The notes under the pieces: model-generated
What the model saw: the letters and a program-made list of their open reading frames with translations, nothing else
Told to the model about the DNA's origin: nothing
Database searches by the model: none
Made by a program: the position numbers and the translations under genes
NCBI GenBank assembly: GCA_963830915.1
Contig: CAWHOE010000047.1
Span: 7,781-71,780 of the forward strand
Reading direction: 5' to 3'
DNA length: 64,000 nucleotides
Source of the DNA: a candidate division FCPU426 bacterium
GTDB lineage: Bacteria > Oederibacteriota > Muellerivitia > Muellerivitales > Muellerivitaceae
Part shown: piece after piece, positions 1 through 64,000 of the stretch
Position numbering within the stretch: position 1 is the first letter of the stretch
Layout: each line of letters opens with the position of its first letter

Positions 1-276
1 TAAAGCGAAAAAAACAACCCACTAAGAAACACAGAACGATGAAAAGGCAGGCCACCAATAGGGTTGGGATCTTTTCTTCCTTAGCGAATTTGAAGGCTTT
101 GTGGGATTTCCAATAGCAAAAGCCGATCGCGGATAACCCGCACAGAAGGTCCACGACCAAAAAGTCGATATTCTTGACCAAACGGAAATAGATACCGCTC
201 AAGATGTATTCGGCGATCAGGACAGCGATGAAAACCACGAAAAGTTTGAAGGCTAGAACGGCGTGTCTTGTTTGCA
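1..276 (-). CDS. partial membrane protein (5' part; gene runs off window start)
   Basis: ATG at 274-276 (minus strand) opens an ORF to position 1. The translation MQTRHAVLAFKLFVVFIAVL... is hydrophobic. It is not in the ORF track because it is truncated. Confidence 0.3.
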
Positions 277-301
277 TTAGATAGGATACCTTACAGGATG
301 A

Positions 302-1132
302 TTACTTTTTCTTAAAACGGGCCCTCATGAAATCTACATATTCCTGATCGAACATTTCTTCCCGGGCCTTGATGAATCCTCGGGTGTCATTCCCCACCAG
401 ATAACGCAGGCGGTCGGTGTTGTCGGTGGCAGCCTCATAGATGACCTTGGCCACATCCTCCGAGCTGATGGTCCTGGCCGTTCCCATTTGGGTGAAAGCC
501 TCGTTCGTTCGGTTCACGAACTCATCATAATCCTTTAAAAAGGGATCGACCGCCTTGTCACGAGCGGCCCTTTCGGAAAATTGGGTGGCGGTCACCCCGC
601 CATGGGGCTCGACCAGTTTGATGATGATGTTTTGGGAAGCCAGTTCATAGGCCAAGGCCTCCGTGAATCCTTCCAATGCGTATTTGCTGGCGCAATAAAG
701 GGAGATCATGGGCAATGTGAATAAGCCGGCTCCGGAGCTGATATTGATGATGACGCCCGACTTTTTCTTTCGCATTTGGGGCAACAAAGCCCGGGTAACA
801 TCCATCAAACCGAAGAGATTAACATCGAATTGGTCCCGTATCTTTTCACGAGGGGTAGCCTCAAAAAGACCATATTGGCCATAACCCGCGTTATTGACCA
901 ACACATCGATGCTCTCGAAGCGAGCGATTCCCTCTTGAATAGCCTTGTCGATACTAGTTTGGTCCTGGACATCCAATTTCGTGACCAACATGGAATCGGA
1001 AGGCTTCAGGTCCTTTTCCGCCCCAGGATTTCTCATGGTCGCCACGACATTCCAACCTTTGTCGTTAAAAAGCTGAGCGGTCGCCTTGCCAATTCCAGTT
1101 GAACAACCGGTAATAAGAACCGTCTTTTTCAT
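302..1132 (-). CDS. short-chain dehydrogenase/reductase (SDR) family oxidoreductase
   Basis: TGCSTGIGKA Rossmann motif, NNAG and the YCASK catalytic Y-x3-K. The track ORF is 302..1174; the likely start is MKKTVLITG at 1132. Confidence 0.85.
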   Translation of the reverse strand: MKKTVLITGCSTGIGKATAQLFNDKGWNVVATMRNPGAEKDLKPSDSMLVTKLDVQDQTSIDKAIQEGIARFESIDVLVNNAGYGQYGLFEATPREKIRDQFDVNLFGLMDVTRALLPQMRKKKSGVIINISSGAGLFTLPMISLYCASKYALEGFTEALAYELASQNIIIKLVEPHGGVTATQFSERAARDKAVDPFLKDYDEFVNRTNEAFTQMGTARTISSEDVAKVIYEAATDNTDRLRYLVGNDTRGFIKAREEMFDQEYVDFMRARFKKK

Positions 1133-1605
1133 TTCGCACTTCTCATTCCAATTGGTTTTTTCACGATTTCCCATTTTTCCACCCCACCCGGAACAGTTCG
1201 GAAAGAAGGATGGATTTTGATGGCCTTTGGACTCTTCATCAATTTGAACCTTGCGCTATCCCTGACTTTAAGCTTTTTTCTCAAATGGTTCCATTCATAC
1301 CTAATTTGACCCCGTTTGACAGACATGGGGTTTACGGATGATTTCGCGTTCTTCACTTTGGACTTTTCAAAGGAATACCCCCGCCGGTCCGCTTCATTCC
1401 AAACTTCAAGAAGGTAACGCCCTATGGCCTTTTGGGGGGAGCGATGGTCCTTGAAACGGTCCAATTGGGGGTGGTTCTTATAGCCTTTGGTTTTTCCTGC
1501 CAGGACTTTTTGGGCCAATAGTCCTTCCCGCCAAAGGGCTAGGAGACCTTTTGTGTCGAGATATTGAGGATGAAGGGACCATAAGCGCATGAATAACTTT
1601 CCCAA
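1129..1605 (-). CDS. putative pyrimidine-dimer DNA glycosylase-like protein
   Basis: The N-terminus MRLWSLHPQYLDTKGLLALWREGLLAQ..GY.NHPQL.RF matches the conserved family annotated as pyrimidine dimer DNA glycosylase. The match is recalled from memory, not searched. Confidence 0.5.
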   Translation of the reverse strand: MGKLFMRLWSLHPQYLDTKGLLALWREGLLAQKVLAGKTKGYKNHPQLDRFKDHRSPQKAIGRYLLEVWNEADRRGYSFEKSKVKNAKSSVNPMSVKRGQIRYEWNHLRKKLKVRDSARFKLMKSPKAIKIHPSFRTVPGGVEKWEIVKKPIGMRSAK

Positions 1606-1682
1606 AGGGACTCACTGGCAACCAACGGGAGGTTCAATACTCAGTTTTGTCAAAATATACTAGTTCAGCGGTCCAACCCTTC

Positions 1683-2183
1683 TCATTTTCGTTCAATAAT
1701 CTCGAACTTATAAAACCAAGGGACAAAAATATACCAAAAAGGGAAAAAATAATATCTGATCCTGGGTAATATCCTTTTCTTTTCTTCGGTCGTCAGAACA
1801 TAATCGCGCACTTCGTTTTTACCGCACGGTAAATAAAGATGTATAACACTTCCGCCTTGGGTAATTGAGAATGTGTAGAGGCCTAACTCGTCCTCATAAG
1901 ACAACGCTTCGCCGCGATCATATGTTTCGATCTTAAAATGTTTCACCGAACGGTAAAGGTAGCTGGCCATTTGCCAAACAATCGCCAATAAAATCAGCCC
2001 GATCAGCGCAATCCCAAAAACTTTAAGAACAATAACAAAAAGGAGGAGCATCGCTTCCCAAATAGATATTTTTTTGATATTCGAGAGTGTGGTGGCCGCG
2101 GCAGTGATCGCTAAACTAATATAAAAATAAGCGCCCATATTCTTCACGGAGTTATTCAATAAATTTCTAACCGTTTTTATCAA
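1683..2183 (-). CDS. hypothetical membrane protein
   Basis: 166-aa ORF with two predicted TM helices; no recognisable motif. Confidence 0.45.
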   Translation of the reverse strand: MIKTVRNLLNNSVKNMGAYFYISLAITAAATTLSNIKKISIWEAMLLLFVIVLKVFGIALIGLILLAIVWQMASYLYRSVKHFKIETYDRGEALSYEDELGLYTFSITQGGSVIHLYLPCGKNEVRDYVLTTEEKKRILPRIRYYFFPFWYIFVPWFYKFEIIERK

Positions 2184-2274
2184 GCCAGTGTCCCCTTCAC
2201 GAGATTGCTAATGGTTTTCGTAGGCATTGGGAATCTTTAAAATGCGGGTATTTAAACGTCCGAATTCAGACCTT

Positions 2275-2676
2275 CTATTTCCCACAAGTATGACAGCTTC
2301 CCTTATGGACGCAAATGGTGCCGCTACAGAAAGAACATTTCCATCTGACCTTTTCGCTTTTAACGAAACTCTTTATCCCCGATTTCCCAATTTTCACCAG
2401 ATTCAGGATCATGCTCATGTGGTATTTGGCCCTATACCTCTTGTCCAAACGGATCAGATTTTCGCAGGGGAAATCCACGCATTCATAGCAGAACCCGGAC
2501 ATATTATTTCTTATTGTTTTGCAGGTTTTGATCTCGCAACGAACACGAGTGATGGGTTTGTTGGCATTGGGCGCTCGACAACCAAGGCATTTGTTCTTTT
2601 CCCTAAGATAAGCCATGCAGACACCGCAATTCATCCCGCATGGGGCGATAAGTGAATCACTTTTTATGGAGACCAT
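2275..2676 (-). CDS. Cys-rich protein, DUF3795-like
   Basis: CGMNCGVCMAY...C..C followed by a further CxxC and FCYECVDFPC. The pattern resembles DUF3795 zinc-binding proteins. Confidence 0.45.
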   Translation of the reverse strand: MVSIKSDSLIAPCGMNCGVCMAYLREKNKCLGCRAPNANKPITRVRCEIKTCKTIRNNMSGFCYECVDFPCENLIRLDKRYRAKYHMSMILNLVKIGKSGIKSFVKSEKVRWKCSFCSGTICVHKGSCHTCGK

Positions 2677-2839
2677 TTTGCAACTCTGCTCCTATTCGCT
2701 CCCTATTCCGAACGACCTGTCTACCGACGCTTTAGCACAGGTGGATTTTCCAACCATCCGATTTTCAATTAAATATGGGTTTTCACAACAGCTTGGTATA
2801 AAACGGATTAAAGCTAAAATAAATTAAGTCGCCTAAATC

Positions 2840-3160
2840 TCACATAAAGTTACTTGCATCGCCGCCTAGCGCTATGTAGAAATTCAAAGATGCTACGAGC
2901 ATGATAAATCCCGTCAAAACAGACACAATAATGCCCACTAAAATCAAAACATTTTCTCCGGAATTTGCAATCTTAATCGTGGATTTATTTAAATTATAAA
3001 ACAAAATAAAATAAAGAATATCCACAATGAATATAGTCGGAAAAATTAAGTTCGCAGACTTAAAATATTTCTCTCCGATAACTGCCGTAATCATTGCGAT
3101 CAATAGAAAAATCAGCACCAATATAAAATTTTTATAAATACTTTTCAAAAATTCCTCCAA
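2840..3160 (-). CDS. small hypothetical membrane protein
   Basis: 106 aa, three hydrophobic segments, in an AT-rich context. Confidence 0.35.
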   Translation of the reverse strand: MEEFLKSIYKNFILVLIFLLIAMITAVIGEKYFKSANLIFPTIFIVDILYFILFYNLNKSTIKIANSGENVLILVGIIVSVLTGFIMLVASLNFYIALGGDASNFM

Positions 3161-3264
3161 AACAAGAAAAAACCGATCAACAAAATGTTAGAGCCGCCAT
3201 CCTTTAACTTATTTTAAATAAGCCTTGGCTACATGGGGAAAAAGGCTCCGCATTGGACTCGAGC

Positions 3265-4371
3265 CTATCCCCTCCGACCTATCAACACCGGTCTTCGGTT
3301 GGCATATGAGATATTCAAAAGCACCCCGACCGCGGCGAAGCTAAAGACCAGGGAAGAACCTCCGTAGCTGATGAAAGGCAGGGTCAAGCCTGCCACAGGC
3401 AGGATACCGATGGTCATGCCCACGTTCACGATGACCTGGACGGCGAACATGCTGGCGATACCCAGGGCCAATAACGAACCTTCCCGGTCACGGGCCTTGC
3501 GGGCGATCTCGAAGGACTTGCGGATCATGAAGTAATAAAGACCCAGCACTAACACGCACCCCACGAAACCCCATTCCTCTCCGACGACCGAGAAAATGAA
3601 ATCCGTATGATGTTCAGGGATGAAAGACAACTGGGTTTGGCTTCCCTGCAGGTAACCCTTCCCCGCCACCCCACCCGACCCGATGGCGATCATGGATTGG
3701 ATGATGTTGTAGCCGGCGCCCAGGGGGTCATCCAACGGATTAATGAAAACTTCCAACCTTTCCCTTTGGTAATCCTTCAGGAAATTCCAGATCAAGGGGC
3801 TGGAGGCGCCTGCCAGGATGAACATCCAGGCTAGCCACCGGTATTGCACCCCGCCCACATACATCAAAATGATAGAAACGGGGACCAGAAGCAGGGCCGA
3901 CCCAAGGTCCGGTTGTTTCAATATAAGGATAAGAGGAAGACCCAGCATGCCCAGCAGGAACAAGACCCTGCCGAAGAAGAACAATTCCACCGTTCGGCTT
4001 CCTATATAACGGGCCAAAACCAGCAGAACCGACAGTTTGGCGAGTTCGGAGGGTTGGTAGGAAAGGATGCCCAGCTTGATCCACCGCCTGGCCCCGTTGG
4101 TCTGGTCACCGATGAATAACACGGCAAAGAGCGAGATGATGGATATCCAATAGAAGATATAGGAAGCTTCGATCCAGAACCGGTAGTCGATCTTGGAAAA
4201 GAGCCACATACCCGCCAAGGATATGAGGAACCAGAACAACTGTTTGCGCCAAAGCCCAGCGATATCGGGGCTGTGGAAGGTGGCCGAATAGACCACGAAG
4301 ATACCGATGACCGAAAGGGCCAATATCTCCGAGATCAGGAACCAGTCCATGCTTCTAAAATAAGCCTTCAA
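3265..4371 (-). CDS. rodA: rod shape-determining protein RodA (FtsW/RodA/SpoVE family)
   Basis: Polytopic membrane protein with SEDS-family motifs. Its start overlaps the stop of the upstream PBP2 gene, and it sits in an mreBCD-mrdA operon. Confidence 0.9.
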   Translation of the reverse strand: MKAYFRSMDWFLISEILALSVIGIFVVYSATFHSPDIAGLWRKQLFWFLISLAGMWLFSKIDYRFWIEASYIFYWISIISLFAVLFIGDQTNGARRWIKLGILSYQPSELAKLSVLLVLARYIGSRTVELFFFGRVLFLLGMLGLPLILILKQPDLGSALLLVPVSIILMYVGGVQYRWLAWMFILAGASSPLIWNFLKDYQRERLEVFINPLDDPLGAGYNIIQSMIAIGSGGVAGKGYLQGSQTQLSFIPEHHTDFIFSVVGEEWGFVGCVLVLGLYYFMIRKSFEIARKARDREGSLLALGIASMFAVQVIVNVGMTIGILPVAGLTLPFISYGGSSLVFSFAAVGVLLNISYANRRPVLIGRRG

Positions 4372-6230
4372 GGCGCCACTCCTATGACCGTTGTGGGTGT
4401 CGGAACGGGCGTACCGAAAGGAACGGGCGTTGGCACCACCCAGGGCGTCACATCCAACCCCAGGGCCTGTTCCATGAGCCGCTTGGCGATGGGGGCCGAA
4501 ACGATACCACCCTCCCCGCCGTTCTCCACCATCACGATGACCGCAACCTTGGGGTCCTCCGCCGGGGCGTAGGCCGTGAACCAGGCGTGGGTGTCGCCGT
4601 GCGGATTTTCCGAGGTGCCGGTCTTTCCCGCCACCCGGATACCCTTGATGCGGGCTTTCTTGCCCGTACCCGAATCGGAGTTGACGACCTTTTCCATGGT
4701 GCTCTTGATGAAATCCAGGTAGCTCTGGGTGATATCCGCCTCCTGGAGTATTTCCGGCTGTTTGTCGAAGACCGTCCTACCCGAGACCTGGTCCAACACG
4801 CGGTAAAGCAGATGGGGCCTGAATATCTTACCATTCATGGCGATACCCGATGTCATGTCCAACATCTGCAGGGGGGTGGTGAGCAGATAACCCTGGCCGA
4901 AACTCATCTGGATGGTGTTGCCCGGGAACCAGGGCATATGCTGTGTGCTTTCTTTCCAACGGGGATTGGGGACCAACCCCGCCACTTCCGAATCCAGGTC
5001 GATCTTGGTCTTGCTTCCCAGACCCAGTTTGCGCGCCTCGTGATAGATCTTGTCGACTTTCATCAGAAGACCTAATTGGTAAAAGTAGATGTCGCAGGAT
5101 TCGATGATGGCCCTTTCCAGGTTCATCCAGCCATGGCCGGAAGTGCGCCAGCAACGATAGGGCCATGTCTTGTACCAGAAGATACCCCGGCAGAGGAATA
5201 CTTTGTTCACGTCCACCACCTGATCTTCCAGGGCGCCCAGGGCGGTGATGAGCTTGAAGACCGAGCCGGGTGGATACTGGCCCTGGATGGCGCGGTTTTC
5301 CAGGGGATGGTTCTTGTCCTTCATCAACTTGTTCCATTCCTTATAGGAGATGCCGCTGACGAACTCGTTGGGGTCGTAATTGGGTTTGCTGACCATAGCC
5401 AATATCTCGCCGGTCTGGGGGTTGGTGACGATGGCCGATCCGACCTGATCGCCCAACAGGTCCTCGGCCAGTTGCTGGACCTTGTAGTCGATGGAAAGCA
5501 TCAGGGTCTGGCCCTGGATGGGGTTCTTGTAGTCCAGGATACGGCGCTGGACCCCGGAGGCGTCCACCTCGACCTCCACGCCACCGTTCTGGCCCCTCAG
5601 GACGCGGTCATAAGTTCGTTCCACGCCTTTTTTGCCGATCACTTCCCCGACCGAGTAACCCGTGTCCCTCAGGCGGTTCAGGTCATCCTCGCTGATCTCG
5701 CCGATATACCCGAGGATATGGGAAGCCAAATTGCCGTGGGGATAGTAGCGTTCCGGCTCCATCTGGATATAAACGCCCGGAAGGTGGACCCGGTTCTCCT
5801 CGATCTGGGCCACCATGTCGTCTTCCAAGTGGGTTTCCAACCGGATGGGCTCGAACTTCCGGCTCTTGCGGCGGCTGTCGACCAGCATTTCCAGGGCGTC
5901 CAGGGGCTCGCCCAAGATCTGGCTCAAGCGAACCAAGGTGGATTCATAGGCTTTCATTTCCGCCGGCACTAGATAGAGAGAGTAAGTGGGCACGTTGGTG
6001 GCCAGGATCTCACCGTTGCGGTCCGTAATGATGCCCCGGGGCGCTCGCTGGGGGATCAGGCGCAAGGAATTGGAATCGGACATACTGCGGTAGGTCGGAT
6101 AATTGAGGATCTGGAGGTAGAAAACCCTTAGGAAGATGATGCCGAATAAAATGGTAATGAAGAGGAGGAGGGCCTCCATCTTCTTCTCAGGTGAGCCGAC
6201 GAGCTTGAATTTGTTGCTTCTTAAGGCCAA
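4368..6230 (-). CDS. mrdA: penicillin-binding protein 2 (peptidoglycan D,D-transpeptidase)
   Basis: N-terminal TM helix and PBP dimerisation domain, then a transpeptidase domain with SxxK (SVFK), SxN (SGN region) and KTG (AGKTGT). The C-terminal tail is Pro/Thr-rich. Confidence 0.9.
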   Translation of the reverse strand: MALRSNKFKLVGSPEKKMEALLLFITILFGIIFLRVFYLQILNYPTYRSMSDSNSLRLIPQRAPRGIITDRNGEILATNVPTYSLYLVPAEMKAYESTLVRLSQILGEPLDALEMLVDSRRKSRKFEPIRLETHLEDDMVAQIEENRVHLPGVYIQMEPERYYPHGNLASHILGYIGEISEDDLNRLRDTGYSVGEVIGKKGVERTYDRVLRGQNGGVEVEVDASGVQRRILDYKNPIQGQTLMLSIDYKVQQLAEDLLGDQVGSAIVTNPQTGEILAMVSKPNYDPNEFVSGISYKEWNKLMKDKNHPLENRAIQGQYPPGSVFKLITALGALEDQVVDVNKVFLCRGIFWYKTWPYRCWRTSGHGWMNLERAIIESCDIYFYQLGLLMKVDKIYHEARKLGLGSKTKIDLDSEVAGLVPNPRWKESTQHMPWFPGNTIQMSFGQGYLLTTPLQMLDMTSGIAMNGKIFRPHLLYRVLDQVSGRTVFDKQPEILQEADITQSYLDFIKSTMEKVVNSDSGTGKKARIKGIRVAGKTGTSENPHGDTHAWFTAYAPAEDPKVAVIVMVENGGEGGIVSAPIAKRLMEQALGLDVTPWVVPTPVPFGTPVPTPTTVIGVAP

Positions 6231-6246
6231 AAAGACACCCTCACTT

Positions 6247-6729
6247 TCAAGCCGTCGCCGGATCGAAACGTCTGCGCCGGAACTTCACCACGAAGAAACA
6301 CACCACCACGCCTGCGGCCGTGGTCATCAGGACCGTATGGACGAGGATACCCAGGGCCTCGGAAGCGGGCGGCGCCGTGCCGTCCCATTTAAGAAGGAGC
6401 CAAATGAAAAACTGCTGGAAGAGGGACATGAGAAAGATGAGGAAGGTCTGGGTATGTATCTTTTCACGGTAGATGTGTTTCTGGGAAAGCGAGGAAAGGA
6501 TGCCCATCAGGGTCTTGGCCGCGATATTGGGGCCGATCCACCCGGAGGACAACAGGTCCTGGACCGTGCCGACAGTGAACCCCCAGGCCGCGGCCTTGGG
6601 CGCGGTCGTGCGCAGGCCCGCCAGGGCCGTGAAGATCAGGGGAAGGTCGATGCCCCAGTCCGTGATGCCCGAGGTCTGCTGGACGAAGAAGATCGCCAAG
6701 AGCCACAGGAGTTCTTTAGGGATACGCAA
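6247..6729 (-). CDS. mreD: rod shape-determining protein MreD
   Basis: 160-aa polytopic membrane protein immediately downstream of mreC. Confidence 0.7.
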   Translation of the reverse strand: MRIPKELLWLLAIFFVQQTSGITDWGIDLPLIFTALAGLRTTAPKAAAWGFTVGTVQDLLSSGWIGPNIAAKTLMGILSSLSQKHIYREKIHTQTFLIFLMSLFQQFFIWLLLKWDGTAPPASEALGILVHTVLMTTAAGVVVCFFVVKFRRRRFDPATA

Positions 6730-6744
6730 GGTCGTTCTCCCCGT

Positions 6745-7578
6745 TCAATCGGCGAAGATGTTGATGGAAGGCAGGACGAACACATAGTCCAGGACCCCGA
6801 AGTCGACCGAAGGCGCCACGTCGATCTGGGTGTTCAGTCCGTTGTCCGAACTGGTCCGCTTGACCACCGTGCCGAGGGGATAACCCTTGGGGAACACGCC
6901 GCCCAGCCCTGAGGAGACGATGGTATCGCCAGGCTGGATATCCTCGTCCGCGTTGACGTAGCCGAAGCTCAGGCGGTTCTGTCCCGTGCCCAGGATGACG
7001 CCTGACACCCGGGACCTGACATCCAAGCCCGCCACACTGGAGCCCGTATCCGTCAATAGGAGGACGCGGGAGTTCTTGGCCGCCACGTCGATGATCCGGC
7101 CCACCACCCCTTGCTCGGTGATGACGGGAGAGTCCACGGTCAGACCGTCCTCGGACCCGATATCGATGATGAAGCTCTTGTTCCAGGTGCTGGGATCGTG
7201 GGCGATGATGCGGGCGATCTTGGCTGAATGGGGGAGCTTGGCCTTGATCTGGAGGACTTCCCGCAACCTGGCCAACTCCACTTCCAGCGACTTGTGGTTG
7301 GAAAGTTCCAAGTGAAGGGATTGGTTCTCCATCTGGAGGCGGTTGACCTCCTGGCGTAGATGTCCCAATTCCTGGACGGCGTTCAAGGTGTTCTCGGGGA
7401 AGGTGATGACCCAGGAAACGGATTTCTGGACCGGCATCCACACGGCCATGGAAAGGTTCTTCAGGCTCAGGTGCTGCGAATTGGGATGGGTATGGCGGTA
7501 GACCAGAACCCAGACGCAGACCAGGAGCAGTAAAGCCAGGAAGAAGCGCGGGAAGTTTCTAAGGAAGAATTTCAGCAT
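6745..7578 (-). CDS. mreC: rod shape-determining protein MreC
   Basis: N-terminal TM helix, a coiled-coil region and a beta-rich C-terminus; lies between mreB and mreD. Confidence 0.85.
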   Translation of the reverse strand: MLKFFLRNFPRFFLALLLLVCVWVLVYRHTHPNSQHLSLKNLSMAVWMPVQKSVSWVITFPENTLNAVQELGHLRQEVNRLQMENQSLHLELSNHKSLEVELARLREVLQIKAKLPHSAKIARIIAHDPSTWNKSFIIDIGSEDGLTVDSPVITEQGVVGRIIDVAAKNSRVLLLTDTGSSVAGLDVRSRVSGVILGTGQNRLSFGYVNADEDIQPGDTIVSSGLGGVFPKGYPLGTVVKRTSSDNGLNTQIDVAPSVDFGVLDYVFVLPSINIFAD

Positions 7579-7623
7579 GAAGCTCCAAAAGCCGGTGATC
7601 TACCCGCGGGCGAAAACCCTGGC

Positions 7624-8664
7624 TCAGATATATTCTTTTTCCAGTACCGAGATCCGCTTCAGGAAGTCCATGGACTTGTCCAGCAGGTAACCCGAACCCA
7701 TGGCCACCGCGGTGGTCGGATCGTCCGCCAGGTTGACCGGAACCCCGGTCTCGTCCCGAAGGCGCTCGTCCAGGTTCTTCAATAAGGAAGAACCGCCGGC
7801 CAGGATGATACCCCGGTCCACGATATCCGCCGCCAGCTCGGGAGGGGTGCGTTCCAGGGTCATCTTGATGGCCTCGATGATCTGAACTAACGGCTCTTCC
7901 AGGGCGCCCCGGATCTCCTCGGAAGTCAATTCGATGGTCTTCGGCAGACCGGTCACCAGGTCCCGGCCCTTGATCTGCATGCGCAGTTCCTGTTCCAGGG
8001 GGAAAGCGGAACCGATCTGGATCTTGATGTCCTCAGCCGTTCTCTCTCCGACCAGGATGTTGTAGGTCTTTTTCACGTAATTGATGACGGCTTCGTCCAG
8101 CTCGTCGCCCGCGGTACGGATGGAGCGTCCATAGACCACATCGCCCAGCGAGATGACGGCTACTTCGGTGGTTCCCCCGCCGATGTCCACGATCATGTTG
8201 CCCTGGGGTTCGGCGATGGGCATGCCGGCGCCGATGGCTGCCGCCATGGGCTCCTCGACCAGGAATACTTCCCTGGCCCCCGCCTGCTCGGCGGAGTCGC
8301 GAACCGCGCGCTTCTCGACCTCGGTACAGCCCGAGGGGATGGCCACGACGATTCGGGGACGGATGAGGGAACGGCGGTTATGGACCTTGGAGATGAAGTA
8401 GCGGAGCATGCGCTCGGTGACCTCAAAGTCGGCGATGACGCCGTCCTTCATGGGGCGGATGGCGACGATGGAACCGGGTGTGCGTCCCAGCATGAGCTTG
8501 GCGTCGTTGCCGACCGCCAGGATCTGGTTGGTGGCTTTATGAACGACGACGAGGGAAGGTTCTTGAAGGACGATGCCGCGACCCTTGACATAAACCAGCG
8601 TGGTGGCGGTACCCAGGTCGATGGCGACATCGCTGGAGAACAAACCGAGTAGGAAATTAAGCAA
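7624..8664 (-). CDS. mreB: rod shape-determining protein MreB (actin homologue)
   Basis: Actin-fold motifs: [24 protein letters not shown] and LAGGSSLL. Confidence 0.95.
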
Positions 8665-8883
8665 GCGAAGCTCCTTGGTTTAAGGTTCTAATCTCAGGGA
8701 CCGAAGACCCTTTGTAAAGACGTTGGGGATGTCCTTTTCGGATTCCCTCCCAAATAAAAGAACCCCGGTCTTTCAACCGAGGAACGGTAAAACCAGAAAA
8801 AAACCAGCGTTTTAGGGGGTTTAGTGTAACACAGCCCCTTGGAGAGTCCAATTATTTTTGAGTTTTGGAAGGCCCGGTCCGGG

Positions 8884-9357
8884 TTATTTCTTCACGTTTT
8901 TATCGGGTGGAGGGGTCGGCTTTGGTTCCTGACGCAAGGCCTTGGCTTTCAGGATGCGCTCGAATAAACGCAGGTACTCTTTTTTCAGGTCCGTCGCGGA
9001 AAAATTACGGAAATAATTCTCGTTATAGTCCTCACCCAGGTATTCCTTGCTTTGCCGGATGAAGGTCAGGATGGTTCCGACCGTTTCGTCAGTGGCGTTA
9101 TTGGAACCAGAATCGATGGTAATGCGTTGGAGGATACCGTCCCGGTAACGGCTGATCTGGTCCTCGGTTGGATTGACGATGCCCGAGATCTTGCCCGTGA
9201 ACTGCTCAATGAAGAAAAGGACGTCGACTTCTTTTCCGAAGAGTTCCGAGACAGGGGTGGTTACTTGACTATCGGTGGGATTGGCGAATTCCAAGCCACA
9301 TTCCCTGCAGAACTTGCTTTTGGGCTCGTTTTTGGTGCCGCAACGCTCACATTTCAT
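8884..9357 (-). CDS. zinc-ribbon domain protein, hypothetical
   Basis: N-terminal CERCG...CRECG zinc ribbon; the rest is unrecognised. Confidence 0.45.
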   Translation of the reverse strand: MKCERCGTKNEPKSKFCRECGLEFANPTDSQVTTPVSELFGKEVDVLFFIEQFTGKISGIVNPTEDQISRYRDGILQRITIDSGSNNATDETVGTILTFIRQSKEYLGEDYNENYFRNFSATDLKKEYLRLFERILKAKALRQEPKPTPPPDKNVKK

Positions 9358-9877
9358 GTAAACCGTTCTCCGTAAAATTAAATGCGGCTAACTATACCAC
9401 GCCACAAATGCGTTTCAAGGGCTTTTAGGACGTTTTTAAACCCCACTTCCGCATAGGTAATAACGGCATTTCCAGGCATTTCTTGAGGTCTTAATTGTCA
9501 AAAAACCTTTGTCAAAAAACGAGGCGGTCTCGAAACATCTTTAAATCGTCTAACCCACCAGCTTTAAACCTTAAAACGTTTGCAGATTTTCTAGGACATT
9601 TCTTGAACATTCCTTTAACGTTCAATTTGTTTTTTTCAAAAATATTCATTTTTAATTTGAAAGAATCGGACGTTGGATTTATTTTCCTTTCATGTTTTCC
9701 CAGGAAAGAAAGAATCAGAAAGTTTCCGGTCAAGCTTCGGTTGAATATCTGCTGACACTATCGGTTGTTTTGGTCGGAATGCTGGGGATCGGGGCTCTAT
9801 TTTCGGATCAAGTGAATCGCTATCTTTCAATGCTGTTCAATTTGGTCCTGAAGCCCTTTTAATATTTAAAGGAGTCA

Positions 9878-10084
9878 TTGAATATGAAAAAGCTAAATCA
9901 AAAAGCGCAAAGTATGACCGAATACATCCTGATCGTTGCCTTGATCGCCGTTGCGGCCATCGCGGCGGTCAAGATCTTTGGAGGTTCCATTCAATCAGGT
10001 TTTGGCGGAGCCGCCGCCGCGGTCGGCAGTAACGCCGGGACCGCGAATGGCGCGGGAGTCGTGGGTAACGCGCTCGGTCATTAA
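9878..10084 (+). CDS. flp: Flp/Fap family type IVb pilin
   Basis: 68 aa. KAQSMTEYILIVALIAVAAIAAV matches the Flp motif (G/TEY followed by a hydrophobic stretch). It is the first gene of the Tad locus. Confidence 0.8.
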   Translation: MNMKKLNQKAQSMTEYILIVALIAVAAIAAVKIFGGSIQSGFGGAAAAVGSNAGTANGAGVVGNALGH

Positions 10085-10089
10085 AAAAG

Positions 10090-10638
10090 TTGCGAACCCT
10101 AAATCATCGGGGGCAGTCAGCGGTTGAATTCATTTTGACCGCCCCTGTTTTATTCTTATTCTTTTTCGGGATCATCCAATTAGCCTATACCGCTTATGTT
10201 TCATTCGCGGTGCAAAGGGCGGCTTATTCCATCGCTCGGGAAGCTTCCTCTTCCGGATCACCGGAAAATTACGATCCCTATTTCCAACTCTTTTATTGTC
10301 TTTACCCCATCGGTCAACTTCATCACGCCACATTGGGCACTCTTCTAGCGACCACCTGTTCCATCACATCCGATGATGATGGCGTCCATGTCAGGATCGT
10401 TTATCCCATGCCCATCTGGGTTCCGATGGTCGGAAAGATCTTTGGTGAAAAACTCCAACTATCCGCCTCGGACCTAGGGCCTTTAACGAATGATCTTCAA
10501 CAAGTTTCACAGATCTTAGGGACACCGCTGCCGGACCTATCTTTCACTGGAGCGGCGTTGCCTTATGTCCATCTGATGACTTTCACCGCCGATGGTTTCG
10601 ATGAAAATACGGCGGTTAGTCAGGACTCGACCCCATGA
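10090..10638 (+). CDS. TadE/TadG-like pseudopilin
   Basis: RGQSAVEFILTAPVLFLFFFGIIQLAY matches the TadE-like N-terminal motif. Confidence 0.75.
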   Translation: MRTLNHRGQSAVEFILTAPVLFLFFFGIIQLAYTAYVSFAVQRAAYSIAREASSSGSPENYDPYFQLFYCLYPIGQLHHATLGTLLATTCSITSDDDGVHVRIVYPMPIWVPMVGKIFGEKLQLSASDLGPLTNDLQQVSQILGTPLPDLSFTGAALPYVHLMTFTADGFDENTAVSQDSTP

Positions 10639-11810
10639 ATCGGATCAGATATTGGACCCAAAAACCCTCCGGTCAAGTTTTGTTGGCGACACTGCTTTTT
10701 TGCTTCATATTTCTCGCCCTATTCGTCGGTTTATATAAATCGGGACTGCTCTATACCGCCAAGGAAAAAGCCTCCAGAGCCACCGACCTGACGGCTTTAT
10801 CGGCCGGGGCGGTCTACGCCAACGGCATGCAATTGGTCCGATTGACGAACGCCATTCTCATGGGTTTCGCGGTGGTGGATATTGTGGTCATGGAAGCGGA
10901 ACTGGATATAACTGGCGGGATATCCCTCGGCATGATCGAAAGCGCCGACCCCCATACCCGAAAATTCATACAAGAAGCCCAGAAAATACTATTTGGGGTT
11001 ACCTATCCCAGCGGTGCCTATCCTTTCCTTATATTCAACGAGACTTTATCCCTGGCTTCCGATAATCAACTCAAGGATTCATGGCCCGGGATCGGTAGTT
11101 TTTCCTTTAATGTGCCTTCCCTCCCTTCCCCCATCCTTCTTTTCAACCTGGAAGGGTCCAGCCCGGAAACCTCGATCCTTCCCAATATGGCCTTGAAATT
11201 CCGCACCCTCAACTTGCTCCTTCCCGCCATGAGCAAGAAAAACAAAGGGCAAAATAGTTACCGTTTAACAAAAAAAGATACTGGAGAGGAAATTATCTTC
11301 CAGCAGCATGAAGTTGAGCCCGTCCCGAACGCTGTCAACCCCGGACAAATGCGGGTCAAGAAAGGTCTGGATGAGCAATTCAAATTTGTATCGGTCATCA
11401 AGGAAGGCGAAGCGGAGGCCGAAAAGGAAGCCAGTCAAAGGATAAAAAAAGAAGCCACCTCAAAAATGAAATCCCTATTCGGGATCACCAATATGCTCAA
11501 CCGTATCGAAATGGATGTCATGGACAGGGACGATCCTCCCGACCATACGGTCATTGTTTACTCGAACTTCCCCACCGATATCAAAAACCCGAACGGGTCG
11601 AACGCGGAAGTGCAATCCTTGAGCGAAGTTTCGGTCGAGGGGCCGGGTCTGGCCGGTTGGGACCTGTTCAAACCGCCTTATCAGCCCCGATTGCTACCCA
11701 AGGACCCGACCCAGATCGCAAAGCTCTTGGATATCCAGGGCCGGATCCAGGAATGGGTCACCCATGGGTCTTTGCCGAAGATCAACGATATTTTCAAGGT
11801 TGGCTCATGA
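10635..11810 (+). CDS. Tad pilus assembly protein, TadG-like (pilus-associated)
   Basis: N-terminal hydrophobic helix and a 391-aa secreted body. Its position and ATGA-overlap coupling to the next gene fit the TadG / Flp-pilus-assembly family. Confidence 0.5.
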   Translation: MNRIRYWTQKPSGQVLLATLLFCFIFLALFVGLYKSGLLYTAKEKASRATDLTALSAGAVYANGMQLVRLTNAILMGFAVVDIVVMEAELDITGGISLGMIESADPHTRKFIQEAQKILFGVTYPSGAYPFLIFNETLSLASDNQLKDSWPGIGSFSFNVPSLPSPILLFNLEGSSPETSILPNMALKFRTLNLLLPAMSKKNKGQNSYRLTKKDTGEEIIFQQHEVEPVPNAVNPGQMRVKKGLDEQFKFVSVIKEGEAEAEKEASQRIKKEATSKMKSLFGITNMLNRIEMDVMDRDDPPDHTVIVYSNFPTDIKNPNGSNAEVQSLSEVSVEGPGLAGWDLFKPPYQPRLLPKDPTQIAKLLDIQGRIQEWVTHGSLPKINDIFKVGS

Positions 11811-12319
11811 GAATAAACAAGCCTTTTTCCTTAAACACCCGTGGACAATCTATGATCGAAATGCTGATCGTTATCCCCATCCTTTGCATGATGGCCGCCG
11901 GGGTCGCGCAATTCGCCATCCTATTCCAGGCCCAAAGCTCTTTTGAGCACGCTTGCGGATTGGCCGCCCGCTATTACGCCGCCGGGGAGCTTGACCCTAA
12001 CGGATTCGCCGAGGAGGTTTGGGATGACTTGGGATCGGATCAGAAATATTTCACTCCCGGTTCCATCCTGGCCGTCCCCATCCCCACCCAATCGATCGCC
12101 AGTTCGGGATGGCTGGACCGCTTAAATCTTTTGGGGCCGTTGGTTTCCAAGATCAAGCAATTCACGGTCAATTACACCGGGCAAAAGTGGTTCGTCACGA
12201 TCCATTACCATTCAGCGCCTTTTTTCGGCCTGCTTTTCCCTGGCGGTCTGGTTTTGAAAACCCAGTTGGCGGTACTGAAATATCCCGACCAACCGGTCAA
12301 CGGGGTGGGCGGGCCATGA
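11807..12319 (+). CDS. TadE-like pseudopilin
   Basis: The likely true start is MRINK at 11807, where ATGA overlaps the upstream stop. RGQSMIEMLIVIPILCMMAAGVAQFAILF is a TadE motif. Confidence 0.7.
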   Translation: MRINKPFSLNTRGQSMIEMLIVIPILCMMAAGVAQFAILFQAQSSFEHACGLAARYYAAGELDPNGFAEEVWDDLGSDQKYFTPGSILAVPIPTQSIASSGWLDRLNLLGPLVSKIKQFTVNYTGQKWFVTIHYHSAPFFGLLFPGGLVLKTQLAVLKYPDQPVNGVGGP

Positions 12320-13047
12320 AACAAAAGTGGTTCTGGGGGACCTTTCTATTCTTAACGATATTCACCAGTACGGTCATCGCCTGGGCCCTGATCTTTTCTC
12401 CAGTTAGGTTCTCGCCGAAAACGCTCCAGGAATTCCAGACCAAAATTAACGGTACGGAAGAAAAGAACCAGATCTGGGTCAATGAGGGTCATTTAAAAGA
12501 ACTTCTCCCGGTCATCGTGGAAAAATGGGACAAGGAGGGATGGAAAATCCATGGCCAAAAAATGGACCTAACCCCCGCCGTCCTGGGATTGTTGGATGAT
12601 TCCATCGATCTGGAGGACAACCTTCAGGTCCGCGTTTTCAAGAAGGGGGATCTTTATCGAACTTTGGGGTTATGGGAGCCTCCCGGAAACGACGAAACCT
12701 ATGGTTGGGTCGGAGAACTGCCCGATCGGGCTTTTAACCCCAGTCTAGCGGTTGAGAAATGGGACTTCCCCATGGCGCCGCCACCCAACGCCTTAAGGAT
12801 CTATTGCCAGGGTTTGGAGAACTTAAAGGTCGCTTTGATCTCCCTCCCCCCGCCCCGGAATTTCGACGATCAATTCCTGGCCTATTGTTCCTCCCAAGGC
12901 TTCACCGGAAAACTTTGGAAGAAAAACGAGGACGAAAGCGTCTATTTCCTCAACCAAGGCGGGAAAAAGATCCTGGCGTTCTTGAATATGGATGAAGGGG
13001 AAGGTCACATCTCCCTGGTCTCGTTCGACCCAAAAAATAAATATTGA
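12316..13047 (+). CDS. hypothetical membrane-anchored protein in Tad locus
   Basis: Start MKQKWFWGTFLFL at 12316 (ATGA overlap). One N-terminal TM helix; no recognised domain. Confidence 0.45.
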   Translation: MKQKWFWGTFLFLTIFTSTVIAWALIFSPVRFSPKTLQEFQTKINGTEEKNQIWVNEGHLKELLPVIVEKWDKEGWKIHGQKMDLTPAVLGLLDDSIDLEDNLQVRVFKKGDLYRTLGLWEPPGNDETYGWVGELPDRAFNPSLAVEKWDFPMAPPPNALRIYCQGLENLKVALISLPPPRNFDDQFLAYCSSQGFTGKLWKKNEDESVYFLNQGGKKILAFLNMDEGEGHISLVSFDPKNKY

Positions 13048-13057
13048 AAGGACGGTC

Positions 13058-13828
13058 ATGAAGAACACCAACTCGGTCATCGCTTTGACGGTAGGGATCC
13101 TTTGCGGGGTCCTGGCTTTCTTTCTTCTCTATCAAAAAGCGGCGGATATCGAGAAAAAATCCACTCCCGTTGAGATACTTTTCGCCACGCGGTTCATCTC
13201 CGCGGGAAATTGGCTGAAACCTGAAATGGTCGAAAGAAGATCGATCCCTGGGGCTTTCGTTGTTCCCAGCGCTATTCATGACATCCGGGATGTACAGGAC
13301 ATGGTCAACCTCGTGCCCATCTCCGCCGGTGAACAGATCATGGCCAATAAATTCGGGTCCGGGGACGATTCCCTGGCGCTGGCTTTGAACAATGGTTATC
13401 GGGCCTATACCCTGGAAGTCAACGAGACCAGCGGGGTGGGCGATTTGCTACATCCTGGCAACCGGGTGGACCTCCTGACCAAGGTCACGACCGGGAAAAG
13501 GGAGATCACCGCCTTCGCCCTCCAGAACATCCAGGTCCTGGCGGTCGGCCAGAAGTTGAACGGACCGTCCAAAGCCGTCAAAAACCCTAATAACAGTTCT
13601 GGATCAGGTAGTTCCAGTTCCTATAGCACGGTCACATTGGCGGTCACACCAGAACAAGCGGAAACCCTGATGTATCTGGAAGGTCAACCGTTGCGACTGG
13701 TATTAAGGGCGCCCAGCGATGACGAGATCGTTTCCTTATCGCCCCAAAGCGAAAACGAAGTTATGTCAAAGCTGGGTCATTTTGCGCCGAAGGCTAATCA
13801 TAAGATCGAGATCATTCATGGGGAATAA
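13058..13828 (+). CDS. cpaB: Flp pilus assembly protein CpaB/RcpC
   Basis: N-terminal TM anchor then a SAF-like domain (ILFATRFISAGNWLKPEMV). Lies directly upstream of the secretin gene. Confidence 0.75.
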   Translation: MKNTNSVIALTVGILCGVLAFFLLYQKAADIEKKSTPVEILFATRFISAGNWLKPEMVERRSIPGAFVVPSAIHDIRDVQDMVNLVPISAGEQIMANKFGSGDDSLALALNNGYRAYTLEVNETSGVGDLLHPGNRVDLLTKVTTGKREITAFALQNIQVLAVGQKLNGPSKAVKNPNNSSGSGSSSSYSTVTLAVTPEQAETLMYLEGQPLRLVLRAPSDDEIVSLSPQSENEVMSKLGHFAPKANHKIEIIHGE

Positions 13829-13844
13829 TAGAAAGGAACATTTC

Positions 13845-14864
13845 ATGAAGAAATTCACGCTGTTTTTTGTACTGATGACCTTAGTTATGATTCGTCCGGC
13901 AATGGCTGATGAGTCCGCGATCCATTTGACCCTCGGGGAATCAAAACTTGTCCCTGTGGAATCGGCTAAAAAGGTCGCTATTGGCAATCCAGCGATCGCC
14001 AATGTGACCCCAGTGAGCGATGATGAAATCCTCCTCTCGGCAAAAACAGTCGGTAACACCAATTTGATCTTCATTGGCGCGGACGGGAACAAGGAATCCC
14101 GCGCCATCATCGTAACGGCCCACAACTTGAAAAAAGCCATGGTCGAGGTCGGGGTCGAGATCATGGAGATCGAATCCCAAAGCGCTCTCAAAGCTGGCTT
14201 GAGTTGGGGTTCCCTGACTTCCAGCTCCTCGAGTTCCTCCAGCGGGTCTTCCCTATCCTCAACGACCCCCAATAACTTGACGATCAGTGAAAATTCCCCT
14301 CCCCCCCTAGTGGCTTTCGGTTCGTTCACTCGGCAATCCCTGACGGCGAGCCTCCAGCTATTGGTCAACCGCGGCAAGGCCAAAATACTCGCCAAACCCA
14401 AATTGTTGGCGGTCAGTGGCGAGGAGGCCAGTTTCCTGGCCGGGGGAGAACTTCCTTATACGGTGGAAACCAAACTAGGCTCGGTGGACATCCAATGGAA
14501 ACCCTATGGAGTAAAGCTCAAGGTCAAGCCCACGATCGATGGGGAGGGCAACATCAACTCTATCCTGAGGGCCGAGGTCAGCGGGGTCGACACCCAGAAC
14601 GGCATATCTCTCAACGGAAATATCATCCCGGCCTTACGGACACGCTGGGTCGAGACTACGGTCTATATGAAAAGTGGAAGTACTTTGGTCATCGCCGGAT
14701 TGATCGATAACGAAAACCAGAAATTGACCTCCGGGATCCCGATCTTGAGCGACATCCCGATCCTGGGCGAACTGTTCCGGTTCACGGACAACGAGGAAAC
14801 ACAGACCGAACTGGTCATTTTCGTCACGCCCAGTTTGGTCGGGCAGACGACGGACGAGGGCTGA
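13845..14864 (+). CDS. cpaC: Flp pilus secretin CpaC/RcpA
   Basis: Signal peptide, T2SS/T3SS pilus N-domain (IHLTLGESKLV...VAIGNPAIANV), a Ser-rich linker and a C-terminal secretin domain (VSGEEASFLAGGELPY...IPILGELFR). Confidence 0.85.
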   Translation: MKKFTLFFVLMTLVMIRPAMADESAIHLTLGESKLVPVESAKKVAIGNPAIANVTPVSDDEILLSAKTVGNTNLIFIGADGNKESRAIIVTAHNLKKAMVEVGVEIMEIESQSALKAGLSWGSLTSSSSSSSSGSSLSSTTPNNLTISENSPPPLVAFGSFTRQSLTASLQLLVNRGKAKILAKPKLLAVSGEEASFLAGGELPYTVETKLGSVDIQWKPYGVKLKVKPTIDGEGNINSILRAEVSGVDTQNGISLNGNIIPALRTRWVETTVYMKSGSTLVIAGLIDNENQKLTSGIPILSDIPILGELFRFTDNEETQTELVIFVTPSLVGQTTDEG

Positions 14865-14865
14865 C

Positions 14866-15354
14866 CTATTCGTCCGCGGAGGGAGCTTGATCCAGGCCGA
14901 TCACTGGATCGCCCGGTTTAAGACCGTTTTTTTCGAACCATCCGGCGTTCATTTCCAGGGCGTATTTCGCCCCTCCCTTGGAGAAAAAACTATCCTCGGT
15001 CAAGGGTGGCATTTCTAGTACGTTAAGGATAATTCCCTTATCGTCCATAAAGGCAATGCTTAAGGGGATATAGGTATTTTTCATCCAAAAAGCCCTTAGT
15101 GCTGTTTCGTGGAACACGAAAAGCATACCGTTGTTCTCGCCCATGGATTTGCGGAACATCAGCCCCGCATCCCTCGTGGGGATCTTGTTGGCCACCTCAG
15201 CGAGAACCTCATGATGGTTCAGGGTCAGATGAACGATGGGTAGATCGGACCTGATCGCGGGGCGACAAGAAAAACCAGCCAGGCCCATCCACAGGACCAG
15301 TCCGGCCAATTTCGGCAATTGTTTAACGTCCCAGATTCGCGACTGTCCGAGCAT
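14866..15354 (-). CDS. DUF192 domain protein
   Basis: MLFVFHETALRAFWMKNTYIPLSIAF...GAKYALEMNAGWF fits the conserved DUF192 (COG1430) core. Convergent with cpaC. Confidence 0.65.
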   Translation of the reverse strand: MLGQSRIWDVKQLPKLAGLVLWMGLAGFSCRPAIRSDLPIVHLTLNHHEVLAEVANKIPTRDAGLMFRKSMGENNGMLFVFHETALRAFWMKNTYIPLSIAFMDDKGIILNVLEMPPLTEDSFFSKGGAKYALEMNAGWFEKNGLKPGDPVIGLDQAPSADE

Positions 15355-15429
15355 CTTTTGAAAGTCCCCCTCGTTGGTTAAAAGCTATTTAAATTGACGA
15401 TTTTAAAGCTATTGGCTTAAGATACTTCC

Positions 15430-16425
15430 GTGATGAAACGAACTCTCTTTCTCGCGCTTTTAATAACGATATCACAAACCATGGTTACGGCAAAAGTTTT
15501 TGCCGACCCATCCGAAGCCCAATTGACCGAGGCTTATAAATACGCTTACGCACTATATGGAGCCCAGCGTTTCGATCAGGCCAAGGAAGTATTCCAAAAG
15601 ATAGCCGCGGTCACGACCCAACCTGGGTTGAGCGCCAATTCCCTCTACTACTATTCCCAATGCGCGTTCCGCACCGAGGATTACGACGGTTGCGTTAAAG
15701 GGCTGGATGTGCTGACCCAGAAATGGCCAAAGTCGGCCGCGATCACCAAGGGTTTCGTTTCGAGATTCGCCATCTTTTTGATCAATCAGGTCTCCAAGCT
15801 GCAAACCAATTGGGATTATTACCGATACAAGGAAGGGCTGGACGAAAACCATCAGATCATCTGGAAAGAAAGCATTCCCCCAGGGTTCAAGATCAAACGC
15901 ATCAATTTCAAGTTGGGTTTCGGCCTCTATCGCATCCTTAAGCGCATTCAACCGGACGCCCCTGAAACAGCGGCTTGCAAACAAAGGCTGAACTTGATGA
16001 TCAACGCTCCTATCACCATGGTGTGGGTGGATGAGAAAGCCCCACCGGACAAGTGGGGGCATCCAGGTAATTTCTTTTCCCTCTTCTCGATCACCGAAAA
16101 GAAGCAATTTTCCAGGTTCATTTGCGATCGGATGTTCTACAACTGGAAGAGCGAGAAATTGTACCAATTCCTCGATATGTACGACGATGTGCGTAATCTG
16201 AAGCCCCGTTTCATCGCCAGGACCAAGCCGCCGGAAGATACAGGGGTAGCGCCAGGGAGCATGGCAAGCGCGCCTCCCCTTCCCGGTTCCTCTACCCCAG
16301 CAGCGGCCCCCGCGGATCCATTCGCCGTGTTAACTTTGTACAAACTTTTCCAAGTGACAGGTTACAATCCCTACACGGATAGTTTCACCAGCCTGATCGA
16401 ATCAACCCCCGCCAGCGCCCTGTAA
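15430..16425 (+). CDS. secreted TPR-like protein (possible TadD analogue)
   Basis: Signal peptide. The N-terminal ~150 aa carry TPR-like helices (AYKYAYALYGAQRFDQAKEVFQKIAAV). The C-terminus is Pro-rich. Confidence 0.4.
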   Translation: MMKRTLFLALLITISQTMVTAKVFADPSEAQLTEAYKYAYALYGAQRFDQAKEVFQKIAAVTTQPGLSANSLYYYSQCAFRTEDYDGCVKGLDVLTQKWPKSAAITKGFVSRFAIFLINQVSKLQTNWDYYRYKEGLDENHQIIWKESIPPGFKIKRINFKLGFGLYRILKRIQPDAPETAACKQRLNLMINAPITMVWVDEKAPPDKWGHPGNFFSLFSITEKKQFSRFICDRMFYNWKSEKLYQFLDMYDDVRNLKPRFIARTKPPEDTGVAPGSMASAPPLPGSSTPAAAPADPFAVLTLYKLFQVTGYNPYTDSFTSLIESTPASAL

Positions 16426-16429
16426 AATC

Positions 16430-16798
16430 ATGAAACCATCCAATTGGGTTTGGGCCGTATTCTTCTTGATGGCGATCACGCCCTTTTCATTTGGTCAAAC
16501 CGAATCCACGAAAACTAAAGCCACGGAAAAAATGGTCGCGACACCAAAACCGCTAACGACCGGCAAGAATAACAATTATTCCAACGCCCTGATCATCCAC
16601 AAGCCAGCGCCAGATCCCGCCTGGGGAAAGATCGTTCAATATAAGCGTGAACAGATAACTTCCATTTCCAGCAAGGAAAAGGAAACGATCTATGAATTCG
16701 TTTTTCAGGATGACCAAGGCGTTATTCGGACCGCTATATACCACGAGAATGATTCAGGGGATGGATATTGGGAAGTACTGGTATGGGACCAAACGTAG
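16430..16798 (+). CDS. hypothetical secreted protein
   Basis: Signal peptide, 122 aa, no motif. Confidence 0.4.
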   Translation: MKPSNWVWAVFFLMAITPFSFGQTESTKTKATEKMVATPKPLTTGKNNNYSNALIIHKPAPDPAWGKIVQYKREQITSISSKEKETIYEFVFQDDQGVIRTAIYHENDSGDGYWEVLVWDQT

Positions 16799-18827
16799 GA
16801 ATATCATCTAACTTATTTAGCATTTTAGGGGTCAAAGGCGGGGTCGGAAATTCTTCCCTCACTTCTTTGGCCTGTCGGCTTGCGAGCAAAAAACACTCCA
16901 AAAAAATAGCGATCGTTGACGGAGCGCCTTCCCATCATTCCACGACCCCTTTATTCCTATCCACGCCATCCACGAACCGCCATTTATTACAACTCCAACC
17001 CTATGGGGATCAAATCAATGAGAAAATGATCGAGAGTTTCTTTTCGGTCAGCCCTGAAGGGGTTACCTATATTCCCGTCCGCGCGACGGACGAAGAAGCA
17101 TCACTCAGCCCGGAAAATGTTCTCATTTTGCTTGGAAAGATCGCCCGTTCCTTCGATATTTTATGGTTGGACCTCTCCTCCTTCCCCAGTGATCAAAGGA
17201 TCACTTTCCTTGAATGCAGCCAAAATTTCATTCTCGTTTCTTCGACAAATCCGGCATCTTTGAGCGCGCTGAATCAATGGGAAAAGCGCCTCCTTTCCCT
17301 TCAACTGGATCTCTCAAAAGCGGGATTGATCCTGAACCAAGCCCATCCAAACCAAAGCCAGCCCAAAGATATAACCCCTTGGGCTAAAAACATTTCCATT
17401 CTCGAAACTATCCCTTATCTAGGGGATGATTTCTCCATAAAGCTATTTGAGTCTAAAGTTATCCAACCCCCAATCGAGAAAGCGATAGGGCCTTTGGTGG
17501 ATAAAATGCTCGTTTTTTCGTCCACAAAAAAGACCGTCCAAACACCCCTTCAAAAATATCCAACAAAGGAAAACACGGTTGAAAATACCGACGGGGATGA
17601 AGATCATCTGCGGAACATTCACCTTCTCCATCAAAAACTCCTTGAAAATCTCAGATCAAACGGATACCTGACCGAACAAACCAATGATAAAATCCAAACC
17701 GAGCTGAAACCTAAGGCCCGAGAAATACTGGACCGCCTGATACAAGAAATGGACATTCCCGACCGAATGATCCGGCAAAAATGGGTAGCTGAAACTCTTG
17801 ATATCGCTTTTGGCTTGGGCCCCTTGCAACCCCTGCTCGACAATGAGGAAGTTTCCGAGATCATGGTCAACGGTCCCGAGCAGGTCTATATCGAAAAAAA
17901 AGGGCTTCTTGAAAAAACCAACGTAAGATTTTACGACGATATCCAGTTGCGGACCGTGATCGAGCGGATCCTCGCTCCGATCGGTAGAAGGATCGATGAA
18001 AGCCAACCTTATGTGGATGGAAGATTGCATGATGGATCCCGTTTGAACGCGGTCATCCCCCCCCTAAGCCTGAACGGGCCCATTCTGACCATCCGAAAGT
18101 TCTCAAAACACAAATTAAAAGCCGAAACCTGATCAAACTTGGATCTTTAAGCCGGGAAGCCGCCGATTTCCTGGGCGCTTGCGTCAAGGCCAGAAAAAAC
18201 ATCGTGGTATCCGGAGGGACCGGTTCAGGCAAAACAACGCTCCTCAATATCTTGTCCAGTTTCATCCCTGACAACGAAAGGATCGTGACCATCGAGGATT
18301 CAGCTGAATTACAGCTTTCCCAGGATCACGTGGTCCGCTTGGAAGCCAGACCCGCGAACCTTGAGGGTAAAGGTCAAATCTCCATTCGGGATTTGGTCAT
18401 CAACGCCTTGAGGATGAGACCGGATCGGATCGTGGTGGGAGAGGTTCGGGGAGGCGAGGCTTTGGATATGCTGCAGGCCATGAATACAGGACACGACGGT
18501 TCACTGACCACGGCCCATGCCAATTCGCCGCGGGATGTTCTATCCAGGCTTGAAACCATGTGTTTATTCACGGGGCTGGACCTTCCGATGAAAGCGATCC
18601 GGGAACAGATCGCCCGAGCGATCCACCTGATCGTTCAACAAAGCCGTTTACCCGGCGGAAAAAGATCCGTTACCCATATCAGTTCGGTCCAGGGCATGGA
18701 GGGTGATGTGGTGATCCTGCAGGAACTATTCAAATATGAGGAGGGAAAGGGCTTGGTGCGACAACCCTTCCCGCCCTCTTTTATCGGGGATTTGAACCCG
18801 GTCGGATATCAATGGCCAAAGCAATAA
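16768..18827 (+). CDS. cpaF: TadZ/CpaE-like degenerate ParA domain fused to CpaF/TadA secretion ATPase; apparent frameshift (track ORFs 16768..18132 and 18204..18827)
   Basis: The first ~230 aa are ParA/MinD-like with a degenerate Walker A ([10 protein letters not shown], Lys replaced by Asn). The CpaF N-domain ([15 protein letters not shown]...LTIRKF) follows in the same frame. A stop at 18130-18132 interrupts it, and the -1 frame continues [38 protein letters not shown] into Walker A and the ATPase domain ([11 protein letters not shown]). Confidence 0.75.
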
Positions 18828-18846
18828 ACCCGTATTAAAAACCGGT

Positions 18847-19317
18847 TTATTTTTTATTCTGTTTCTTTTGCTGTTTGGCGACAGCTTCTTTTTCCACGGT
18901 CGTTAGGGGCGCCGGTATATAGGAGTCATCCCCCACCGGTGTGATGGTCGCGATCTCCGCGGCGTACTTCTGATAATCCGGCCTAGTCTGACGGAGATCC
19001 GCGTCCAGGGGACCCTCCACCGGGACAAAATCGCCCAGATAGGCCCGACAGATCCACTCCTTTTCAGCGGCCTTATCCACCCATTGGGTGTGGGGAAGGT
19101 AATAGAATTCCTGGACTTCCTGATAATCCCACATGGCTTCCTTATATTTCTTTTGGGCGAAATGGTCCTCACCTCTCAAGAATGCGGCATGGGCCCTGTG
19201 AATGACCTCCAGGTTCGCCATCCCATAGGCGATCAATAACGTTCCAATAATCGCTACCGCCGTAAAGAAACCCTGTTTTTTGAAAAAGGGCGTTTTTTCT
19301 TGATTCATATCAGCCAC
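18847..19317 (-). CDS. hypothetical membrane protein
   Basis: One TM helix and a Lys-rich C-terminal tail. Confidence 0.4.
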   Translation of the reverse strand: MADMNQEKTPFFKKQGFFTAVAIIGTLLIAYGMANLEVIHRAHAAFLRGEDHFAQKKYKEAMWDYQEVQEFYYLPHTQWVDKAAEKEWICRAYLGDFVPVEGPLDADLRQTRPDYQKYAAEIATITPVGDDSYIPAPLTTVEKEAVAKQQKKQNKK

Positions 19318-19326
19318 AAGGGCCTC

Positions 19327-20340
19327 CTAGAACTGTTTTAAAAACCTTATGTCGTTCTGGTAAAACAACCGGATATCATCAATATCATACTTAAAGAGCG
19401 CGATCCTCTCCACTCCCATTCCAAAGGCGAAACCCGTCCATTTTTCCGGATCGATACCACAATTCTTGAAAACCTCAGGATCGATCATTCCGCAGCCCAT
19501 CAATTCCACCCATCCGGATTGTTTGCAGATGCGGCATCCCTTTCCCTCGCAAAAAACACAGGAAATATCCATCTCGGCCGAAGGTTCGGTAAAGGGGAAA
19601 AAGCTGGGGCGAAAACGCGTCTTGACCTTGTCCCCGAATAATCTCTTGATGAACGTATCCAAAACGCCTTTTAAGTGGCCGAAATGCACTCCCTCGTCCA
19701 CTAAAAAGCCTTCTACCTGATGGAAAATATGATGATGGGTGGCGTCAATCGCCTCGTTCCTGTAAACCCGGCCAGGAGCGATGAATTTAAAGGGCGGTTT
19801 GTTCTTTTCCATGACCCGGATCTGGATGGGGGACGTATGGGTCCTCATTAAAATGTCCTCTTGGAGATAAAAAGTGTCCTGGGCATCCCTGGCTGGGTGG
19901 TCAGGTGGAAAATTCAGGGCAAGAAAATTATAGTAATCGGTCTCGACATCCGGACCATCGCTCAGGTCAAAACCCATTTCCTTGAAAATGGCCGCGATTT
20001 CCTTTTGGACCCTGGTCAAAGGATTCAGCCGTCCGGCAGTCCATCGCCTGCCAGGTAAGGTCGGATCGAAATCAGCCCGGGGTAATGAATCGCTTTGACT
20101 TTCGATGTCCTCTTTTTTTTGCTCCAATAACCGAGTGATAGTATTTTTGACATCATTACAAGCCTTACCGACCAGTGGCTTTTCTTCAGGGGAAAGTCGC
20201 CCCAATTCCTTCAAAACATCGGTTAACAAACCGCTTTTGCCAAGGAATTTAACCCGCAGATCCTCAATGGTTTTCAAATCCGAGGCACCTTGGATGGATA
20301 GTTCGGCCTGGCCAGATATTTCCTTGAGTCGATCAAGCAT
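19327..20340 (-). CDS. pheS: phenylalanine--tRNA ligase alpha subunit
   Basis: Class II aaRS motifs (FRPSFFPFTEPSAEMDI, GCGMIDP, AFGMGVERIA). Confidence 0.95.
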   Translation of the reverse strand: MLDRLKEISGQAELSIQGASDLKTIEDLRVKFLGKSGLLTDVLKELGRLSPEEKPLVGKACNDVKNTITRLLEQKKEDIESQSDSLPRADFDPTLPGRRWTAGRLNPLTRVQKEIAAIFKEMGFDLSDGPDVETDYYNFLALNFPPDHPARDAQDTFYLQEDILMRTHTSPIQIRVMEKNKPPFKFIAPGRVYRNEAIDATHHHIFHQVEGFLVDEGVHFGHLKGVLDTFIKRLFGDKVKTRFRPSFFPFTEPSAEMDISCVFCEGKGCRICKQSGWVELMGCGMIDPEVFKNCGIDPEKWTGFAFGMGVERIALFKYDIDDIRLFYQNDIRFLKQF

Positions 20341-20629
20341 CGAGTTTCCTTGCGAATGAAAGGATATGCGAATAGGGCAATATTATTTAGTTTTTAAGGG
20401 GAAATTTCATTAAGAAAAGTAAGAATCAGCGGCTGGCGGCTGTCAAAAGAGCTTTGATCATCGAGGCTTCTATCTTTTTGAGATACAGCAGGTAGTCGCT
20501 GATCGAGCCTGTTTTTTCGAACCTTTTCCATAAAACCTCTAGGGAGAGGTTCTGTTTCACTTCGGAAGAGGATTTTTGAAGATCCGGGGTCAAGGGAAAC
20601 CAACTTTCTATGTCTATTTTCGAAGTCTA

Positions 20630-21486
20630 TCACCGGCTTTCTGGGGTGTCAAGAAACGGGCCCCCTTTTCGGGTATAAAACAGGGCAATACTCGCCGCCA
20701 CAGCCACATTCAAGGACTCAACTTGACCCATCATGGGTATTTTGAGGGATTGGTCACAAGCTTTTATCAATTCCTCGGGTAATCCCCCACCTTCCGAACC
20801 CACCCAGAGGACCAATGGCATCTTCGGTTCATATCCGAACAAGGTTTTTTCCGAATTCCCGGTCAAAGCCAGGGATGTAAACCCGTTCCCCTTGTACCAA
20901 GCCAAATATTCTTCCCAAGGTTTATTTGAATCGAACGGAACTCGAAAGAGTGATCCCATAGAAGCTCGGACAACCTTTGGGTTGAAAGGATCGCAACAAC
21001 CCTCGGTCAAAAAAAGTCCCTGGGCTCCAAATGCCTCGGCCGAGCGGAAAAGGGTACCCAAATTCCCAGCATCCTGGATCTGGTAAGCGGCCAAGAAAAG
21101 TCCAAAAGGAGGCTGGAGGTCTGCTTTGGGGGGTTTCGCTACCACCGCCAATATCCCTTGGGGTGTGACTGTATCGGCAAGATAGGTGACGGTCTTATTG
21201 GGTATCTCGAAACATCGAACTTTAAGCCGATCGGCCTGAAGCAGGATTCCTGCCCCTCAGGACTGGTGTAACCCTTGGCCGTGGCGAACAGATAACGAAT
21301 TTTCAGGTCCGAACGCAGAGCTTCTTTGACAAGATGGAAACCCTCGCAAAGAAAATCCTCGGATTCTTTTAACTTTTTGGGGACCTTCAAGGAATAAGCG
21401 TGTTTAACCATGGAATTGCCGATGCTTTGAATGACAGGAATATTCGTCATGAAAAATCCCTTCCGCATTCGGCTGCAAAAAAACAC
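20630..21486 (-). CDS. TrmH/SpoU-family RNA 2'-O-methyltransferase; apparent frameshift (track ORFs 21139..21486 and 20630..21151)
   Basis: The N-terminal substrate-binding part (KHAYSLKVPKK...RYLFATAKG) and the SpoU methylase part (DAGNLGTLFRSAEAFGA...VGSEGGGLP...VESLNVAVAASIALF) lie in different frames. The second frame, read upstream, gives RCFEIPNKTVTYLADTVTPQGILAVV, which is typical of the family. The position between rplT and pheS matches B. subtilis ysgA. Confidence 0.7.
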
Positions 21487-21531
21487 CCCTTACCCGGGAG
21501 GGCAAGGGGTGTGGAAGCAACGAACCGTTCT

Positions 21532-21891
21532 TTAAGAAACCTTCGCGCCCTTGGCGGCTTCTACCAACAAGCCAAACGCCTTGGTATCCGTCAAGGCCAG
21601 ATCCGCCAGGATCTTCCGATCCAGGTCGATTTCCGCTTTCTTCAGGCCGCTGATGAACTGGCTATAGGATAGCCCATGTTCCCTGACCGCGGCATTGATA
21701 CGTGTGATCCAGAGGCGGCGAAATTCACGCTTGCGGGCCTTACGGTCCCTGAAGGCGTAATTGCCGGATCTTTTAGAGGCTTCCCGGACCGTCCGATATT
21801 GGCGGCTCTTGGCCCCGAAATAACCCTTGGTAAGTTTGAAGAACTTCTTTTTCCGCTTTCTTTTCGCGACTGCCCGCTTAATACGTGCCAT
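21532..21891 (-). CDS. rplT: 50S ribosomal protein L20
   Basis: [16 protein letters not shown]...[17 protein letters not shown]. Confidence 0.95.
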
Positions 21892-21910
21892 TTTTCTCTC
21901 CGGATCTTTA

Positions 21911-22111
21911 TTAGATTGAGATCATCCGCTTGATCTTGAGGGTATTGGTCGCCCCTAGGATCGTTTGGCGCTTCAACTGTCTCTTGCGCTTGGAGCTCTT
22001 ATGGGCCAGCAAGTGGCCGCGCCCCATTTGCTTCTTGATCTTCAATTTCCCGCTCGCCGTCACTTTAAAACGCTTCAAAATGCTTTTTTTGGTTTTCCGT
22101 CCCTTACCCAT
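21911..22111 (-). CDS. rpmI: 50S ribosomal protein L35
   Basis: [27 protein letters not shown]...KRKR, about 66 aa. The start was chosen inside the longer track ORF 21911..22243. Confidence 0.8.
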
Positions 22112-22676
22112 TTTCACCTTCCTTTTCATTGACAGTTTCCTTGGCGGCCGGCCTTTGGGGCTTCGGATTGAACACCGCCACGATCTGCATCCCCTCATCC
22201 TTAGGGGGGGCTTCCAAGTCGCCCACGTCGGACAAATCCTCAATGACCCGGTCCATCAACTGCCGTCCGAGTTCTTTGTGGCTTAACTCCCTGCCCCTGA
22301 ACATCAGGGTGACCTTGACCTTGTCGCCGTGGTCGAAGAAATTCCAGGCCATCCTGAGCTTGGTCTGGTAATCGTGTTCATCGATCTTGGGTCGGAGTTT
22401 GAGCTCCTTGACCTTGATGATCCGCTGTTTCTTGGAGGCTTCCTTTTCTTTCTTACGCTGGGCGTATTTGAACTTGCCGTAATTCAGGATCCGGCAAACA
22501 GGCGGCACACCATCCGGAGCTACTTCGACCAGATCCAAGTTTCTTTCTCTCGCGATGGTCAGGGCTTTGGAAAGATCGACGATCCCTAATTGCTCGCCCG
22601 CGTCTCCGACCAAACGGACTTGTCTCGCGCGAATTTGATGGTTAATCCTTAATTCTTTTGACGAGGAAATAAGCAC
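22104..22676 (-). CDS. infC: translation initiation factor IF-3
   Basis: RINHQIRARQVRLVGDAGEQLGIV...PPVCRILNYGKF...KVTLMFRGRE. It uses a GTG start, so a non-standard start is likely, as is typical for infC. Confidence 0.9.
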   Translation of the reverse strand: MLISSSKELRINHQIRARQVRLVGDAGEQLGIVDLSKALTIARERNLDLVEVAPDGVPPVCRILNYGKFKYAQRKKEKEASKKQRIIKVKELKLRPKIDEHDYQTKLRMAWNFFDHGDKVKVTLMFRGRELSHKELGRQLMDRVIEDLSDVGDLEAPPKDEGMQIVAVFNPKPQRPAAKETVNEKEGENG

Positions 22677-22706
22677 CCACCTCCTAATTTATTAAAAAAC
22701 AAAAAA

Positions 22707-22740
22707 AGGACGAAGCCATAGGGCCCCGTCCTTTTCCATT
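22707..22740 (-). terminator. stem-loop with flanking U-run between thrS and infC
   Basis: Minus strand reads GGACGgggccctatggcttCGTCC followed by TTTTTTTGTTTTTT, about 30 nt upstream of the infC RBS. Confidence 0.5.
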
Positions 22741-22875
22741 CAACGCAATAGCTTGATGAAAACGTAACCCTTTCGCGCCAACGGGCTGGAGGGTGAGGAG
22801 ACGGAATCCCCTGCTTGAAGCATGAATAGTACTGGCAGGGGTTTTCTTTGTCAAAGCTTTTTTCAGGAAATGGGC

Positions 22876-24703
22876 TTAAAGAGGCAAATCAACATCGGGG
22901 AAATTATCCATGATCCTATCCCTGACCATGGACAAGAGCGCTGTCTGCGCCTTGGCCATAGGAACCTGCGCCTGTTTTTCCGCCGCATATCGGCGCCAAG
23001 TCACCGTCACATCCTTGACCTCATTGGAGCCAACGATCCAGATATTCGGGACCTTCTTGGTGATGGCGTTGCGGACTTTTTTGGAGAAAGAATCATTGGT
23101 GGAGTCCACCTCGACCCGGATCATTTGGGCATGGAGGTCGCCTGCCATCTGATTGGCGTATGGAAGGAAATCCTCCGCCACAGGAACGATCTTCACTTGC
23201 GTCGGCGAAAGCCAAGTGGGGAAAGCCCCACCCCAGCGCTCGATCAGGAAGGATATGAAACGTTCGTGCGTACCCAAGGGAGCCCGGTGGATGATGAAGG
23301 GTCTTTGTTTGGAGCCATCCTGCGCCGTATATTCCAGTTGGAACCTTTCGGGCATGGTGAAATCAAGCTGCACGGTCGCCGCGGTCTCTTCCCTGCCCCA
23401 GCACATTCTCGGTTTGGTAGTCGATCTTGGGGCCATAAAAAGCCGCCTCCCCCATGACCTCCTCGTATTCCACTTCCAATTCCTTCAGGACTTCCCTCAG
23501 GATGTTCTCGGTTTTGACCCACAATTCCTCGTTCTCCGTGAACTTTTCCTTATCCTGGTCATGGAGGGATAAACGCACCCATATTTTATCCATGCGGAAT
23601 TTCTCGAAATACAACTTGTGCATCGCCACGACTTTCTTGATCTCGTCCTTGATCTGGTCTTGGGTGCAATAGATATGGGCGTCGTTCATGGACAATCCCC
23701 GAACCCTCAGCAAGCCGGCCAACTGTCCGGATTTCTCGAAACGATAGACCGTGCCATATTCGGCCAGGCGCAAAGGTAGTTCCCGGTAACTCCTGGGACG
23801 GCTCAAGTAGATCATGTGATGGTGGGGACAGTTCATGGGTTTCAGGTAGAACTCCTCCGGGGGCGAATCCGGATCCTTTTCCACGGTGCGCATGGGCGGG
23901 AACATGGAGTCCTTGTACAACTGGAGATGTCCGGAAAGCTTGTACAATTCCCCGTTGGCGATATGGGGTGTGGCCACGCGGACGTAGCCGTCCTTGAACT
24001 CAAGTTCCTTGGCGAATTTCTCCAGCTCTTCCCTGATCACCGTACCGTTCGGTAGCCAAAGAGGGAGACCCTTCCCCACGTGCTCATCGATAGTGAAAAG
24101 CTCGAGTTCCTGTCCCAGTTTTCGATGGTCCCGTTTGAGCGCCAATTCCCGGCTCTTGATGAACTCCTTGAGTTCGCTTTCCGATGGGAAACAAAGCCCA
24201 TAGATGCGGGTCAACATGGGCCGTTTGACGTCCCCCCGCCAATAACTGCCGGCGATGGAATCCAATTTGAAGGCCATGACCGGGATCTGGGATGTGTTCT
24301 CCACATGGGGTCCCTCGCACATGTCCACAAAGGTCCCGCTCTTGTAGAAACTCAGTGATTCGTTCTCCTGGATCAGCTCCTGGGCGTACTCCACCTTGAG
24401 CTTTTGACCCATCGTTTCCAACTTTTTCATCGCTTCGGCCTTGGGAAGTTCTTCCCGTTGGAAGGTTTCCTTCTCTTGAAGGATCTTTCGCATCCTTTTT
24501 TCCAGGTCCGGCAGATCGGATTCGGTCAATGGTTCTTCCAGCATGAAATCGTAATAGAAGCCTGTGCGGATGGGGGGGCCAAAACCCAACTGAGCCTTGG
24601 GGCGCACCTGAAGGACAGCTTGGGCCAGGACATGGGCCATGGAATGGCGCATCTTGAAGAGCGCCTCGTCCATCCTATGTTTCGGTTCGTATTTATCGGA
24701 CAT
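22876..24703 (-). CDS. thrS: threonine--tRNA ligase; apparent frameshift (track ORFs 23363..24790 and 22876..23436); no N-terminal TGS domain
   Basis: Editing-domain HxxxH (RHSMAHVLAQAV) near the N-terminus, the class II core (FYGPKIDY) and a C-terminal anticodon-binding part (TVQLDFTMPERF...IIHRAPLGTHERFI) in the second frame. Confidence 0.85.
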
Positions 24704-24750
24704 GGGGATTCCAATGAAGAAAGATGATGGCAGGCATTCGAGCGAGAAAA

Positions 24751-24827
24751 TGGTGGGCGTAACTGGACTCGAACCAGTGACCCCTTCCATGTCAAGGAAG
24801 TACTCTAACCAACTGAGCTATACGCCC
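24751..24827 (-). tRNA. tRNA-Val (anticodon GAC)
   Basis: Cloverleaf read by eye: acceptor GGGCGTA/TACGCCC, anticodon stem-loop CTTCC-TTGACAT-GGAAG, T-arm GGTTCGAGTCC and an encoded CCA. Confidence 0.8.
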
Positions 24828-25029
24828 CGCTTGAACCTGATCCGCCTCTGTAAACCGGCTACCTAAAGAATGGTTATTTTAACCAACCCCGAAGCAATAA
24901 TCCAATCCCAATGGGATAACCGTCCTTTTTAAATCCAAAGGTTTGGGAGGGAAGATTTTATCCGACAATCCCGAACTGTCCACTTTTTATTTTGAATTCC
25001 TGTCCTCTAGACCCATTCCATCCCGTCTT

Positions 25030-26556
25030 TCAAAGGCAATGAGCGGGTTTCATCAGGTCAAAAACAGTCTTCACGGGATTAAAAGTTTCCAAAGGCACTT
25101 CAACGAACAGGGTGATCCAATCAGCCATTGCCCCATTCCATAAGCCGGGTAATTCGATGGCTTTTAAATCCCGTCCCAACATGGACTTTTGGCTGAAAAA
25201 AACAGCGTTCCCGTCGACGAAATCCTTCAGATCGAACGGGTTCCCTTTCCAATCCCTTACCCCGCAAACCAGATCGACCGGGTTGAAATGGGTTGCCTTT
25301 CGCAGGATATCCAATTGTTCGGAAGAATGGGGATCGACTTGTGATTGTTCAACGATCTGCAACGTCAATTTCCCTTTTGGGTCCTTGACCCAAAAGGGGC
25401 CGCCCCCAGGCCCGCCCGTGTTCTTCACCATTCCGCAAACCCGTATAGGGCGGTTCAATAGGTCGATCAAGAGCCGTTGTGCCGTAGGACTTTCCAGTTC
25501 GTTCGAGCCCAGTGGAAGCCTCAACTCTTGAATGATGAAATTTTTGATATCAGCCGACACGACCTTTTCAACGTTCAAAACCCTCAGAAAATGAAAAACA
25601 CGTTCTTGAACCTTGGCCAAATGGCCGATCAGTATTTTTCTCCAGGGCACGATCCGTTCCAGCCAGGACTCGACCGCGACATTGTCGATATTGGTGATAT
25701 AAACCAAGTCGCCCCCAAGTTCGTTCAAGTTTTCCAGCAAAGCCCCATGTCCTCCCGGGCGAAAAACCAACTGCCCATTGGTGTCCCGGAAAGGCTTATT
25801 TTGAAAATCAACGGCCAGTGTGTCGGTGGACGGTTTTTGGACCGAGTAATCCACCTGCCATTGGGAAGAATATTTTTCCCCATACATGGCCCTGGATCGG
25901 TCGACTTGAAGGCGGAATTCATCCCTAAAATCTTCCGAAACCGTGAAATGGATCCGACACAAGCCTTTATCATCCTTCAAGAAATAGGTCGAATCGATCA
26001 AATGTTCGGTCACGGGAGACCGGGTTTCCCCGGGATAAAGATGGAAAGGGATCAAACCCTTGGGTCGTTGAGCGTAATTCATACCATCGGGGTTCAACAG
26101 CACTTTCAATATTTCCTGGTAGCGCCTGTCCACGAGCAAGGACCTTACGTCCATACCTTTTTGTTGGAAATGATCTTGTAATTCTGGGAAAAAACCACGG
26201 CGTGGCAGGTCATCCATGAATTCCCGGACCCGGTCCCCTTCCCCATCCGCCATTCGATCCAGCGATACCGCGCCTTGGGAATATTTGATCAAGAATTGGA
26301 ACATCCGGGTGGCCGCCCCGGAGGCAGGCACGAACTTCATCAACCGGCCTTGGGCGCGTGACCTTTCGAAATGCTCAAGCGCTGATTGGCGTTGGGTAAG
26401 GTCCAAAGAAAGTATCCCATCCCCAATGACAGCGGGACGCTCGAGATGGATGAAAGGGGGCGGGTCTTTAAACAGGGATAACTGGCAGTCGGCTTCCGAG
26501 GGATCGATCGAACGGGTTCTCATCTGCCTTAGATCTTCATCCGACCAATGGGACAT
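25030..26556 (-). CDS. conserved hypothetical protein (possibly DUF4301-like)
   Basis: 508-aa soluble protein with GGHG and NIDN motifs reminiscent of a nucleotidyltransferase fold. The family assignment is from memory and is uncertain. Confidence 0.45.
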   Translation of the reverse strand: MSHWSDEDLRQMRTRSIDPSEADCQLSLFKDPPPFIHLERPAVIGDGILSLDLTQRQSALEHFERSRAQGRLMKFVPASGAATRMFQFLIKYSQGAVSLDRMADGEGDRVREFMDDLPRRGFFPELQDHFQQKGMDVRSLLVDRRYQEILKVLLNPDGMNYAQRPKGLIPFHLYPGETRSPVTEHLIDSTYFLKDDKGLCRIHFTVSEDFRDEFRLQVDRSRAMYGEKYSSQWQVDYSVQKPSTDTLAVDFQNKPFRDTNGQLVFRPGGHGALLENLNELGGDLVYITNIDNVAVESWLERIVPWRKILIGHLAKVQERVFHFLRVLNVEKVVSADIKNFIIQELRLPLGSNELESPTAQRLLIDLLNRPIRVCGMVKNTGGPGGGPFWVKDPKGKLTLQIVEQSQVDPHSSEQLDILRKATHFNPVDLVCGVRDWKGNPFDLKDFVDGNAVFFSQKSMLGRDLKAIELPGLWNGAMADWITLFVEVPLETFNPVKTVFDLMKPAHCL

Positions 26557-26594
26557 TCGGACGTCTCCTGGAGGACTCCATCTTCTACAAAAAT

Positions 26595-26670
26595 TGGAGG
26601 CGGCAGGCGGATTTGAACCGCCGAATCGCGGTTTTGCAGACCGCTCCCTTAACCACTTGGGTATGCCGCC
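26595..26670 (-). tRNA. tRNA-Cys (anticodon GCA)
   Basis: Acceptor GGCGGCA/TGCCGCC, anticodon loop CTGCAAA, T-arm GGTTCAAATCC, encoded CCA. Confidence 0.75.
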
Positions 26671-26773
26671 CCGAAAGGAACGCCCAGGGGCTTGACCTTA
26701 GACGTCACGCGGACCTTCGCGGGACCGACCAGCGAAAAAAACCGTGATTTACCTCCCGTCGGAGGAACATAGA

Positions 26774-26848
<75 letters not shown>

Positions 26849-26962
26849 GTGGTTCCAAAGGCTCAATGGCCCAACTGGACGTCGAATTATACTTTTGACC
26901 TTATCTTGAGTCAATTCACTTTAAGCCGATTGTTGGGGTACCCGATAGGCCGCTTGAAAGGC

Positions 26963-27784
26963 CTAGTCTTTCTTCAGGCCAAGATCCTTGACGACCTGCT
27001 CGATGATATCAGCGTCGATGCTTTCTCTTTTGAGCAGGTAACCCTCCAACATGGCATTGTCACAGGTCGTATTGATCAGCCGTGGGATACCCTTGGTATA
27101 GTCGAAGATCTTCTGGTAGGCGTTGGCCGTGAATATCTGCTTGTCGCATCCGGCCACGCTCAACCGATGCCGGATATATTGCTCGCTGGTTTCCCGGGTC
27201 AGGGATTTGATGAAGAATTTCATGGCCATCCGCTGATACAGGGGCGGGTCCAAGGCCAGGTATTTTTCCAATTCAGGCAAACCCAACAGAACGATCGAGA
27301 TGAGTTTTCTGCCCGGAACCTCCAGGTTCAGAAGGCCTCGGAACTCCTCGAAGATCTCTTTTTTTTGCAACATGTTGGCTTCATCGATGAGAACCACCGC
27401 TTTGCGGCCCTCCTCGTAGATCTTCATCAGCCGTTCATACAACTGGGAAATGATCTGACCCTTGGCCTCGCTCGGGTTTTCTACCCCCAATTGATGGGCG
27501 ATCTTCTTGAGCATCCATTCGGCGGATATTTCACTGTGGACAATGACCAGGAGGGTGGCTTCGTACTGGGGATCTTGTTCGAGTTTTTCGAGGGCTTTGC
27601 GCGCCAGCAAGGTCTTGCCCGCGCCGATGTCGCCCACCACGACCGTCAAACCCTTCATGGTGTCAACGGCGTGCAGCATCCGGACCATGGCCTCGGCGTG
27701 CTGACTGCTTTCGTAATAAAAACGGCTGTCGGGAGCGTTGGAGAACGCCTGTTCCTTCAAGCCGTAGAAATTCTCGTAGCTCAT
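26963..27784 (-). CDS. ExeA/GspA/MshM-like AAA ATPase
   Basis: FYGLKEQAFSNAPDSRFYYESSQH...VVVGDIGAGKTLL...VLIDEANML is the architecture of COG3267 ExeA. Confidence 0.8.
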   Translation of the reverse strand: MSYENFYGLKEQAFSNAPDSRFYYESSQHAEAMVRMLHAVDTMKGLTVVVGDIGAGKTLLARKALEKLEQDPQYEATLLVIVHSEISAEWMLKKIAHQLGVENPSEAKGQIISQLYERLMKIYEEGRKAVVLIDEANMLQKKEIFEEFRGLLNLEVPGRKLISIVLLGLPELEKYLALDPPLYQRMAMKFFIKSLTRETSEQYIRHRLSVAGCDKQIFTANAYQKIFDYTKGIPRLINTTCDNAMLEGYLLKRESIDADIIEQVVKDLGLKKD

Positions 27785-27803
27785 TGCTCGCCCTTTTTCA
27801 AAA

Positions 27804-30446
27804 TCAAACGTAGCCTACCCTATTTGACTTTTTTTTGCCACTTGAATCTTTGGCGGGCTCTGGGGCGTTTTTTTCTTCCTTTGGAGTCGGTTCAGGAACT
27901 TTTTCTATCGTCGGAGGAGTAGGCGCGGATGTCACGGGCGCTGCGGGCGCAGGATTTTTGGTCTTTAACAAGCTCTGAAGATCGTCCCATTTCTTCTTGG
28001 CCTCCAGATTATCCGGTTCCAATTGCAGTATCCGCTTGTAGATCTTGGAAGCCTCCTCGTACAGTCCTTGGCGGGTATAGATGTCCGCCACGGCGATCGT
28101 CATGAATTCATCCTTGCCTTCTTCGACCAGGCTGTCACCTTTCGAGGAGGATTCCATGCTCATGCTCTTCAGGTCCACCAAAGGCTCGACCTTCTTCACG
28201 GACCTTTCAGCCTCTTCCCTGGCTTTCTTCTCAGCCTCTTCCTTGGCCTTCTTCTCGGCTTCTTCCCTGGCTTTTCGTTCAGCCTCTTCTTTGGCTTTCT
28301 TTTCAGCCTCTTCTTTGGCCCGCTTTTCTATTTCTTCCTTGGCTTTTCGTTCAGCTTCTTCCTTGGCCTTTTTCTCGGCTTCTTCTTTTACTTTTGTTTC
28401 CAGTTCTTCCCGTATCTTTCGTTCCAGTTCTTCCTTGATCTTTCTATCGGCTTCTTCCTTGGCCATCCTTTCCATTTCTTCTTTGGCTTTCTTTTCCGCC
28501 TCTTCCCTCGCCTTCTTTTCAGCGCTTTCTCGAGCGATACGCTCTATCTCCATTTTAGCTTTCAATTCGGCTTCTTCCCTGGCTTTACGTTCCAACTCGG
28601 TTTTGGCCCTCGCTTCCGCCTCGACCTTGGCTTTTTGTTCCATCTCGGCCCTTAACCGTTTGGCTTCATCATGGGCCTTCTTCTCCATTTCGGCCCGGAG
28701 AACTTTTTCTTCCTCTTCCTTGACCTTTTTCTCCGCCTCAATAGCTCCGATCACATCCTCGCCTGTTTTCACATAGGCGGTATAGGCAAGGTTCAACTTT
28801 TCCTTGATCTCGGGTTTATCCGGGAAGGTCTCGACCAGATGCTGGTATATCTCAATGGCCTCCTCGACCATGCCCTGTTTCACGAAATTGTCCGCGATCG
28901 AAAGTTCCGCCTTCCAATCATCGGATGTATCCAACTCAATGACGGTCGATTTCGCGGGTTCAGGAGGCGGGGTCACGGCCTCGACCGGAGGCGGACTGGT
29001 ACGTTCCGAGCTTGCTTGGGGTTTTTCAGCTTCCTTTTCCAGGTCCATTACCCCTGAAGACGCCGCAGGCTTAATTTCCACAGGAGCTTTTGTCTCCGCG
29101 GGGGCTTTGGGCGGTTCAGCCGGGGCCTGAGCTTTATCCACCACTGCCCCGACCACCATTTTTTGGGTTTCGGTATGGTCTGGATTCAGCTCCAGGATCT
29201 TCCGGGCCAATTCTTGGACCTTATCCTTCTTTTGTTGTTTCTCGTAGATCGGGATGGCTTTGGAAAAGGCCTCGACGGCTCCGTCTTTGTCCCCATTGAT
29301 CTTAAGCAACTCACCCAACTTCTCCCGAAAGGCCGCGTTGTTCTCATCAAGGGAAGCCCTGTTTTTCGCGAATTCCAACGCTTTTTTGAAATCGTTTTTC
29401 GCTTCGTATTTTTCGACCAATACGCCGAAGGCCGTGATGGCCTCGTTCTTTGACCCGCTTTTTTTCAGGGAAACCTCAGCCAAGGCCTCTATGGCCAACA
29501 AATTCTCTTTATCGACCTTTAAGGCTTTTTGGATGTTCTCGCTCGCTTTATCGAATTGATTCTGTTCCATTTGAACTCGGGCCAAATGGACCAGCGCCCC
29601 GATATGGTTCACCTTGAACCTGAGCAGGCTCTCGAACTCGGATTTGGCTTCCGAATATTGCTGCTTTTTGTAATAAACCAAGCCCAAAACATAATGGGCC
29701 TCGATGCTCTTGAACTCGACAGCCTTCAAGCCGTACTGGTATGCCTTCTCCAGGTCGTTCTGGTTCAAGGCCAGTTCCGCGATGATCAGGTATTCTTTTT
29801 TCGCGTCGCTTTCCGAGCCTTGTTTGATGAAGATCTGGGCGAGGTTCGACCTTCCCTCAATATTATTTGGCTCGAGCTGGACCACTTTCTGGAACATCTC
29901 CTGAGCCTTCTTATATAAACGGTGGTTGAGAAAGTTCGTGCCCAACACTTGGTATTCCTTGACCGCTTCCGCGGCCAGTCCCTTTTTCTCGAAAAGTTCC
30001 CCCAGATTGGCGTAAGCCGCTAGGTTCTCAGGATCCAGGCTGATGACTTCTTTCAAGGCCTCTATGGCAGAATCGATATCACCCTGTTCAATGGCCGATT
30101 CGGCCTTGATGGTTTGTTTGATGAGATTTTGTCGTTTTTGTGATTCGGGAGGGAGAGAACTTGAATCTAAAGCGGCTAATTTTTTATTAACGATGACCGA
30201 TTTTTCAGTTTGTCCACGGGCGGAAAAGTCCGTCGAAACCTTGATGTACTCGTCAAAGGCCTCGCGAACAGCTCCTTTTTTGACATAGACATCGCCCAAC
30301 ATGTTATGGGTGTTGATGTCTTCAGGATCCAACGCGATGAGCTTTTTGTATTCCTCGATCGCTTTGTCCCAGCGGCCTTCCTGGAAATAGATATAGGCCA
30401 TTTTAACGATGTTTTTTTTGTCACCACCGCTAGCTGGAACGTTCAT
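27804..30446 (-). CDS. large TPR-repeat protein with central charged coiled-coil (KAKEEAE repeats); MshN-like partner of the ATPase
   Basis: About 430 aa of TPR repeats, a Pro-rich linker, about 170 aa of (EEAEKKAK)n, a further TPR region and a Pro/Ala-rich tail. No signal peptide. Confidence 0.7.
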   Translation of the reverse strand: MNVPASGGDKKNIVKMAYIYFQEGRWDKAIEEYKKLIALDPEDINTHNMLGDVYVKKGAVREAFDEYIKVSTDFSARGQTEKSVIVNKKLAALDSSSLPPESQKRQNLIKQTIKAESAIEQGDIDSAIEALKEVISLDPENLAAYANLGELFEKKGLAAEAVKEYQVLGTNFLNHRLYKKAQEMFQKVVQLEPNNIEGRSNLAQIFIKQGSESDAKKEYLIIAELALNQNDLEKAYQYGLKAVEFKSIEAHYVLGLVYYKKQQYSEAKSEFESLLRFKVNHIGALVHLARVQMEQNQFDKASENIQKALKVDKENLLAIEALAEVSLKKSGSKNEAITAFGVLVEKYEAKNDFKKALEFAKNRASLDENNAAFREKLGELLKINGDKDGAVEAFSKAIPIYEKQQKKDKVQELARKILELNPDHTETQKMVVGAVVDKAQAPAEPPKAPAETKAPVEIKPAASSGVMDLEKEAEKPQASSERTSPPPVEAVTPPPEPAKSTVIELDTSDDWKAELSIADNFVKQGMVEEAIEIYQHLVETFPDKPEIKEKLNLAYTAYVKTGEDVIGAIEAEKKVKEEEEKVLRAEMEKKAHDEAKRLRAEMEQKAKVEAEARAKTELERKAREEAELKAKMEIERIARESAEKKAREEAEKKAKEEMERMAKEEADRKIKEELERKIREELETKVKEEAEKKAKEEAERKAKEEIEKRAKEEAEKKAKEEAERKAREEAEKKAKEEAEKKAREEAERSVKKVEPLVDLKSMSMESSSKGDSLVEEGKDEFMTIAVADIYTRQGLYEEASKIYKRILQLEPDNLEAKKKWDDLQSLLKTKNPAPAAPVTSAPTPPTIEKVPEPTPKEEKNAPEPAKDSSGKKKSNRVGYV
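28195..28700. repeat. imperfect 24-bp tandem coding repeats (EEAEKKAK units)
   Basis: cttcttccttggccttcttctcggcttcttccctggc... read directly. The repeats also generate spurious plus-strand ORFs. Confidence 0.7.
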
Positions 30447-30796
30447 ATAACCCCTGGTTGACTTTTAACCGGCGAAAAAAGTAACCCCTGGTTTTTAACG
30501 AAAAATTCAGGGAATTTCTTAGAGTATCTCAATTCGTACTATAACATTGGCATTTTCAGTTCGCAAGGTAATGAGCCTTATTTCACTGGGGTTTTAGGGT
30601 CATCAGGGCAATAAGACGTTTAACAAGACCCAAACAAATCCCATTTCCCCTTGTATCCATGAGTAACCAAGAGAATAACCCTTTAGGAGACCAAATTAGC
30701 TGAATGATACAATGACCCGCCATTTGAACGATTGGCGGAATGGATACTACAAGATGCGGTTAACGGTCTTGTGGATCTCTAAAAAAGAAATCCTTA

Positions 30797-32665
30797 ATGA
30801 AAACGAACAAACCTTACCAGAAAACTGATCCCCGGATCGAGGAAGCGCTTTTTCTCCATCGATCGGGAAAACTGGCGGAAGCGGAAGAACAGATCAAGAA
30901 GCTGTTGAACTTCTTCCCCAAGAATACCCAGCTCCTGACCCACTTGGGGACCATTCACCTTCAACAGGGCAATCCGGAAGAAGGGGTCCGTATCCTGAGC
31001 AAGTCCTTACAGATCGATCCCGATCAGCCCATGGCCTTATTGAACCGCTCTAACGGGCTGGTCACCCTAAAAAGATTTCAAGATGCCCTGACCTCTTACG
31101 ACCGGACCCTCGCCATCAAACCGGATTTTGCCGAGGCCTATTACAACCGAGGCGAGGTCCTGCTGGGGCTCAACCGTCCTCAGGACGCCGCCGCCGACTT
31201 TGACCGCGCCGCGTCCCTCCATCCTGATTTCCCTGGGGCTTATTACAACCGCGGCCTCGCCCTTGAAAAACTCGGACGGCTGGAAGAATCCCTCGCCAGT
31301 TTTGACCGGGCCCTCGCTCTTCGTCCCCAATATCCCGAGGCCCATTTCAATAAGGGCAATATCCTGAGAAAACTTGGGCGTTTTGACGACGCCTTGATCG
31401 AATACGGGCTATCGATCACCCAACGGCCAGATCACGTTGAGTCTTATACGAACCAAGGTTATGTCCTTCAGGATCTCCAACGCCTGGATGACGCCCTGGC
31501 CAGTTATGACCGAGCCATCGCGCTCCAGCCGGATCGGCCCGAGGCCCATAACAACCGAGGGACCGTTCTGCGTAAACTCAAAAGACTTGACGAAGCCCTT
31601 GCCGCCCATGACCGGGCCATCGCTCTCCATCCAGGTTATGCCGAGGCCCATAACAACCGGGGCACGGTCCTTCAGGAACTCAAAAGGCTGGACGAGGCCC
31701 TATTAGCCCACGACCGGGCCATTTCACTCGACCCAGGTTATATGGAGGCCTACTGGAACAAGGCGCTGCTGAAACTTCTGATGGGCGATTATCCCGAAGG
31801 ATGGGAACTTTATGAAAAACGCGCCAAGCCCAGACGATTCACCCAACCCCTTTGGAACGGCACAGAATCGCTCAGGGGCAAAACCATCCTGGTCCATACC
31901 GAACAGGGTTTTGGGGATGTGATCCAATTCAGCCGGTACGCTCCCATGCTCGAGAAACTGGGCGGCCTGGTCCTATTCGAGGCTCCCCAAGCCCTGGTTT
32001 CTGTCCTTTCGACCCTGGCGGGAAACATCACTTTCATCGAGGCCGGCAAACCCCTTCCTGATTTCGACTTTTATCTTCCCATGATGAGCCTGCCATCGGT
32101 CTTCCAGACAACGTTGGAAACCATTCCCGCCGAAGTCCCCTACTTGTTCCCTCCGCCAGGCCAAAAGGATCTATGGACTGAAAAGCTGGGGAAACGGACC
32201 GTCCCAAGGATCGGTTTGGTTTGGTCGGGGAAACAGGAACATTCCAATGACCATAACCGAAGTATCGGCTTGGAAAACCTCGCTCCTTTACTGAAATTGC
32301 CCTTCGAATTCCATTCCTTGCAAAAGGAATACAGGGAAAAAGACAAGGCCTTGCTGGCTGGCCTTCCCACCTTGAAGGACCATCACCGGGATCTGAGGGA
32401 CTTTTCCGACACGGCGGGTCTGATCCATGAAATGGATATGGTCCTTTCGGTCGATACTTCTGTGGCCCATTTAGCTGGCGCCATGGGCAAACCGCTCTGG
32501 GTGCTTCTGCCCTATCTGCCGGATTATCGATGGCTATTGGAACGTTCGGATAGCCCCTGGTATCCAACCGCGACCCTTTTCAGGCAATCCAAGGACGGGG
32601 ACTGGCAATCGGTTATTTCGGAAGTCCTAAAACGGATGGAAACTGAACTCAATATAAACCTATAG
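30797..32665 (+). CDS. TPR-repeat protein with C-terminal GT9-like (heptosyltransferase-like) glycosyltransferase domain
   Basis: About 330 aa of canonical 34-aa TPRs (AEAYYNRG.., AEAHNNRG..), then GKTILVHTEQGFGDVIQFSRY..SVDTSVAHLAGAMGKP. Confidence 0.7.
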   Translation: MKTNKPYQKTDPRIEEALFLHRSGKLAEAEEQIKKLLNFFPKNTQLLTHLGTIHLQQGNPEEGVRILSKSLQIDPDQPMALLNRSNGLVTLKRFQDALTSYDRTLAIKPDFAEAYYNRGEVLLGLNRPQDAAADFDRAASLHPDFPGAYYNRGLALEKLGRLEESLASFDRALALRPQYPEAHFNKGNILRKLGRFDDALIEYGLSITQRPDHVESYTNQGYVLQDLQRLDDALASYDRAIALQPDRPEAHNNRGTVLRKLKRLDEALAAHDRAIALHPGYAEAHNNRGTVLQELKRLDEALLAHDRAISLDPGYMEAYWNKALLKLLMGDYPEGWELYEKRAKPRRFTQPLWNGTESLRGKTILVHTEQGFGDVIQFSRYAPMLEKLGGLVLFEAPQALVSVLSTLAGNITFIEAGKPLPDFDFYLPMMSLPSVFQTTLETIPAEVPYLFPPPGQKDLWTEKLGKRTVPRIGLVWSGKQEHSNDHNRSIGLENLAPLLKLPFEFHSLQKEYREKDKALLAGLPTLKDHHRDLRDFSDTAGLIHEMDMVLSVDTSVAHLAGAMGKPLWVLLPYLPDYRWLLERSDSPWYPTATLFRQSKDGDWQSVISEVLKRMETELNINL

Positions 32666-32793
32666 ACAACTCCTCTCATCGGCTTTCATTCCCTTCCCTT
32701 ACATTGGGCCCTCAAACCCACTTTCACGTTATTAGTGGTAATATTTTGTTTAACATTTATTCCTTATATATTCGGGGAGGAATTAGCAAACCC

Positions 32794-35700
32794 ATGAAAC
32801 GACACATCATCATCGCCATCGTCTTGATCCTTGGACTTCCTTTTTTACTTGGCTTTAAATCCCTCTCAAAAAACAAGCCGGTTCCCCATCGCGGGCTTTC
32901 TCCATCCGTTCAAGCGCGTCTTTTGGAGACCTATGGCCATCTTCCATTGGCCTTCGAACCCAATCAGGGACAGATCGATCCTCAGGTCCAGTTCCTCGCC
33001 CACGGAAAAGGCTATAGCCTCTTTGTCACATCTCAAGAGGCTGTGCTGGTCCTGAAAAAGCCAAAAACCATCGCTCCCCCCAGGTCCCCGATAAAAGGTG
33101 TCCGGACCAAAAGCAGCGTTTTCCTCGCGCCCGACCATACCCCGCCGCTCGCGATCCACCTGAAACTGGAGGATGTCCTGCCGAACGCCGTTTTTGAAAG
33201 CATGGATAAACTTCCCGGTATCAGCAGTTATTTCATCGGCAAGGATCGATCCAAATGGCATCGGAACATCCCGCAGTTCTCCAAGGTCGCGGCCCATGGT
33301 GTCTTTCCGGGTGTGGACATGGTCTATTACGGGAACCAGGGAAAACTGGAATATGATTTTGTGGTCCAACCTGGTTCGGACCCAGGCGGAATCCATTTGA
33401 GGATCGAGGGAGCCAAGAAAATCCAGGTCACCAGCCAAGGAGACCTGGAACTCTTAACCGATCAAGGCGCCTTGAACTTCCTTGCCCCTAGTATTTACCA
33501 AGAGAACCAAGGGCAAAAAAATGTCGTGGAAGGCCGTTACAAGCTGACCGAGGACGGGAAAATAGGTTTTGAGATAAAAAATTATGACCATTCCAAACCT
33601 CTGGTCATCGATCCGGTTTTGGACTATTCCACTTATTTAGGAGGAACAGGGGCCGATCAAGGCAACGGGATCGCCTTGGACGGGGCCGGTGACGCTTACA
33701 TCGTCGGGAGAACCACCTCCTCCGACTTCCCCTCGGAAAATGCCTTCGGCGGGACCCAGAACGCTTTTGTCACCGAGATCGATCCTACCGGGTCGAACTT
33801 CATCTATTCGGTCTATCTGGGTGGCACGGGTTACGATTACGGTCAGGCCATCGCGGTCGACTCGGCCAGGGAACGCCTTTATCGCCGGCTACACCAGTTC
33901 CGCCGATTTTCCCACCCAATCCCCTTTGCAGGGTTCGCTTAACGGCACCCTGAACGCTTTCGTGACCGAGATCATGGCAGGCGCTTCATCCCTGGGCTTC
34001 TCGACCTACTTGGGTGGATCGGGTCAAGATGGGGCTTTCGGACTGGCCCTGGATGGTTCGGAGAACATTTATATCACCGGAGCCGCCACATCCACGGACT
34101 TCCCCACTTATATCCCGATCCAATCCTCACTGAATGGTTCCCAGAACGCCTTTGTGGCCAAACTCAACGCCGGAGGAGGGTCTTTAGCTTATTCCACTTA
34201 TTTAGGGGGGAGCGGGAGCGATAATGGAAATGGCATCGGTGTGGATTCCAACGGGAACGCCTATGTGGTTGGTTTTACCTCTTCCACCGATTTCCCCACC
34301 CAATTCCCTCTCCAAGCCTCTTTGGCCGGCACCAACAACGCTTTTGTCACTGGGATCAACTCGGCCGGCACCGCTTGGATCTATTCGACCTACCTGGGAG
34401 GGAACGGCACCGATTCGGGCACCGCTATCGCGGTGGACCCCAGCGGGGACGCCTTTGTGACCGGCTACACCAACTCCACCAATTTCCCGACCCAGAACGC
34501 TTTCCAATCCACCTTGACCAATAACCTGGACGATATTTTCGTGACCGAGATCAACCCGACCGGGTCCGCGATGGTCTATTCCACCTATCTGGGGGGATCA
34601 TCGTCCACCTATGGCGACCAGGCCTACGGCATCGCGGTGGACCCCAGCGGGGACGCCTATGTGACCGGCTACACCAGTTCCAGTGATTTCCCCACCCAAA
34701 ATCCCGTCCAACCGAACATGGTCTCAGGCGCTCCCGTCAACGCCTTCGTCTCGGAATTCGGGCCCGGGGGGACGGCTTTGCTTTTTTCCACTTTTTTAGG
34801 CGGCTCGGGCGGCGAGCAAGGTTATGCCATCGCGGTCGACGGGACCAACGATTGCTATGTGACAGGCTATACCTATTCCACCGACTTCCCCACCACGACC
34901 AATCCCCTCCAGCCCGCCAACGCCGGGGTCCCTGACGCTTTTATTTTCGAGATCTCCCAGCCCTCCCCCACGCCTACCCCAACCCCCACTGACACGGCTA
35001 CGAACACGCTGACCGGCACCCCCACCAACACCCCGACCATTACCAATACTCCCACGAATTCAGCGACAACCACCTCCTCTTTCACGCCAACCTACACCGC
35101 CACCGGCACGATGACCGGCACACCGACCAATAGTTCGACCCTGACCGTTACACCGACCATCACCAACACTCCCACCAACTCAGGCACAGCGACCCTCACT
35201 TCCACACCCACCAACACCGGCACAAACTCCTCGACTTATACCCCTTCAGGGACCCCGACATTGACCGACTCCCCGACCATCACCAATACTCCCACCAACT
35301 CAGCCACATTGACTTCATCCTCCACAGCCACCAACACCGCGACGAACACCATGACCGGCACTCCCACTTCAACCGCGACCACCACCTTTACCTTCACCGA
35401 CTCCTTCACGCCCACCCAGACTCCGACATCGACTTATTCTTCCACCCCCACCAGCACTTTCACCAACACTGCAACCCCCACCAAGACCTGGACATCAACC
35501 TACACCTTCACAGGAACCCCAACTTCGACCTTTACGAACACTTTCACTTACACTTTCACCCCAACCATCACCTACACCCCAACCTCCACACCCACTGAAA
35601 CCTTATCCCCCACCATGACTCCCCCGCTTTATTCCATCCCGGTGATCTACCCCAATCCGGCCGACGGGACCGTTCCGGTCCGGTTAAGACCCCCGGCCTT

Positions 35701-35908
35701 CTTCGGCGTATCGGACGTCAAGGTGCAGATCTTCACCCTGGCCTATCGAAAGGTGCAGGAAACCTTCTATCCCAGGATCACTTCCGGTACCGATTGTTTG
35801 CTCCCGCTCGTGGACAAATGGGGAAAACCCCTGGCGGACGGTCTTTACTACGTGGTCGTCCATACTTCCCAGGGACGGACCATCGGCAAACTGCTGGTTC
35901 TTCGCTGA
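32794..35908 (+). CDS. secreted beta-propeller-repeat (SBBP-like) protein with PT-rich linker and T9SS C-terminal sorting domain; apparent frameshift near 33870 (track ORFs 32704..33942 and 33689..35908)
   Basis: Signal peptide MKRHIIIAIVLILGLPFLLG. Repeated YSTYLGGSG.D.G.GIAVD..GNAYVTGYT.S.DFPT units. A Thr/Pro tract of about 230 aa. The final 85 aa are YPNPADGTV...GLYYVVVHTSQGRTIGKLLVLR. Confidence 0.75.
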
Positions 35909-36001
35909 GGGTTCTTTCCGCTTCAATGAAAAACCCCCGGCCCTGAGAGGACCGGGGGTTCAAGATCAAACCCCAAACCATTCGAATTCGATCAAAGTCT
36001 T

Positions 36002-36724
36002 TTATTTTCCCAGCCATTTGGGAAGGGGTTTCCTTCGATGTTTCAGCATGGAAAGGTAGAAGTCGCTCCCGTGTTTGAGGGCCAATAGGATCGCGCAAAA
36101 GATCCAGGGCGATAATGGATAACCAAATTTCTGCGAAAACACCATTAGGAATCCGCTGATAAAAACGGTGGCGAACAAGATCATGGGGGCGTGCATGTTG
36201 TAAGCCAGATTGGTGATCCGTTCCTTATGGAAATCCACGATCACCGCCCGGCTCAACAGGTCCTGGACCCAGTAGAACCCCATATAGATCAGGCTCCATT
36301 CCAGTCGCGATCGATAGATCTCGATCGGCACCAATCCTTCCGATTTGGAAATGGCTCCAAAAATAACTAACAGAGGGATGAGTACCATGAAATAATATCC
36401 CCAATCCCCCGTGGGCTTATTCGTCCGAGAGTCCCGCACCAAATCGGGTTTTTGTCCCGGGTGAGGGGGCGAGCATAAGTAAGGCAGGACCTTCTTCAGA
36501 CCATCCGGCCCAAAACGGTTCAGGCCCATCAACATTTCCACCGTGAAGAAACGGGCGCAGGCCATGAACCCGAAGGAAAAAATGACCACTCCCGGGTCAT
36601 AGTGGGTGTTCTGGAGGGATATCACGATGAAAGTGAAAGAGACCAGGTTGCACAACATCGCCGTCAAGGGCATTGAAAACACTCCCGGGGCCATGGATAC
36701 AAGGGAAATGGATCTAACCGGCAC
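36002..36724 (-). CDS. hypothetical polytopic membrane protein
   Basis: 240 aa with about 6 TM segments. Confidence 0.4.
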   Translation of the reverse strand: MPVRSISLVSMAPGVFSMPLTAMLCNLVSFTFIVISLQNTHYDPGVVIFSFGFMACARFFTVEMLMGLNRFGPDGLKKVLPYLCSPPHPGQKPDLVRDSRTNKPTGDWGYYFMVLIPLLVIFGAISKSEGLVPIEIYRSRLEWSLIYMGFYWVQDLLSRAVIVDFHKERITNLAYNMHAPMILFATVFISGFLMVFSQKFGYPLSPWIFCAILLALKHGSDFYLSMLKHRRKPLPKWLGK

Positions 36725-36833
36725 ACCTGGATTATAAACTTGTCTGAGGGATCTACAGGGGCAAATTTCAGGTGATCAACAGGGGAGCGGCAGGCGCCAG
36801 CACCCCATTTTCAGAACGCCCGTTCGGGAATAT

Positions 36834-37199
36834 TTACGCGGGGACATCGTTCTGCAGATAATCCTTCAAAGCCTCTTTATCCTCGTCCGGCATCAATAAC
36901 AGGTGAAGACCCGCTCCCTGTTTATTGGCCCAGACCACCTCGGCGTAGGCGAAAAGGTGCTTCGATTTTTGAGGGACCGAGATATCCAGGCTGAACACAT
37001 CCCCCAGTTTCACCGTTTGGCCCGTCTTGATGTACATCCCGCTCAGGTTCAGGTCCTTCGCCAGGGCCGGATGGCCCTTCAGGTTCTTCAAACGTTCCGG
37101 GTCGTCGACCAGATGATATTGAACGGGGATCTTCACTGGAACCCGCGAGCTTCCCCTTTTTTCCAGGACCATCATATCTTTAGCCATAAGATCCCCCAT
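36834..37199 (-). CDS. PilZ domain protein (c-di-GMP binding)
   Basis: EKRGSSRVPV (RxxxR-like) and DLNLSGMYIKT (D.S.GG-like) at the expected spacing. Confidence 0.6.
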   Translation of the reverse strand: MGDLMAKDMMVLEKRGSSRVPVKIPVQYHLVDDPERLKNLKGHPALAKDLNLSGMYIKTGQTVKLGDVFSLDISVPQKSKHLFAYAEVVWANKQGAGLHLLLMPDEDKEALKDYLQNDVPA

Positions 37200-37340
37200 T
37201 GACCGATCGCTTCGAACGGCATCACTTTAATGGCGGAAGGGGCGGAAAAGAAAGTGGGGGAAAAAATATTTCGGGGAGAACGACGAAAGCCGGTGAAAAC
37301 CCTTTTTCGGATCAATTAACCCTCGTTTAACACCCAGGGC

Positions 37341-39158
37341 TCAAGACTGGGCGCGTTTCGCCTCCAGCTCTTCCCAGCGTTTGAAAAGGGCGGCCACCTG
37401 GGCCTTTTCGGCGTCGACCTTTTTCTGCCGCTCCACCAGTTCGGGAACATTGGAAGCGATCTTGGGGTATTCCAACCTGGCCAGGGCTTCTTTGACCCTC
37501 GCCTCTCCCTCATGGATCGCCTTTTCCATGCCTTCCCATTCCTTCAATTCCCTCGTGGTCAGGGCCTTTTTGGGTTTCTCCCTGGCCGGCTGTTGGACCG
37601 CCTGGGATGGTTTCGCTTTGTCCTTCGAGCGTTCCTCCAACCTGAATTCCTCCCACTGGGACAGGTCGGCGAAAAAGCCAGCGTTCCCCTTACCGTCGAG
37701 GGCCAATATCTGACGGCTCACCCGGTCCAGAAGGTACCGGTCATGGGTCACCAGCACCAGCGCCCCGGGGAACTCGGCCAGGCTTTGCTCCAACACCTCC
37801 AGCGAGGGGATATCCAGGTCGTTGGTCGGTTCGTCCAACAGCAGGAGGTCGGCGGGCTTGAGCATCAGTCGGGCGATCAGGACCCGGGACTGTTCCCCGC
37901 CGGAAAACCGGCTCAAGGGCCGGTCCAGTTGGTCCGTCTCGAAAAGGAACCGGGTGGCCCAGCTGGCCACATGGATGGGTCTTTCCTTATAGAACACGTA
38001 ATCGCCCTTCTCGCAAAGGGCCTGCCTCAGGGTCTGGTCCAGGTCCAGCTGGTCCCGGTGCTGGTCGAAGGTCACCACCCGTAACTGCTCCGCCTGTTTC
38101 AGGGTCCCCGTGTCCGGATGCAATTCCCCGGCCAGGATCTTCAACAGGGTGCTCTTGCCGCTCCCGTTCTCGCCCAGCAATCCCAGCTTGTCCCCCGGCG
38201 TGAGCAGCAGGTCCAATGGCCCGAAGAGCTTGCGCCCGCCCAGGGTCTTTCCCACCTTGGAGGCCGCCACCAGCCTCTGGGTCTGGCGGTCCGACCCCGA
38301 GAAATCGATGTCCACGTTCTTGCCCTGGGAATTGCGGTACTTCAGGTCGTCCAGTTCTTCCATCAGATTCCCGGCCCGGTCGATGCGGGCCTGCTGTTTG
38401 GTCTGCCGGGCCTTCGGGCCCCGCCTCAGCCACTCGATCTCCCGCCGCACCTGGTTGGCCACCGTATCCTCGTGCTTGGATTGGGTGTTGAAAAGGTCCT
38501 CGCGTTTTTCCAGGAACTGGCTGTAATTCCCCTCGTTGGCGAAAAAGCCTTCCGGGTACCGTTTGTTCAGCTCGATGATCCGGTTGCTGACCCTCTCCAG
38601 GAAACGCCTGTCATGGGTCACGACCAGGAAAGCGAAATTCAAGCCTTCCAGGAAACCCTCCAGCCAGAGGACGCCTTCCATATCCAGATGGTTGGTCGGC
38701 TCGTCCAACAACAGCAGGTCCGGTTCCCGGACCACCTGGGTCAGGATGGCCAGCCTCTTGCGCCAGCCGCCGGATAGCTTCGACACTTCCTGGTCCGGGT
38801 TGTTGAACCCCGCGTTCTCCAGTCCCGTATCCACCCTTATATCCACTTCCCAATCTTCCAGCCCCAAACCCTCCAGGCCCTTGGAAAGGGCCATCCGAAC
38901 GGTCAACCCGGACTCGGCTTCCTCGAAACGGTCCTGCTGGGGCAGATAGCCGACCCTTAAGCCCTTTCGGTAGGCCAGGGTCCCCTCATCCTGTTTTTCC
39001 TCGCCCGCCAGTATCTTCAATAAGGTGGATTTTCCCGTTCCATTTGGTCCGATCAAGCCTGTCCGTTCCCCCTCGAAAAGGCCGAAGGAGAGGTGCTCGA
39101 AAAGGGGCCTGGAACCGAATGTTTTTGATAGATTCTGGCAACTCAGTAAAATTCCCAC
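37341..39158 (-). CDS. ABC-F family ATPase (two ABC domains, no TMD)
   Basis: Two Walker A motifs (GPNGTGKST, GENGSGKST), two LSGG signatures, an inter-domain linker and a charged C-terminal coiled coil. Confidence 0.9.
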   Translation of the reverse strand: MGILLSCQNLSKTFGSRPLFEHLSFGLFEGERTGLIGPNGTGKSTLLKILAGEEKQDEGTLAYRKGLRVGYLPQQDRFEEAESGLTVRMALSKGLEGLGLEDWEVDIRVDTGLENAGFNNPDQEVSKLSGGWRKRLAILTQVVREPDLLLLDEPTNHLDMEGVLWLEGFLEGLNFAFLVVTHDRRFLERVSNRIIELNKRYPEGFFANEGNYSQFLEKREDLFNTQSKHEDTVANQVRREIEWLRRGPKARQTKQQARIDRAGNLMEELDDLKYRNSQGKNVDIDFSGSDRQTQRLVAASKVGKTLGGRKLFGPLDLLLTPGDKLGLLGENGSGKSTLLKILAGELHPDTGTLKQAEQLRVVTFDQHRDQLDLDQTLRQALCEKGDYVFYKERPIHVASWATRFLFETDQLDRPLSRFSGGEQSRVLIARLMLKPADLLLLDEPTNDLDIPSLEVLEQSLAEFPGALVLVTHDRYLLDRVSRQILALDGKGNAGFFADLSQWEEFRLEERSKDKAKPSQAVQQPAREKPKKALTTRELKEWEGMEKAIHEGEARVKEALARLEYPKIASNVPELVERQKKVDAEKAQVAALFKRWEELEAKRAQS

Positions 39159-39289
39159 GCGTCTAACCTCTATATATAAGTGAATTGGAAGCAGGTAAGG
39201 ATAAGGGGGGAAGGGCCAAAAAGATAGATGATTAAACCGGCTCGACCATTCTATTTGCGGTAATATTTTGTGATTCCGGAAGGAGACCC

Positions 39290-39574
39290 ATGGATAACCT
39301 GAAGATCATCACCCAATTGACCGCCATCATCCAAGCCAATGTGGACAAGAACTTCGGCAAGGGCCGTCCGCCGAACAACCGCAGTCTGGAGATGGTCCGC
39401 CAGTACGCCCAGGAAATGCTGGACGCCTATATGAAGGAGATCATCAAGGAATCACCCGAGCTCAAGAAAACCTGGCCCTTCGGCCACCCCTTCAAGGTAG
39501 CGACCAGGGTGAGCGTCCAGACCAGGTCCTATGAGATCGTTATCACCGCCAAGGACGAACCCAAAGGGACTTAA
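39290..39574 (+). CDS. hypothetical protein
   Basis: 94-aa ORF with a plausible RBS; no motif. Confidence 0.3.
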   Translation: MDNLKIITQLTAIIQANVDKNFGKGRPPNNRSLEMVRQYAQEMLDAYMKEIIKESPELKKTWPFGHPFKVATRVSVQTRSYEIVITAKDEPKGT

Positions 39575-39685
39575 CCCGAAATACTCTGTAGTTCAGTCAT
39601 TAAGTAAATGTTCAAACAAATAATTCTTCTTTGCTTTTCTTGGTGTCCTTGGTGAACTTGGTGGTTCAACAGTTTATTTAGTTGA

Positions 39686-41089
39686 TCAACTACCCGCCAG
39701 GTTCGGTCCCGTCAGATGTTCCAGTTTGATGGTCCCAGCCGAAGCCAGGGGTTCCAGCAAAGGCGGTTGACCTTTGGAACTCCGTTCCGAATTTTCCACG
39801 GTCCTTTTCCTGATCTGGGCGTCCAGGTTCAACCGCGCCGGGCTGGCCAGCCCCGTCTGTTCGGATGTGATCAGTGAATCTTTACGTATCCTCCGGAAAT
39901 AACAAAAGCGGTCCAGATTCACCATCTTCCCGACGAACCGCGCCCTGGTCTGGAACTCCAGGTCCCCGCTGAACCGCAAGCCCGTCGCGTAGCCGCCCGA
40001 ACGGACCACCAGGTCCCGGGAGACCAGACTGCTGGGGTGCAACAAGGAATAGGCGCTGTATTTCAAAAGGGCCTGGTTCACATCCAGCGGATAGGTGTTC
40101 GGGAAGGCGTTTTCTTGTAGATACATGACCTCTTGCGTCCCGATAAGCTCGGCGCCTGTCCGTTCCGCTTCCGCCAACAAAAGCTCCAGCCGATCGATCG
40201 AGGACCAGTCATCCGCGTCTTGAAAGAGATAGGCGTCATAACGGGTCTGTTCGATCGCCGATTGGATCAACCGGTAAGGCCCCACATTCGCGGGGGACCG
40301 CCACAAAGTCGCGCCTTTGAACTTCTCGACGATATCCAAGGGAGGCCGCTCGCTTCCGTCATCCAGGACCAGTATCCCATCCAAGGGTCGGGTCTGCTCG
40401 GCCAAGGAACGCAGACAGAATTCCAGCCAGGACCGGCAGTTGTAATAAGGGATCAGGGCCAGGACCTTGGCGTCTTTCCATATCCTGGGTTGGTCATTGG
40501 ATGGCGGAAGCGGAACTTCCTGGGTCGAGCCCGCTTTCGCCGAAAGATAGGGTATCCATCTCCCGCCCTCGGCCGATAAGGTCTCGAAATCCCGAAAAGT
40601 TGGCGGGACGGCCGATGAGAACTCCGTTTGTAACAGGTTCGCTTCCGCGATCCAACCCAGGATCGGAGGCATCAGATGCATCCCTCCTATACTTGGCAGG
40701 TCCATGGCGGGCAGCCAGGGCATGACTCCCCATATCCCCTTCCCCATCTCTTCCCATCGAGGCGGTGAATAAGGGGCCGAGGCGGGCAAATAAGCCATTA
40801 ACTGTGTCGGCACAAAGCCGGCAAGGTCCCGCGGCCATGAGCGGATCTCCACCACTTCCACGCCCGGGAATTTTGTCATCAGCGCCTGGAGTATCCCCGC
40901 TTTTTTCCCAGGCCGACAGGTCACGACGATCTTGAGGAGGGCCTTGCCCCTTTCCCCTCGGGCCATTTCCAATTTGGGGACCAGATTTCCCAGGTCCTCT
41001 CCCGCTTCCAGCACAACCGTCCCAACCCAGGGGGAAAGGGGGGACTCAAGTTTATTCGTGTTATCCATCCTCATCGCGGACCCCGTCAT
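39686..41089 (-). CDS. glycosyltransferase family 2 protein with N-terminal extension
   Basis: ALIPYYNCRSWLEFCLRSLAEQT...LVLDDGS...QDADD (DxD). The track ORF runs to 41230; the start was placed at an internal Met to avoid overlapping the upstream gene. Confidence 0.65.
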   Translation of the reverse strand: MTGSAMRMDNTNKLESPLSPWVGTVVLEAGEDLGNLVPKLEMARGERGKALLKIVVTCRPGKKAGILQALMTKFPGVEVVEIRSWPRDLAGFVPTQLMAYLPASAPYSPPRWEEMGKGIWGVMPWLPAMDLPSIGGMHLMPPILGWIAEANLLQTEFSSAVPPTFRDFETLSAEGGRWIPYLSAKAGSTQEVPLPPSNDQPRIWKDAKVLALIPYYNCRSWLEFCLRSLAEQTRPLDGILVLDDGSERPPLDIVEKFKGATLWRSPANVGPYRLIQSAIEQTRYDAYLFQDADDWSSIDRLELLLAEAERTGAELIGTQEVMYLQENAFPNTYPLDVNQALLKYSAYSLLHPSSLVSRDLVVRSGGYATGLRFSGDLEFQTRARFVGKMVNLDRFCYFRRIRKDSLITSEQTGLASPARLNLDAQIRKRTVENSERSSKGQPPLLEPLASAGTIKLEHLTGPNLAGS

Positions 41090-41111
41090 TTCCCTAGGAT
41101 CGTACCCAGCC

Positions 41112-41756
41112 TTACCGGTTATCGTCCCTGTGCTCGCGGTCGAAGCCCCGGTCCCGCCCCTGTTCATAATGCCCGCGGGGCCTTTCCTTGGCGTCCCACT
41201 CCATGACCTCTTTTTTCTGCATGTAACCATTGTTGATGTCGCGGAAATTCCTGCCCGAGGCCCTCATCTGGGCGATCTCATGGGGATCCCTTCCGTAATG
41301 CTCGGATATGAATTTCAAATTGACGAAATTCACGATGTCCGCGTCGGAAAGATTGATCCTTCGGCCGTGGCCGATGAAGACCCGCTGGCCGTTCGCGTAA
41401 GGGGTGCCCGCGTAGTCGCCCGCGGTGTAGAAGATCCGGGGATTCAGGCGGAAATGGAGGGCGATCTGCATCCAACTCCAACCATGGGTGCGAAGCAGTA
41501 TCACCGCCTCGGGGGAGACATTGGCCCTTTGGGCGATGAAGAACACCACCGGATGCTCCTCGTCCGGGATACCGCTCTCCTGGCAGTTCTGGATCTGCTC
41601 GGTGGAGACCTTGAAATAATCCCCGATGGCCAGATGGAAGGCGTCCACGCCATTACTGCCGATGGCCACTCCCACATTGACCTGGGCTTGCGCCGTCCAG
41701 GGTGAGGCAACGACCGCCAGGGCGGTCACTCCCAAGAACAAAAGTATTTTTCTCAT
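41112..41756 (-). CDS. hypothetical secreted protein
   Basis: Signal peptide MRKILLFLGVTALAVVASPWTAQA and an RD-rich C-terminus. Confidence 0.4.
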   Translation of the reverse strand: MRKILLFLGVTALAVVASPWTAQAQVNVGVAIGSNGVDAFHLAIGDYFKVSTEQIQNCQESGIPDEEHPVVFFIAQRANVSPEAVILLRTHGWSWMQIALHFRLNPRIFYTAGDYAGTPYANGQRVFIGHGRRINLSDADIVNFVNLKFISEHYGRDPHEIAQMRASGRNFRDINNGYMQKKEVMEWDAKERPRGHYEQGRDRGFDREHRDDNR

Positions 41757-41965
41757 GACATCTCCTTTAACGCTCGAAGTTTCGAAACCCGTCTTTCGGG
41801 CCAATAGCCCCCCAGGCCCACAGGATTTAGACGTCTGGAAAAGGAAAATGGATTGCCCTCCTGAAATTTTCAAGGAATGGTCGACACCTGATGGGCCTAC
41901 AGGGCGTCAAAACCCGTAATTCTCCATCGACTTTTCACCAACGCGCTTCACCCAAAAAGGACGCC

Positions 41966-44167
41966 ATGAAAAACAAACCCTTTTTATCCGTCGTCCCCAC
42001 GCCTTCCAGCCGGACCCAGAACGATCCCGAAGCTTTCCCATCCCAAGTCCGTCAGCCTTGGGAATGGGCTTGTCTCGTGGCCATCCTTTTACTGGCGGCC
42101 GGTTTGCGCCTATGGGGTCTGGAAAAGAACGGATTCGGGAACCCCTACTACGCCTCCGCGGTACGCAGCATGCTGATGAGCTGGCATAACTTCTTCTTCG
42201 TCTCCTTCGATCCCACCGGCTGGGTCACGGTGGACAAACCCCCGGTGGCCCTTTGGATCCAGGCGGCGTTCGCCAAGGTCCTGGGTTATAAGGCCTTCTC
42301 CCTCATCCTGCCCCAGGTCCTGGAAGGTCTGGGCTCCATCGCCCTGGTTCATCATTTGGTCCGGCGTCATTTCGACGCCTGGGCCGCCTTGATGGCCGGG
42401 CTGACCATGGCCCTCACCCCCGTCTGTGTGGCGGTCGACCGCTACAACAACGTGGACGCCTGCCTGGTGCTGATGGTCCTCTTGGCCGCCTGGCTCTTTT
42501 CCATCGCCGTCGAAACCTCCAACCGCTGGTACCTCATGGGCTCCATGGCCATGATGGGCGTGGCCTTCAACACCAAGATGATGGCGGCCTTCGTGGTCCT
42601 TCCCGCTTTCTATATCGTCTACTGGTTCGGCGCCAAGGTTTCCTGGGGCAAGCGTCTGGCGCACCTTGTCGTGGCGTCCCTGGTCCTGGCGGTCGTGTCC
42701 CTCTCCTGGCCCCTGACGGTGGACCTCACCGCTCCCGAAGACCGTCCCTTCGTGGGAAGCACCCAGGACAATTCCATGATCAGCCTTTCCCTGGGCTGGA
42801 ACGGGTTCCAAAGACTTCTTCGGGGCCGGGGGCGGGGCTTTCAAAGGCCGATGATGCCCCCGACCATTCCCGGCCAAGGGGTGACAGGTCAGCCGGCCCT
42901 TAGGGCAAACCAAAGACCGGACCGCAACTCCCGGCCAACAAGCGCTCAAGCCTCTCTTCCTCCAGCCAACCCCAACGGGTTCGGTCCCAGGCCGAACGGA
43001 GGCCGGGGGGGACGGGGCGGAATGATGGGTTCGGGCGAGCCGGGCATTACCCGGCTGGCGGACAGGAACATGGCGGGACAGATGGCCTGGTTCCTTCCCC
43101 TTGCCTTGGTAGGCCTCTTTTTGACCTGGGGCCAACGGCCTACCCTTTGGCCCTTGTCCTCCATCCATCGGCCCCTTTTGTTATGGGCCTGTTGGTTCTT
43201 GCTCTACGCGGCGGTTTTCAGTTTCATGCGGGGCGCCATGCATCCCTATTACTTGGTCCTGCTTGCCCCGCCTCTGGCGGCCTTGTCCGGTATCGGCTTG
43301 AGGACCCTATGGTTGGAAACCCTCTCGGGTAACCCCGATCTCCTTTCCCTGACCCTTTTACTGACCTTTGTCTGGCAGGCCTTCATCGTCGCCCAATTCC
43401 CCGACTGGGCTGTTTTGTTGCTTCCCATCCTCCTCGGATGCGGGGCCGCGGTCGTGGTCACCCTGACCGTCCAAGCCAAAACCAGCTCCATTGGCAAGGT
43501 AATATTTTCGTTGGGAATTGTGATACTCTTCTTTTGCCCCTTCCTCTGGGCCCTCTCTCCGGTCCTGGGCAGCGGCACGGCGGTTGAGGCCAATCCGGAC
43601 CTGTTAACCGGGGATACAGGTAGGTTTGACCGGGGCTTTGGCGCCAACAACAACATCACTCGGCTTTCCGAGTTCCTGAAAGCCAACCGTCATGGCGAGA
43701 AATACATCGTGGCGGCCCAGAACAGCCAGGCGGTAGCGCCCCTGATCATCCAAACCGGCGAGCCGGCCATCGCCCTGGGCGGGTTCATGGGAGGCGACCC
43801 GATCGTGACCGTTCATGAGTTCGCCGAAATGGTGAAGGAAGGCCAGGTCCGCTACTTCCTTCTTCAGGGTAACGGCGGTCCGGGCCAATGGGGTCAACCC
43901 GGCGGTCAGCAAAGGCCCGGCGGAAACGGCGGTTTTGGGGGATTTAACAGGGGCGGCGCGCAGGCCGAGATCGCCCAATGGGTGCGTGACAACGGAGTGC
44001 CGGTCGATGCTAAACTATGGCGGGTTGTGGACCCAAGGGAGACGGCTCAAGCACCCGTTCCCGGAGCCTTCGGCTTCAACCGCCGAGGCGCTCAACAGTT
44101 GTATGAATTGAAGAGTAGTAATAATCCGCTCCGGGGGAAAAAAACAAGGAGCAAGCTTACGGGCTGA
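41966..44167 (+). CDS. GT39/ArnT-family (PMT-like) membrane glycosyltransferase with Gly-rich C-terminal region
   Basis: Polytopic N-terminal domain with a DP motif in the first periplasmic loop (FDPTGWVTVDKPP) and PMT-like helices. C-terminal soluble domain. Confidence 0.7.
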   Translation: MKNKPFLSVVPTPSSRTQNDPEAFPSQVRQPWEWACLVAILLLAAGLRLWGLEKNGFGNPYYASAVRSMLMSWHNFFFVSFDPTGWVTVDKPPVALWIQAAFAKVLGYKAFSLILPQVLEGLGSIALVHHLVRRHFDAWAALMAGLTMALTPVCVAVDRYNNVDACLVLMVLLAAWLFSIAVETSNRWYLMGSMAMMGVAFNTKMMAAFVVLPAFYIVYWFGAKVSWGKRLAHLVVASLVLAVVSLSWPLTVDLTAPEDRPFVGSTQDNSMISLSLGWNGFQRLLRGRGRGFQRPMMPPTIPGQGVTGQPALRANQRPDRNSRPTSAQASLPPANPNGFGPRPNGGRGGRGGMMGSGEPGITRLADRNMAGQMAWFLPLALVGLFLTWGQRPTLWPLSSIHRPLLLWACWFLLYAAVFSFMRGAMHPYYLVLLAPPLAALSGIGLRTLWLETLSGNPDLLSLTLLLTFVWQAFIVAQFPDWAVLLLPILLGCGAAVVVTLTVQAKTSSIGKVIFSLGIVILFFCPFLWALSPVLGSGTAVEANPDLLTGDTGRFDRGFGANNNITRLSEFLKANRHGEKYIVAAQNSQAVAPLIIQTGEPAIALGGFMGGDPIVTVHEFAEMVKEGQVRYFLLQGNGGPGQWGQPGGQQRPGGNGGFGGFNRGGAQAEIAQWVRDNGVPVDAKLWRVVDPRETAQAPVPGAFGFNRRGAQQLYELKSSNNPLRGKKTRSKLTG

Positions 44168-44193
44168 ATAATTTCTTAAATTAAGGATTCGAT

Positions 44194-44925
44194 ATGAAAA
44201 TCACGCTGGTTATTGGCTTCACTCTCTCCCTCATGGGATGTTCCCTGCTCCACGCGGAGGATGCCGCTCCCCTGGGGGATCAACCGGTCACCATCGTGAA
44301 GCCTCCCTCGATCACCCTCAAAGAGAAAATATCCGACGGCGAGGGTTACAAAACACCCCGCCCACCCAAAAGAAACTTCGACGAAAAGTCATTGGACCTG
44401 GTGAACGATGAGGACCATTCCCCCAAGGGAGAACCCATTCTCAACCTGTCCGATCCGGCCATTTTCTCCCAGATCCAATCCATCGACAAAACCGAACATA
44501 TCTCCGGAAAGCATCACTGGCACAAATTCAACGCCTGGGATTATTGCCACTTCTATGAGGGCGGCAAGAACTGGTACGGCTGGCGTACAGGCGAGACTTT
44601 CCATTGGGTCCTTTATTTCAACAACCACCTTTGGTGGCACGATCCCTTCGCCGAGCGCTGGCTGTATTTCTACAAGGGTTACTGGTGGTGGCAGGGCGGC
44701 AAGGACCTTCAGGACACCCAGGTCTATCTGGAAGATGGGCATTATCACGTCTGCGCGCCCGACGGGGTCTTGGGCGAGGACCTTTGGACCAACGGGAAAA
44801 AGGATGTCGTGACCGAGCCTTTCAAGAAAGAACCGACCCGCGAGCCCCTCACCGACTCTCCCGGCCATGACGGCCACGGAACTGGCTTGGGCGGCGGGCT
44901 GAATAGTAATCGCTTCGGGAATTAA
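44194..44925 (+). CDS. Trp-rich lipoprotein, hypothetical
   Basis: Lipobox LMGCS and a W/H/Y-rich core (HWHKFNAWDYCHFYEGGKNWYGWR...). Confidence 0.45.
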   Translation: MKITLVIGFTLSLMGCSLLHAEDAAPLGDQPVTIVKPPSITLKEKISDGEGYKTPRPPKRNFDEKSLDLVNDEDHSPKGEPILNLSDPAIFSQIQSIDKTEHISGKHHWHKFNAWDYCHFYEGGKNWYGWRTGETFHWVLYFNNHLWWHDPFAERWLYFYKGYWWWQGGKDLQDTQVYLEDGHYHVCAPDGVLGEDLWTNGKKDVVTEPFKKEPTREPLTDSPGHDGHGTGLGGGLNSNRFGN

Positions 44926-44945
44926 GGCTGGACGGAGGTACGGGC

Positions 44946-45278
44946 ATGAAGATCAATAACAGCAATTTCTTGAAGAATTTCGGTCCCACCCCGGAACAAC
45001 TGCAAAAGGCCCTGCAAGCCGACCAAGCCGCGAAGAACCTTCGGGGCGAATCCATCATGGCGGATAAACTGAAGAAATACAGTGAACTGACCGATATCGC
45101 CGCCCGCAAGGTCATCCAAGAAGGCCCGGAAGGGGTCCGGGATGAAAAGGAAGCGCCTCCGAAGGAATTCGGCAAAAAGAAGGACCGGAACGGAACCGAT
45201 CAAGAAAGTTCGGGTCCGGACGACGAGGATTTTCCTCCCCCTCCCCCCGGCACCTCCCGTATCGACATCAGGGTTTAA
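44946..45278 (+). CDS. hypothetical protein
   Basis: 110-aa charged, low-complexity C-terminus. Confidence 0.3.
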   Translation: MKINNSNFLKNFGPTPEQLQKALQADQAAKNLRGESIMADKLKKYSELTDIAARKVIQEGPEGVRDEKEAPPKEFGKKKDRNGTDQESSGPDDEDFPPPPPGTSRIDIRV

Positions 45279-45425
45279 ACCTTCTATATCTTAAATGAGC
45301 TTATCCCTTTTCCATGGATGGGCCAGGCCAACCCTTTAATAATTCGAGCCTTTTCAGGCGTTTTTTCGGCTTCAGAAAACCTCAAAAGTGCCGTTAGGGT
45401 AACCAAGAAAGACGGAGGTTAACCC

Positions 45426-45914
45426 ATGATCAGCGGCACCAATCCCATCAGTAACAACAATTCCCTTTTATCCAACAGCAGTACCGATTCCTTGTTGAGC
45501 GCTTTGGGTGGGTCAACGAGTTTCGATTCCATCTTCACCCAGGCCATGAACCAGGCCAAAACCCCCGCCGCGAAGATGCAGGACGCCCTGTTGGAAGTTC
45601 AATACAACGACTTGAACGCCCTTTACAACGCGGTCTCGGGTGATAGTTCGGACGATTCTTCCGATCCGCTCCTGAGTTCCTCCACCGATTCGCTGGCCCT
45701 GGACCTGGGTTCGGTTTCTTCGCAGGTGAGCCAGCTGGAGCAGGAATTGGGAATAACCCCCTCGACCTCCGGCACCTCGTCCTCTTCCAGCGCCTCTTCC
45801 GCTTCCAATATGAACGCGGCCTTGGGGTTGCAGGCCCAAATGCTCTTGAACAACGACCTGGCCAACTTCGGGTCGTCTTCGGACTCTAGTTCAGGGATCG
45901 ACTCATTGGTGTAA
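45426..45914 (+). CDS. Ser-rich hypothetical protein
   Basis: 162 aa, 30% Ser; an amphipathic segment QVSQLEQEL. Confidence 0.35.
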   Translation: MISGTNPISNNNSLLSNSSTDSLLSALGGSTSFDSIFTQAMNQAKTPAAKMQDALLEVQYNDLNALYNAVSGDSSDDSSDPLLSSSTDSLALDLGSVSSQVSQLEQELGITPSTSGTSSSSSASSASNMNAALGLQAQMLLNNDLANFGSSSDSSSGIDSLV

Positions 45915-46104
45915 AACTTCTAAGGGAATAAAAGGCGCGCGATCCGGATGAAGCCATCAGGGTCCGCGCCTTTTTTATTTTCTGTTTTTTTTGAAAGTCT
46001 TTGAAAGGAGCAACCCCCGGTTTTCGATCATTTGTTATCGATCAAACCCGCCAAGGGTCGCTAGCGTACAGGCTGTCTTTATTTATTTTCGCTAACCAGG
46101 CTGG

Positions 46105-46701
46105 TTACAAACCCACCCAAAGCCCAGCCACGATCGGCACGTCCCCCAGGGTGACATCCTGGGTGAGGGTCAGGTTGTACCTGGCCTCCAAGAAAAGGTG
46201 GCTTTTGCCGCCCAGGTCCAACTGCGCCCCAACACCCGCCAAAGCGTCGGCGTTCGTGGTGGATTCCCCGCTCGGGCTTCCGTATTGCAAGGCAAACCCC
46301 GGACCGGCCAGGAGGTAAGGCTGCCATCCCTGCCCCTCAAAGGTATATTTCACTTCCAGCAGGAACCGAGGGTTGGTGTCCGAAAAGCCGCCACCCGTGA
46401 AAATCCACTGGTCGGCTTCGCCCCTCAGGGAAAGGTTCTTGTCCAGCTTGTAGCCGATGAACTCCACCCCTCCGCCGCCCACCTGGTAATTCGGATCCCA
46501 GTTGGAATCGGCTAGATCCGGCCCAGTCCCGAACCCGATGGACCAGGGGCTTTCTTCCATATCCGGAGCGGCCGTTGTTTCACTGCCGGTATCCACGGTT
46601 TTCGCGGCTTTCGGCCTTTTGCTGGAGGCGTAAAGGGTGTCGGCCCAGGCGCCCGCGGAAATGAATAAGCTGATGGCTAAACAACCAAGGATGACTTTTT
46701 T
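46105..46701 (-). CDS. outer-membrane beta-barrel protein (OmpA-N/OmpW-like)
   Basis: Signal peptide MKKVILGCLAISLFISAGAWA, alternating beta-strand pattern and a terminal aromatic residue (WVGL). Confidence 0.55.
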   Translation of the reverse strand, partial: KKVILGCLAISLFISAGAWADTLYASSKRPKAAKTVDTGSETTAAPDMEESPWSIGFGTGPDLADSNWDPNYQVGGGGVEFIGYKLDKNLSLRGEADQWIFTGGGFSDTNPRFLLEVKYTFEGQGWQPYLLAGPGFALQYGSPSGESTTNADALAGVGAQLDLGGKSHLFLEARYNLTLTQDVTLGDVPIVAGLWVGL

Positions 46702-46703
46702 CA

Positions 46704-47792
46704 TCAGGGCGTCTCCCACACATCGCTGTTATCATATGAGAGGCTTGTTCCGGCTATGACCCACATTTCGTTATTGAACGCCAAAGAGGTGAAACTATCC
46801 CTCGGCGAGAAAGCCGCGTCAGTGGCGGCTTTGGTCCAGGTCGAACCATTGCTGGAATACCACACGTCGTTGTAATAATCCGTCCCATTGGTCCCGCCGA
46901 TGACCCACATGAGGTTGTCATACACAACCGCGCTGAAAGCATAGCGCTGGCTGAATTGGTTGGGCCCGGGTGTGGAAGTATTGGCCAGGACTTTGGTCCA
47001 AACCTTTCCATCCGATGAGGACCAAACATCGTTAAAGAAGTTACTATAAATTCCACCGATGACCCACATTTGATTGTTGTATACCAAGCAACCCTGGGCG
47101 TTGCGCTGGCTGAATTGGGTCGATCCCGGCGAATTATTGTTGGCCAATACCTGGGTCCATGTCACCCCGTTGCTCGAACTCCATACGTCGTTTGTATGAC
47201 CGGTAGAAGAACCGTAACCCCCAATGACCCACATTTCATTATTGAATACCAGGGAGGCGTGGCCCTGGCGGCGGCTGAACTGTGTGGCTCCCGGGGACCC
47301 AGTATCGTTGAGAACCTGGGTCCAGGTCGCGCCGTCGGGCGAGGACCAAACATCGTTCAAGTAACCCCCGGAATTTTCCCCGCCAATGACCCACATTTGG
47401 TTATTGAACACTACGGAAGAGTGGGTTAATCGTTCGGTAAATTGCGTGCTCGGCGGCGTGGAATTGTCGGTGACCGCCGCGGTCCAATTCACGCCATCCC
47501 GTGAATACCACACGTCGTTTAAAGCATAGGTTGAAATGGTTTCCCCGCCGATCACCCACATTAGGTTGTCGAATGTCACGGACGAATGCCCGTCACGGGC
47601 GATAAAAGGAGAATAGGCCGATGTCTGAAACCAGAACTTGCCCGCGTTAGGATTGGGCGTTGGGGCGGCTTGCGCGGCCGGCGCGGTGACGGCATTTGAG
47701 AGATTTTTACCGCAGGCGATGGGCAACGCCATCACGCCCAATGCCAAGAACGCCAATAAGGAAAACCCGGAATAACTTCCGAAACTTCTCAT
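46704..47792 (-). CDS. Kelch-like beta-propeller lipoprotein
   Basis: Signal and lipobox (..GVMALPIACG), then seven ~48-aa repeats NDVWSS.DG..WT.V....P....F..R..H.S.VFNN.MWVIGG. Confidence 0.6.
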   Translation of the reverse strand: MRSFGSYSGFSLLAFLALGVMALPIACGKNLSNAVTAPAAQAAPTPNPNAGKFWFQTSAYSPFIARDGHSSVTFDNLMWVIGGETISTYALNDVWYSRDGVNWTAAVTDNSTPPSTQFTERLTHSSVVFNNQMWVIGGENSGGYLNDVWSSPDGATWTQVLNDTGSPGATQFSRRQGHASLVFNNEMWVIGGYGSSTGHTNDVWSSSNGVTWTQVLANNNSPGSTQFSQRNAQGCLVYNNQMWVIGGIYSNFFNDVWSSSDGKVWTKVLANTSTPGPNQFSQRYAFSAVVYDNLMWVIGGTNGTDYYNDVWYSSNGSTWTKAATDAAFSPRDSFTSLAFNNEMWVIAGTSLSYDNSDVWETP

Positions 47793-48153
47793 ACATGCTC
47801 CTTTTGAATAATGTTTTTCATAACCGCGCAACAACCACATAACCAAATCTTTTCCGCCGTTTCTCTTGTCGACCCATTCTTAAAGCCCTTAATGTTGGCG
47901 GAATTTTACAACCAACATTTGGGAACTCAAGTTACTTTTACGTAACTCTAAGATTTGAAGAATGGGTTTATCGAGAAAGAACTAAATTTCGATCAGGGAA
48001 AACGAACTAACAAAATGCCAAAAGTAAATGATGGAACAAGATTACATTTTGATTTTTATTTTTTTCTCTGAGGTGAGCGGTTTTTTTCTTTAGGTGTTTT
48101 TTTTTAGCCGATTTAACCTCGGTTTTGCCGTAACTAGAAGGTTATCTTTTCGC

Positions 48154-48347
48154 TGTGCCGATTCTCCAAAATAATAGATGCATAAGAAATCGGTACTATA
48201 CCGACTTCCTTAAAAGCTTTATTGAAAGGTCCCTTGCGTTGAGGCTTCAAGCCGAAACGCTCGATTTAGTTGTGCCGGGCCCATAGATAAATAGGCCCGG
48301 CCATGGCATGTGCCGATTCTCCAAAATAATAGATGTATAAGAAATCG
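48154..48347. repeat. two 39-nt direct repeats (1 mismatch) flanking a GC hairpin
   Basis: TGTGCCGATTCTCCAAAATAATAGATG(C/T)ATAAGAAATCG at 48154-48192 and 48309-48347. Hairpin GCCGGGCC..GGCCCGGC at 48273-48300. Confidence 0.6.
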
Positions 48348-48392
48348 AAGAAGTAATCCGGGAATTCTCCCCACAAAACCCGTCAAAAAAAA

Positions 48393-48427
48393 TTAGCCGG
48401 GCGGAAACCGCCCGGCTAAAGGGTCTC
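48393..48427 (-). terminator. rho-independent terminator of the Met-rich gene
   Basis: Minus strand: AGCCGGGCGGtttcCGCCCGGCT followed by AATTTTTTTT. Confidence 0.7.
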
Positions 48428-48440
48428 AACTCCGATCTTT

Positions 48441-48680
48441 TTACTTGGCCATCGGCGTCGGGTCCATGGGTTTGGACATTTCCATATTCCCGCCCATGTC
48501 CTTTTTCATCGCCTTCTTCTTTTTCATCTTCTTCATTTTCTTCTTCATCATCATCGCCCCAGGCGTGCTGGCAGGGGCCATGGCGTTGGGGGTGGCCGCC
48601 ATCATGGCTTCATCCGCCCAAACCAACCCGTTCAATCCCAAAAACATCGCGGCCAACGACACAACCAATATCCTCTTCAT
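48441..48680 (-). CDS. small secreted Met/Lys-rich protein (MXKDX-repeat-like)
   Basis: Signal peptide MKRILVVSLAAMFLGLNGLVWA, then AMMAATPNAMAPASTPGAMMMKKKMKKMKKKKAMKKDMGGNMEMSKPMDPTPMAK. The mature part is 17 Met in 58 aa. Confidence 0.55.
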   Translation of the reverse strand: MKRILVVSLAAMFLGLNGLVWADEAMMAATPNAMAPASTPGAMMMKKKMKKMKKKKAMKKDMGGNMEMSKPMDPTPMAK

Positions 48681-48757
48681 GAAAAACCTCCTTGAATTTA
48701 ATGTTGAACAACCGCTACTCCCATGGACCCTGGGGCCCACGGCCTCCCCGAACCCGT

Positions 48758-50488
48758 TCAGCCGAAAGTAAAGGCGTAAACAGAAGTCCCAGGGTCGTCG
48801 AACTCGATACGCAGGCGGTGGGAACCGGGTTTTCCTTTCAAATCCGCCAGGTTGTACAGCCGATGGGTGTCCAGCGTGACCTTCCCGTCACTCACATCCG
48901 CCCCGCCATTCCCGCCCAGGGGTTTGCCGTCAAGAAAAAGGGAAAGATGGTCCCCCTTGTTCGCCGGACCGATCACCAGGTAGACCTTGTCCGCCGTGAA
49001 TTGGATCTCCAGGGCCGACCCTTGGTCCGGCTTGGCCGCCTCATCGCTCAAGGTCCAGGCTCCCTCATAGGCGATCTGGTGGGCCGGAAGGGCCGCCGGG
49101 AGGGTATAGACCTTTTTCCCGGCCGCTGGCTTTTGTGGGGAGGCGAAACGCTCCAGACGGTCCAAACCCAGATAGGATTCGGGCGTCTGGTCGTAGGTCT
49201 CGGCGGGGGCCTGCGCCAGGGCGGCGGCCCCATCCACGGGGTGGCCAGCCTCGGCCAGAAGCTGGCGTATGGCTGCGTCCATTTCCTCGTAATGGCCCTC
49301 GCCGAAATGGGCCAGGCGGATATGCCCCTTGGCGTCGATCAGGTACTCGGCGGGCCAGTACATGTTCTGGTAGGCGGCCCAGGTCTTGAAATCATTGTCC
49401 TGGGGGACCGGGTAGGTGATGTCGAACTGTTTCAATGCCTTTTGGACGTTGGCCGTTTCCTTCTCGAAGGCGAATTCCGGCGCGTGCACGCCGATGAGGA
49501 CGAAATGGTCCGGGCCGTACTTTTCATACCAAGCCTTCGTGTTAGGCAGGGTCCTGAGGCAATTGACGCAGCTGTAGGTCCAAAAATCCACCAGGACCAC
49601 TTTGCCCCTCAGGCCAGCCAGGGTCAAAGGCGGGCTGTTGAGCCAGTTCGTGATGCCGGTAAATTCCGGCGCGGGCCCCAAGTCAGCGAGCTGGCCTCCC
49701 ATCGCGATGGTTTCCTGGCGGGCCTTGGTTCCCCGGAGGGCGTCCAGCTGTTGGCTGACGATCTGGTTGTTTTCAACCCCCTCCACCAGGTTCCCATAGG
49801 AAGGAAAGGCCTCCAGGATCTTCAGTTGGATGGTCTTGTCGTAATTGGTGTAGATCAGAAGCGCCACGGCGATCATGACGACGCCGAAGGCCTGCTGGAT
49901 GAGCCCCGTATATTGATTCACCTGCCGCATTTTAGCGAAGAGGACCGAGCCGCCCAGGGATACCAGGAAGAGCGGTATCCCCAGCCCTACCGAGTAGGCC
50001 AGGGTCACCAGGACCACCTGAAAGCTGACCGATTGGGCGGCGGCCAGGGTGGCGATGGTGGCCAGGATCGGGCCCGCGCAGGGCGCCCAGACCAGGCCGA
50101 TGGAAAAACCCGCCACATAACCGGCGCCGAACCCCGTGCCTTCGCCCTTCCCTTGCAGGCGGTTTTGAAGGGGCCGAAGGACGTTGTTGATCCAGGTCTC
50201 GAACCTCGCGCCCAAGGACGGGAATAAAAGCGCCACTCCCAGCAGGCCGATGATGATGACCGCCGCCAGGCGGAAAACATTGGCGTCGATGTGCAGGAAA
50301 CGCTCCAGGTAGGAAACGAACAGGGTGAAGAGCGTAAAACTGGTCATCACGCCTAGCGTCAAACCGAAGGGTTTTCTTTTTCCCCCGGTGGAGGAAACCG
50401 AAAGGACCAGGGGCAGGAGCGGCCAGATACAAGGCGCCAGGATGGTGGCGAAACCAGCCAGAAAGCTGAAGAAGAGAAGAAATATCAT
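48758..50488 (-). CDS. DipZ-like protein: CcdA/DsbD membrane domain + thioredoxin-like domain + C-terminal beta domain
   Basis: CcdA motif ILAPCIWPLLP; a second conserved Cys in TM4 (WAPCAGP); thioredoxin CxxC (WTYSCVNC); about 150 aa extra C-terminal domain, as in mycobacterial DipZ. Confidence 0.75.
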   Translation of the reverse strand: MIFLLFFSFLAGFATILAPCIWPLLPLVLSVSSTGGKRKPFGLTLGVMTSFTLFTLFVSYLERFLHIDANVFRLAAVIIIGLLGVALLFPSLGARFETWINNVLRPLQNRLQGKGEGTGFGAGYVAGFSIGLVWAPCAGPILATIATLAAAQSVSFQVVLVTLAYSVGLGIPLFLVSLGGSVLFAKMRQVNQYTGLIQQAFGVVMIAVALLIYTNYDKTIQLKILEAFPSYGNLVEGVENNQIVSQQLDALRGTKARQETIAMGGQLADLGPAPEFTGITNWLNSPPLTLAGLRGKVVLVDFWTYSCVNCLRTLPNTKAWYEKYGPDHFVLIGVHAPEFAFEKETANVQKALKQFDITYPVPQDNDFKTWAAYQNMYWPAEYLIDAKGHIRLAHFGEGHYEEMDAAIRQLLAEAGHPVDGAAALAQAPAETYDQTPESYLGLDRLERFASPQKPAAGKKVYTLPAALPAHQIAYEGAWTLSDEAAKPDQGSALEIQFTADKVYLVIGPANKGDHLSLFLDGKPLGGNGGADVSDGKVTLDTHRLYNLADLKGKPGSHRLRIEFDDPGTSVYAFTFG

Positions 50489-50545
50489 GGTAAGACCCTT
50501 TCTTATTTACGGAAGATAACTACTGTCGGCCAAGCGCCCAGGCGC

Positions 50546-51613
50546 TCACTTCTCGAAAAGCTTTTTATATTTACCGTAACCTTCTTTTTCCAGATCCTCT
50601 TTGGGGATGAACCTCAAGGACGCGGAGTTCATGCAGTAACGCAGGCCCGTGGGGGCCGGCCCGTCATCGAACACATGCCCCAGGTGAGAATCGGCGTGCT
50701 TGCTCCTCACCTCGGTCCTTACCTCAAAAAAAGAGCTGTCTTTCTTTTCCACCACATTGTCCGGTTCCAAGGGCCGGGTAAAGCTGGGCCAGCCCGTCCC
50801 GGAATCGAACTTATCCTTGGAGCTGAATAGCGGTTCCCCGGAAACGATATCCACGTAGATCCCTTCCTGATGGTTGTCCCAATACTCGTTCTTGAAGGGT
50901 GTTTCCGTGCCGCTTTCCTGGGTCACCTCGTACTGCAGGCTGGTCAGGCGCTTTTTGATCTCGTCCTGGCTTGGCTTCTTATAGGAAGATTCGCCCTTGT
51001 CATCGCTAAGGGCCGGCGAGTCGCCCCAGACGCCCTGGATATACTCGTCACGGCCAGCGTGGGACCGGTAGGAATAATAATCCTCGGGGTTCTTCTTGTA
51101 GTAATCCTGGTGGTAATCCTCGGCTTTGTAAAAGGTCGAGGCCTTGAGGATCTCCACCACGATCGGCTTGTCGAATTTCCCCGACTTCGCCAGCTTTTCC
51201 ATCGACCTCTCCGCCGCTTGTTTTTGTTCCTCATCGGCGTAAAAGATCACGGGCCGGTACTGGTGGCCCCGGTCCACGAATTGACCGCCGTCATCTGTCG
51301 GATCGATCTGCCTCCAATAGACGTCCAGAAGCTCCGAATAACTGATCACGGAAGGGTCATAAACGACCTGGACCACTTCCGCGTGTCCCTTTTCCTTATA
51401 ATCCTCATAGGTGGGGTTCTCGCCCTGGCCGCCCATATAACCAGCCAGCACTTCCTTCACCCCCTTGAGCTTTTCAAAGGGAGGGGTCATGCACCAGAAA
51501 CAGCCGCCCGCGAAGACCGCTTTCTCGTATTTACCCTCGTCGGCAAAGGCCATCGCGCCAGTCAGGATAAAGACCAGGAAAAACGATGATAAGAAAGGTA
51601 TGTAACTTTTCAT
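50546..51613 (-). CDS. msrAB: periplasmic bifunctional methionine sulfoxide reductase MsrA-MsrB
   Basis: Signal peptide. MsrA GGCFWCM active site. Msr[11 protein letters not shown]...RYCMNSASL active site. Confidence 0.9.
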
Positions 51614-51827
51614 TTTCGAGACTCCTTCCCGCTAGAAACCTTTCGTTTCCCCCGGGTTATTTGATGAACAAGAGAGCGATCCTGGGATCGCCCCTTCTTT
51701 GTTTCGGATTAGTCGTTGGACCCCCCGAATCCTTACAGGCCGGTTAACCTTTTTTTCTTCCGTCCATGACCCTGCCTTTACCAGCGGTTGCCTATAAAAA
51801 ACCGGGCCTTTCTGCTAGATTTGAGCC

Positions 51828-52412
51828 ATGCTTTCAACCCCTGAAAACTGGATCGATCTCCACGGCGATATCCTTTACCGTTACGCCTTGTCCCGGGTGG
51901 GCAAGCCGGAAATCGCGGAGGACCTGGTGCAGGAGGCCCTGCTGGCGGCCCTGCAAAACGCCAAAAGCTTTTTAGGGGGGTCCTCGGAGAGGACCTGGCT
52001 GATCAGCATCCTGAAGCGCAAGATCATCGACCATTTCCGTAAAACGGGCCGGGAAAAGCCCCTCTCCGGGTCGGAGGAAGCGCGCTTGTCCTATGAAGAC
52101 GGCGGTTATTTCGATGAGACAGGGCATTGGAAAAACATCCAGGAATGGGGTTCCCTGCCCTCGGATATCCTTGAGGACAAGGAGTTTTGGCGGGTCTTGA
52201 GCGGTTGTTTGGACAAACTGCCCCTGCGTATGCGCCAGGTCTTTCTACTGAGCGAGCAGGACGGCCTGAAGGGCAAGGAAGTTTGTAAGGTTTTGGGCCT
52301 GAGCCCGTCTAACTTATGGGTATTACTGCACAGGGCCAAGAACGGCTTGCGGCAATGCCTGGAAACCAACTGGTTCGATTTCTTGACGGTTCATAAAGAG
52401 CGCAAATCATGA
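51828..52412 (+). CDS. ECF (sigma-70 family group IV) sigma factor
   Basis: Region 2 (DLVQEALLAALQN) and region 4 HTH (LPLRMRQVFLLSEQDGLKGKEVCKVLGLSPSNLWVLLHRAKNGLRQ). Confidence 0.85.
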   Translation: MLSTPENWIDLHGDILYRYALSRVGKPEIAEDLVQEALLAALQNAKSFLGGSSERTWLISILKRKIIDHFRKTGREKPLSGSEEARLSYEDGGYFDETGHWKNIQEWGSLPSDILEDKEFWRVLSGCLDKLPLRMRQVFLLSEQDGLKGKEVCKVLGLSPSNLWVLLHRAKNGLRQCLETNWFDFLTVHKERKS

Positions 52413-52687
52413 TCGACATCGATTGCAAAGAGGCCAGCAGGCTTTACTCCGAATCCATGCATCACCCTCTGCCCCTTTTAAAATTCATCGCCTTGAAAAT
52501 GCATTTGATGATCTGCGACCTTTGCCGAAAATACGTCAGGCAGTTGAAATTCCTTAGGCGTTCCACGCGGTTGTTGCTTTCAGCGGAGGCGGAAAATGGG
52601 GCGGATCATTCAAAGTTCAAACTCTCGGACAAGGCCAAGAGGCGCCTTAAACTGCGCCTTCGCCAAGCCTCGAACGCCCGCGCCTGA
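52409..52687 (+). CDS. zinc-finger (ZAS) anti-sigma factor, RsrA-like
   Basis: ATGA overlap with the sigma gene. Soluble, 92 aa. C6...H32-x3-C36-x2-C39 has the same spacing as the RsrA zinc/redox ligands. Confidence 0.65.
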   Translation: MIDIDCKEASRLYSESMHHPLPLLKFIALKMHLMICDLCRKYVRQLKFLRRSTRLLLSAEAENGADHSKFKLSDKAKRRLKLRLRQASNARA

Positions 52688-53381
52688 CCGGATCATCCAT
52701 AAGTTCCTTCTCCCTTTGGGTGCCTGTCTCCTGCTCCTGACCGCGTCCGCCTGCCAGGTAAAAGTCACCTACCCGAACGCCGCCGGGACCCTTTTCATCC
52801 GCCAGCAGATCTGCGACCTCCACGACTTCAAAACCGGCTTCTTCAAGCGCGAGAATGACCTCAAGGGCCATGGGTTCCTTACCTACAGTTTCTACCGCGA
52901 CCCCCAGGACCCCAAGACCTATATCCTGTCCTTTGAATGCTCGGACTTGAAAAAGGCGGCGGATCTCATCGGTTCGTCCAATTTTTATATTTCCTGCGTG
53001 GGCGCTGGCCTGGGCCTGCCGCTGGTCTGGGCCGGGGTGGATTTACCAGAGCCGCCCACCCAGGGCCTCACACCCAAGGCGGGCGGGATCGTGGTGGCCC
53101 GTTATAAAGTCAGGGATTACGGGGCCTGGAAAAGGGATTGGGACGCGGCGAACGGCGATGGCAAAACCCGCCTGGGGCGCGGTTTCGCGTTCCGCGCCAT
53201 CAGCCTGCGCCGGGCGGCTGACGATCCCAATACAGTTATCGTGGTTTACGGAGTTTCGGATGTCCCCCAAGCGCGGGCCAATTGGGAGTCTGACACTGAA
53301 AAAAACGCCATGGATGCCGCCAGCGTAATGAAGAAGGACCTCTGGTTTGGGACTGATTTAGAAGAAGGACTCATTCAATGA
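52596..53381 (+). CDS. putative lipoprotein, hypothetical (start uncertain)
   Basis: Hydrophobic LLPLGACLLLLTASAC then about 200 aa. The only canonical start overlaps the anti-sigma gene by 90 nt. Part of this gene (53091-53160) is duplicated at 57256. Confidence 0.4.
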   Translation: MGRIIQSSNSRTRPRGALNCAFAKPRTPAPDRIIHKFLLPLGACLLLLTASACQVKVTYPNAAGTLFIRQQICDLHDFKTGFFKRENDLKGHGFLTYSFYRDPQDPKTYILSFECSDLKKAADLIGSSNFYISCVGAGLGLPLVWAGVDLPEPPTQGLTPKAGGIVVARYKVRDYGAWKRDWDAANGDGKTRLGRGFAFRAISLRRAADDPNTVIVVYGVSDVPQARANWESDTEKNAMDAASVMKKDLWFGTDLEEGLIQ

Positions 53382-53425
53382 GGGTTAGACATCGGGCCTG
53401 ACCCATATACCTGGCCAGGCACCTT

Positions 53426-53956
53426 TTATACCCCTTTATTGCTTCCTATAAATTTAGCTATTACTTTTTTGTTGGCTTCTATAACTTTCTCAAAGGCTGG
53501 CATTTTCGAGTTAAATATAAAATCGTAGTTAGCATCTTTAGCCTTAAATTGATTCACACCATAAGCGATGCTATTAGCCGGTATATTTTTTGTGATTATC
53601 GCGCCTGCCGCCACGACAGAATTTTCACCAATTATTATCGGTCCAAATATTTTCGCTCCATCAGCGATGATCACGTTTTTACTGATGATCGGATTACCGA
53701 TATTTTCCCATTCATTGCTCACTTTGTTGAATTTCAGATTTGCCCCAATACTAACATTTTGAAAAATCACGACGTTTTCGCAAATTTTTGAGGCAACGAT
53801 CGTGCACCCTCGCGCGTGATGAGCGAACAATACACTTTCGTCTATTTCAGTGCAGTTAATTTCACAGCCATAAAATTTTTCCAGTAAGTTGGCAGCCGCT
53901 TGTTTTAGAATTTTATGTTTAGAGAAACAATTTATTTTTAATAATCTATCAAACAT
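53426..53956 (-). CDS. hexapeptide-repeat (LbH) acyl/acetyltransferase
   Basis: Left-handed beta-helix hexapeptide repeats (IGANLKF., IISKNVIIADGAKIFGPIIIGENSVVAAGAIITKNIP). Low-GC gene. Confidence 0.65.
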   Translation of the reverse strand: MFDRLLKINCFSKHKILKQAAANLLEKFYGCEINCTEIDESVLFAHHARGCTIVASKICENVVIFQNVSIGANLKFNKVSNEWENIGNPIISKNVIIADGAKIFGPIIIGENSVVAAGAIITKNIPANSIAYGVNQFKAKDANYDFIFNSKMPAFEKVIEANKKVIAKFIGSNKGV

Positions 53957-54116
53957 ATTTATAACAATCCTTTCTATGAAGCTCTTTTGGGTTTAGGTCA
54001 AATAAACACTTACTCAGCCCTTGCCGCCGAAATATCTCAAGTTTAAATGGGGTTTTCATAATCCGATGCGGGGCCCCGTCGTGAACAATTTTTTTCTCTT
54101 TTTTTATGACCTCAGC

Positions 54117-55241
54117 TTAATTCTTCAACAAATCCTTCAATAGGTTTATTTTTCTTAAAATAATATTGTTTGGTAATCGAACATGACGTGGTTTATTAAG
54201 ATTATTCGTGATTTTGTATTCTGTCATATCACTGTCCGCCATTTCGTAATACTTTAGTGCGGTTTTGAAATCATTCTTCAGGTAATAATAATCACCAAGA
54301 TAGGAATGAAACCGATACTTAGCCGAACGATCTTCAGGGAGCCATTTCCTTAATTCTTCCAGTCCCGCCGACTCATTACCCGTTTCTAAATAAGCGTAGC
54401 TTCTAAAAAGGCCCGTCAAATAAATTAACCCAGAAACATCATCAGGATTTTTAGCGATTTTTTTGTTTAAGCTCCAAATCCGGTCATAAAGCTTGATTCC
54501 CTCTTGTACCCTGCCGGCATAGATGAAAGGCATGAGCCCTTTGGAACAAATTTGAATTGTAATCTCCGGGTTACCTTTCTTTCTGTTTATAAACTTCAAT
54601 GTATTCTCTATGGAGTCCTGATAAATTTCTGGATATTTGTAATTACTGGGAACCATCAAGCCCTTTTGATAAGTGTAAATATCCGGGCCTTCATCTCCAT
54701 AACTTCCTACGGGGACCAATAGAGCATTCACGCCATCCTTCATGGTTTTCACTTGGGCGGATTGAATATTGACGCTTTCGATTTCCTGGAATGTTTTCCC
54801 ATCCCAACGGTAAACATACGTATTGGCCCCAGTCGCCCCATAGACGCAATTTAATATAAGAAATGATTGTTTCGGGTTTTCTGGGTCCAGCGGCGAGGCC
54901 TCAATTCTAATCTTGTAAATATCTGGATAACGAAAACATCCGATTGTTTCGGGTTTACTCGTAGATTTCATCCGTTTAAGGGTAAGGCTCGTATATTCGG
55001 CGCCTTGCTGAGTCCAATGAGTGACGGTTTCCGTTTTTATATTTACTAAATTTCCATCCCCCAGAAGATCCAAATCAATTGAATTGTTAATTACTTGTAG
55101 CTTTTCTTTATCATTTTCTTGGATAGTTGGACTTTGGGATGGGAAACTGGACGATGGTTTTGGGTCTGTTGAATCGGCGGAAACAATACCAACAATAAGG
55201 CAAATGACCAATGCCCAAATATATTTTTGGAAAAATATCAT
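54117..55241 (-). CDS. hypothetical secreted protein (low GC)
   Basis: Signal peptide MIFFQKYIWALVICLIVGIVSA and TPR-like helices at the C-terminus. Confidence 0.4.
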   Translation of the reverse strand: MIFFQKYIWALVICLIVGIVSADSTDPKPSSSFPSQSPTIQENDKEKLQVINNSIDLDLLGDGNLVNIKTETVTHWTQQGAEYTSLTLKRMKSTSKPETIGCFRYPDIYKIRIEASPLDPENPKQSFLILNCVYGATGANTYVYRWDGKTFQEIESVNIQSAQVKTMKDGVNALLVPVGSYGDEGPDIYTYQKGLMVPSNYKYPEIYQDSIENTLKFINRKKGNPEITIQICSKGLMPFIYAGRVQEGIKLYDRIWSLNKKIAKNPDDVSGLIYLTGLFRSYAYLETGNESAGLEELRKWLPEDRSAKYRFHSYLGDYYYLKNDFKTALKYYEMADSDMTEYKITNNLNKPRHVRLPNNIILRKINLLKDLLKN

Positions 55242-55274
55242 TCTAGTAACTTTCCATTCAATACCGTTTCCATT

Positions 55275-55428
55275 GTCCACGATGGGTCCCTGTCGTGGAC
55301 ATCTAAAACCTCAGATTAAAGCCCCAACTTTTTTAGAAGTTGGGCCGTGGTGTACCACTCAATGCCGGTTCCTTCAAAATCCCCGTCATTTGATCAAATG
55401 GGCATTTCCAACTCCAGAGCCAAAGCCA
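55275..55428. repeat. copy A of ~153-bp direct repeat (hairpin GTCCACGAtgggtccctgTCGTGGAC + 3' fragment of a PIN gene)
   Basis: About 94% identical to 56221-56373. It encodes a remnant ...IPIWSNDGDFEGTGIEWYTTAQLLKKLGL-like tail without the rest of the gene. Confidence 0.7.
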
Positions 55429-55467
55429 TAGGAAAAAGTCCGTCTCTCGGACTTTTTCAACATCCTG

Positions 55468-55884
55468 TTAAAAGGGATTTTTAACCGTGAGGTCACCGAA
55501 CTTCCTTCCGGCCTGAAAGTCCTCCGTCAACAATAGCCGGGCTCCACTCCTTTGGGCTGAAACGACAATCAGGGCGTCCCAAAAGGAGATCTTGGCCCGT
55601 TCCTCCAGTTGTGCCGCCTCAGCCACCATTCCCCCATGAATGCTCACCGTATCCCAGGAAAGATATTGGGAAATCAATTCCAAGCCCCGCTTTTTGGTCA
55701 GGGGCTTCGGGATTTTGCGGGTCACATTGACATAAAATTCCTCCAACACCTGGGCGCTCAAGACCCCACCATTGTTCTCCCATAGTTCAACCACCGCTTT
55801 ACGGGCCTTTTGGTGCTTCTCCCCCGCATCCCGGTCATAAGCGTAGAGCAGGATGTTCGTGTCCACAAATGTCTTAACGCTCAT
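55468..55884 (-). CDS. vapC: PIN-domain toxin VapC
   Basis: FVDTNILLYAYD...acidic residues...WDALIV. Confidence 0.85.
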   Translation of the reverse strand: MSVKTFVDTNILLYAYDRDAGEKHQKARKAVVELWENNGGVLSAQVLEEFYVNVTRKIPKPLTKKRGLELISQYLSWDTVSIHGGMVAEAAQLEERAKISFWDALIVVSAQRSGARLLLTEDFQAGRKFGDLTVKNPF

Positions 55885-56104
55885 GAAGGCTTTCCCGAGA
55901 GCTGCGCTTACCGCCGAAAGCTAGCCCTTTTTCCATCGCCTCAAGCGCTTTCACCTTGGATTCCTGGTAAAACTGTTCCTCCGCTGCCATCTTTTGGATA
56001 TAAGCCGCCAATAAACCCGTTATGGAGGTTTCATGATGGGCGGCTAGTATCTTTGCCTTCTTGATGAGGTCTTTGTCCAGGCTCAAGGTTAAGTTTTGTT
56101 TCAC
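55874..56104 (-). CDS. vapB: VapB-type antitoxin
   Basis: 76 aa, overlaps the vapC start by 11 nt; small alpha-helical DNA-binding type. Confidence 0.6.
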   Translation of the reverse strand: MKQNLTLSLDKDLIKKAKILAAHHETSITGLLAAYIQKMAAEEQFYQESKVKALEAMEKGLAFGGKRSSRESLHER

Positions 56105-56220
56105 GGGAGACTCCTTTGCACGTAATTATGTGTATCACGTGAAAGAACTTTTATCAAGTTCAAACAGACGGGTTTATCCGCTTTCCCAGGAAGTCTGTGG
56201 ATGTTTAAGAAAATCTGCCT

Positions 56221-56373
56221 GTCCACGATGGGTCCCTGTCGTGGACATCAAAACCTCAGATTAAAGCCCCAACTTTTTAAGAAGTTGGGCCGTGGTGTAC
56301 CACTCAATGCCGGTTCCTTCAAAATCCCCGTCGTTTGACCAAATGGGTATTTCCAGCTCCAGAGCCAAAGCCA
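56221..56373. repeat. copy B of ~153-bp direct repeat (overlaps 3' end of PIN gene 56261..56692)
   Basis: See copy A. Confidence 0.7.
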
Positions 56374-56692
56374 GCAGATCGACATCATCCGGGTCTCTTT
56401 TACCGATTTTTTTCCGAGCCATTGCGAGCGAGCCCTGATAATCCTTCAAGCCGTACTCCTTGATGGCTAATAATTGAAATTGGCTTTCCAAGAGTTCCGC
56501 GGCTATACCATATTTCTCTGCCATGATCGGCAAGTATTCCCGAACTTCGTGGATATTCAAGGTTGTGGATACGACTTCAAGGTGGGATTGGGTGAAAACT
56601 TTGAGGGCAGCCCTGCCGGTTACAGCGGAAAGGAGGACGTTAGCGTCCGCGGCGATCCGACCGGCGGCTTTTTCTCCATGTTTCAAAGTCAT
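56261..56692 (-). CDS. PIN-domain toxin
   Basis: IAADANVLLSA...DPDDVDLLALALELEIPIWSNDGDF. The start was chosen at MTLKHG. Confidence 0.65.
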   Translation of the reverse strand: MTLKHGEKAAGRIAADANVLLSAVTGRAALKVFTQSHLEVVSTTLNIHEVREYLPIMAEKYGIAAELLESQFQLLAIKEYGLKDYQGSLAMARKKIGKRDPDDVDLLALALELEIPIWSNDGDFEGTGIEWYTTAQLLKKLGL

Positions 56693-56918
56693 GTGTGACC
56701 GTCCGCTCAGTGACGCCTGATTTTTTAAGATGATCCGAAATGGCAAGGCCCAAGTTCATTAAAAGCTCTTTCCGCAATTCCAAAGGTAGTTCCTGTGATT
56801 TGGACATTGGAACCAAAAGGCTGGCAACCTTCCCGTGTTTGGTCACAAACACGAGATCATCGCCGCTCAGAAACTCCGGCGCGTGATCCCTAAATTCCCT
56901 TACCCCCGCGACTCGCAT
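56640..56918 (-). CDS. Phd/YefM-family antitoxin
   Basis: VREFRDHAPEFL..DDLVFVTKHGKVASLLVPM. Confidence 0.7.
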   Translation of the reverse strand: MRVAGVREFRDHAPEFLSGDDLVFVTKHGKVASLLVPMSKSQELPLELRKELLMNLGLAISDHLKKSGVTERTVTHDFETWRKSRRSDRRGR

Positions 56919-57025
56919 AAAACCACCTTCCCGCGACCGTTGATACTTTCTACCCCTTCAATATAGGATTTCATAAAATTATGTCAACAATTATGTACAC
57001 AATATACATTTTCCTTTGTCCACGA

Positions 57026-57106
57026 CGGCGGTGCCCTAAAGTAGACCCTATAGCAGAACCTATCGGCACGCTATAGGGTCTGCTACTGGGATCCCATCGT
57101 GGACAA
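57026..57106. repeat. nested-palindrome element (outer TTGTCCACGA/TCGTGGACAA, inner GTAGACCCTATAGC/GCTATAGGGTCTGC)
   Basis: Read directly. The outer arms are the same GTCCACGA arms as the hairpin in repeat copies A and B. Confidence 0.65.
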
Positions 57107-57138
57107 ACCATTACGATAATTTATGGTTTTCGCCAGAT

Positions 57139-57178
57139 CCCCCGATTACTCAGTCATTGAGTATTTTTACTCAGTCAC
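57139..57178. promoter_or_regulatory. two adjacent operator-like palindromes TACTCAGTCA(T/C)TGAGTA
   Basis: ATTACTCAGTCATTGAGTAT and the perfect TACTCAGTCACTGAGTA, upstream of the gene fragment at 57256. Confidence 0.45.
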
Positions 57179-57255
57179 TGAGTAATCCGTAATAACCTTT
57201 TTCCGCTCCAAAAAGCCCATTTCCGAAGGTTCATTCAAATATCTCATCGATCAAG

Positions 57256-57372
57256 GGATCATGGTGGCGCGTTACAAAGTCAGGGATTACGGGGCCTGGA
57301 AAAGGGATTGGGACGCGGCAAACGGAAAAGAAAAAGCAAAACACAGAAGCAATTCCAACAAAGATCTTAAAC
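57256..57372 (+). pseudogene. 38-codon fragment duplicating an internal segment of the lipoprotein gene 52596..53381
   Basis: MVARYKVRDYGAWKRDWDAANG... is near-identical at nucleotide level to 53091-53160 (IVVARYKVRDYGAWKRDWDAANGDG). Confidence 0.6.
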
Positions 57373-57438
57373 CTGAATGATAGTTTTCAAGACTTGTTGG
57401 AGAGTTTTCTGGTCGCCGACATGAAGGCAGCCCATTTT

Positions 57439-57717
57439 CTAGATAACCAAACTTTTCTCAATAGTGGCCAAAATTGGTTTGAAAACAGAAGGTTTCAAAA
57501 GACCCGTCCCCTTCCAGTTGGAAAGGCTCGTTCCCCCGAAGGCGTGGGTGGTACTTGGTTGACTGGTGAGGGCCAGGATGATCAGGTCCGGACGGGAACG
57601 ATTATAGGGGTTAGAACTGACAACAACCGCGGGGCGTTTCTTCACGGCGGTTTGGTTGGAGAATGGAAAAGGGACTAAAACCACATCCCCGAAGTCAAAG
57701 CTTGTCGTAGATGGCAT
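57439..57717 (-). CDS. MazF/PemK-family toxin
   Basis: GDVVLVPFPFSNQTAVKKRPAVVVS...IILALTSQ. Confidence 0.8.
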   Translation of the reverse strand: MPSTTSFDFGDVVLVPFPFSNQTAVKKRPAVVVSSNPYNRSRPDLIILALTSQPSTTHAFGGTSLSNWKGTGLLKPSVFKPILATIEKSLVI

Positions 57718-57907
57718 CTTCGGGGTTATCCCAGACCTTGGCGAATGACTTTTCAGAGAGTTTGGAAGCCGCCCTGGTCAATGGTCTGTCTGTTCCCTTC
57801 TGGCCCAAAAATTCAACGAAATCCTCTACTTCGTTTATTTTCTCGGCCGGCAGGGCTTCGATTTTCTTGATGAGTGTTAAGACGTTTTTCCTGTTCATGA
57901 AAACCAT
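57695..57907 (-). CDS. antitoxin partner of MazF-like toxin
   Basis: 70 aa, overlaps the toxin start. Confidence 0.5.
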   Translation of the reverse strand: MVFMNRKNVLTLIKKIEALPAEKINEVEDFVEFLGQKGTDRPLTRAASKLSEKSFAKVWDNPEDAIYDKL

Positions 57908-58010
57908 TATACCTTTCCTTTAGATTTTATAAAGTCGCAAAACCTAATAGTCAATTATCCATAAGAAACCAAAAGGTTATATGAATGAACCCAGGGTCAG
58001 TTAACCCGGG

Positions 58011-58150
58011 GTCAGGCCTGAAAATGAAGTGCAACCTGTTTGGTGCCTTGTGCCAATCAACCATTAATGTTGGCTGTGTCTCTGTGCCTCTGTGGTGAAA
58101 TGGAAAATTAATGAGCTACCAACCAAAATTTCATTTTACAGGCCCGACCC
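58011..58150. repeat. MITE-like palindromic element (terminal IR TCAGGCCTGAAAATGAA / TTCATTTTACAGGCCCGA)
   Basis: A shortened copy lies at 63948..>64000. A right-end-only copy lies at 60166-60194. Confidence 0.55.
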
Positions 58151-58165
58151 CCACACACTCATGAC

Positions 58166-58296
58166 GGTCGGCAGCTAACAGTCGACAAGTGACAGCTCAC
58201 AGCTGACAGCTGACGGTCGGCAGCTCACTAACGGCAGCTGGCAGTCGACAGCTAACAGGCGACAGGCCCCAGTTAACAGTCGACAGCTCACAGCTA
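58166..58296. repeat. imperfect microsatellite block (GACAGCTGACAG / CAGTCGACAG units)
   Basis: Inverted counterpart at 61960-62030 (CTGTCGACTGTCAGCTGT...). Confidence 0.65.
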
Positions 58297-58466
58297 GTAA
58301 TAAGGCGTACACCCCCTACCCTTCCTAGTTTCGGGTTGGAGGTCGTGGGAAGGGCCTAGAGGACTCAAAGTTGTCATGGACATTAGTATTTTCTCAGAAT
58401 CTGAACACTTTGCCCCGAGTCGGGGCAAGAAATCCCTCAGCACAGGTGCCCAGCGGCTGGGCAAAA

Positions 58467-58705
58467 TGCCAGTGGGAGTCAGGCCAAATGCTAACGGCCA
58501 AACCCTTAATACCAGTGGGCGTGCCAGTAGAGATGCCATTGGACGGCTCAAAATGCCAGTGGGAATGCCAGTGGACAACCCCAAATGCCAGTGGGGGTCA
58601 GACAAAATTCCAATGGCCAAACCCTAAATGCCAGTGGGCATGCCAGTGGAGATGCCATTGGACGGCTCAAAATGCCAGTGGGAATGCCAGTGGACGTGCC
58701 AGTGG
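58467..58705. repeat. direct-repeat array, family 1: ~11 x (A)TGCCAGTGG, with a ~95-bp higher-order duplication
   Basis: Counted directly. Spacing is irregular, 3-20 bp. Confidence 0.7.
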
Positions 58706-58916
58706 TGGCACGATGGCACGATAGGTTTCTGGTGGCACAATGTCATCGATGACCATGGTTTGTCCCCAGAAATTCTAGGGTTGTCCCCAGTTTTTCGATG
58801 TTTTGTCCCCAGAAATCCGGTTTTGTCCCCGGTTTTCCCTATTGTGCCACTGGCACAATAGCGTGGCACGATAGGCGTCCGGTGGCACGATGCCGGTGAT
58901 GGCACGATGGCACGAT
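58704..58916. repeat. family 2: ~7 x TGGCACGAT (opposite half-site orientation), 4 x TTGTCCCC(A/G)G at ~22-bp spacing, 23-bp perfect palindrome CTATTGTGCCACTGGCACAATAG
   Basis: Counted directly. The palindrome is at about 58846-58868. Confidence 0.7.
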
Positions 58917-58995
58917 CCCCCTTCGCCTTTCGTCGCTATCGCTAGGCTACGAAGGGCAGGCCGCTAGGCTTCGGGAACATGTAAGCATCGGATTT

Positions 58996-59220
58996 GTTTA
59001 CTGGAAAACTCCGGGTTTACTGGATTTAGCCGGTTTGTTCACTGGAAACGGGTCCTGTTTACTGGATTTGCTCGAAGAGTTTACTGGAAATCCGCTACTG
59101 TTTACTGGGAACACCGGGTGTGTTTACTGGAAAACACCGGAGTTTACTGGATTTGCTCGGAGAGTTTACTGGAAACGGGTCCTGTTTACTGGATTTGTGG
59201 GGGAGTTTACGGAGTTTCCG
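58996..59220. repeat. iteron-like array: ~11 x GTTTACTGGA(A/T) at 19-22-bp period
   Basis: Unit types alternate, tttactggaaa... and tttactggattt... A ~60-bp higher-order repeat is present. Confidence 0.75.
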
Positions 59221-59235
59221 ACAATCCCCCCTTTT

Positions 59236-59480
59236 GACTTGCCAATTTCGTTACTCGGAGTAACAAAGTAATCGGCCACTTGCCAATTAATGTCATCGGT
59301 GACCGGCGCATTTACCGGCACTTGCCAATTTTTATTACCCGGTAATATTTTGGGTATGGGTGGGGGGGTTAGGCATCAGAAATTACCACGCCGTGATAAT
59401 TCAGACCCCTTAATTTATAACGGCGTTATAAACCAGGGGCTTGGGGGAGGGGGGGTACCCCCCTGGTTTTATCACACTGT
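59236..59480. promoter_or_regulatory. 3 x ACTTGCCAATT each followed by a short palindrome, then further palindromes (TTATAACGGCGTTATAA, GGGGGGTACCCCCC)
   Basis: Read directly. The palindromes are TTACTCgGAGTAA, CGGTgACCG and TTACCcGGTAA. Confidence 0.55.
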
Positions 59481-59641
59481 AATAAATCTGGGGCCGGGCT
59501 GAGGGGAGGCTTGGTAAAAGGCTTATTTTGGACCCTTCGACGCGGCTCAGGGCAAGAGTCTTACGTATGGCTGAGGTTGTCATGCCGACCTTCCCATAAA
59601 TCCATTAAAGAGGTCGGCACTGTGGTGAAAGTTGGTTTATT

Positions 59642-60108
59642 TCACTTAACTTCTTTCAGGTTAGGGTCTTGGGTACCGTATTGGGAACCGCTCAGGTCCA
59701 CATCCTCCGAGGGGTCTTGTTTGTAGAGCCTGTAACAGGTGGCGCGGCCGGTATAAACAAAGAACCCGAACTCGGTCTTGACCGTGTTCACCTCATCGAA
59801 AATGACCGCGTTGGCCCCGTATTCCGCCGCCTTCGCCTGGAACTCACTGATCAGTTTCTTGTCCGACCATTCGCATCTCTGGGGCGGCAGGAGCGTGCAG
59901 ACTTGGACCCATTGGAGGTCCGGGGGGAAGGCTTCCTTCGAGAGGAAGAAATAGACCTCGCTGGTTTCAAGGGGGGATAGCTGGCTTCCCCATTGAGCTT
60001 TTGGGCCACCGCCGGCCAGTCATAGAGGGTCACGGCGCAACCGGCCAAACCCAGCGTCAGGCCGGCACAACAAATGAGCCCGAATAGGTTTCCAGAACGA
60101 GACGCCAT
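59642..60108 (-). CDS. lipoprotein, hypothetical; apparent frameshift in G6 run at 59970-59975
   Basis: N-terminal MASRSGNLFGLICCAGLTLGLAGCAV (lipobox). After the G-run the other frame continues ...EVYFFLSKEAF...AAEYGANAVIFDEVNTVK...* for about 100 aa. The track shows only the 85-aa N-terminal ORF 59851..60108. Confidence 0.5.
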
Positions 60109-60198
60109 TTTTATTCCGCTTTCTTTTTTCGGGTGATCGACCGGACCATCGCGATCACTTCATTCGATCAAAATTTCATTTTTCAGGCCCGGCCCCGA

Positions 60199-60510
60199 TC
60201 ATTCGGAATTCTTACGGGCGCGGTCCAGGGAAAGGGCTGGGTCGGCCATGTCCTTAAGCCGTTCATTTCCCACTTTTGCCAACCAAAGCTTCAATGGCTC
60301 GGCTTTGGGGCTGGGGACAGATTGAACCAGTCGTAAAAGTGTCTCGGAATCCGCGACATCTGTCAGATATTCCTTGCCGTCTGGGGCAATCAATTTCAGG
60401 GCGTTACAGTTTGTAACGACCTGGCCTTCCACTAATTCAGTTGGTGACAATTTGTCACCGACTAACTCTGAACCATCGACAAACTGTCGACGGTTCAATT
60501 CTTTAACCAT
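60199..60510 (-). CDS. phage-related regulatory protein fragment (antirepressor/Bro-like C-terminal region)
   Basis: SPKAEPLKLWLAKVGNERLKDMADP resembles the conserved PEA+.FK.W motif region of phage antirepressor-type proteins. An earlier DinD guess was rejected. Confidence 0.3.
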   Translation of the reverse strand: MVKELNRRQFVDGSELVGDKLSPTELVEGQVVTNCNALKLIAPDGKEYLTDVADSETLLRLVQSVPSPKAEPLKLWLAKVGNERLKDMADPALSLDRARKNSE

Positions 60511-60567
60511 TTTCGTGACGCTAAGGAATTGTCTGGTTTAGATCTAAACAACACCCAACTCCATTAC

Positions 60568-60597
60568 GACCCTATTGCTGACGTCAGCAATAGGGTC
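60568..60597. promoter_or_regulatory. perfect 30-bp palindrome GACCCTATTGCTGAC|GTCAGCAATAGGGTC, ~65 nt upstream of the 60199..60510 gene
   Basis: Read directly. It shares the CCCTATTGC/GCAATAGGG arms with 61928-61949. Confidence 0.7.
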
Positions 60598-60951
60598 CTT
60601 CTATTTCATCAATTTACCCGACCAGAGTTCTTCCAAAAATACGGCCCAGGGCAAAATCCTGATACTCCCCACTTGCCGGGGTTTCGGGGAAAGGTTATTC
60701 CATCTTCACGACTTCAGATATCTCGTTCATGACCGCGTTTTCGATTTCTTCCTTGATCGCTTCCGCGCTAGGTGTGTCGGTATGTTTATGTGCCCGATTC
60801 CATCCATATGCGACCCCATCCTCTACCTGCCCCGAGCCCTCAAGGCGAGGGGCTTGTTTGGTTATGCCGATTTCATTTGGAAATCGGCGACCGCACGGGC
60901 AAGGACCTTATAAACATTGACCTTAATTTTCACTTTTGGCATGTTTCACCT

Positions 60952-61326
60952 CTATTTGTAACGCTTCGCTTTTTCTTTCGCCAAACTGACAGGTTTCAAA
61001 TCCTCTTTCTTCTGTGTATACATACCGCGTTTCTTGATGGGTTCGACCCTGATCTTGAAACCCAGACCATGCACGATCCCTTCCACCGTGGAATAAGCTG
61101 GGTCCCTTTTACCGGAAAAAGCGCGATAAAGATTCTGACGGTTCAAGCCGGAGACCTTCGAAAGTTTCGCCACACCACCCAGAGCATCCGCGACGTTCTT
61201 GAACATCAATAAGGACGTACCAAAGTCATCCTCATTCAGGGCTTCGTTCAAATAAGCCTCACGAAAATGCACGTTCTTTCTTAATTGGTTGATGAGATGT
61301 TGATCGAATGACGCGGCGCCTTTCAT
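60952..61326 (-). CDS. HigA-like HTH antitoxin (addiction-module antidote protein)
   Basis: Start MKGAASFDQHL. ...LLMFKNVADALGGVAKLSKVSGLNRQNLYRAFSGKRDP..STV. Confidence 0.7.
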   Translation of the reverse strand: MKGAASFDQHLINQLRKNVHFREAYLNEALNEDDFGTSLLMFKNVADALGGVAKLSKVSGLNRQNLYRAFSGKRDPAYSTVEGIVHGLGFKIRVEPIKKRGMYTQKKEDLKPVSLAKEKAKRYK

Positions 61327-61682
61327 AGTTTCCCCCTGTTTCGTTGCTTGAATTCCCGCCAATAATCCACGGCGGTACCGATGTCTTTTTGCTGGCCCCT
61401 CTTGTTCCCGCCGGTCAACAAAAGGATGGTTACAGCCCCCGCGTGGGCGAAATAAGCTCTCCAGCCCGGCCCGAAATCCATGACCAACTCGCAAACTCCC
61501 TCGCACCCTGGTAATAATTTCGCGTTTCCCATATTGCCCGATTGAATGCGGGCTAAATACTTGGCGATTTTAGAAGCCGTGGCAGGGTCCCTTTCCAACA
61601 CCATATCGAACCATTCACGGAAGGGTTTTCTTCCGTCGGGTTTTTCATAGTCCAATAATTCTCGGGGTCGTGTTTCAGGCAT
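61323..61682 (-). CDS. RelE/ParE-superfamily toxin (HigB-like addiction-module killer)
   Basis: DPATASKIAKYLARIQSGNMGNAKLLPGCEGVCELVMDFGPGWRAYFAHAGAVTILLLTGGNKRGQQKDI. Stop/start overlap with the antitoxin. Confidence 0.7.
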   Translation of the reverse strand: MPETRPRELLDYEKPDGRKPFREWFDMVLERDPATASKIAKYLARIQSGNMGNAKLLPGCEGVCELVMDFGPGWRAYFAHAGAVTILLLTGGNKRGQQKDIGTAVDYWREFKQRNRGKL

Positions 61683-61927
61683 AGGTTTTATCCATATTGT
61701 CGCCGTTTGGCGACACGGAGTCAAGAGAACATTGGGGGTGGGGTGGTCTCAGTTAAAGAGCGGGAATAATGCCAATAGCCAAGGATTATTTTCTACGAAT
61801 TTTCCTACGTGCTGTCTCCTGCCTCGAGGTAACAAGCCTTCTTCATTGAGGCCTCAGGCCGAAATGAATGGTTTGATGGTGCCAGACCTTATAGAAGGTC
61901 TGGTAGTGAGAGGCATGGTTTGGTGAT

Positions 61928-61949
61928 CCCTATTGCTATGGCAATAGGG
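61928..61949. promoter_or_regulatory. palindrome CCCTATTGCtatgGCAATAGGG upstream of higBA-like operon
   Basis: Same arms as the 60568 palindrome. Confidence 0.6.
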
Positions 61950-61959
61950 GTCTTCTGCC

Positions 61960-62030
61960 TGCTGTCGACTGTCAGCTGTTTTTTGTCAGCTGTTAGCTGT
62001 CGACTGTGGACTGTCGACTGTTAGCTGCCG
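61960..62030. repeat. inverted copy of the GACAGCTG microsatellite block
   Basis: CTGTCGACTGTCAGCTGTTTTTTGTCAGCTGTTAGCTGTCGACTGTGGACTGTCGACTGTTAGCTG. Confidence 0.65.
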
Positions 62031-62037
62031 TATGCCT

Positions 62038-63282
62038 CTATCCATTCCATTCGGCGTAGCCGCGGTCGTCGATCAAGCTCTTACACTTATTCCTCATCGC
62101 GTTGAACAAGTGCAATTCTCTACTCTCTCCATACCCAGCTTCAGGTTCACCTGCCATGCGACCACTCATCCAACTCTCACCCTCAAGGTGAGAGTTGACG
62201 GTTGATGATGCCGACTGATTGAAAGTCGGTATAGGCGCGTGGCTCGATTTGGTTGTACCCATTTCCAAATCAGAAATGGGTATGCGGCCATAAGTAGGTA
62301 TGGCCTTCAGGTAATGGAGCAGGCGTTCTTTCACCTCATCCAATTTCTCAGGGGTGGGTATCTTGTCGCTTTTGCGTGAATTCTCAGCGGAGTGGCAGGG
62401 CATGAGATTGGGCAGGCTGTTATCCCCCCACAAAGAAAAGGGTATGACGTGGTCCACCGCCAGTTTGTCCTTCGTAATGGGTTTGCCGCACCAAATACAG
62501 GGCAATACTTCCCCCTTATCCAGAAGCGCCAGAAAATGCTCACGGGCGTCTTTAACGTCCCTTTCATCCGAAGGCGGGGTGGATATCAAGCTCAGGACTT
62601 TTTCGGTTTTAACGCCGCTGTTCTTGATCCCCGCCGTGAATTCCGCCCATTGGTAAAGGATGCTTTCAGTGCCGATGATGATGGCTCCCAATTGTTTCAG
62701 CGGGGCTAAATAAGCCTCTGATATTTGGTAACTGCCATAGGAATTTCTCAGGAATTCATTATCAAAACAGTCGCAGACCGGGTTCCTGAGGGGTTTCGAT
62801 ATCGGTCTTACGACCGAATAGTCCCTGCCGTTCGCGCTAAAGCCCAGGTGGAGCATGGGCATTTTGGTGATGGTATCGGCGATCTTATCGGCCGCGGCTT
62901 TGAACTCGCCTGCCGCCTGGCCCACTATCCTCCCGCGTTGAAACTCATGATGGAAAGCCGTGTAGCCTTCCTCCCCCTGAAAACGGGATATGGCCTTTTT
63001 AAGAAGGGGCCTGAAAGCTATTTGACTGCCTTCCCCGCCGGGCAATTCCCCATGCTTCTGGGGTATATCCGCTTGGATCAATGGGAAGTAGTAATAGATC
63101 CACCATTTGACGAGAAGCCCCAGGGGATAAATCCCCTTTTCCACCTCAGCCGGGGCCAATTCATAACAGTCTTTATCGATGACATCCAACATTCCCCGCA
63201 AAAGGGCGAACTTGTAGGTGGCGTCGTATTGGTCGCGTTTGAGGATTTGGAGGATCTTGTTTATGTCGCTGGGTTTGGCCAT
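62038..63282 (-). CDS. HNH-endonuclease-domain protein with uncharacterised N-terminal region
   Basis: C-terminal CIWCGKPITKDKLAVDHVIPFSLWGDNSLPNLMPCHSAENSRK (HNH: C..C..DH..P....N....C..CN). The first ~270 aa are unrecognised. Confidence 0.6.
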   Translation of the reverse strand: MAKPSDINKILQILKRDQYDATYKFALLRGMLDVIDKDCYELAPAEVEKGIYPLGLLVKWWIYYYFPLIQADIPQKHGELPGGEGSQIAFRPLLKKAISRFQGEEGYTAFHHEFQRGRIVGQAAGEFKAAADKIADTITKMPMLHLGFSANGRDYSVVRPISKPLRNPVCDCFDNEFLRNSYGSYQISEAYLAPLKQLGAIIIGTESILYQWAEFTAGIKNSGVKTEKVLSLISTPPSDERDVKDAREHFLALLDKGEVLPCIWCGKPITKDKLAVDHVIPFSLWGDNSLPNLMPCHSAENSRKSDKIPTPEKLDEVKERLLHYLKAIPTYGRIPISDLEMGTTKSSHAPIPTFNQSASSTVNSHLEGESWMSGRMAGEPEAGYGESRELHLFNAMRNKCKSLIDDRGYAEWNG

Positions 63283-63394
63283 GGGGGCATTATATGTCTA
63301 TGGGGATTGGGTGGCATTTAAAAGGCCATATACCTTTTTGTTATAAAATAAAACGCGTAATTCTTCGTTAGGATTAGAATTAATCAATAAAGAA

Positions 63395-63925
63395 TTGTTT
63401 AAAAAGGGGTTGAATATGACCATAGAGGAACGTTTGGTAGTGTTGGAAAAGGAATTAAATAAATCGAAGCGCCGCACCCATTACTTATTGGGCACTCTAA
63501 TTTTAATTGTCACAATTGGGATTATGGGCGCAACATCCTTGAAGTCGGGAAATGTTATTCGGGCAAACAGGTTTATTCTCGAAGATCAAAATGGGAATGT
63601 AAGGGGTGTTCTTTCAGTAAATGATAATGATCCAGCGTTACACCTATTAGACGAAAACGGAAAGGTTCGTGTAGCTTTAGGAATAACTAAGTATGGGCCA
63701 ACTTTAGGCCTATGCGATGAGAACGGGACAGCACGATCTACGCTGTCAGCAGTTGAAGGCGGTCAAGGCGTTGGCCTTTTTGACGAAAAAGATACACTTC
63801 GCGCAATGCTAGGAATTTCAAAAGGCAAGCCAGGTTGTTGTTTGTACGATGTAAACGGAAATTCCATTTGGGGGTCATGCAGTTATCAGCCCCACCACAA
63901 TGCCCAAGAAGGTGTGAAGAATTAA
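63395..63925 (+). CDS. hypothetical membrane-anchored protein with ~25-aa DENG-containing repeats
   Basis: One TM helix, then repeats (LEDQNGNVRGVL / LLDENGKVRVAL / LCDENGTARSTL / LFDEKDTLRAML / LYDVNGNSIWG). Confidence 0.35.
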   Translation: MFKKGLNMTIEERLVVLEKELNKSKRRTHYLLGTLILIVTIGIMGATSLKSGNVIRANRFILEDQNGNVRGVLSVNDNDPALHLLDENGKVRVALGITKYGPTLGLCDENGTARSTLSAVEGGQGVGLFDEKDTLRAMLGISKGKPGCCLYDVNGNSIWGSCSYQPHHNAQEGVKN

Positions 63926-64000
63926 AGATACAATAGTGGATCCTTGGCCAGGCCTGAAAATAGATAATTAACGAATTACCAACCAAAATTTCATTTTTTA

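Follow-up and report, generated by a model that had tools for sequence, protein, structure and literature searches.

The window, by which we mean the whole stretch of 64,000 nucleotides analysed here, carries a Tad locus that ends with a TadZ-TadA fusion gene, tadZA (Table 1). At the upstream end of the locus, inspection for motifs revealed two small Flp-type prepilin-like ORFs, of which ORF 9692..9862 carries GQASVEYLL and ORF 9878..10084 carries AQSMTEYILIVALIAV. The TadE-like, Tad/TadG-like and TadE-like genes at 10090..12319 are pseudopilin-like. Pfam searches of 30 larger ORFs of the window detected neither a T2SSF protein (tadB/tadC) nor a prepilin peptidase or a second ParA-like gene. 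An Rfam scan returned three tRNAs only.

Table 1. Features of the tad locus and of tadZA, in window coordinates
Feature	Position	Strand	Evidence or remark
Two Flp-type prepilin-like small ORFs	9692..10084	+	Motif inspection
TadE-like	10090..10638	+	Pfam TadE 3.4e-11
Tad/TadG-like	10635..11810	+	Pfam Tad 3.7e-4
TadE-like	about 11807..12319	+	Pfam TadE 7.2e-8
cpaB/rcpC	about 13058..13828	+	Pfam RcpC 2.2e-22; start taken from relatives
Secretin cpaC/rcpA	about 13845..14864	+	Pfam Secretin 6.9e-44 and T2SS-T3SS_pil_N; start taken from relatives
DUF192 gene	14866..15354	-	Pfam
TPR protein with signal peptide, possibly TadD-like	15430..16425	+	
Small 122-aa protein	16430..16798	+	Overlaps the tadZA start
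tadZA 5' part, 454-aa ORF	16768..18132	+	TTG start 16768 or in-frame ATG 16783; premature TGA 18130-18132
TadZ-like ParA/MinD-fold domain	16804..17517	+	aa 8-245 (from ATG 16783); no receiver domain before it
Atypical Walker A	16828..16857	+	KGGVGNS; signature Lys kept, P-loop Lys replaced by Asn
Flexible linker	17524..17589	+	aa 248-269; pLDDT 43-48 in the full-length P0001 model
TadA/CpaF N-terminal helices (aa 270-343) and N-terminal domain, to the frame break	17590..18126	+	Match to 8rjf
Most likely site of the one-base deletion	18125..18128	+	Window GAA-ACC, GAAGACC in the 99.2%-identical contig L001
tadZA 3' part, TadA ATPase core	18127..18827	+	Frame one base back; stop 18825-18827
Walker A GGTGSGKTT of the ATPase core	18213..18239	+	aa 478

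The first-pass annotation had described the 454-aa ORF as a ParA/MinD-type domain running into the N-terminal part of CpaF, with the ATPase core continuing in the -1 frame beyond the stop. Both statements were confirmed. The open stretch of the -1 frame begins at about 18042, and the core is read one base back as far as 18827. The intact protein P0001, a 681-aa fusion with 99% identity that is encoded on the metagenome contig L001, begins at the ATG equivalent to 16783, and some relatives begin five codons upstream of this ATG, matching the TTG. Addition of one base at 18125-18128 yielded 681 aa from the ATG or 686 aa from the TTG, in agreement with the fusion protein of approximately 690 aa that had been predicted for a single-base correction. 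That correction had been ascribed to a single A in a homopolymer, whereas the alignment with L001 points to a missing G. L001 reads GCCGAAGACCTG where the window reads GCCGAA-ACCTG, leaving the window short of one G (GAAGAC to GAAAC), and this is the sole indel across a 9,087-bp alignment of the two sequences (99.2% identical). We therefore regard the AAA run as the product of the G deletion and not as a miscounted homopolymer. Judged from this alignment, a G is the most likely missing base; its restoration gives AEDLIK, whose Asp shows a conservation of at least 90% within the family. Strictly speaking, an AAAA read as AAA, which would give AENLIK, is still conceivable.

The motor part of the reconstructed protein was readily assigned. 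T2SSE (PF00437) matched residues 350-625 with an E-value of 1.1e-63 (215.6 bits, cutoff 24.9), and a TadA-family HMM matched the fusion protein with 2.5e-101. NCBIfam model TIGR03819 (TadA-family conjugal-transfer-associated ATPase) scored 339.3 bits, below its cutoff of 373.15; since this model covers a narrower subfamily, the general assignment to TadA/CpaF is left intact. The Walker A motif is followed by the Asp box (aa 499), Walker B (aa 544) and the His box (aa 570), and all motif columns are invariant across the family. Compared with Caulobacter CpaF (8rjf_A), the C-terminal part showed 46% identity (E 4e-44) and a target TM score of 0.76 over about 410 residues. The model of full-length P0001 consists of two confident modules, residues 8-247 and 270-673, separated by the low-confidence linker, the length of which varies between 25 and 43 aa in the family. 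The frame of the TadA part, interrupted in the window by the stop at 18130-18132, is intact in P0001 and in the orthologues from five relatives (L003-L007).

These five relatives are labelled candidate division FCPU426 and were retrieved in a genome-collection scan with a 6-sequence alignment. Their orthologues comprise 684-695 aa and occur in the same gene order, which is conserved around tadZA in L002-L008. Further full-length fusions were found in about 75 or more distinct protein clusters; 53 close sequences, referred to below as the subfamily, and 25 distant ones were aligned. A second class of fusions, proteins of about 700 aa, has kept the canonical GKS/T P-loop. On these sequence comparisons, the fusion is real, and it is a conserved gene form in the FCPU426 lineage rather than a local oddity. 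The search for similar fusions in related taxa that the first-pass annotation had proposed returned both the FCPU426 orthologues and the 75 or so clusters. Its description of the fusion as unusual went too far: this lineage has the fusion as its conserved state, and many metagenomic proteins carry it too.

The N-terminal domain was modelled by AlphaFold with a MinD/ParA fold and a pLDDT of 91.2. It keeps the signature Lys, the Asp residues of switches I and II and the base-binding Asn, and K18, D46, D130 and N185 are conserved. The claim of a TadZ-type Walker A motif that has lost the catalytic Lys held well, as none of the 53 subfamily members has a Lys at the P-loop position (Cys in 36, Thr in 10, Asn in 4 and other residues in 3). 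The claim that the whole domain resembles TadZ held for the ATPase half, with its MinD/ParA fold and degenerate P-loop, but not for the receiver-like domain of canonical TadZ, which is absent: in the models, the first beta-strand before the P-loop begins at residue 11, with nothing ahead of it. Thus, the N-domain is TadZ-like in its ATPase half only.

This leaves room for the view that the N-domain does not derive from TadZ at all, but is a generic domain of the MinD/ParA/FleN type that was recruited independently and possibly serves another role, such as regulation (cf. FleN, BcsQ). The missing receiver domain fits such an origin, and so do the domain scans, which were strong for T2SSE but weak and generic at the N-terminus. 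In Pfam, CbiA reached 24.9 bits in the full-length protein (18.8 for the N-terminal fragment alone) at a cutoff of 25.4, AAA_31 reached 19.5 bits at a cutoff of 27, and the ParA match was weak; the NCBIfam matches to BcsQ (6.7e-6) and a CpaE homologue (CpaE_hom_Actino, E 0.03) were likewise sub-threshold. A profile search of the PDB ranked 3ea0 (2e-13), FleN (7e-9) and MinD (3e-8) above E. rectale TadZ 3fkq (6.6e-5), the one bona fide TadZ structure, and Foldseek gave a similar order, with 3ea0 at the top (TM 0.80), followed by FleN/FlhG/MinD, and 3fkq at rank 18; the top matches had a probability of 1.00. However, the best PDB match, 3ea0, shares the KGGxGxS variant, and the TadZ-type Walker A occurs in 53/53 subfamily members. 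The closest database relatives mostly show the CpaE/TadZ layout as well. Among the top 150 representatives found with the N-domain profile, 148 proteins were newly returned; of these, 90 have a length below 520 aa and an N-terminal domain of 100 aa or more ahead of the P-loop, and most of the 148 carry KGGxG[T/C/V/A][ST]. Five of these 90 were scanned with NCBIfam; four matched both MinD-like and CpaE-homologue models, and three of the four also matched response-regulator models. Together with the position directly upstream of tadA, the usual place of tadZ, and a likewise receiver-less TadZ region in Bdellovibrio, these observations make an origin outside TadZ very unlikely.

The frame break itself is most likely a one-base deletion introduced by sequencing or assembly of the window and not a biological feature. 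The genes for ThrRS and a SpoU/TrmH methyltransferase, within 5.4 kb, each carry a single-base frame break in the window and are intact in four relatives. As a cell would probably not tolerate a broken thrS, this indicates a sequence error. The same breaks argue against a real frameshift that would have made tadZA a recent pseudogene and inactivated the Tad pilus in this strain, leaving at most a 454-aa fragment of TadZ plus the TadA N-domain, without the ATPase core. Tad loci are often degraded or lost, which counts for such a pseudogene, as does the stop, which is present in the sequence as given. The codon differences from the intact, near-identical P0001 can be read in the same direction (6 nonsynonymous and 3 synonymous), although nine changes carry little power. 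Elsewhere, however, the tad locus is intact and matches L001 at 99.2% identity without a second indel, and we consider a pseudogene unlikely. The 6:3 ratio is, for its part, no argument for strong constraint on tadZA. No start codon lies between the break and GTG 18204, which itself sits within the Walker A strand. When 16300-19000 was scanned for promoters and terminators, the counts did not exceed those of shuffled sequences, and nothing was detected upstream of the post-break segment. We also considered programmed ribosomal frameshifting (-1) or phase variation through a slipped-strand switch, by which the cell would make either full-length TadZA or a TadZ-only product. The -1 frame does continue right after the 0-frame stop, and a shift anywhere within about 90 nt would give the fusion. 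Yet the frame structure is not conserved, P0001 (99% identical) and 5/5 orthologues being in frame, inspection of 18100-18132 revealed no slippery heptamer of the form X XXY YYZ, and the residue restored by the correction is the conserved Asp. A run of only three A is too short for slipped-strand switching. Both mechanisms were rejected as hardly credible. For annotation, we recommend reading the split gene as a single gene that probably carries a one-base assembly error; similar errors are present in thrS and the methyltransferase gene of the window.

As a kind of architecture, TadZA is not new. A TadZ-TadA fusion under this name was described in July 2026 for Bdellovibrio bacteriovorus HD100, consisting of a receiver-less TadZ, a linker and TadA with the Walker A-like consensus K/RGGXGXS/T, and was treated as a peculiarity of this predator (bioRxiv 10.64898/2026.07.08.737194). 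Compared by described architecture, the layout is the same here, with receiver-less TadZ, flexible linker and TadA in one polypeptide. KGGVGNS fits the consensus, the gene follows the secretin in the tad locus, and platform genes lie partly or wholly elsewhere. The two differ in lineage, the relatives here being labelled FCPU426, and in the one-base frame break of the window gene. The Bdellovibrio locus has tadB after tadZA, with tadC alone lying apart, whereas both are missing from the locus described here; RomR is a partner there, and none is known here.

Canonical TadZ/CpaE proteins (A. actinomycetemcomitans TadZ, C. crescentus CpaE and E. rectale TadZ 3fkq, the last of which matches the N-domain weakly in sequence) likewise have a MinD/ParA fold and an atypical Walker A without the P-loop Lys, and are encoded immediately before the TadA function. 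Their CpaE-like long N-terminal domain before the P-loop is shared by most of the closest database relatives of the N-domain. In contrast to the fusion, they possess an atypical receiver domain at the N-terminus, and the fused domain, whose C-terminus is not free to carry an amphipathic membrane helix, is linked covalently, 1:1, to TadA. The ParA-family ATPase 3ea0 from Chlorobium tepidum, which we take to be a TadZ homologue, resembles the N-domain as a receiver-less single domain of about 245 aa with a replaced P-loop Lys (KGGDGGS), but is a stand-alone protein with about 20% identity. Xu et al. reportedly linked 3ea0 to the Tad system in 2012. Caulobacter crescentus CpaF (8rjf, 8rkd; PMC11300603) has the same N-terminal helices, N-terminal domain, ATPase core and all four motifs as the motor part, yet no fused ParA-like domain, whereas about 270 extra residues precede the helices here.

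Taken together, we conclude with a probability of roughly 75% that the region is a single gene, tadZA, the last of a Flp/Tad (type IVc) pilus locus in an FCPU426-related bacterium, and that it was broken by a sequence error. The intact protein of 681-686 aa would comprise a receiver-less TadZ-like ParA/MinD-fold domain, a flexible linker of about 20-40 residues and a complete TadA/CpaF motor, the latter with three N-terminal helices, an N-terminal domain and an ATPase core bearing Walker A, Asp box, Walker B and His box. By analogy with TadZ, the N-domain probably binds ATP, dimerises and hydrolyses poorly (TadZ properties from PMC6668835, PMC13170226 and bioRxiv 10.64898/2026.07.08.737194). 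The TadA part would form a hexameric motor that polymerises, and perhaps retracts, the Flp pilin. In Caulobacter, six CpaE dimers have been modelled per CpaF hexamer (PMC13170226), and the tethered TadZ domains may take the role of these separate dimers as a peripheral ring or positioning module. Through the fusion, the stoichiometry would be set at 1:1 and the machine's placement coupled to the motor, similar to the proposal for Bdellovibrio TadZA.

Of the cytoplasmic parts of Tad pilus machines, TadZ/CpaE is understood least. The fusion is the standard gene form across the whole uncultivated lineage FCPU426, and two P-loop variants exist among the metagenomic proteins. These fusions offer naturally occurring 1:1 TadZ:TadA constructs with which the docking of TadZ to the motor could be studied structurally, and a comparative set for the effect of the loss of the P-loop Lys. 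More tentatively, FCPU426-type TadZA might represent a fusion lineage separate from that of Bdellovibrio, receiver-less, with the P-loop Lys replaced by a conserved Cys (36/53), tethered 1:1 and encoded in a locus without tadB and tadC. If so, ParA-like positioning ATPases would, counting the class that keeps GKS/T, have been fused to the Tad motor repeatedly, and the cytoplasmic ring of Tad machines could be built from motor-tethered domains instead of free CpaE dimers.

ORF calls and Pfam/NCBIfam scans confirmed how the first-pass annotation had described tadZA, namely as an ORF closed by a stop codon whose ATPase core continues in another frame. The -1 frame is open from about position 18042 to a stop at 18825-18827 and encodes the 38-residue peptide which that annotation had assigned to the core. 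Adding one base at 18125-18128 results in a continuous protein of 681 aa (from the ATG) or 686 aa (from the TTG). In this reconstructed protein, Pfam assigned residues 350-625 to T2SSE (1.1e-63), and NCBIfam identified a TadA-family ATPase (2.5e-101). The predicted ParA-type N-terminus was also recovered, albeit with sub-threshold Pfam matches only (CbiA, AAA_31, and ParA, residues 18-217); in NCBIfam, the N-terminal 281 aa matched BcsQ (6.7e-6) and a CpaE homologue (0.03). The first possible start codon 3' of the break is a GTG at 18204, located within the Walker A strand, and a pattern scan revealed no promoter signal above chance. As written, tadZA could not yield a working ATPase product.

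A protein search returned an intact protein of 681 aa, P0001, with 99% identity to the ORF. The JGI metagenome contig that encodes it, L001, is 9,087 bp long and aligned with positions 10689..19775; the two sequences are 99.2% identical and differ by 72 mismatches and a single gap. At the gap, the sequence is GCCGAAGACCTG in L001 versus GCCGAA-ACCTG in the window. Because L001 carries a G opposite the gap, this alignment indicates that the base lost from tadZA is most likely a G and that the AAA run is the result of its loss, which contradicts the earlier proposal of a miscounted A in a homopolymer. The restored G leads to AEDLIK, whose Asp is at least 90% conserved across the family; an AAAA reading, giving AENLIK, is less likely than a lost G. 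The tadZA orthologues of five related genomes each consist of one single ORF of 684-695 aa.

With a probability of about 0.8, we attribute the frame break to a sequencing or assembly error. Comparison of the proteins of four related loci with the window by tblastn revealed that, in the 5.4 kb following tadZA, the frame changes twice more, in thrS and in a SpoU/TrmH gene. Each gene is one ORF in the four relatives (608-646 aa and 267-278 aa, respectively). At the thrS break, the window encodes ...ENVLGQG / REETAATVQLD versus ENVLGREETAATVQLDF in the relatives, and the nucleotide context is CTGGGGCAGGGAAGAG versus CTCGGGCGGGAAGAA in one relative; the split is probably a one-base assembly error. 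The methyltransferase break lies in the context GAGGGGCAGGAATCCTG. All three breaks are situated in or beside a short G or A run. Cells would probably not survive with a disrupted thrS, so that single-base assembly or sequencing errors are the economical explanation of all three. Thus, the neighboring breaks and the intact relatives make an artefact, as the first-pass annotation had supposed, the most likely reading. A true pseudogene, for which the break would be genuine, is improbable on these grounds, while the codon changes relative to P0001 (6 nonsynonymous, 3 synonymous) are too few to separate it from an error. Programmed frameshifting was rejected because the frame structure is not conserved and inspection of 18100-18132 showed no slippery site.

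In the related MAG locus L003, thrS (16251..18076, minus strand) apparently comprises two adjacent ORFs (204 and 405 aa) with a junction elsewhere than in the window. A split at another point fits error-prone assemblies of this group and suggests that indel errors are common in them. SBBP beta-propeller repeats were found in two plus-strand ORFs, 32704..33942 (also matching DUF7948) and 33689..35908, which share about 250 nt, read in different frames; the two may be parts of a single large gene that is also frame-broken.

Genes of the tad locus and frame-broken neighbors (window positions)
Feature	Position	Strand	Remarks
Two Flp-like prepilin ORFs	9692..9862, 9878..10084	+	head of tad locus; features seen by eye only
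TadE-like, TadG-like, TadE-like genes	10090..12319		
Unknown gene	about 12322..13047		
cpaB/rcpC	about 13058..13828		
Secretin cpaC/rcpA	about 13845..14864		
DUF192 (COG1430) gene	14866..15354	-	
TPR protein	15430..16425		with signal peptide
122-aa protein	16430..16798		overlaps tadZA start
tadZA	16768..18827	+	
tadZA 5' ORF	16768..18132	+	454 aa; TTG start 16768, in-frame ATG 16783, TGA 18130-18132
SpoU/TrmH-type methyltransferase	20630..21486	-	break near 21250-21290; ORFs 21139..21486 and 20630..21151
Threonyl-tRNA synthetase (thrS)	22879..24790	-	break near 23400-23450; ORFs 23363..24790 and 22876..23436

The AlphaFold model of the N-domain, built from a 23-sequence alignment, displayed a MinD/ParA alpha/beta fold beginning at residue about 11 (pLDDT 91.2; residues counted from the ATG). 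Foldseek ranked 3ea0, a ParA-family ATPase from Chlorobium tepidum, first in the PDB (TM 0.80), followed by FleN, FlhG, MinD, and HypB, with E. rectale TadZ (3fkq) at rank 18. A sequence-profile search of the PDB returned 3ea0 (2e-13), FleN (7e-9), MinD (3e-8), and 3fkq (6.6e-5). The P-loop Lys is likewise lost in 3ea0 (KGGDGGS in the printed alignment). Searching 1.84 billion representatives with an N-domain profile gave 10 matches with E ≤1e-30, which represent its own subfamily. The best 150 matches included 148 newly returned proteins; 90 of them are shorter than 520 aa, with an N-terminal domain of 100 aa or more preceding the P-loop, and about two thirds of the 148 have no P-loop Lys. 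Five of the 90 were run against NCBIfam; four matched MinD-like and CpaE-homologue models, three of these together with response-regulator models, which corresponds to the response-regulator plus MinD-like architecture of canonical TadZ/CpaE. Based on fold and database relatives, the N-domain is most aptly viewed as TadZ's ATPase half, the receiver half being absent. We designate it TadZ-like, not canonical TadZ, because it fails the curated HMM thresholds and is devoid of a defining TadZ domain.

The matches listed include about 59 proteins, roughly 625-693 aa long, that share 37-55% identity with the 454-aa query over 85-100% of its length. A further group of about 25, some 700 aa in length (29-34% identity), combines T2SSE with clearer ParA, CbiA, and AAA_31 domains. 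We aligned 78 of these fusion proteins, 53 close and 25 distant. Lys occupies the P-loop position in none of the 53 close members (Cys in 36, Thr in 10, Asn in 4, others in 3), and the canonical GK[ST] is present in 19 of the 25 distant proteins. Close and distant members alike conserve the signature Lys, D46, D130, and N185. Both domains are identified, and the nucleotide-binding residues except the P-loop Lys are conserved. The proposed fusion of a ParA-like, TadZ-like domain to CpaF/TadA is real and conserved, and its interpretation was largely right. It is, however, less unusual than had been assumed: the search for similar fusions found many, and a Bdellovibrio TadZA is described in a preprint (bioRxiv 10.64898/2026.07.08.737194).

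In a genome-collection scan, the loci closest to the N-domain showed 42-49% identity, several of them in candidate division FCPU426 MAGs. Gene order is the same in the related loci L002-L008: mreB, a zinc-ribbon protein, the tad genes with tadZA last, a convergent small gene, and then pheS, rplT, infC, and thrS. Both the fusion and the locus are conserved. Flp-type features, identified by eye, are GQASVEYLL in the first prepilin ORF and AQSMTEYILIVALIAVAAIAAV in the second. The opposite-strand position of the DUF192 gene between secretin and TPR gene is conserved in all relatives examined. Pfam detected no tadB/tadC (T2SSF), prepilin peptidase, or second ParA-like gene among the larger ORFs of the window, and in the 20-kb loci L003-L007 every ORF flanking tadZA has its counterpart in one and the same set of window genes that are not tad genes. 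The genes for the platform must therefore lie elsewhere. MreB (7624..8664, minus strand) is 94-96% identical at the protein level to FCPU426-type relatives, versus 40-70% for neighboring genes; its gene belongs to an mreB-mreC-PBP2-rodA cluster that immediately precedes the tad locus. Toward the end of the window, about 4 kb (about 56900..60700) contain no ORF of at least 140 aa and no Rfam match; several tandem-repeat arrays with periods of 12-119 nt lie at 58162-59210 therein, and a 414-aa ORF (62038..63282, minus strand) with an HNH_4 endonuclease domain (Pfam 3.8e-11) adjoins this stretch.

A full-length model of the 99%-identical P0001, built from 67 sequences, has a mean pLDDT of 88.8. 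Residues 8-247 form a single confident module, followed by a low-confidence linker (residues 248-269, pLDDT 43-48), three helices (residues 270-343), the N-terminal domain, and lastly the ATPase core. Over its last 410 residues the protein is 46% identical to Caulobacter TadA/CpaF (8rjf; E 4e-44), and all four ATPase motifs are present in the TadA part. This part would form a hexameric motor assembling the Flp pilus and possibly also retracting it, as in Caulobacter (PMC11300603). The TadZ-like domains may bind ATP and either associate in pairs or encircle the motor. For Caulobacter, the CpaF hexamer has been modeled with six separate CpaE dimers around it (PMC13170226), whereas the fusion would fix the TadZ:TadA stoichiometry at 1:1.

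The Bdellovibrio TadZA comprises a receiver-less TadZ region, which has the Walker A-like consensus K/RGGXGXS/T and is joined to TadA by a flexible linker; its TadZ region plus linker binds the polar hub RomR, and the tad genes are dispersed (bioRxiv 10.64898/2026.07.08.737194). A comparable partner may exist for the FCPU426-type TadZA. The likeness to the window gene is one of layout, and in Bdellovibrio the platform genes are partly outside the tad locus, just as tadB/tadC are missing from FCPU426-type loci. Full-text literature searches yielded no other description of a TadZ-TadA fusion. Since the preprint shows the same architecture, the fusion was already known, very recently, from one organism, and the tadZA of the window is another lineage's example of it. 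What goes beyond the preprint is the breadth, the fusion being standard in FCPU426-type genomes, and a second fusion class with a canonical P-loop.

Follow-up and report, generated by a model that had tools for sequence, protein, structure and literature searches.

In Neisseria, sigmaE (NMB2144) and its anti-sigma factor MseR (NMB2145) control msrA/msrB, and in H. influenzae RpoE2/HrsE control msrAB (PMC2893595, PMC3240639, PMC7907618). The activity of the N. meningitidis anti-sigma factor requires its Cys residues, and induction of sigmaE by an oxidant was not observed in this organism (PMC2893595); the H. influenzae system is HOCl-responsive (PMC3240639, PMC7907618). The experimentally anchored consensus of Neisseria sigmaE promoters consists of a -35 element GTMAGBWTT, a spacer of 12-13 nt, and a -10 element CGTCTAAH (PMC2893595). 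The accepted reductants of exported MsrAB are CcdA plus Trx (review PMC13488963), and the described systems include CcdA-Etrx-MsrAB2 of Streptococcus pneumoniae and the CcdA/Trx/MsrAB operons of S. gordonii, F. nucleatum, and H. influenzae (PMC3914529, PMC7034828, PMC9239216, PMC13488963). Met-rich peptides are part of the SigF/NrsF-MrpX-YedY(MsrP) system of Azospira suillum and the BcrS/AbcS-BcrXQP system of Brucella melitensis (PMC4436054, PMC8315932).

The locus described here occupies positions 48441-53381 of the window, the 64,000-nucleotide stretch of DNA that was analysed, and its host is an uncultured bacterium and not a proteobacterial pathogen as in Neisseria and Haemophilus. On balance, the locus is probably an envelope methionine-oxidation defence regulon of two divergent transcription units, with the peptide as a sacrificial Met sink. 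The five genes of the first-pass annotation were all found in their places, and a sixth gene, absent from it, was identified at 52596-53381 (+). The unit on the minus strand (51613→48441) consists of the msrAB, dipZ-like, and Met/Lys-rich peptide genes, which are separated by 57 and 77 nt; neither gap contains a terminator. It ends at a strong intrinsic terminator (48393..48419, minus strand) with a 12-bp stem containing nine GC pairs followed by T8, and the free energy of this hairpin was -24.5 kcal/mol (z = -5.3 against shuffled sequences).

The first gene of the operon (50546..51613, minus strand) encodes an exported MsrA-MsrB fusion of 355 aa with the domains PMSR (E=3e-62) and SelR (E=2e-49), and residues 33-352 matched NF010625 with an E value of 3.6e-107. 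The protein contains one N-terminal hydrophobic segment (residues 3-25) and the motifs GCFWC (C38/C41) and RYC (C327); its MsrB domain has only one Cys. Exported MsrAB is thus the main target here as in Neisseria and Haemophilus, but unlike Neisseria PilB the fusion has no thioredoxin domain of its own.

The second gene (48758..50488, minus strand) encodes a DipZ-like membrane thiol-disulfide electron transporter of 576 aa with the Pfam domains DsbD_TM, AhpC/TSA/Thioredoxin_8, and Thioredoxin_10, arranged as a six-TM CcdA-type domain, a periplasmic thioredoxin domain, and a C-terminal Thioredoxin_10 domain. The best PDB match was M. tuberculosis DipZ (Rv2874; 2HYX/5CYY, E=1e-60 over the soluble part), which has the same architecture, followed by SOQ1 (3e-26), Etrx (2e-9), and CcdA (5e-8). 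The protein contains exactly four Cys residues, C20 and C137 in APC motifs and C307-VN-C310 in the thioredoxin domain. The proposal that it feeds electrons to MsrAB gained ground from this four-Cys relay and from the gene neighbourhood, since msrA and/or msrB lay within 1.5 kb of the gene in 32 of the 60 DipZ-like loci from metagenomes. A limited literature search found no physiological partner of M. tuberculosis DipZ, whereas the neighbours here and in these metagenomic relatives point to MsrA/MsrB. As in S. pneumoniae, a co-encoded CcdA-type transporter would pass electrons to an extracytoplasmic thioredoxin fold and then to exported MsrAB. The CcdA and Trx parts are fused here with an extra Thioredoxin_10 domain, in contrast to the DsbD or separate CcdA and Trx of Neisseria and Haemophilus and to the CcdA and Trx of the S. 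pneumoniae group; control is by an ECF sigma factor here and by a two-component system in F. nucleatum.

The last gene of the operon (48441..48680, minus strand) encodes a secreted Met/Lys-rich peptide, which is found in neither the Neisseria/Haemophilus regulons nor the CcdA/Trx/MsrAB operons. In the best reading, the 79-aa precursor starts at an ATG 6 nt downstream of AAGGAGG and has a signal-peptide-like N-terminus ending in GLVWA, with DE following. The mature peptide of 57 aa contains 14 Met (25%) and 13 Lys but no His or Cys, so that the earlier figure of 17 Met in 58 aa was a slight overcount. The description "MXKDX-like" holds for one literal MxKDx unit (MKKDM) but not for the family model, as NCBIfam TIGR02953 (MXKDX repeat) gave no match to the peptide; two orthologues showed sub-threshold matches to this family, to which MrpX and BcrX belong. 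Orthologues with a conserved signal peptide were found in five other loci (L089, L094, L096, L169, and L093, the last from the window's own species). In the alignment with L089, the indels were in-frame only (3, 6, and 12 nt), and the Shine-Dalgarno sequence and the terminator hairpin 3' of the gene were kept. The conservation of reading frame, Shine-Dalgarno sequence, and signal peptide among orthologues indicates that the Met-rich ORF is a real coding gene. The peptide resembles those of Azospira and Brucella in its small size, its signal peptide, its Met content of at least 20%, and its many charged residues, as well as in its co-transcription with a periplasmic Met-sulfoxide reductase and the divergent ECF sigma/anti-sigma pair. 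However, the reductase here is a thiol-based MsrAB fed by DipZ and not the molybdoenzyme MsrP fed by MsrQ/quinol, and the peptide fails the MXKDX model, is Lys-rich where those are K/D-balanced, and comes from a very small family confined to its lineage.

Only 8 representatives of this family were found among 1.84 billion proteins. Of the six different Met-rich members with readable context, five have dipZ alongside; in L089, L094, L096, and L169 the neighbour is dipZ and not msrAB, and in L172, the exception, neither gene lies alongside. Adjacency to msrAB was seen only in the window's own species, and the sigma pair is absent from the relatives that carry dipZ together with the peptide gene. 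Met richness is not invariant in the family, since the L169 peptide contains only 16% Met and the homologues P0166 and P0169 are Met-free with the Lys-rich core kept. As the family is tiny, linked to dipZ, adjacent to msrAB in one species only, and includes Met-free homologues, the sacrificial-sink role of the peptide stays at the level of a plausible hypothesis. An unrelated Met-rich protein (42 Met) adjoins a CcdA-Trx-MsrAB cluster in L166.

These features leave some room, at rather low probability, for a reading in which regulon and repair are as proposed but the peptide is a polycationic, disordered periplasmic protectant or chaperone (Asr/Spy-like) or a DipZ accessory, with Met secondary. 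In P0166 and P0169, Val or Ala stands in place of Met, but the signal peptide, the Lys-rich core, and the arms rich in Ala, Pro, and Thr are retained; P0166, the one Met-free member with readable context, adjoins an HSP20 gene; and the conserved neighbour of the peptide is dipZ rather than msrAB. Among the NCBIfam models, only acid-shock protein Asr matched the window peptide, weakly (E=6e-4), and the orthologues weakly matched Spy, but these matches were far under cutoff and probably compositional. Moreover, the Met share of 16-26% across the six orthologues is well beyond ordinary protein composition, P0166 is not beside dipZ as the Met-rich members other than L172 are, and DipZ-like proteins are generally Msr partners.

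Met-rich copper proteins bind metal through Met motifs that form thioether Cu(I) sites. The core of the peptide, MMMKKKMKKMKKKKAMKKDM, contains clustered Met at i+3 to i+5 spacing that could form such sites, and as a periplasmic sponge for Cu(I)/Ag(I), of the PcoE/SilE/CusF type, the peptide could shield the thiol-based DipZ and MsrAB from copper. This role, which the first-pass annotation had also raised, is improbable, as His and Cys are absent from all six orthologues, the strongly positive net charge is unfavourable to cation binding, members of the regulator family act on msr, doxX, and redox genes, and neither the neighbours examined nor the relatives' loci included a gene for copper efflux, a multicopper oxidase, or a metal sensor.

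The ECF sigma/anti-sigma pair lies on the plus strand, divergent from the msrAB operon. The sigma factor (51828..52412) contains sigma-2 and sigma-4 domains only and passed the TIGR02943 model of the Neisseria sigmaE/H. influenzae RpoE2 type (169 bits, cutoff 162.2). The small cytoplasmic ZAS-type anti-sigma factor (52409..52687, plus strand, 92 aa) passed the NF052368 "antisigmaE" model (56.2 bits, cutoff 50); no TM segment was found in it. As in Neisseria and Haemophilus, its gene follows directly on the sigma gene, and here the two are translationally coupled, with the anti-sigma start overlapping the sigma stop codon by ATGA. The residues C6, H32, C36, and C39 lie exactly where they had been reported, with a spacing identical to that of RsrA and MseR (PMC2893595), and the C-x25-H-x3-C-x2-C pattern was invariant in all 56 anti-sigma family members examined. 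This pattern suggests that the anti-sigma factor may bind zinc and sense redox state, following the cytoplasmic thiol-switch model of Streptomyces coelicolor sigmaR-RsrA. The sigma factor belongs to another ECF group than sigmaR, the regulon is an envelope Msr regulon and not a cytoplasmic thioredoxin/mycothiol system, and no sign of a thioredoxin feedback loop was seen here. The pair also differs from those of Azospira and Brucella, as the sigma factor is not ECF16 and the anti-sigma factor is soluble, in contrast to the six-TM NrsF. The closest sigma relatives (55-57% identity) are from Nitrospirota MAGs with no msr gene nearby, and an msr gene was present in only 4 of the 80 sigma family loci; thus, the msr link of the family is lineage-specific.

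Upstream of the msrAB operon, a promoter predicted to depend on the sigma factor (51708..51736, minus strand) had one mismatch to the Neisseria consensus, with a -35 element GTAAGGATT, a 12-nt spacer, and a -10 element CGACTAAT. Transcription is predicted to start at the A at 51702, which leaves a leader of ~88 nt. At one mismatch or fewer, two consensus matches were present in the 64-kb window and 0.00 were expected from shuffled sequence; the counts were likewise 2 and 0.00 for exact matches when A or T was allowed at the third position of the -10 element. The 602 kb of DipZ-like loci contained no other match with at most one mismatch. The msrAB -35 and -10 elements were perfectly conserved in the conspecific contig (L093), with three substitutions in the spacer, and in both promoter copies the changes were confined to the spacer. 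The motif also lies upstream of the divergent msrBA of a verrucomicrobial family member (L072) and precedes DoxX, disulfide-reductase, and other genes beside sigma family members in several phyla. The sigma/anti-sigma pair very probably switches on the adjoining msrAB-dipZ-peptide operon; a merely coincidental adjacency, with the pair controlling other genes and the operon on an unrelated promoter, would fit the 76 sigma family loci and the nearest sigma relatives without msr neighbours and the dipZ-peptide relatives without the sigma pair, but is highly improbable given the scarcity of chance matches, the position and orientation of one of them upstream of msrAB, the L093 footprint, the same arrangement in L072, and the experimental precedent in Neisseria and Haemophilus.

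The first-pass annotation had suggested a motif shared by msrAB and the promoter of the sigma gene; the msrAB half was borne out, but a search upstream of the sigma gene found no sigmaE-type promoter. The second predicted promoter (52285..52313, plus strand) lies instead within the stretch of the sigma gene that encodes region 4.2, and its sequence GTAAGGTTT-N12-CGTCTAAC had zero mismatches to the Neisseria consensus. It is located ~95 nt upstream of the anti-sigma start codon, and transcription from it is predicted to begin ~90 nt ahead of that ATG. DNA encoding the peptide CKVLGLSPSN with the codon usage of the window would match the consensus perfectly with a probability of 2e-4, and this copy is not explained by the encoded protein sequence. 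The codon giving the "CG" of the internal -10 was NCG in 37 of 41 family members against a background of 19% (p about 2e-22), showing selection at the nucleotide level on the internal -10 throughout the sigma family. In E. coli, the sigmaE-dependent promoter rseA P3 inside the rpoE coding sequence drives the anti-sigma gene and provides negative feedback. The arrangement here is similar, although the ECF family differs and the promoter overlaps the region-4.2 helix-turn-helix DNA and is conserved across phyla. Since this copy is internal to the sigma gene and precedes the anti-sigma gene, negative feedback is implied rather than the positive autoregulation of Neisseria.

The sixth gene (52596..53381, plus strand) is probably co-transcribed with the anti-sigma gene and encodes an exported protein or lipoprotein of 261 aa from a family of 32 members. 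Its ATG is downstream of GGAGG, but this start is uncertain, as the N-terminus is ~20-40 aa longer than those of the homologues. A Pfam search of the protein gave no match; the AF2 model (pLDDT 83.6) is a tandem ferredoxin-like alpha+beta barrel with three conserved Cys, for which Foldseek found putative ABM monooxygenases at a TM of about 0.5. Its homologues adjoin dipZ, periplasmic redoxins, and DUF1223.

In the proposed mechanism, one unit would comprise the sigma gene, the translationally coupled gene of the cytoplasmic zinc-type anti-sigma factor, and the exported Cys-containing ferredoxin-like protein, and the other msrAB-dipZ-peptide. In the resting state, the sigma factor would be held by the anti-sigma factor, and by analogy with MseR and RsrA, oxidation of the C6/C36/C39 thiols would free it. 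Free sigma would fire the promoter at 51736-51708 to give a single mRNA ending at the terminator 48419-48393. Exported MsrA-MsrB would then reduce both Met-sulfoxide epimers in periplasmic proteins and would be reduced again by the DipZ-like protein through its periplasmic thioredoxin domain (CVNC), which would receive cytoplasmic electrons via the C20/C137 pair of the CcdA-type membrane domain. The secreted peptide would most likely supply extra sacrificial Met that absorbs oxidant and is recycled by MsrAB, in an MrpX-like role. By firing the second promoter inside the sigma gene, free sigma would also produce more anti-sigma factor and exported protein and so turn the response off.

The signatures TIGR02943 and NF052368, the anti-sigma ligand pattern, and the promoter architecture GTMAGBWTT-N12-CGTCTAAH are shared with Neisseria and Haemophilus. 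The locus is no new kind of system: it combines sigmaE–msrAB regulation as in Neisseria and Haemophilus, the CcdA–Trx→MsrAB pathway, and a peptide resembling MrpX. These three antioxidant concepts are all known from other bacteria, and their combination is a new variant.

Six genes in two divergent units were found at 48441-53381. The minus-strand unit consists of the MsrA-MsrB fusion gene msrAB (50546-51613; 355 aa; PMSR 3e-62 and SelR 2e-49 in Pfam, with an NCBIfam match), the gene of a DipZ-like protein (48758-50488; 576 aa; DsbD_TM, AhpC/TSA/Thioredoxin_8 and Thioredoxin_10), and a small ORF with its ATG at 48680 that encodes the 79-aa precursor of a secreted Met/Lys-rich peptide (48441-48680). 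The plus-strand unit contains an ECF sigma gene (51828-52412; TIGR02943 score 169.0 bits, cutoff 162.2), an anti-sigma gene (52409-52687; 92 aa; NF052368 "antisigmaE" score 56.2 bits, cutoff 50) and a 261-aa ORF (52596-53381) without a Pfam domain. The first five genes, which the first-pass annotation had claimed, were all present, and the sixth was absent from its discussion; the gene identities are held with high confidence. The gaps between msrAB and dipZ (57 nt) and between dipZ and the peptide gene (77 nt) contained no terminator, and a terminator hairpin of 12 bp, 9 of them GC, followed by T8, was located directly 3' of the peptide gene (-24.5 kcal/mol, z = -5.3).

Several further elements were observed around the minus-strand unit. 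The dipZ-peptide intergenic region (48681-48757, minus strand) folds into a hairpin of -24.6 kcal/mol without a U-tract, which is statistically not distinctive (z = -1.55) and could be an mRNA-processing or stabilizing element setting a separate expression level for the peptide gene. A palindrome in the msrAB leader (51673-51694) was dropped, as it was not kept as a palindrome in L093, a contig of the same species. The Rfam scan of the window returned three tRNAs only, all of them elsewhere in the window. A 39-nt direct repeat (48154-48192 and 48309-48347, plus strand; 97% identical, 155 nt apart, two copies only in the window) lies in the 600 nt of non-coding DNA that separate the peptide terminator from a Kelch-repeat gene, and may be a deletion or insertion scar. 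An AhpC/TSA-like redoxin gene is found near the position of the repeat in the peptide-bearing locus L089 and on the other side of dipZ in the similar locus L169, and is absent in the window.

The sigma factor contains the sigma-2 and sigma-4 domains only (PF04542 and PF08281), the arrangement of the TIGR02943 or Neisseria sigmaE-RpoE2 type. The anti-sigma gene lies directly downstream with an ATGA overlap at 52409-52412, and its product has no hydrophobic or transmembrane segment and is thus cytoplasmic. C6, H32, C36 and C39 of the anti-sigma factor read from the sequence exactly as the first-pass annotation had stated, giving the pattern Cys-x25-His-x3-Cys-x2-Cys, which was shared by 56/56 relatives with a downstream ZAS anti-sigma factor. 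From this observed ligand pattern, zinc coordination and release of the sigma factor on thiol oxidation are predicted. The Cys residues are required in MseR, the anti-sigma factor of N. meningitidis, in which the inducing oxidant was not found (PMC2893595). A PDB sequence search with the anti-sigma factor gave no match. About 4,600 sigma relatives were obtained at E<=1e-10, and the closest ones (55-57% identity) came from Nitrospirota / Candidatus Manganitrophaceae MAGs, to which the host is therefore probably related. In a context sample of 80 sigma-family loci from reference genomes, a ZAS anti-sigma gene was detected directly downstream in 56 and msr genes in only 4; contrary to the expectation of a shared msrAB neighbourhood, the nearest sigma relatives had no msr gene at their loci. 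The link to msr is therefore lineage-specific, and it recurs in the verrucomicrobial locus L072, where the gene of an exported MsrB-MsrA protein runs divergently from the sigma gene.

The sigma-dependent promoter of the msrAB operon was recognized only once the consensus was taken from the Neisseria work, in which the sigmaE promoter consists of -35 GTMAGBWTT, a spacer of 12-13 nt and -10 CGTCTAAH with the start 6 nt downstream (PMC2893595). Allowing one mismatch at most, this consensus matched exactly two sites in the 64-kb window and had no match in 100 dinucleotide-preserving shuffles (expected 0.00). Site 1 (51736-51708, minus strand; GTAAGGATT-N12-CGACTAAT; one mismatch) precedes the msrAB ATG by about 95 nt and has an A at the predicted +1 (51702), so that the proposed search for an ECF promoter upstream of msrAB was answered by a sigmaE-type site. 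Site 2 (52285-52313, plus strand; GTAAGGTTT-N12-CGTCTAAC) has no mismatch. With a pattern relaxed to A/T at position 3 of the -10, a relaxation picked after seeing site 1, both sites were exact and the expected number was again 0.00. Both motifs were intact in L093, whose DipZ-like protein is 98% identical, and the spacer of its msrAB promoter carried three substitutions. The msrBA gene of L072 is preceded by GTAAGTTTT-N12-CGACTCAC, and elsewhere in the sigma family the motif stands in front of DoxX-like genes, the gene of a DedA-disulfide-reductase fusion and others, targets that fit the published Neisseria and Haemophilus regulons (msrAB and doxX operons). Zero consensus matches with at most one mismatch were present in 602 kb of other DipZ-like loci, and the msr genes near the flavobacterial sigma-family members L068 and L043 had no CG[AT]C-type motif upstream and gave no support. 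Unbiased motif discovery in the regions upstream of 75 family sigma genes, aimed at a shared bipartite element, gave AT-rich noise only, and individual inspection of upstream regions of family sigma genes revealed no common element. Control of the msrAB operon by the sigma factor is concluded with high confidence.

The motif had been expected to be shared with the sigma gene's own upstream promoter. None was found there at up to three mismatches (51614-51827, plus strand), so an upstream promoter for positive autoregulation of the sigma operon was not seen, and the second site is internal to the sigma gene. In the Haemophilus regulon work, the H. influenzae sigma factor was also very weakly autoregulated. 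The candidate GGTTAACC...CGTCCA upstream of the sigma gene was rejected as its own ECF promoter, the spacing being 3-4 nt too short and both halves being mutated in the conspecific L093 (GGCCAACC and CGCCCA). Site 2, which precedes the anti-sigma ATG by about 95 nt, falls within the 3' part of the sigma coding sequence, where it shares DNA with codons 153-162 (CKVLGLSPSN) of the region-4.2 helix-turn-helix. For this peptide sequence and the codon usage of the window, a perfect match would arise with a chance of 2e-4. In 46 family members, the homologous DNA averaged 3.6 motif mismatches against 5.1 expected from each protein sequence, with p<=0.05 for a low mismatch count in 17 of them; examples of the homologous site in the 46 loci are L018 8452-8480, L051 8449-8477, L059 8422-8450 and L068 8452-8480. 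The codon giving the "CG" of the -10 was NCG in 37 of 41 members, against a background of 19% in the same genes (p ~2e-22), and encoded Ala, Pro, Ser or Thr. Since the NCG bias holds whatever the amino acid, it indicates selection on the internal -10 at the nucleotide level. These comparisons argue, with moderate confidence, for a conserved sigma-dependent internal promoter that would drive the anti-sigma gene and, in the window, the 261-aa gene as well. Such a promoter within the region-4.2 coding sequence predicts a built-in negative feedback, in which more anti-sigma factor would be made and would restrain the sigma factor. The rpoE/rseA operon of E. coli is described as having an analogous internal promoter.

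The DipZ-like protein has the DipZ (Rv2874-type) architecture (PF02683 2.8e-11, PF00578 2.2e-9 and PF17991 3.5e-33), and its soluble part matched M. tuberculosis DipZ (2HYX/5CYY) at 1e-60; remoter PDB matches were SOQ1, pneumococcal Etrx (2e-9) and CcdA (5VKV, 5e-8). It contains exactly four Cys residues, C20 and C137 in APC motifs of hydrophobic segments and C307-VN-C310 in the thioredoxin domain, so that a CcdA/DsbD-type two-Cys membrane domain and a CxxC thioredoxin fold are encoded in the same operon as msr. The loop charges, read by the positive-inside rule, suggest that the thioredoxin domain is outside the membrane. The exported MsrAB has a single N-terminal hydrophobic segment (residues 3-25), no thioredoxin domain and three Cys residues only, which are the catalytic ones of GCFWC (C38, C41) in MsrA and RYC (C327) in MsrB. 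The MsrB domain (residues ~213-346) reads GTGWPSF, against GCGWPSF in the MsrAB of the Firmicute-like locus L166, and L072 also has T at that position. The lone-Cys MsrB may be of a 1-Cys type that needs direct reduction by a thioredoxin partner. In Streptococcus, Haemophilus and Fusobacterium, exported MsrAB is accepted to be reduced by CcdA with a thioredoxin (PMC13488963), and in the window cytoplasmic electrons would pass through the thioredoxin domain of the DipZ-like protein to MsrAB.

The association of DipZ-like and msr genes was also seen outside the window. The metagenome scan with the DipZ-like protein yielded 76 loci, 60 of them with a clear DipZ-like gene; msrA and/or msrB lay within 1.5 kb of it in 32/60, many of the others being cut by contig ends, and both genes were near it in 17/60, usually in the order msrB-dipZ-msrA. 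In many soil and peat contigs among L102-L151, DipZ-type fusions 35-41% identical to that of the window are flanked by msrB and msrA (for example, L104 4017-7120, L113 2894-6024 and L140 5437-8361). A single full-text literature search found no paper tying DipZ to Msr and turned up no partner of mycobacterial DipZ. The systematic encoding of DipZ-type fusions with MsrA/MsrB in soil bacteria thus provides a concrete substrate hypothesis for DipZ. Another Met-rich segment attached to this pathway was observed in L153/L154 (5418-5951), where the gene of a membrane-anchored thioredoxin (WCPTC) with a Met/Asp/Glu-rich linker of 13 Met directly precedes a CcdA gene and a DipZ-like Trx gene.

The peptide start is best read as the ATG at 48680, 6 nt after AAGGAGG, and is followed by a signal-peptide-like N-terminus (...GLVWA|DE). 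The mature part has 57 aa with 14 Met (25%), 13 Lys, 32% charged residues and no His or Cys; the 17 Met in 58 aa of the first-pass annotation was a small overcount. Against the L089 orthologue all indels (3, 6 and 12 nt) are in frame, and the Shine-Dalgarno sequence, start codon and terminator hairpin are conserved; judged by this comparison, the peptide gene is genuine. In six orthologues the signal peptide and a MMMKKKMKKMKKKK-type core are retained; their Met content is 16-26%, they have 10-16 Lys, and both His and Cys are absent. The family is tiny, with 2 clusters in 5.8 billion proteins and 8 representatives from a profile search of 1.84 billion proteins, all from the peptide's own small family; Pfam at E<=10 gave nothing for the peptide or the 261-aa protein. 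Its conserved neighbour is dipZ in variable order, dipZ-peptide-redoxin in L089 and L096 and peptide-dipZ-redoxin in L169, and no periplasmic redoxin gene of this kind was found in the window. One Met-rich member (L172) has neither dipZ nor msrAB as a neighbour, and msrAB and the sigma pair adjoin the peptide gene only in the window and L093.

Alternative readings of the peptide were weighed. It resembles MrpX, described in Azospira as 20% Met and 44% charged, in being small, Met-rich, highly charged and led by a signal peptide, and its gene shares an operon with that of a periplasmic Met-sulfoxide reductase, controlled by an ECF sigma factor encoded alongside, the reductase being MsrAB, not MsrP, and the arrangement being confined to the window/L093 lineage. 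The model TIGR02953 (MXKDX, covering MrpX and BcrX; cutoff 41 bits) gave no hit for the window peptide, which is outside that family, and sub-threshold scores for the L169 (23.1 bits) and L094 (18.1 bits) orthologues. No copper-handling genes were found near the peptide operon. A serious rival is that the peptide is a polycationic periplasmic stress protein; the distant homologues P0166 and P0169 keep the signal peptide and the Lys-rich core with Val or Ala for Met and no Met in the mature part, and P0166 is divergent from an HSP20 gene. The locus L171 (917-1138) is listed with these distant Met-free homologues. The best single hypothesis, unsecured and with roughly even chances on the sequence evidence, is a sink role, in which the Met residues would be sacrificed to oxidant and recycled by MsrAB. 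An independent example of a Met-rich protein paired with a thiol-type extracytoplasmic Msr system is the locus L166 (3577-8370), in which the gene of a 182-aa secreted protein with 42 Met in MMMKDD/MMMEDD repeats lies upstream of those for a two-component system (response regulator and histidine kinase), CcdA and two lipoproteins, a thioredoxin and an MsrAB.

A lipobox-like A-x-A-C and, beyond it, three conserved Cys residues characterize the 32-member family of the 261-aa protein, which appears exported and lipoprotein-like. Its AlphaFold model is a tandem ferredoxin-like alpha+beta barrel (pLDDT 83.6), for which Foldseek returned generic ABM-type "putative monooxygenases" (TM ~0.5). Chlorite dismutase/HemQ was rejected, being found among lower hits (TM ~0.45-0.5) below generic tandem ABM-like barrels, and the family having no invariant His. 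Homologues (L094 4027-4752, L169 6001-6678 and L170 6001-6711 among the family loci) adjoin dipZ, periplasmic AhpC/TSA-like redoxins and DUF1223, and the protein is probably a further envelope thiol-redox component. Its start is uncertain: the ATG at 52596 has a good GGAGG in front of it and gives a 92-nt overlap with the anti-sigma gene, and the homologues begin ~20-40 residues later. Beyond this gene lies a low-GC island (53400-57341; 36-42% GC vs ~55%) with genes for a hexapeptide acetyltransferase, a 387-aa ORF without a family, a VapC-like PIN toxin with its antitoxin, and a PIN_2 protein. The island separates the 261-aa gene from what remains of a paralogue of it (29 codons, 57255-57341, 83% identical), and looks like an insertion into a duplicated region.

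Each part of the module has a precedent: sigmaE/MseR of Neisseria and RpoE2/HrsE of Haemophilus, which control msrAB, for the regulation; CcdA-Etrx-MsrAB2 for the repair chain; DipZ for the fused reductant; and SigF/NrsF-MrpX-MsrP and BcrS/AbcS-BcrXQP for a Met-rich peptide under ECF control. What is new here is that a thiol-type MsrAB is combined with a Met-rich peptide and a fused DipZ reductant under a ZAS/ECF switch; the environmental host and the internal feedback promoter are new as well. Our full reading is tentative and is placed clearly short of an even chance: the secreted Met/Lys-rich peptide would be the sacrificial substrate of a thiol-driven DipZ-to-MsrAB methionine redox cycle, fed by electrons of cytoplasmic thioredoxin, not quinol, under a ZAS/ECF pair with its recognition motif in the DNA of its own promoter-recognition helix.

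If true, an MrpX-type oxidant sink would here be coupled for the first time to a classical MsrAB and not to the molybdoenzyme MsrP. Sacrificial Met buffering would then have evolved at least twice, in one version with MsrP/MsrQ and quinol electrons and in the other with MsrAB/DipZ and cytoplasmic thiol electrons, and Met cycling would be a general envelope antioxidant strategy, not one peculiar to perchlorate reducers and Brucella. The DipZ-Msr linkage and the internal promoter results hold whatever the role of the peptide, and, likewise independent of the peptide, the sigmaE-msrAB logic of Neisseria and Haemophilus and its promoter motif reach environmental phyla.

What the first reader, a model, noticed from the sequence alone, without database searches (positions are those of the whole stretch)
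53400..64000. Low-GC accessory island dense in toxin-antitoxin modules, gene fragments and repeat families
From ~53.4 kb the GC content drops and the content changes. It includes an LbH acetyltransferase, VapBC, Phd/PIN, MazEF-like, HigBA-like, a lipoprotein and an HNH protein. Four or five TA pairs in ~8 kb, together with hairpin and MITE-like repeats, is characteristic of an integrated mobile element or a defence/addiction island. A 60-70-nt internal piece of the flanking lipoprotein gene (53091-53160) is duplicated at 57256-57320 with about 90% identity, which marks a recombination scar or island boundary. No integrase is present in the window.
Basis: partly seen in the sequence, partly recalled or inferred. 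Interest (0 to 1): 0.55.

Follow-up and report, generated by a model that had tools for sequence, protein, structure and literature searches.

The report
Strain-variable toxin-antitoxin and defence hotspot
The last 11 kb of this window, from the chromosome of an uncultured peat-bog bacterium (candidate division FCPU426), is a patchwork of four toxin-antitoxin gene pairs, broken genes and small palindromic repeats. Its pieces differ between near-identical strains, which makes it an ordinary accessory "hotspot", not an intact mobile element.

Summary
The "low-GC island" is only partly real. GC is 38% in 53387-55291, 48% in 55292-58028 and at background (50-52%) from 58 to 63.3 kb.

The region holds four type II TA loci: DUF6364/PIN, Phd-like/PIN_2, DUF2281/MazF and HI1419/HI1420. 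It also holds an HNH nuclease, five gene fragments or pseudogenes, three palindromic repeat families and a 1.2-kb block of non-coding tandem arrays.

Metagenomic sister strains keep the TA genes at 98.9-100% identity. They swap the low-GC LbH+374-aa cassette for candidate defence gene PDC-S01, carry LemA+584-aa where the window has a palindrome, and carry HEC-01 next to the HNH gene. Swap breakpoints fall on the repeats.

The LbH gene is 73% identical in protein to a Leptospira plasmid gene. The Phd-like/PIN_2 module recurs in unrelated contexts, with homology ending at its flanking 28-nt hairpins.

I found no integrase, tRNA, phage or plasmid backbone.

Verdict: a chromosomal accessory/defence hotspot built by repeated recombination. 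It is a new member of a known kind, of modest interest. The tandem arrays remain unexplained.

The parts
52596..53381 (+). Flanking 261-aa putative lipoprotein gene ('lipo261'). Its last ~300 nt (53085-53389) is the sequence that recurs as orphan copies inside the island.
   Evidence: ORF, no Pfam hit. 96.2% identical to the sister strain as part of block 48333-53386. Repeat copies.
53387..55291 (-). Strain-specific low-GC cassette (38.4% GC). It holds the LbH/hexapeptide acetyltransferase (53426-53956) and a 374/387-aa secreted protein of unknown function (54117-55241/55280).
   Evidence: GC. Hexapep E 1.6e-07. Absent from sister contigs, which carry PDC-S01 + lipoprotein fragment + a 152-aa gene instead. 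LbH is 76% nt / 73% aa identical to a Leptospira interrogans plasmid gene. The 374-aa protein has only 5 relatives in 5.8 billion proteins. Junctions reproduced by independent assemblies L001 and L094.
55274..55428 (.). 155-nt direct repeat, copy 1: hairpin H1 (55274-55301) plus an orphan copy of the last 124 nt of the PIN_2 gene. The strain-replacement breakpoint (55291/55292) lies inside H1.
   Evidence: 96% to 56220-56373. H1 fold z -3.3. Breakpoint.
55468..56104 (-). TA pair 1: DUF6364 antitoxin (55874-56104) and PIN-domain VapC-like toxin (55468-55884), overlapping by 11 nt.
   Evidence: PF01850 E 1.3e-13; PF19891 E 8.5e-11. VapC is identical in 7 metagenome contigs.
56220..57028 (-). TA pair 2 as a discrete module: H1 hairpin (56220-56247), PIN_2 toxin (56261-56692), 92-aa Phd-like antitoxin (56640-56918), a promoter-like site (56987-56960), and the left arm of the upstream H1 (57017-57028).
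   Evidence: PF10130 E 1.1e-19. Weak PhdYeFM hits in 6 of 18 relatives. Exactly this span is 90.5% identical to L106:9891-10699, which sits in an unrelated context (IS21, group II intron RT, BrnTA). Promoter-like site.
57017..57105 (.). H1 hairpin carrying a second palindrome nested in its loop (GTAGACCCTATAGC...GCTATAGGGTCTGCTAC).
   Evidence: Fold -26.7 kcal/mol, z -6.3. The nested palindrome is single-copy.
57114..57334 (+). Junction unit: H2 perfect hairpin (57144-57187) followed by the 71-nt orphan fragment of lipo261 (57255-57325).
   Evidence: H2 z -7.9. The whole 221-nt unit recurs at 94% in the sister strain, joined to a 306-nt lipo261 fragment. A further H2 copy lies in the sister's 5.1-kb left insert.
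57367..57907 (-). TA pair 3: DUF2281 antitoxin (57695-57907) and PemK/MazF toxin. In this strain the toxin is cut from 116 to 92 aa by a CAG->TAG change at 57439-57441.
   Evidence: PF02452 E 1.7e-09; PF10047 E 3.5e-06. Comparison with the intact sister genes.
57999..58151 (.). H3 palindromic element (GGGGTCAGGCCTGAAAAT ... ATTTTACAGGCCCGACCCC). It sits exactly where sister strains carry LemA + a 584-aa gene between two H3 copies.
   Evidence: The sister copy folds with z -4.9, but the window copy, folded truncated at 58140 and so missing part of its right arm, gave z +1.35. A related element is present in the species-level relative L015.
58162..59335 (.). Non-coding block of six different short tandem arrays: 7-mer GACAGCT-type (58162-58295); 12-mer AATGCCAGTGGG (58440-58710); TGGCACGAT (58697-58741 and 58841-58916); 21-mer GTTTTGTCCCCAG (58755-58830); 21/42-mer GTTTACTGGA (58990-59215); CTTGCCAAT x3 (59239-59335). 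Function unknown.
   Evidence: Copy number differs between strains, and the 12-mer array is absent from the sister. No comparable non-coding arrays in window 1-52 kb or in 261 kb of related genomes. No Rfam match.
59642..60108 (-). 155-aa lipoprotein gene, frameshifted in this strain near 59965.
   Evidence: tblastn against the intact sister protein splits into two frames. The same sequence appears in independent assembly L010.
60169..60510 (-). 103-aa ORF (60199-60510) that is a fragment of a PDC-S13-type candidate defence gene, followed by a half copy of H3 (60169-60196).
   Evidence: PADLOC PDC-S13 E 2.6e-33, covering only profile positions 59-131 of 286. phrog_15286 positions 60-128 of 274. 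H3 half.
60952..61655 (-). TA pair 4 (HigBA-like gene order, toxin first): TIGR02683 RelE/ParE-family killer (61323-61655) and dnstrm_HI1420 antidote (60952-61326).
   Evidence: 100% identical to sister strains over 60890-61827.
61945..62036 (.). Second heptamer array, the reverse complement of the one at 58162-58295. Together the two bracket 3.7 kb.
   Evidence: Inverted repeats I1-I9, 72-88% complementary. TRF. Present with a different copy number in the sister strains.
62038..63282 (-). 414-aa HNH_4 nuclease with an uncharacterised N-terminal region (374 aa in sister strains).
   Evidence: PF13395 E 3.8e-11. Only the HNH motif matches Cas9 HNH domains. About 27% identical to plasmid proteins annotated as class I SAM methyltransferases.
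63283..64000 (+). Strain-specific low-GC end (40% GC): a 169-aa protein of unknown function (63416-63925) and another H3 copy (63935 to beyond the window end). Sister strains carry HEC-01 (ABC ATPase + DUF4276) here.
   Evidence: In the same strain a DUF2075/SLFN-helicase-type ORF follows about 0.5 kb beyond the window.

Best explanation
The window is chromosomal DNA of an uncultured candidate-division-FCPU426 bacterium from peat or bog.

Positions 53.4-64 kb, continuing past the window end, are a strain-variable accessory hotspot. It was assembled piecemeal by repeated recombination. It is not a single integrated element.

A set of four type II toxin-antitoxin operons is shared by all close strains and probably stabilises the region (inferred). 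Between and beside them lie 'slots' whose content is exchanged between strains:
- an imported low-GC acetyltransferase cassette versus the candidate defence gene PDC-S01;
- nothing versus LemA + a 584-aa gene;
- a 169-aa gene versus the candidate system HEC-01.

The exchange breakpoints sit on short repeats: the 3' end of the lipoprotein gene, the 28-nt hairpin H1 and the palindrome H3. These repeats therefore act as recombination substrates (shown as coincidence of position; the mechanism is inferred).

The orphan copies of the lipoprotein 3' end, each preceded by the same H2-containing sequence, are best read as leftover attachment-site copies. They would come from successive insertions at that gene's 3' end whose recombinase genes have since been lost (inferred).

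The region is also decaying in this strain: a nonsense codon in MazF, a frameshift in a lipoprotein gene, and three orphan gene fragments.
For: ORGANISM AND CHROMOSOMAL SETTING. The closest genomes are FCPU426 MAGs. The rest of the window encodes RodA, MreB, PheS, ThrS, a Tad pilus and a secretin.

TA GENES. HMM hits above curated cut-offs.

STRAIN COMPARISON.
- The TA block 55292-58028 is 98.9% identical and 60890-61827 is 100% identical, while the flanking block 48333-53386 is only 96.2%.
- Replacement at 53387-55291, indel at 58029-58172, replacement beyond 63296, a 62-nt indel at 60828-60889, and array copy-number changes.

CANDIDATE DEFENCE GENES IN SISTER SLOTS. PDC-S01 2e-153; HEC-01A 2e-150; HEC-01B 7e-80.

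IMPORTED CASSETTE. 38.4% GC. LbH is 76% nt / 73% aa identical to a gene on Leptospira plasmid Laicp that lies near a PIN/RHH pair.

BREAKPOINTS ON REPEATS.
- 55291/55292 lies inside H1.
- 58028/58029 lies at the H3 left arm, and LemA-584aa is flanked by H3 copies in the sister strain.
- 53386-53389 is the end of the lipoprotein repeat.

MODULARITY. The Phd-like/PIN_2 operon occurs in two other contexts. In L106 the homology runs exactly from H1 to H1.

ATT-LIKE REPEATS. A 306-407-nt direct repeat flanks PDC-S01 in the sister strain. The same H2 + fragment junction recurs at 94% identity.

DECAY..

NOT AN ARTEFACT..
Against: - No recombinase has been found, so the attachment-site reading is inference. 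The same pattern could arise from segmental duplication plus homologous recombination.
- In the window's own strain the low-GC cassette is not followed by its own H2 + fragment copy. It looks like a replacement rather than an insertion.
- H1 also lies between ordinary genes in relative L026. It may be a general REP-like element whose position at breakpoints is partly coincidental.
- Only strain-level relatives share this locus. At species level the neighbourhood of the DsbD-like gene is not conserved at all, so a clean 'empty site' was never observed.
- The defence role of PDC-S01 and HEC-01 is unproven. [quoted passage not shown]
- TA density in the rest of the window was not exhaustively scanned.
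- Two of the three H3 copies folded, including the window's own, are no more stable than shuffled sequence. The palindromic character of H3 rests on its conserved inverted arms and one sister copy.
Confidence: 0.7

Rival explanations
1. One integrated mobile element (ICE, IME, prophage or satellite) whose integrase and transfer genes lie beyond the window end. The 71-nt lipoprotein fragment would be one of its attachment sites.
For: Direct repeats of a gene's 3' end are the classic signature of site-specific integration. The accessory content continues past the window end. The sister contigs end only 2.4 kb beyond the HNH gene, so nobody has seen the far side.
Against: - The repeat pair encloses only 53.1-57.3 kb, not the whole block, and that interval holds no recombinase.
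- No phage or plasmid DNA match apart from the LbH gene, and no strong PHROG signal.
- Composition is heterogeneous.
- Sub-segments vary independently between strains, while the TA core is fixed in every close strain recovered.
- Another variable site lies outside the block at 48.1-48.3 kb.
Confidence: 0.1
2. The TA operons and other genes are discrete cassettes moved by a site-specific (Xer-like tyrosine) recombinase acting on the 28-nt H1 sites. This would be a chromosomal analogue of the dif modules of Acinetobacter plasmids.
For: - H1 (TTGTCCACGAC-GGGGAC-CCNTCGTGGACAA) can be read as 11-6-11, the architecture of dif/pdif sites.
- The Phd-like/PIN_2 operon, with an H1 at each end, is the exact unit of homology between two unrelated contexts.
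- BrnTA in L106 is also bracketed by H1.
- One strain-replacement breakpoint lies in the H1 centre.
- H1 copies are clustered: 3 in the island, 4 in L106 and 6 in 10 kb of L026, but none in window 1-53 kb or in about 240 kb of other FCPU426 loci.
- dif modules often carry TA genes (PMC6449649, PMC13141974).
Against: - The H1 arms are near-perfect inverted repeats with no XerC/XerD asymmetry.
- Flanking H1 copies share the same central-region orientation, whereas dif modules are flanked by inversely oriented sites.
- H1 keeps a constant orientation relative to transcription and lies between ordinary genes in L026, as REP-type RNA or DNA elements do.
- The 80%-identical copy in L104 has no H1.
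- No recombinase has been linked to it.
- The VapBC 'module' also carries a 124-nt PIN_2 fragment, which a clean site-specific exchange would not produce.
Confidence: 0.12
3. Ordinary core chromosome. The composition dip and the repeats would be chance or lineage-wide features with no accessory character.
For: GC is heterogeneous across the whole window (39-63% per kb). Positions 58-63.3 kb are at background GC. Another low-GC patch lies at 1-3 kb.
Against: - There are four or more strain-level presence/absence differences in 11 kb.
- All dispersed repeats of the window fall here.
- A cross-phylum gene match exists.
- Tetranucleotide distance exceeds the background 95th percentile at 53.0-54.0 kb and 57.0-58.0 kb window starts.
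Confidence: 0.03

Closest known systems
Chromosomal defence islands / variable integration hotspots rich in type II TA modules
   Same: Clustered TA operons, nuclease and ATPase genes. Candidate defence systems (PDC-S01, HEC-01, a PDC-S13 fragment, a DUF2075/SLFN-type gene) occupy interchangeable slots. Content differs between near-identical strains, and some cargo has atypical GC.
   Different: In this strain no complete, validated defence system is detected. The defence genes sit in sister strains and are only candidates. The host is an uncultured candidate division. The flanks are not a tRNA or another known hotspot gene.
Tandem accretion of integrative elements and their integrase-less derivatives (cis-mobilisable elements, CIMEs, described for Streptococcus ICESt1-type elements; from my own knowledge)
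   Same: Several direct copies of the 3' end of one target gene (lipo261). Each orphan copy is preceded by the same conserved element end (the H2 region). In the sister strain the arrangement is gene - cargo - H2 + fragment - cargo - H2 + fragment. No recombinase lies between the repeats.
   Different: No intact parent element with an integrase has been found anywhere. One repeat copy is truncated to 71 nt. The window's own cassette lacks the expected distal repeat. Excision or mobilisation is untested.
dif modules bounded by pdif (XerC/XerD) sites in Acinetobacter plasmids (PMC6449649, PMC13141974)
   Same: Small modules, often TA pairs, bounded by 28-bp sites with two inverted arms. The same module is found in different contexts with homology ending at the sites.
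   Different: The location is chromosomal in a distant phylum. The arms are symmetric. The flanking sites are in direct, not inverse, orientation. There is no similarity to dif consensus sequences and no Xer link.
REP (repetitive extragenic palindromic) elements
   Same: H1, H2 and H3 are 28-150-nt intergenic palindromes, multi-copy in the lineage. H1 has a fixed orientation relative to neighbouring genes. Such elements are known recombination hot spots.
   Different: The distribution is strongly clustered in accessory DNA rather than genome-wide (in the roughly 400 kb examined). No RAYT-type transposase has been seen. H1 lacks the GTAG head typical of RAYT-associated REPs, although the palindrome nested inside one H1 copy has it.
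Sedentary chromosomal integron cassette arrays / CALINs
   Same: Nearly all genes are co-oriented, and the content is TA pairs, acetyltransferase, lipoproteins and small unknown genes. Imperfect palindromes lie between cassettes. No integrase lies nearby.
   Different: The palindromes show no R''/R' core (RYYYAAC ... GTTRRRY) on inspection. They belong to three unrelated families and are not consistently 3' of each ORF. The attC covariance model could not be run.

Membership tests
Type II toxin-antitoxin systems | Two small adjacent co-oriented genes, overlapping or nearly so | tested here: met
   All four pairs overlap or abut: 55874/55884, 56640/56692, 57695/57717 and 61323/61326.
Type II toxin-antitoxin systems | Toxin belongs to a recognised toxin family above the curated threshold | tested here: met
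   PIN 52.0 bits (cut-off 23.6), PIN_2 71.4 (22.4), PemK 38.3 (23.1), TIGR02683 80.7 (62.85). MazF is truncated by a nonsense codon in this strain.
Type II toxin-antitoxin systems | Partner belongs to a recognised antitoxin family | tested here: inconclusive
   DUF6364 42.6 bits (27.3), DUF2281 28.0 (26.5) and dnstrm_HI1420 43.8 (27) are met. The 92-aa 'Phd' partner has no hit itself, and only 6 of 18 relatives hit PF02604, at best E 3.5e-4.
Type II toxin-antitoxin systems | Toxin arrests growth and the antitoxin neutralises it | not testable with these tools
   Needs expression experiments.
Integrative genomic island / integrated mobile element | Site-specific recombinase (integrase) at one end | tested here: not met
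   None in 53-64 kb. None among 20 other window ORFs. None in 2.4 kb beyond the HNH gene in sister contigs or 0.7 kb beyond the window in the same strain. Sequence further out was unavailable.
Integrative genomic island / integrated mobile element | Flanking direct repeats derived from the target (attL/attR), typically the 3' end of a gene | tested here: met
   71 nt at 94% in the window. 306-407 nt at 87-90% in the sister strain, running to and past the stop codon of lipo261. They enclose only part of the block.
Integrative genomic island / integrated mobile element | Composition differs from the host chromosome | tested here: inconclusive
   38.4% GC for 53387-55291 and 40% for 63283-64000, against 52.8% background. 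58-63.3 kb is at background.
Integrative genomic island / integrated mobile element | Present in some relatives and absent (empty site) in others | tested here: inconclusive
   Sub-segments are polymorphic, but the TA core is in all strain-level relatives. Species-level relatives show no synteny at all, so no empty site could be identified.
Defence island | Several recognised anti-phage systems clustered together | tested here: inconclusive
   Window: only a PDC-S13 fragment plus HNH-motif hits. Sister strain: PDC-S01 and HEC-01 complete. Both are candidates without demonstrated defence.
Integron cassette array / CALIN | attC sites with R''-L''...L'-R' structure and a GTTRRRY core at each cassette's 3' end; intI nearby for a complete integron | tested here: not met
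   By inspection, H1, H2 and H3 lack the inverse core pair. No intI was found. The attC covariance model was not available, so this is a weak test.
dif modules (pdif / XerCD) | 28-bp sites made of 11-bp XerC arm, 6-bp spacer and 11-bp XerD arm, with distinct arms | tested here: inconclusive
   H1 fits 11-6-11 in length, but its two arms are the same sequence inverted (9 to 10 of 11 positions).
dif modules (pdif / XerCD) | Modules flanked by inversely oriented sites | tested here: not met
   Central regions of the H1 copies flanking Phd-like/PIN_2 in L106 (GGGGAC and GGGGAG) and VapBC in the window (both GGTCCC) have the same orientation.
dif modules (pdif / XerCD) | The same module occurs in different contexts, with homology ending at the sites | tested here: met
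   Window 56220-57028 = L106 9891-10699 (90.5%), from H1 to H1, with unrelated flanks. This is a single example.
REP-like extragenic palindromes | Short intergenic palindrome, multi-copy within a lineage | tested here: met
   H1: 3 copies in the window, 4 in L106, 6 in L026, all intergenic. H3 is present in the window, the sister strains and L015.

The most novel reading that the evidence does not exclude
The 28-nt H1 palindromes are recombination sites of a cassette system that shuffles TA pairs and other small modules around the chromosomes of FCPU426 bacteria. That would be a chromosomal counterpart, in a candidate phylum, of the plasmid dif-module system.

The neighbouring 1.2-kb block of six tandem arrays could then be a functional protein-binding element rather than slippage debris, for example an iteron- or centromere-like element, or a GGA-rich protein-sponge RNA.

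My evidence does not exclude this. One module has exact H1-to-H1 homology in two contexts. One strain breakpoint lies inside an H1. H1 copies cluster in accessory DNA. The arrays are conserved between strains yet unique in about 325 kb of lineage DNA.
Probability: 0.12. Interest if true: 0.6.

Novelty: new member of a known kind. Interest (0 to 1): 0.3.

Why it matters
The finding shows that an uncultured peat-bog lineage with no isolates keeps the same kind of TA-anchored, strain-variable defence hotspot known from model bacteria.

It gives concrete coordinates for the swap points. It also documents cross-phylum traffic of a low-GC acetyltransferase gene shared with Leptospira plasmids.

The practical value is modest. 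It offers a natural strain series for asking whether short palindromes such as H1 and H3 guide cassette exchange, and a place to look for new defence genes in FCPU426.

The tandem-array block is the only part that no known category explains.

Tried and rejected
- SPECIES-LEVEL SYNTENY TEST. I fetched 80 loci around homologues of the flanking DsbD-like gene. None of the FCPU426 relatives shares the MsrAB - sigma - lipoprotein - island neighbourhood, and the gene has paralogues. No empty site could be defined.
- LIPOPROTEIN GENE AS BAIT in metagenome contigs. This returned only the sister contig and one short orthologous fragment.
- WALKING BEYOND THE WINDOW END. Exact-protein look-ups gave only 0.7 kb more. 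The 374-aa protein's 81.8-kb source contig could not be retrieved. A homologue search with the partial DUF2075 ORF found no exact full-length protein.
- PROPHAGE OR PLASMID ORIGIN. PHROGs gave nothing specific. There was no phage DNA match. The only plasmid DNA match is the LbH gene.
- STRUCTURED RNA. No Rfam family at E<=1 in 52.5-64 kb.
- INTEGRON READING. Rejected on inspection of the palindromes.
- H1 AS AN INTRINSIC TERMINATOR. Rejected: it has no T-run after the stem in the direction of transcription.
- TANDEM ARRAYS IN VIRAL CONTIGS. Five chance or coding hits and zero hits for the two patterns tried.
- ARRAYS AS A GGA-MOTIF SPONGE RNA. The + strand carries 24 GGA against 13 on the - strand and folds slightly better than shuffles (z -2.3 and -2.5, against -0.6 for the - strand). 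This is too weak to claim.
- PROMOTER AND TERMINATOR SCANS. Counts equal the shuffled expectation.
- SOLVED-STRUCTURE SEARCHES for the HNH, Phd-like and 387-aa proteins. Uninformative.

Full report
**What the sequence is.** The closest genomes to the flanking genes are metagenome-assembled genomes labelled candidate division FCPU426, from bog, peat and soil projects. The first 53 kb of the window encode housekeeping functions: RodA, MreB, PheS, ThrS, a Tad-type pilus with secretin, and three tRNAs at 24.7-26.8 kb. The setting is therefore a chromosome. Immediately left of the finding lie a DsbD/thioredoxin-like gene, MsrAB, an ECF sigma factor with its anti-sigma, and a 261-aa putative lipoprotein gene, 52596-53381, here called lipo261.

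**Checking the observation: genes.** The gene calls hold up under HMM searches.
- A hexapeptide (LbH) acetyltransferase.
- DUF6364 + PIN.
- A 92-aa protein + PIN_2.
- DUF2281 + PemK/MazF.
- A TIGR02683 RelE/ParE-type killer + dnstrm_HI1420 antidote, in HigBA-like gene order.
- An HNH_4 nuclease.

That gives four TA pairs in 6.3 kb, all on the minus strand. The "Phd" label for the 92-aa protein is only weakly supported. The protein itself hits nothing, and 6 of its 18 database relatives touch PF02604 at E no better than 3.5e-4.

**Checking the observation: repeats.** The duplication is real: 53085-53155 equals 57255-57325, 71 nt at 94%. A self-comparison of the whole window finds only three dispersed repeats, and all three lie in 53-62 kb. 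The second is a 155-nt direct repeat, 55274-55428 = 56220-56373 at 96%. It consists of the last 124 nt of the PIN_2 gene plus a hairpin, and it brackets the VapBC pair. The third is a pair of heptamer arrays in inverted orientation, 58162-58295 and 61945-62036.

**Checking the observation: composition.** Against a background of 52.8% (sd 4.1% in 2-kb windows), the values are:

| Segment | GC |
|---|---|
| 53387-55291 | 38.4% |
| 55292-58028 | 47.6% |
| 58029-63282 | 50-52% |
| 63283-64000 | 40% |

**What relatives show.** Exact-protein look-ups recovered three long metagenome contigs (173-183 kb) and several short ones from closely related strains. They also recovered short independent assemblies of the window's own strain, which reproduce its junctions at 100% identity. 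This rules out mis-assembly.

In the sister strains the TA block 55292-58028 is 98.9% identical and the HigBA-like region is 100% identical. The "core" flank 48333-53386 is only 96.2% identical. Between these shared pieces the content differs:
- (i) The window's low-GC LbH + 374-aa cassette (53387-55291) is replaced by an AAA_14/DUF4143 ATPase (PADLOC candidate PDC-S01, E 2e-153), a 306-nt copy of the lipo261 3' end, and a 152-aa gene.
- (ii) The sisters have LemA plus a 584-aa gene where the window has only a 150-nt palindromic element (57999-58151).
- (iii) A 270-nt 12-mer array is present only in the window, and other array copy numbers differ.
- (iv) There is a 62-nt indel at 60828-60889.
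- (v) Beyond 63296 the sisters carry an ABC ATPase plus DUF4276 (PADLOC HEC-01A/B, E 2e-150 and 7e-80), where the window has a 169-aa unknown gene.
- A sixth difference, a 5.1-kb insert in the sisters, lies left of the supposed island boundary, between 48076 and 48333.

About 0.5 kb past the window end, the window's own strain has a DUF2075/Schlafen-helicase-type ORF.

According to the papers that define them, PDC-S01 and HEC-01 are candidate defence systems. [quoted passage not shown]

**Origin of the low-GC cassette.** The LbH gene matches a gene on Leptospira interrogans plasmids at 76% nucleotide and 73% protein identity. The Leptospira gene is annotated as a serine acetyltransferase or hexapeptide transferase. 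On plasmid Laicp it lies about 0.7 kb from a PIN/RHH pair. That level of identity across phyla, together with 38% GC, indicates horizontal acquisition. Its neighbour, the 374-aa secreted protein, has only five relatives among 5.8 billion proteins.

**Decay.** In this strain:
- The MazF-like toxin carries a CAG->TAG change that removes its last 24 residues.
- The 155-aa lipoprotein gene is frameshifted, and the same sequence appears in an independent assembly.
- The 103-aa ORF is an internal fragment of a PDC-S13-type gene.
- Orphan pieces of PIN_2 and of lipo261 complete the list.

**Repeats and breakpoints.** Three palindrome families occupy the intergenic junctions.
- H1 (TGTCCACGA-N10-TCGTGGACA) lies at 55274, 56220 and 57017. 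The last copy has another palindrome nested in its loop.
- H2 is a perfect 20+20 hairpin at 57144-57187.
- H3 lies at 57999-58151, as a half copy at 60169-60196, and at 63935 onward.

H1 and H2 fold far better than shuffled sequence. For H3 only the sister copy does (z -4.9). The window copy, folded truncated at 58140, and the L095 copy do not.

None of the three families occurs in the other 53 kb of the window. The strain-level breakpoints coincide with them. 55291/55292 lies inside H1. 58028/58029 lies at the left arm of H3, and the sister's LemA-584aa segment sits between two H3 copies. 53386-53389 is the end of the lipo261 repeat.

In the sister strain the lipo261 3' end plus about 100 nt downstream forms a 407-nt direct repeat around PDC-S01. 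Both orphan fragments are preceded by the same H2-containing 140 nt, at 94% identity. This arrangement is gene - cargo - [H2 + fragment] - cargo - [H2 + fragment]. It is what successive site-specific insertions at one gene's 3' end leave behind. No recombinase is present, so this step is inference.

**Modularity of the TA operons.** The Phd-like/PIN_2 pair occurs in two other genomes in unrelated neighbourhoods. In one it follows TsaE/TsaB/RimI. In the other it lies beside an IS21-type transposase, a group II intron reverse transcriptase and a BrnTA pair. In the second genome the homology with the window (90.5%) runs exactly from the upstream H1 to the downstream H1 and stops there. BrnTA there is also bracketed by H1.

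This resembles the dif modules of Acinetobacter plasmids (PMC6449649, PMC13141974). Several points argue against membership, however. The H1 arms are symmetric. The flanking copies share one orientation. H1 keeps a fixed orientation relative to transcription. In another relative, H1 sits between ordinary genes such as MsrB, AhpC, TetR and an SDR. The conservative reading is a REP-like palindrome that is a preferred recombination substrate. The site-specific cassette reading stays open at about 12%.

**What remains unexplained.** Positions 58162-59335 are non-coding and consist of six different short tandem arrays, with units of 7, 12, about 9, 21, 21/42 and about 42 nt. Most of the block is nearly identical in the sister strains, though copy numbers differ. 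Nothing like it occurs in the rest of the window or in 261 kb of related genomes. It matches no Rfam family. Scans of viral contigs were uninformative. Its + strand is GGA-rich and folds slightly better than shuffles. I offer no firm function for it. Slippage-expanded debris of a former replication or partition region, or arrays of protein-binding sites, are the candidates.

**Verdict.** This is an accessory, recombination-prone TA/defence hotspot, and the 71-nt duplicate is a true scar. There is no evidence for a single integrated mobile element, the low GC is confined to imported cassettes, and the boundary at 53.4 kb is only one of several swap points. It is a new example of a known kind of genome region in a poorly known phylum, and the interest is modest.

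Noticed in passing
window 58162-59335: A 1.2-kb non-coding block made of six different short tandem arrays back to back (7-mer, 12-mer, TGGCACGAT, two 21-mers, CTTGCCAAT). It is conserved between strains apart from copy number and the 12-mer array, and it is unique within about 325 kb of lineage DNA examined. No function could be assigned.
   Followed up: partly
window 58162-58295 and 61945-62036: Two heptamer (GACAGCT-type) arrays in inverted orientation bracket a 3.7-kb segment holding the other arrays, the frameshifted lipoprotein gene, the PDC-S13 fragment and the HigBA-like pair. No inversion was seen among the strains recovered.
   Followed up: partly
window 53426-53956; L107 (Leptospira interrogans plasmid Laicp, NC_025151.1) 4960-5508: The LbH acetyltransferase gene is 76% nt / 73% aa identical to a gene carried on many Leptospira interrogans plasmids. 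This is an unexpectedly close cross-phylum match.
   Followed up: yes
window 48076-48333; L097 581-5729: Sister strains carry a 5.1-kb insert here: three surface- or secreted-type proteins, an H2 hairpin copy joined directly to the 'post-lipoprotein' sequence, and a PemK fragment. The variable zone therefore extends left of the reported island.
   Followed up: partly
window 48333-53386 versus 55292-58028 and 60890-61827: Between strains the 'core' flank is more diverged (96.2%) than the TA blocks (98.9-100%). This suggests recent exchange or a sweep of the TA segments.
   Followed up: no
window 57041-57083 (inside the H1 copy at 57017-57105): A single-copy palindrome with a GTAG...CTAC head and tail, the signature of RAYT-type REP elements, is nested in the loop of an H1 hairpin.
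   Followed up: partly
L026 5400-15000 (FCPU426 MAG MFD01231.bin.1.41): Six H1 copies lie within 10 kb, between a Fic gene, unknown genes, DUF1223, MsrB, AhpC, a DsbD paralogue, TetR and an SDR. The same MAG has a second DsbD-like paralogue on another contig (L021), next to a lipo261 homologue and, 7 kb away, a tyrosine recombinase.
   Followed up: partly
L095 2194-2517 (about 0.3-0.7 kb beyond the window end): The DUF2075/SLFN-helicase ORF matches thousands of short (about 110-190 aa) database proteins. Some sit on contigs of about 100 kb, which hints at a stand-alone C-terminal-domain family rather than a full helicase.
   Followed up: no
window 1-3000: A second low-GC patch (about 41-45% GC) holds an SDR, a pyrimidine-dimer DNA glycosylase and an unknown 166-aa ORF.
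   Followed up: no
window 27804-30446, repeats at 28204-28523: An 880-aa ORF has 24/48/72-nt in-frame repeats and extreme AT and GC skew (AT skew -0.48 at 28-29 kb).
   Followed up: no
window 62038-63282: The N-terminal two-thirds of the HNH protein is about 27% identical to plasmid-borne proteins annotated as class I SAM-dependent methyltransferases in Roseomonas and Azospirillum. The window copy is 40 aa longer than the sister's, with a divergent stretch at 62110-62286.
   Followed up: partly
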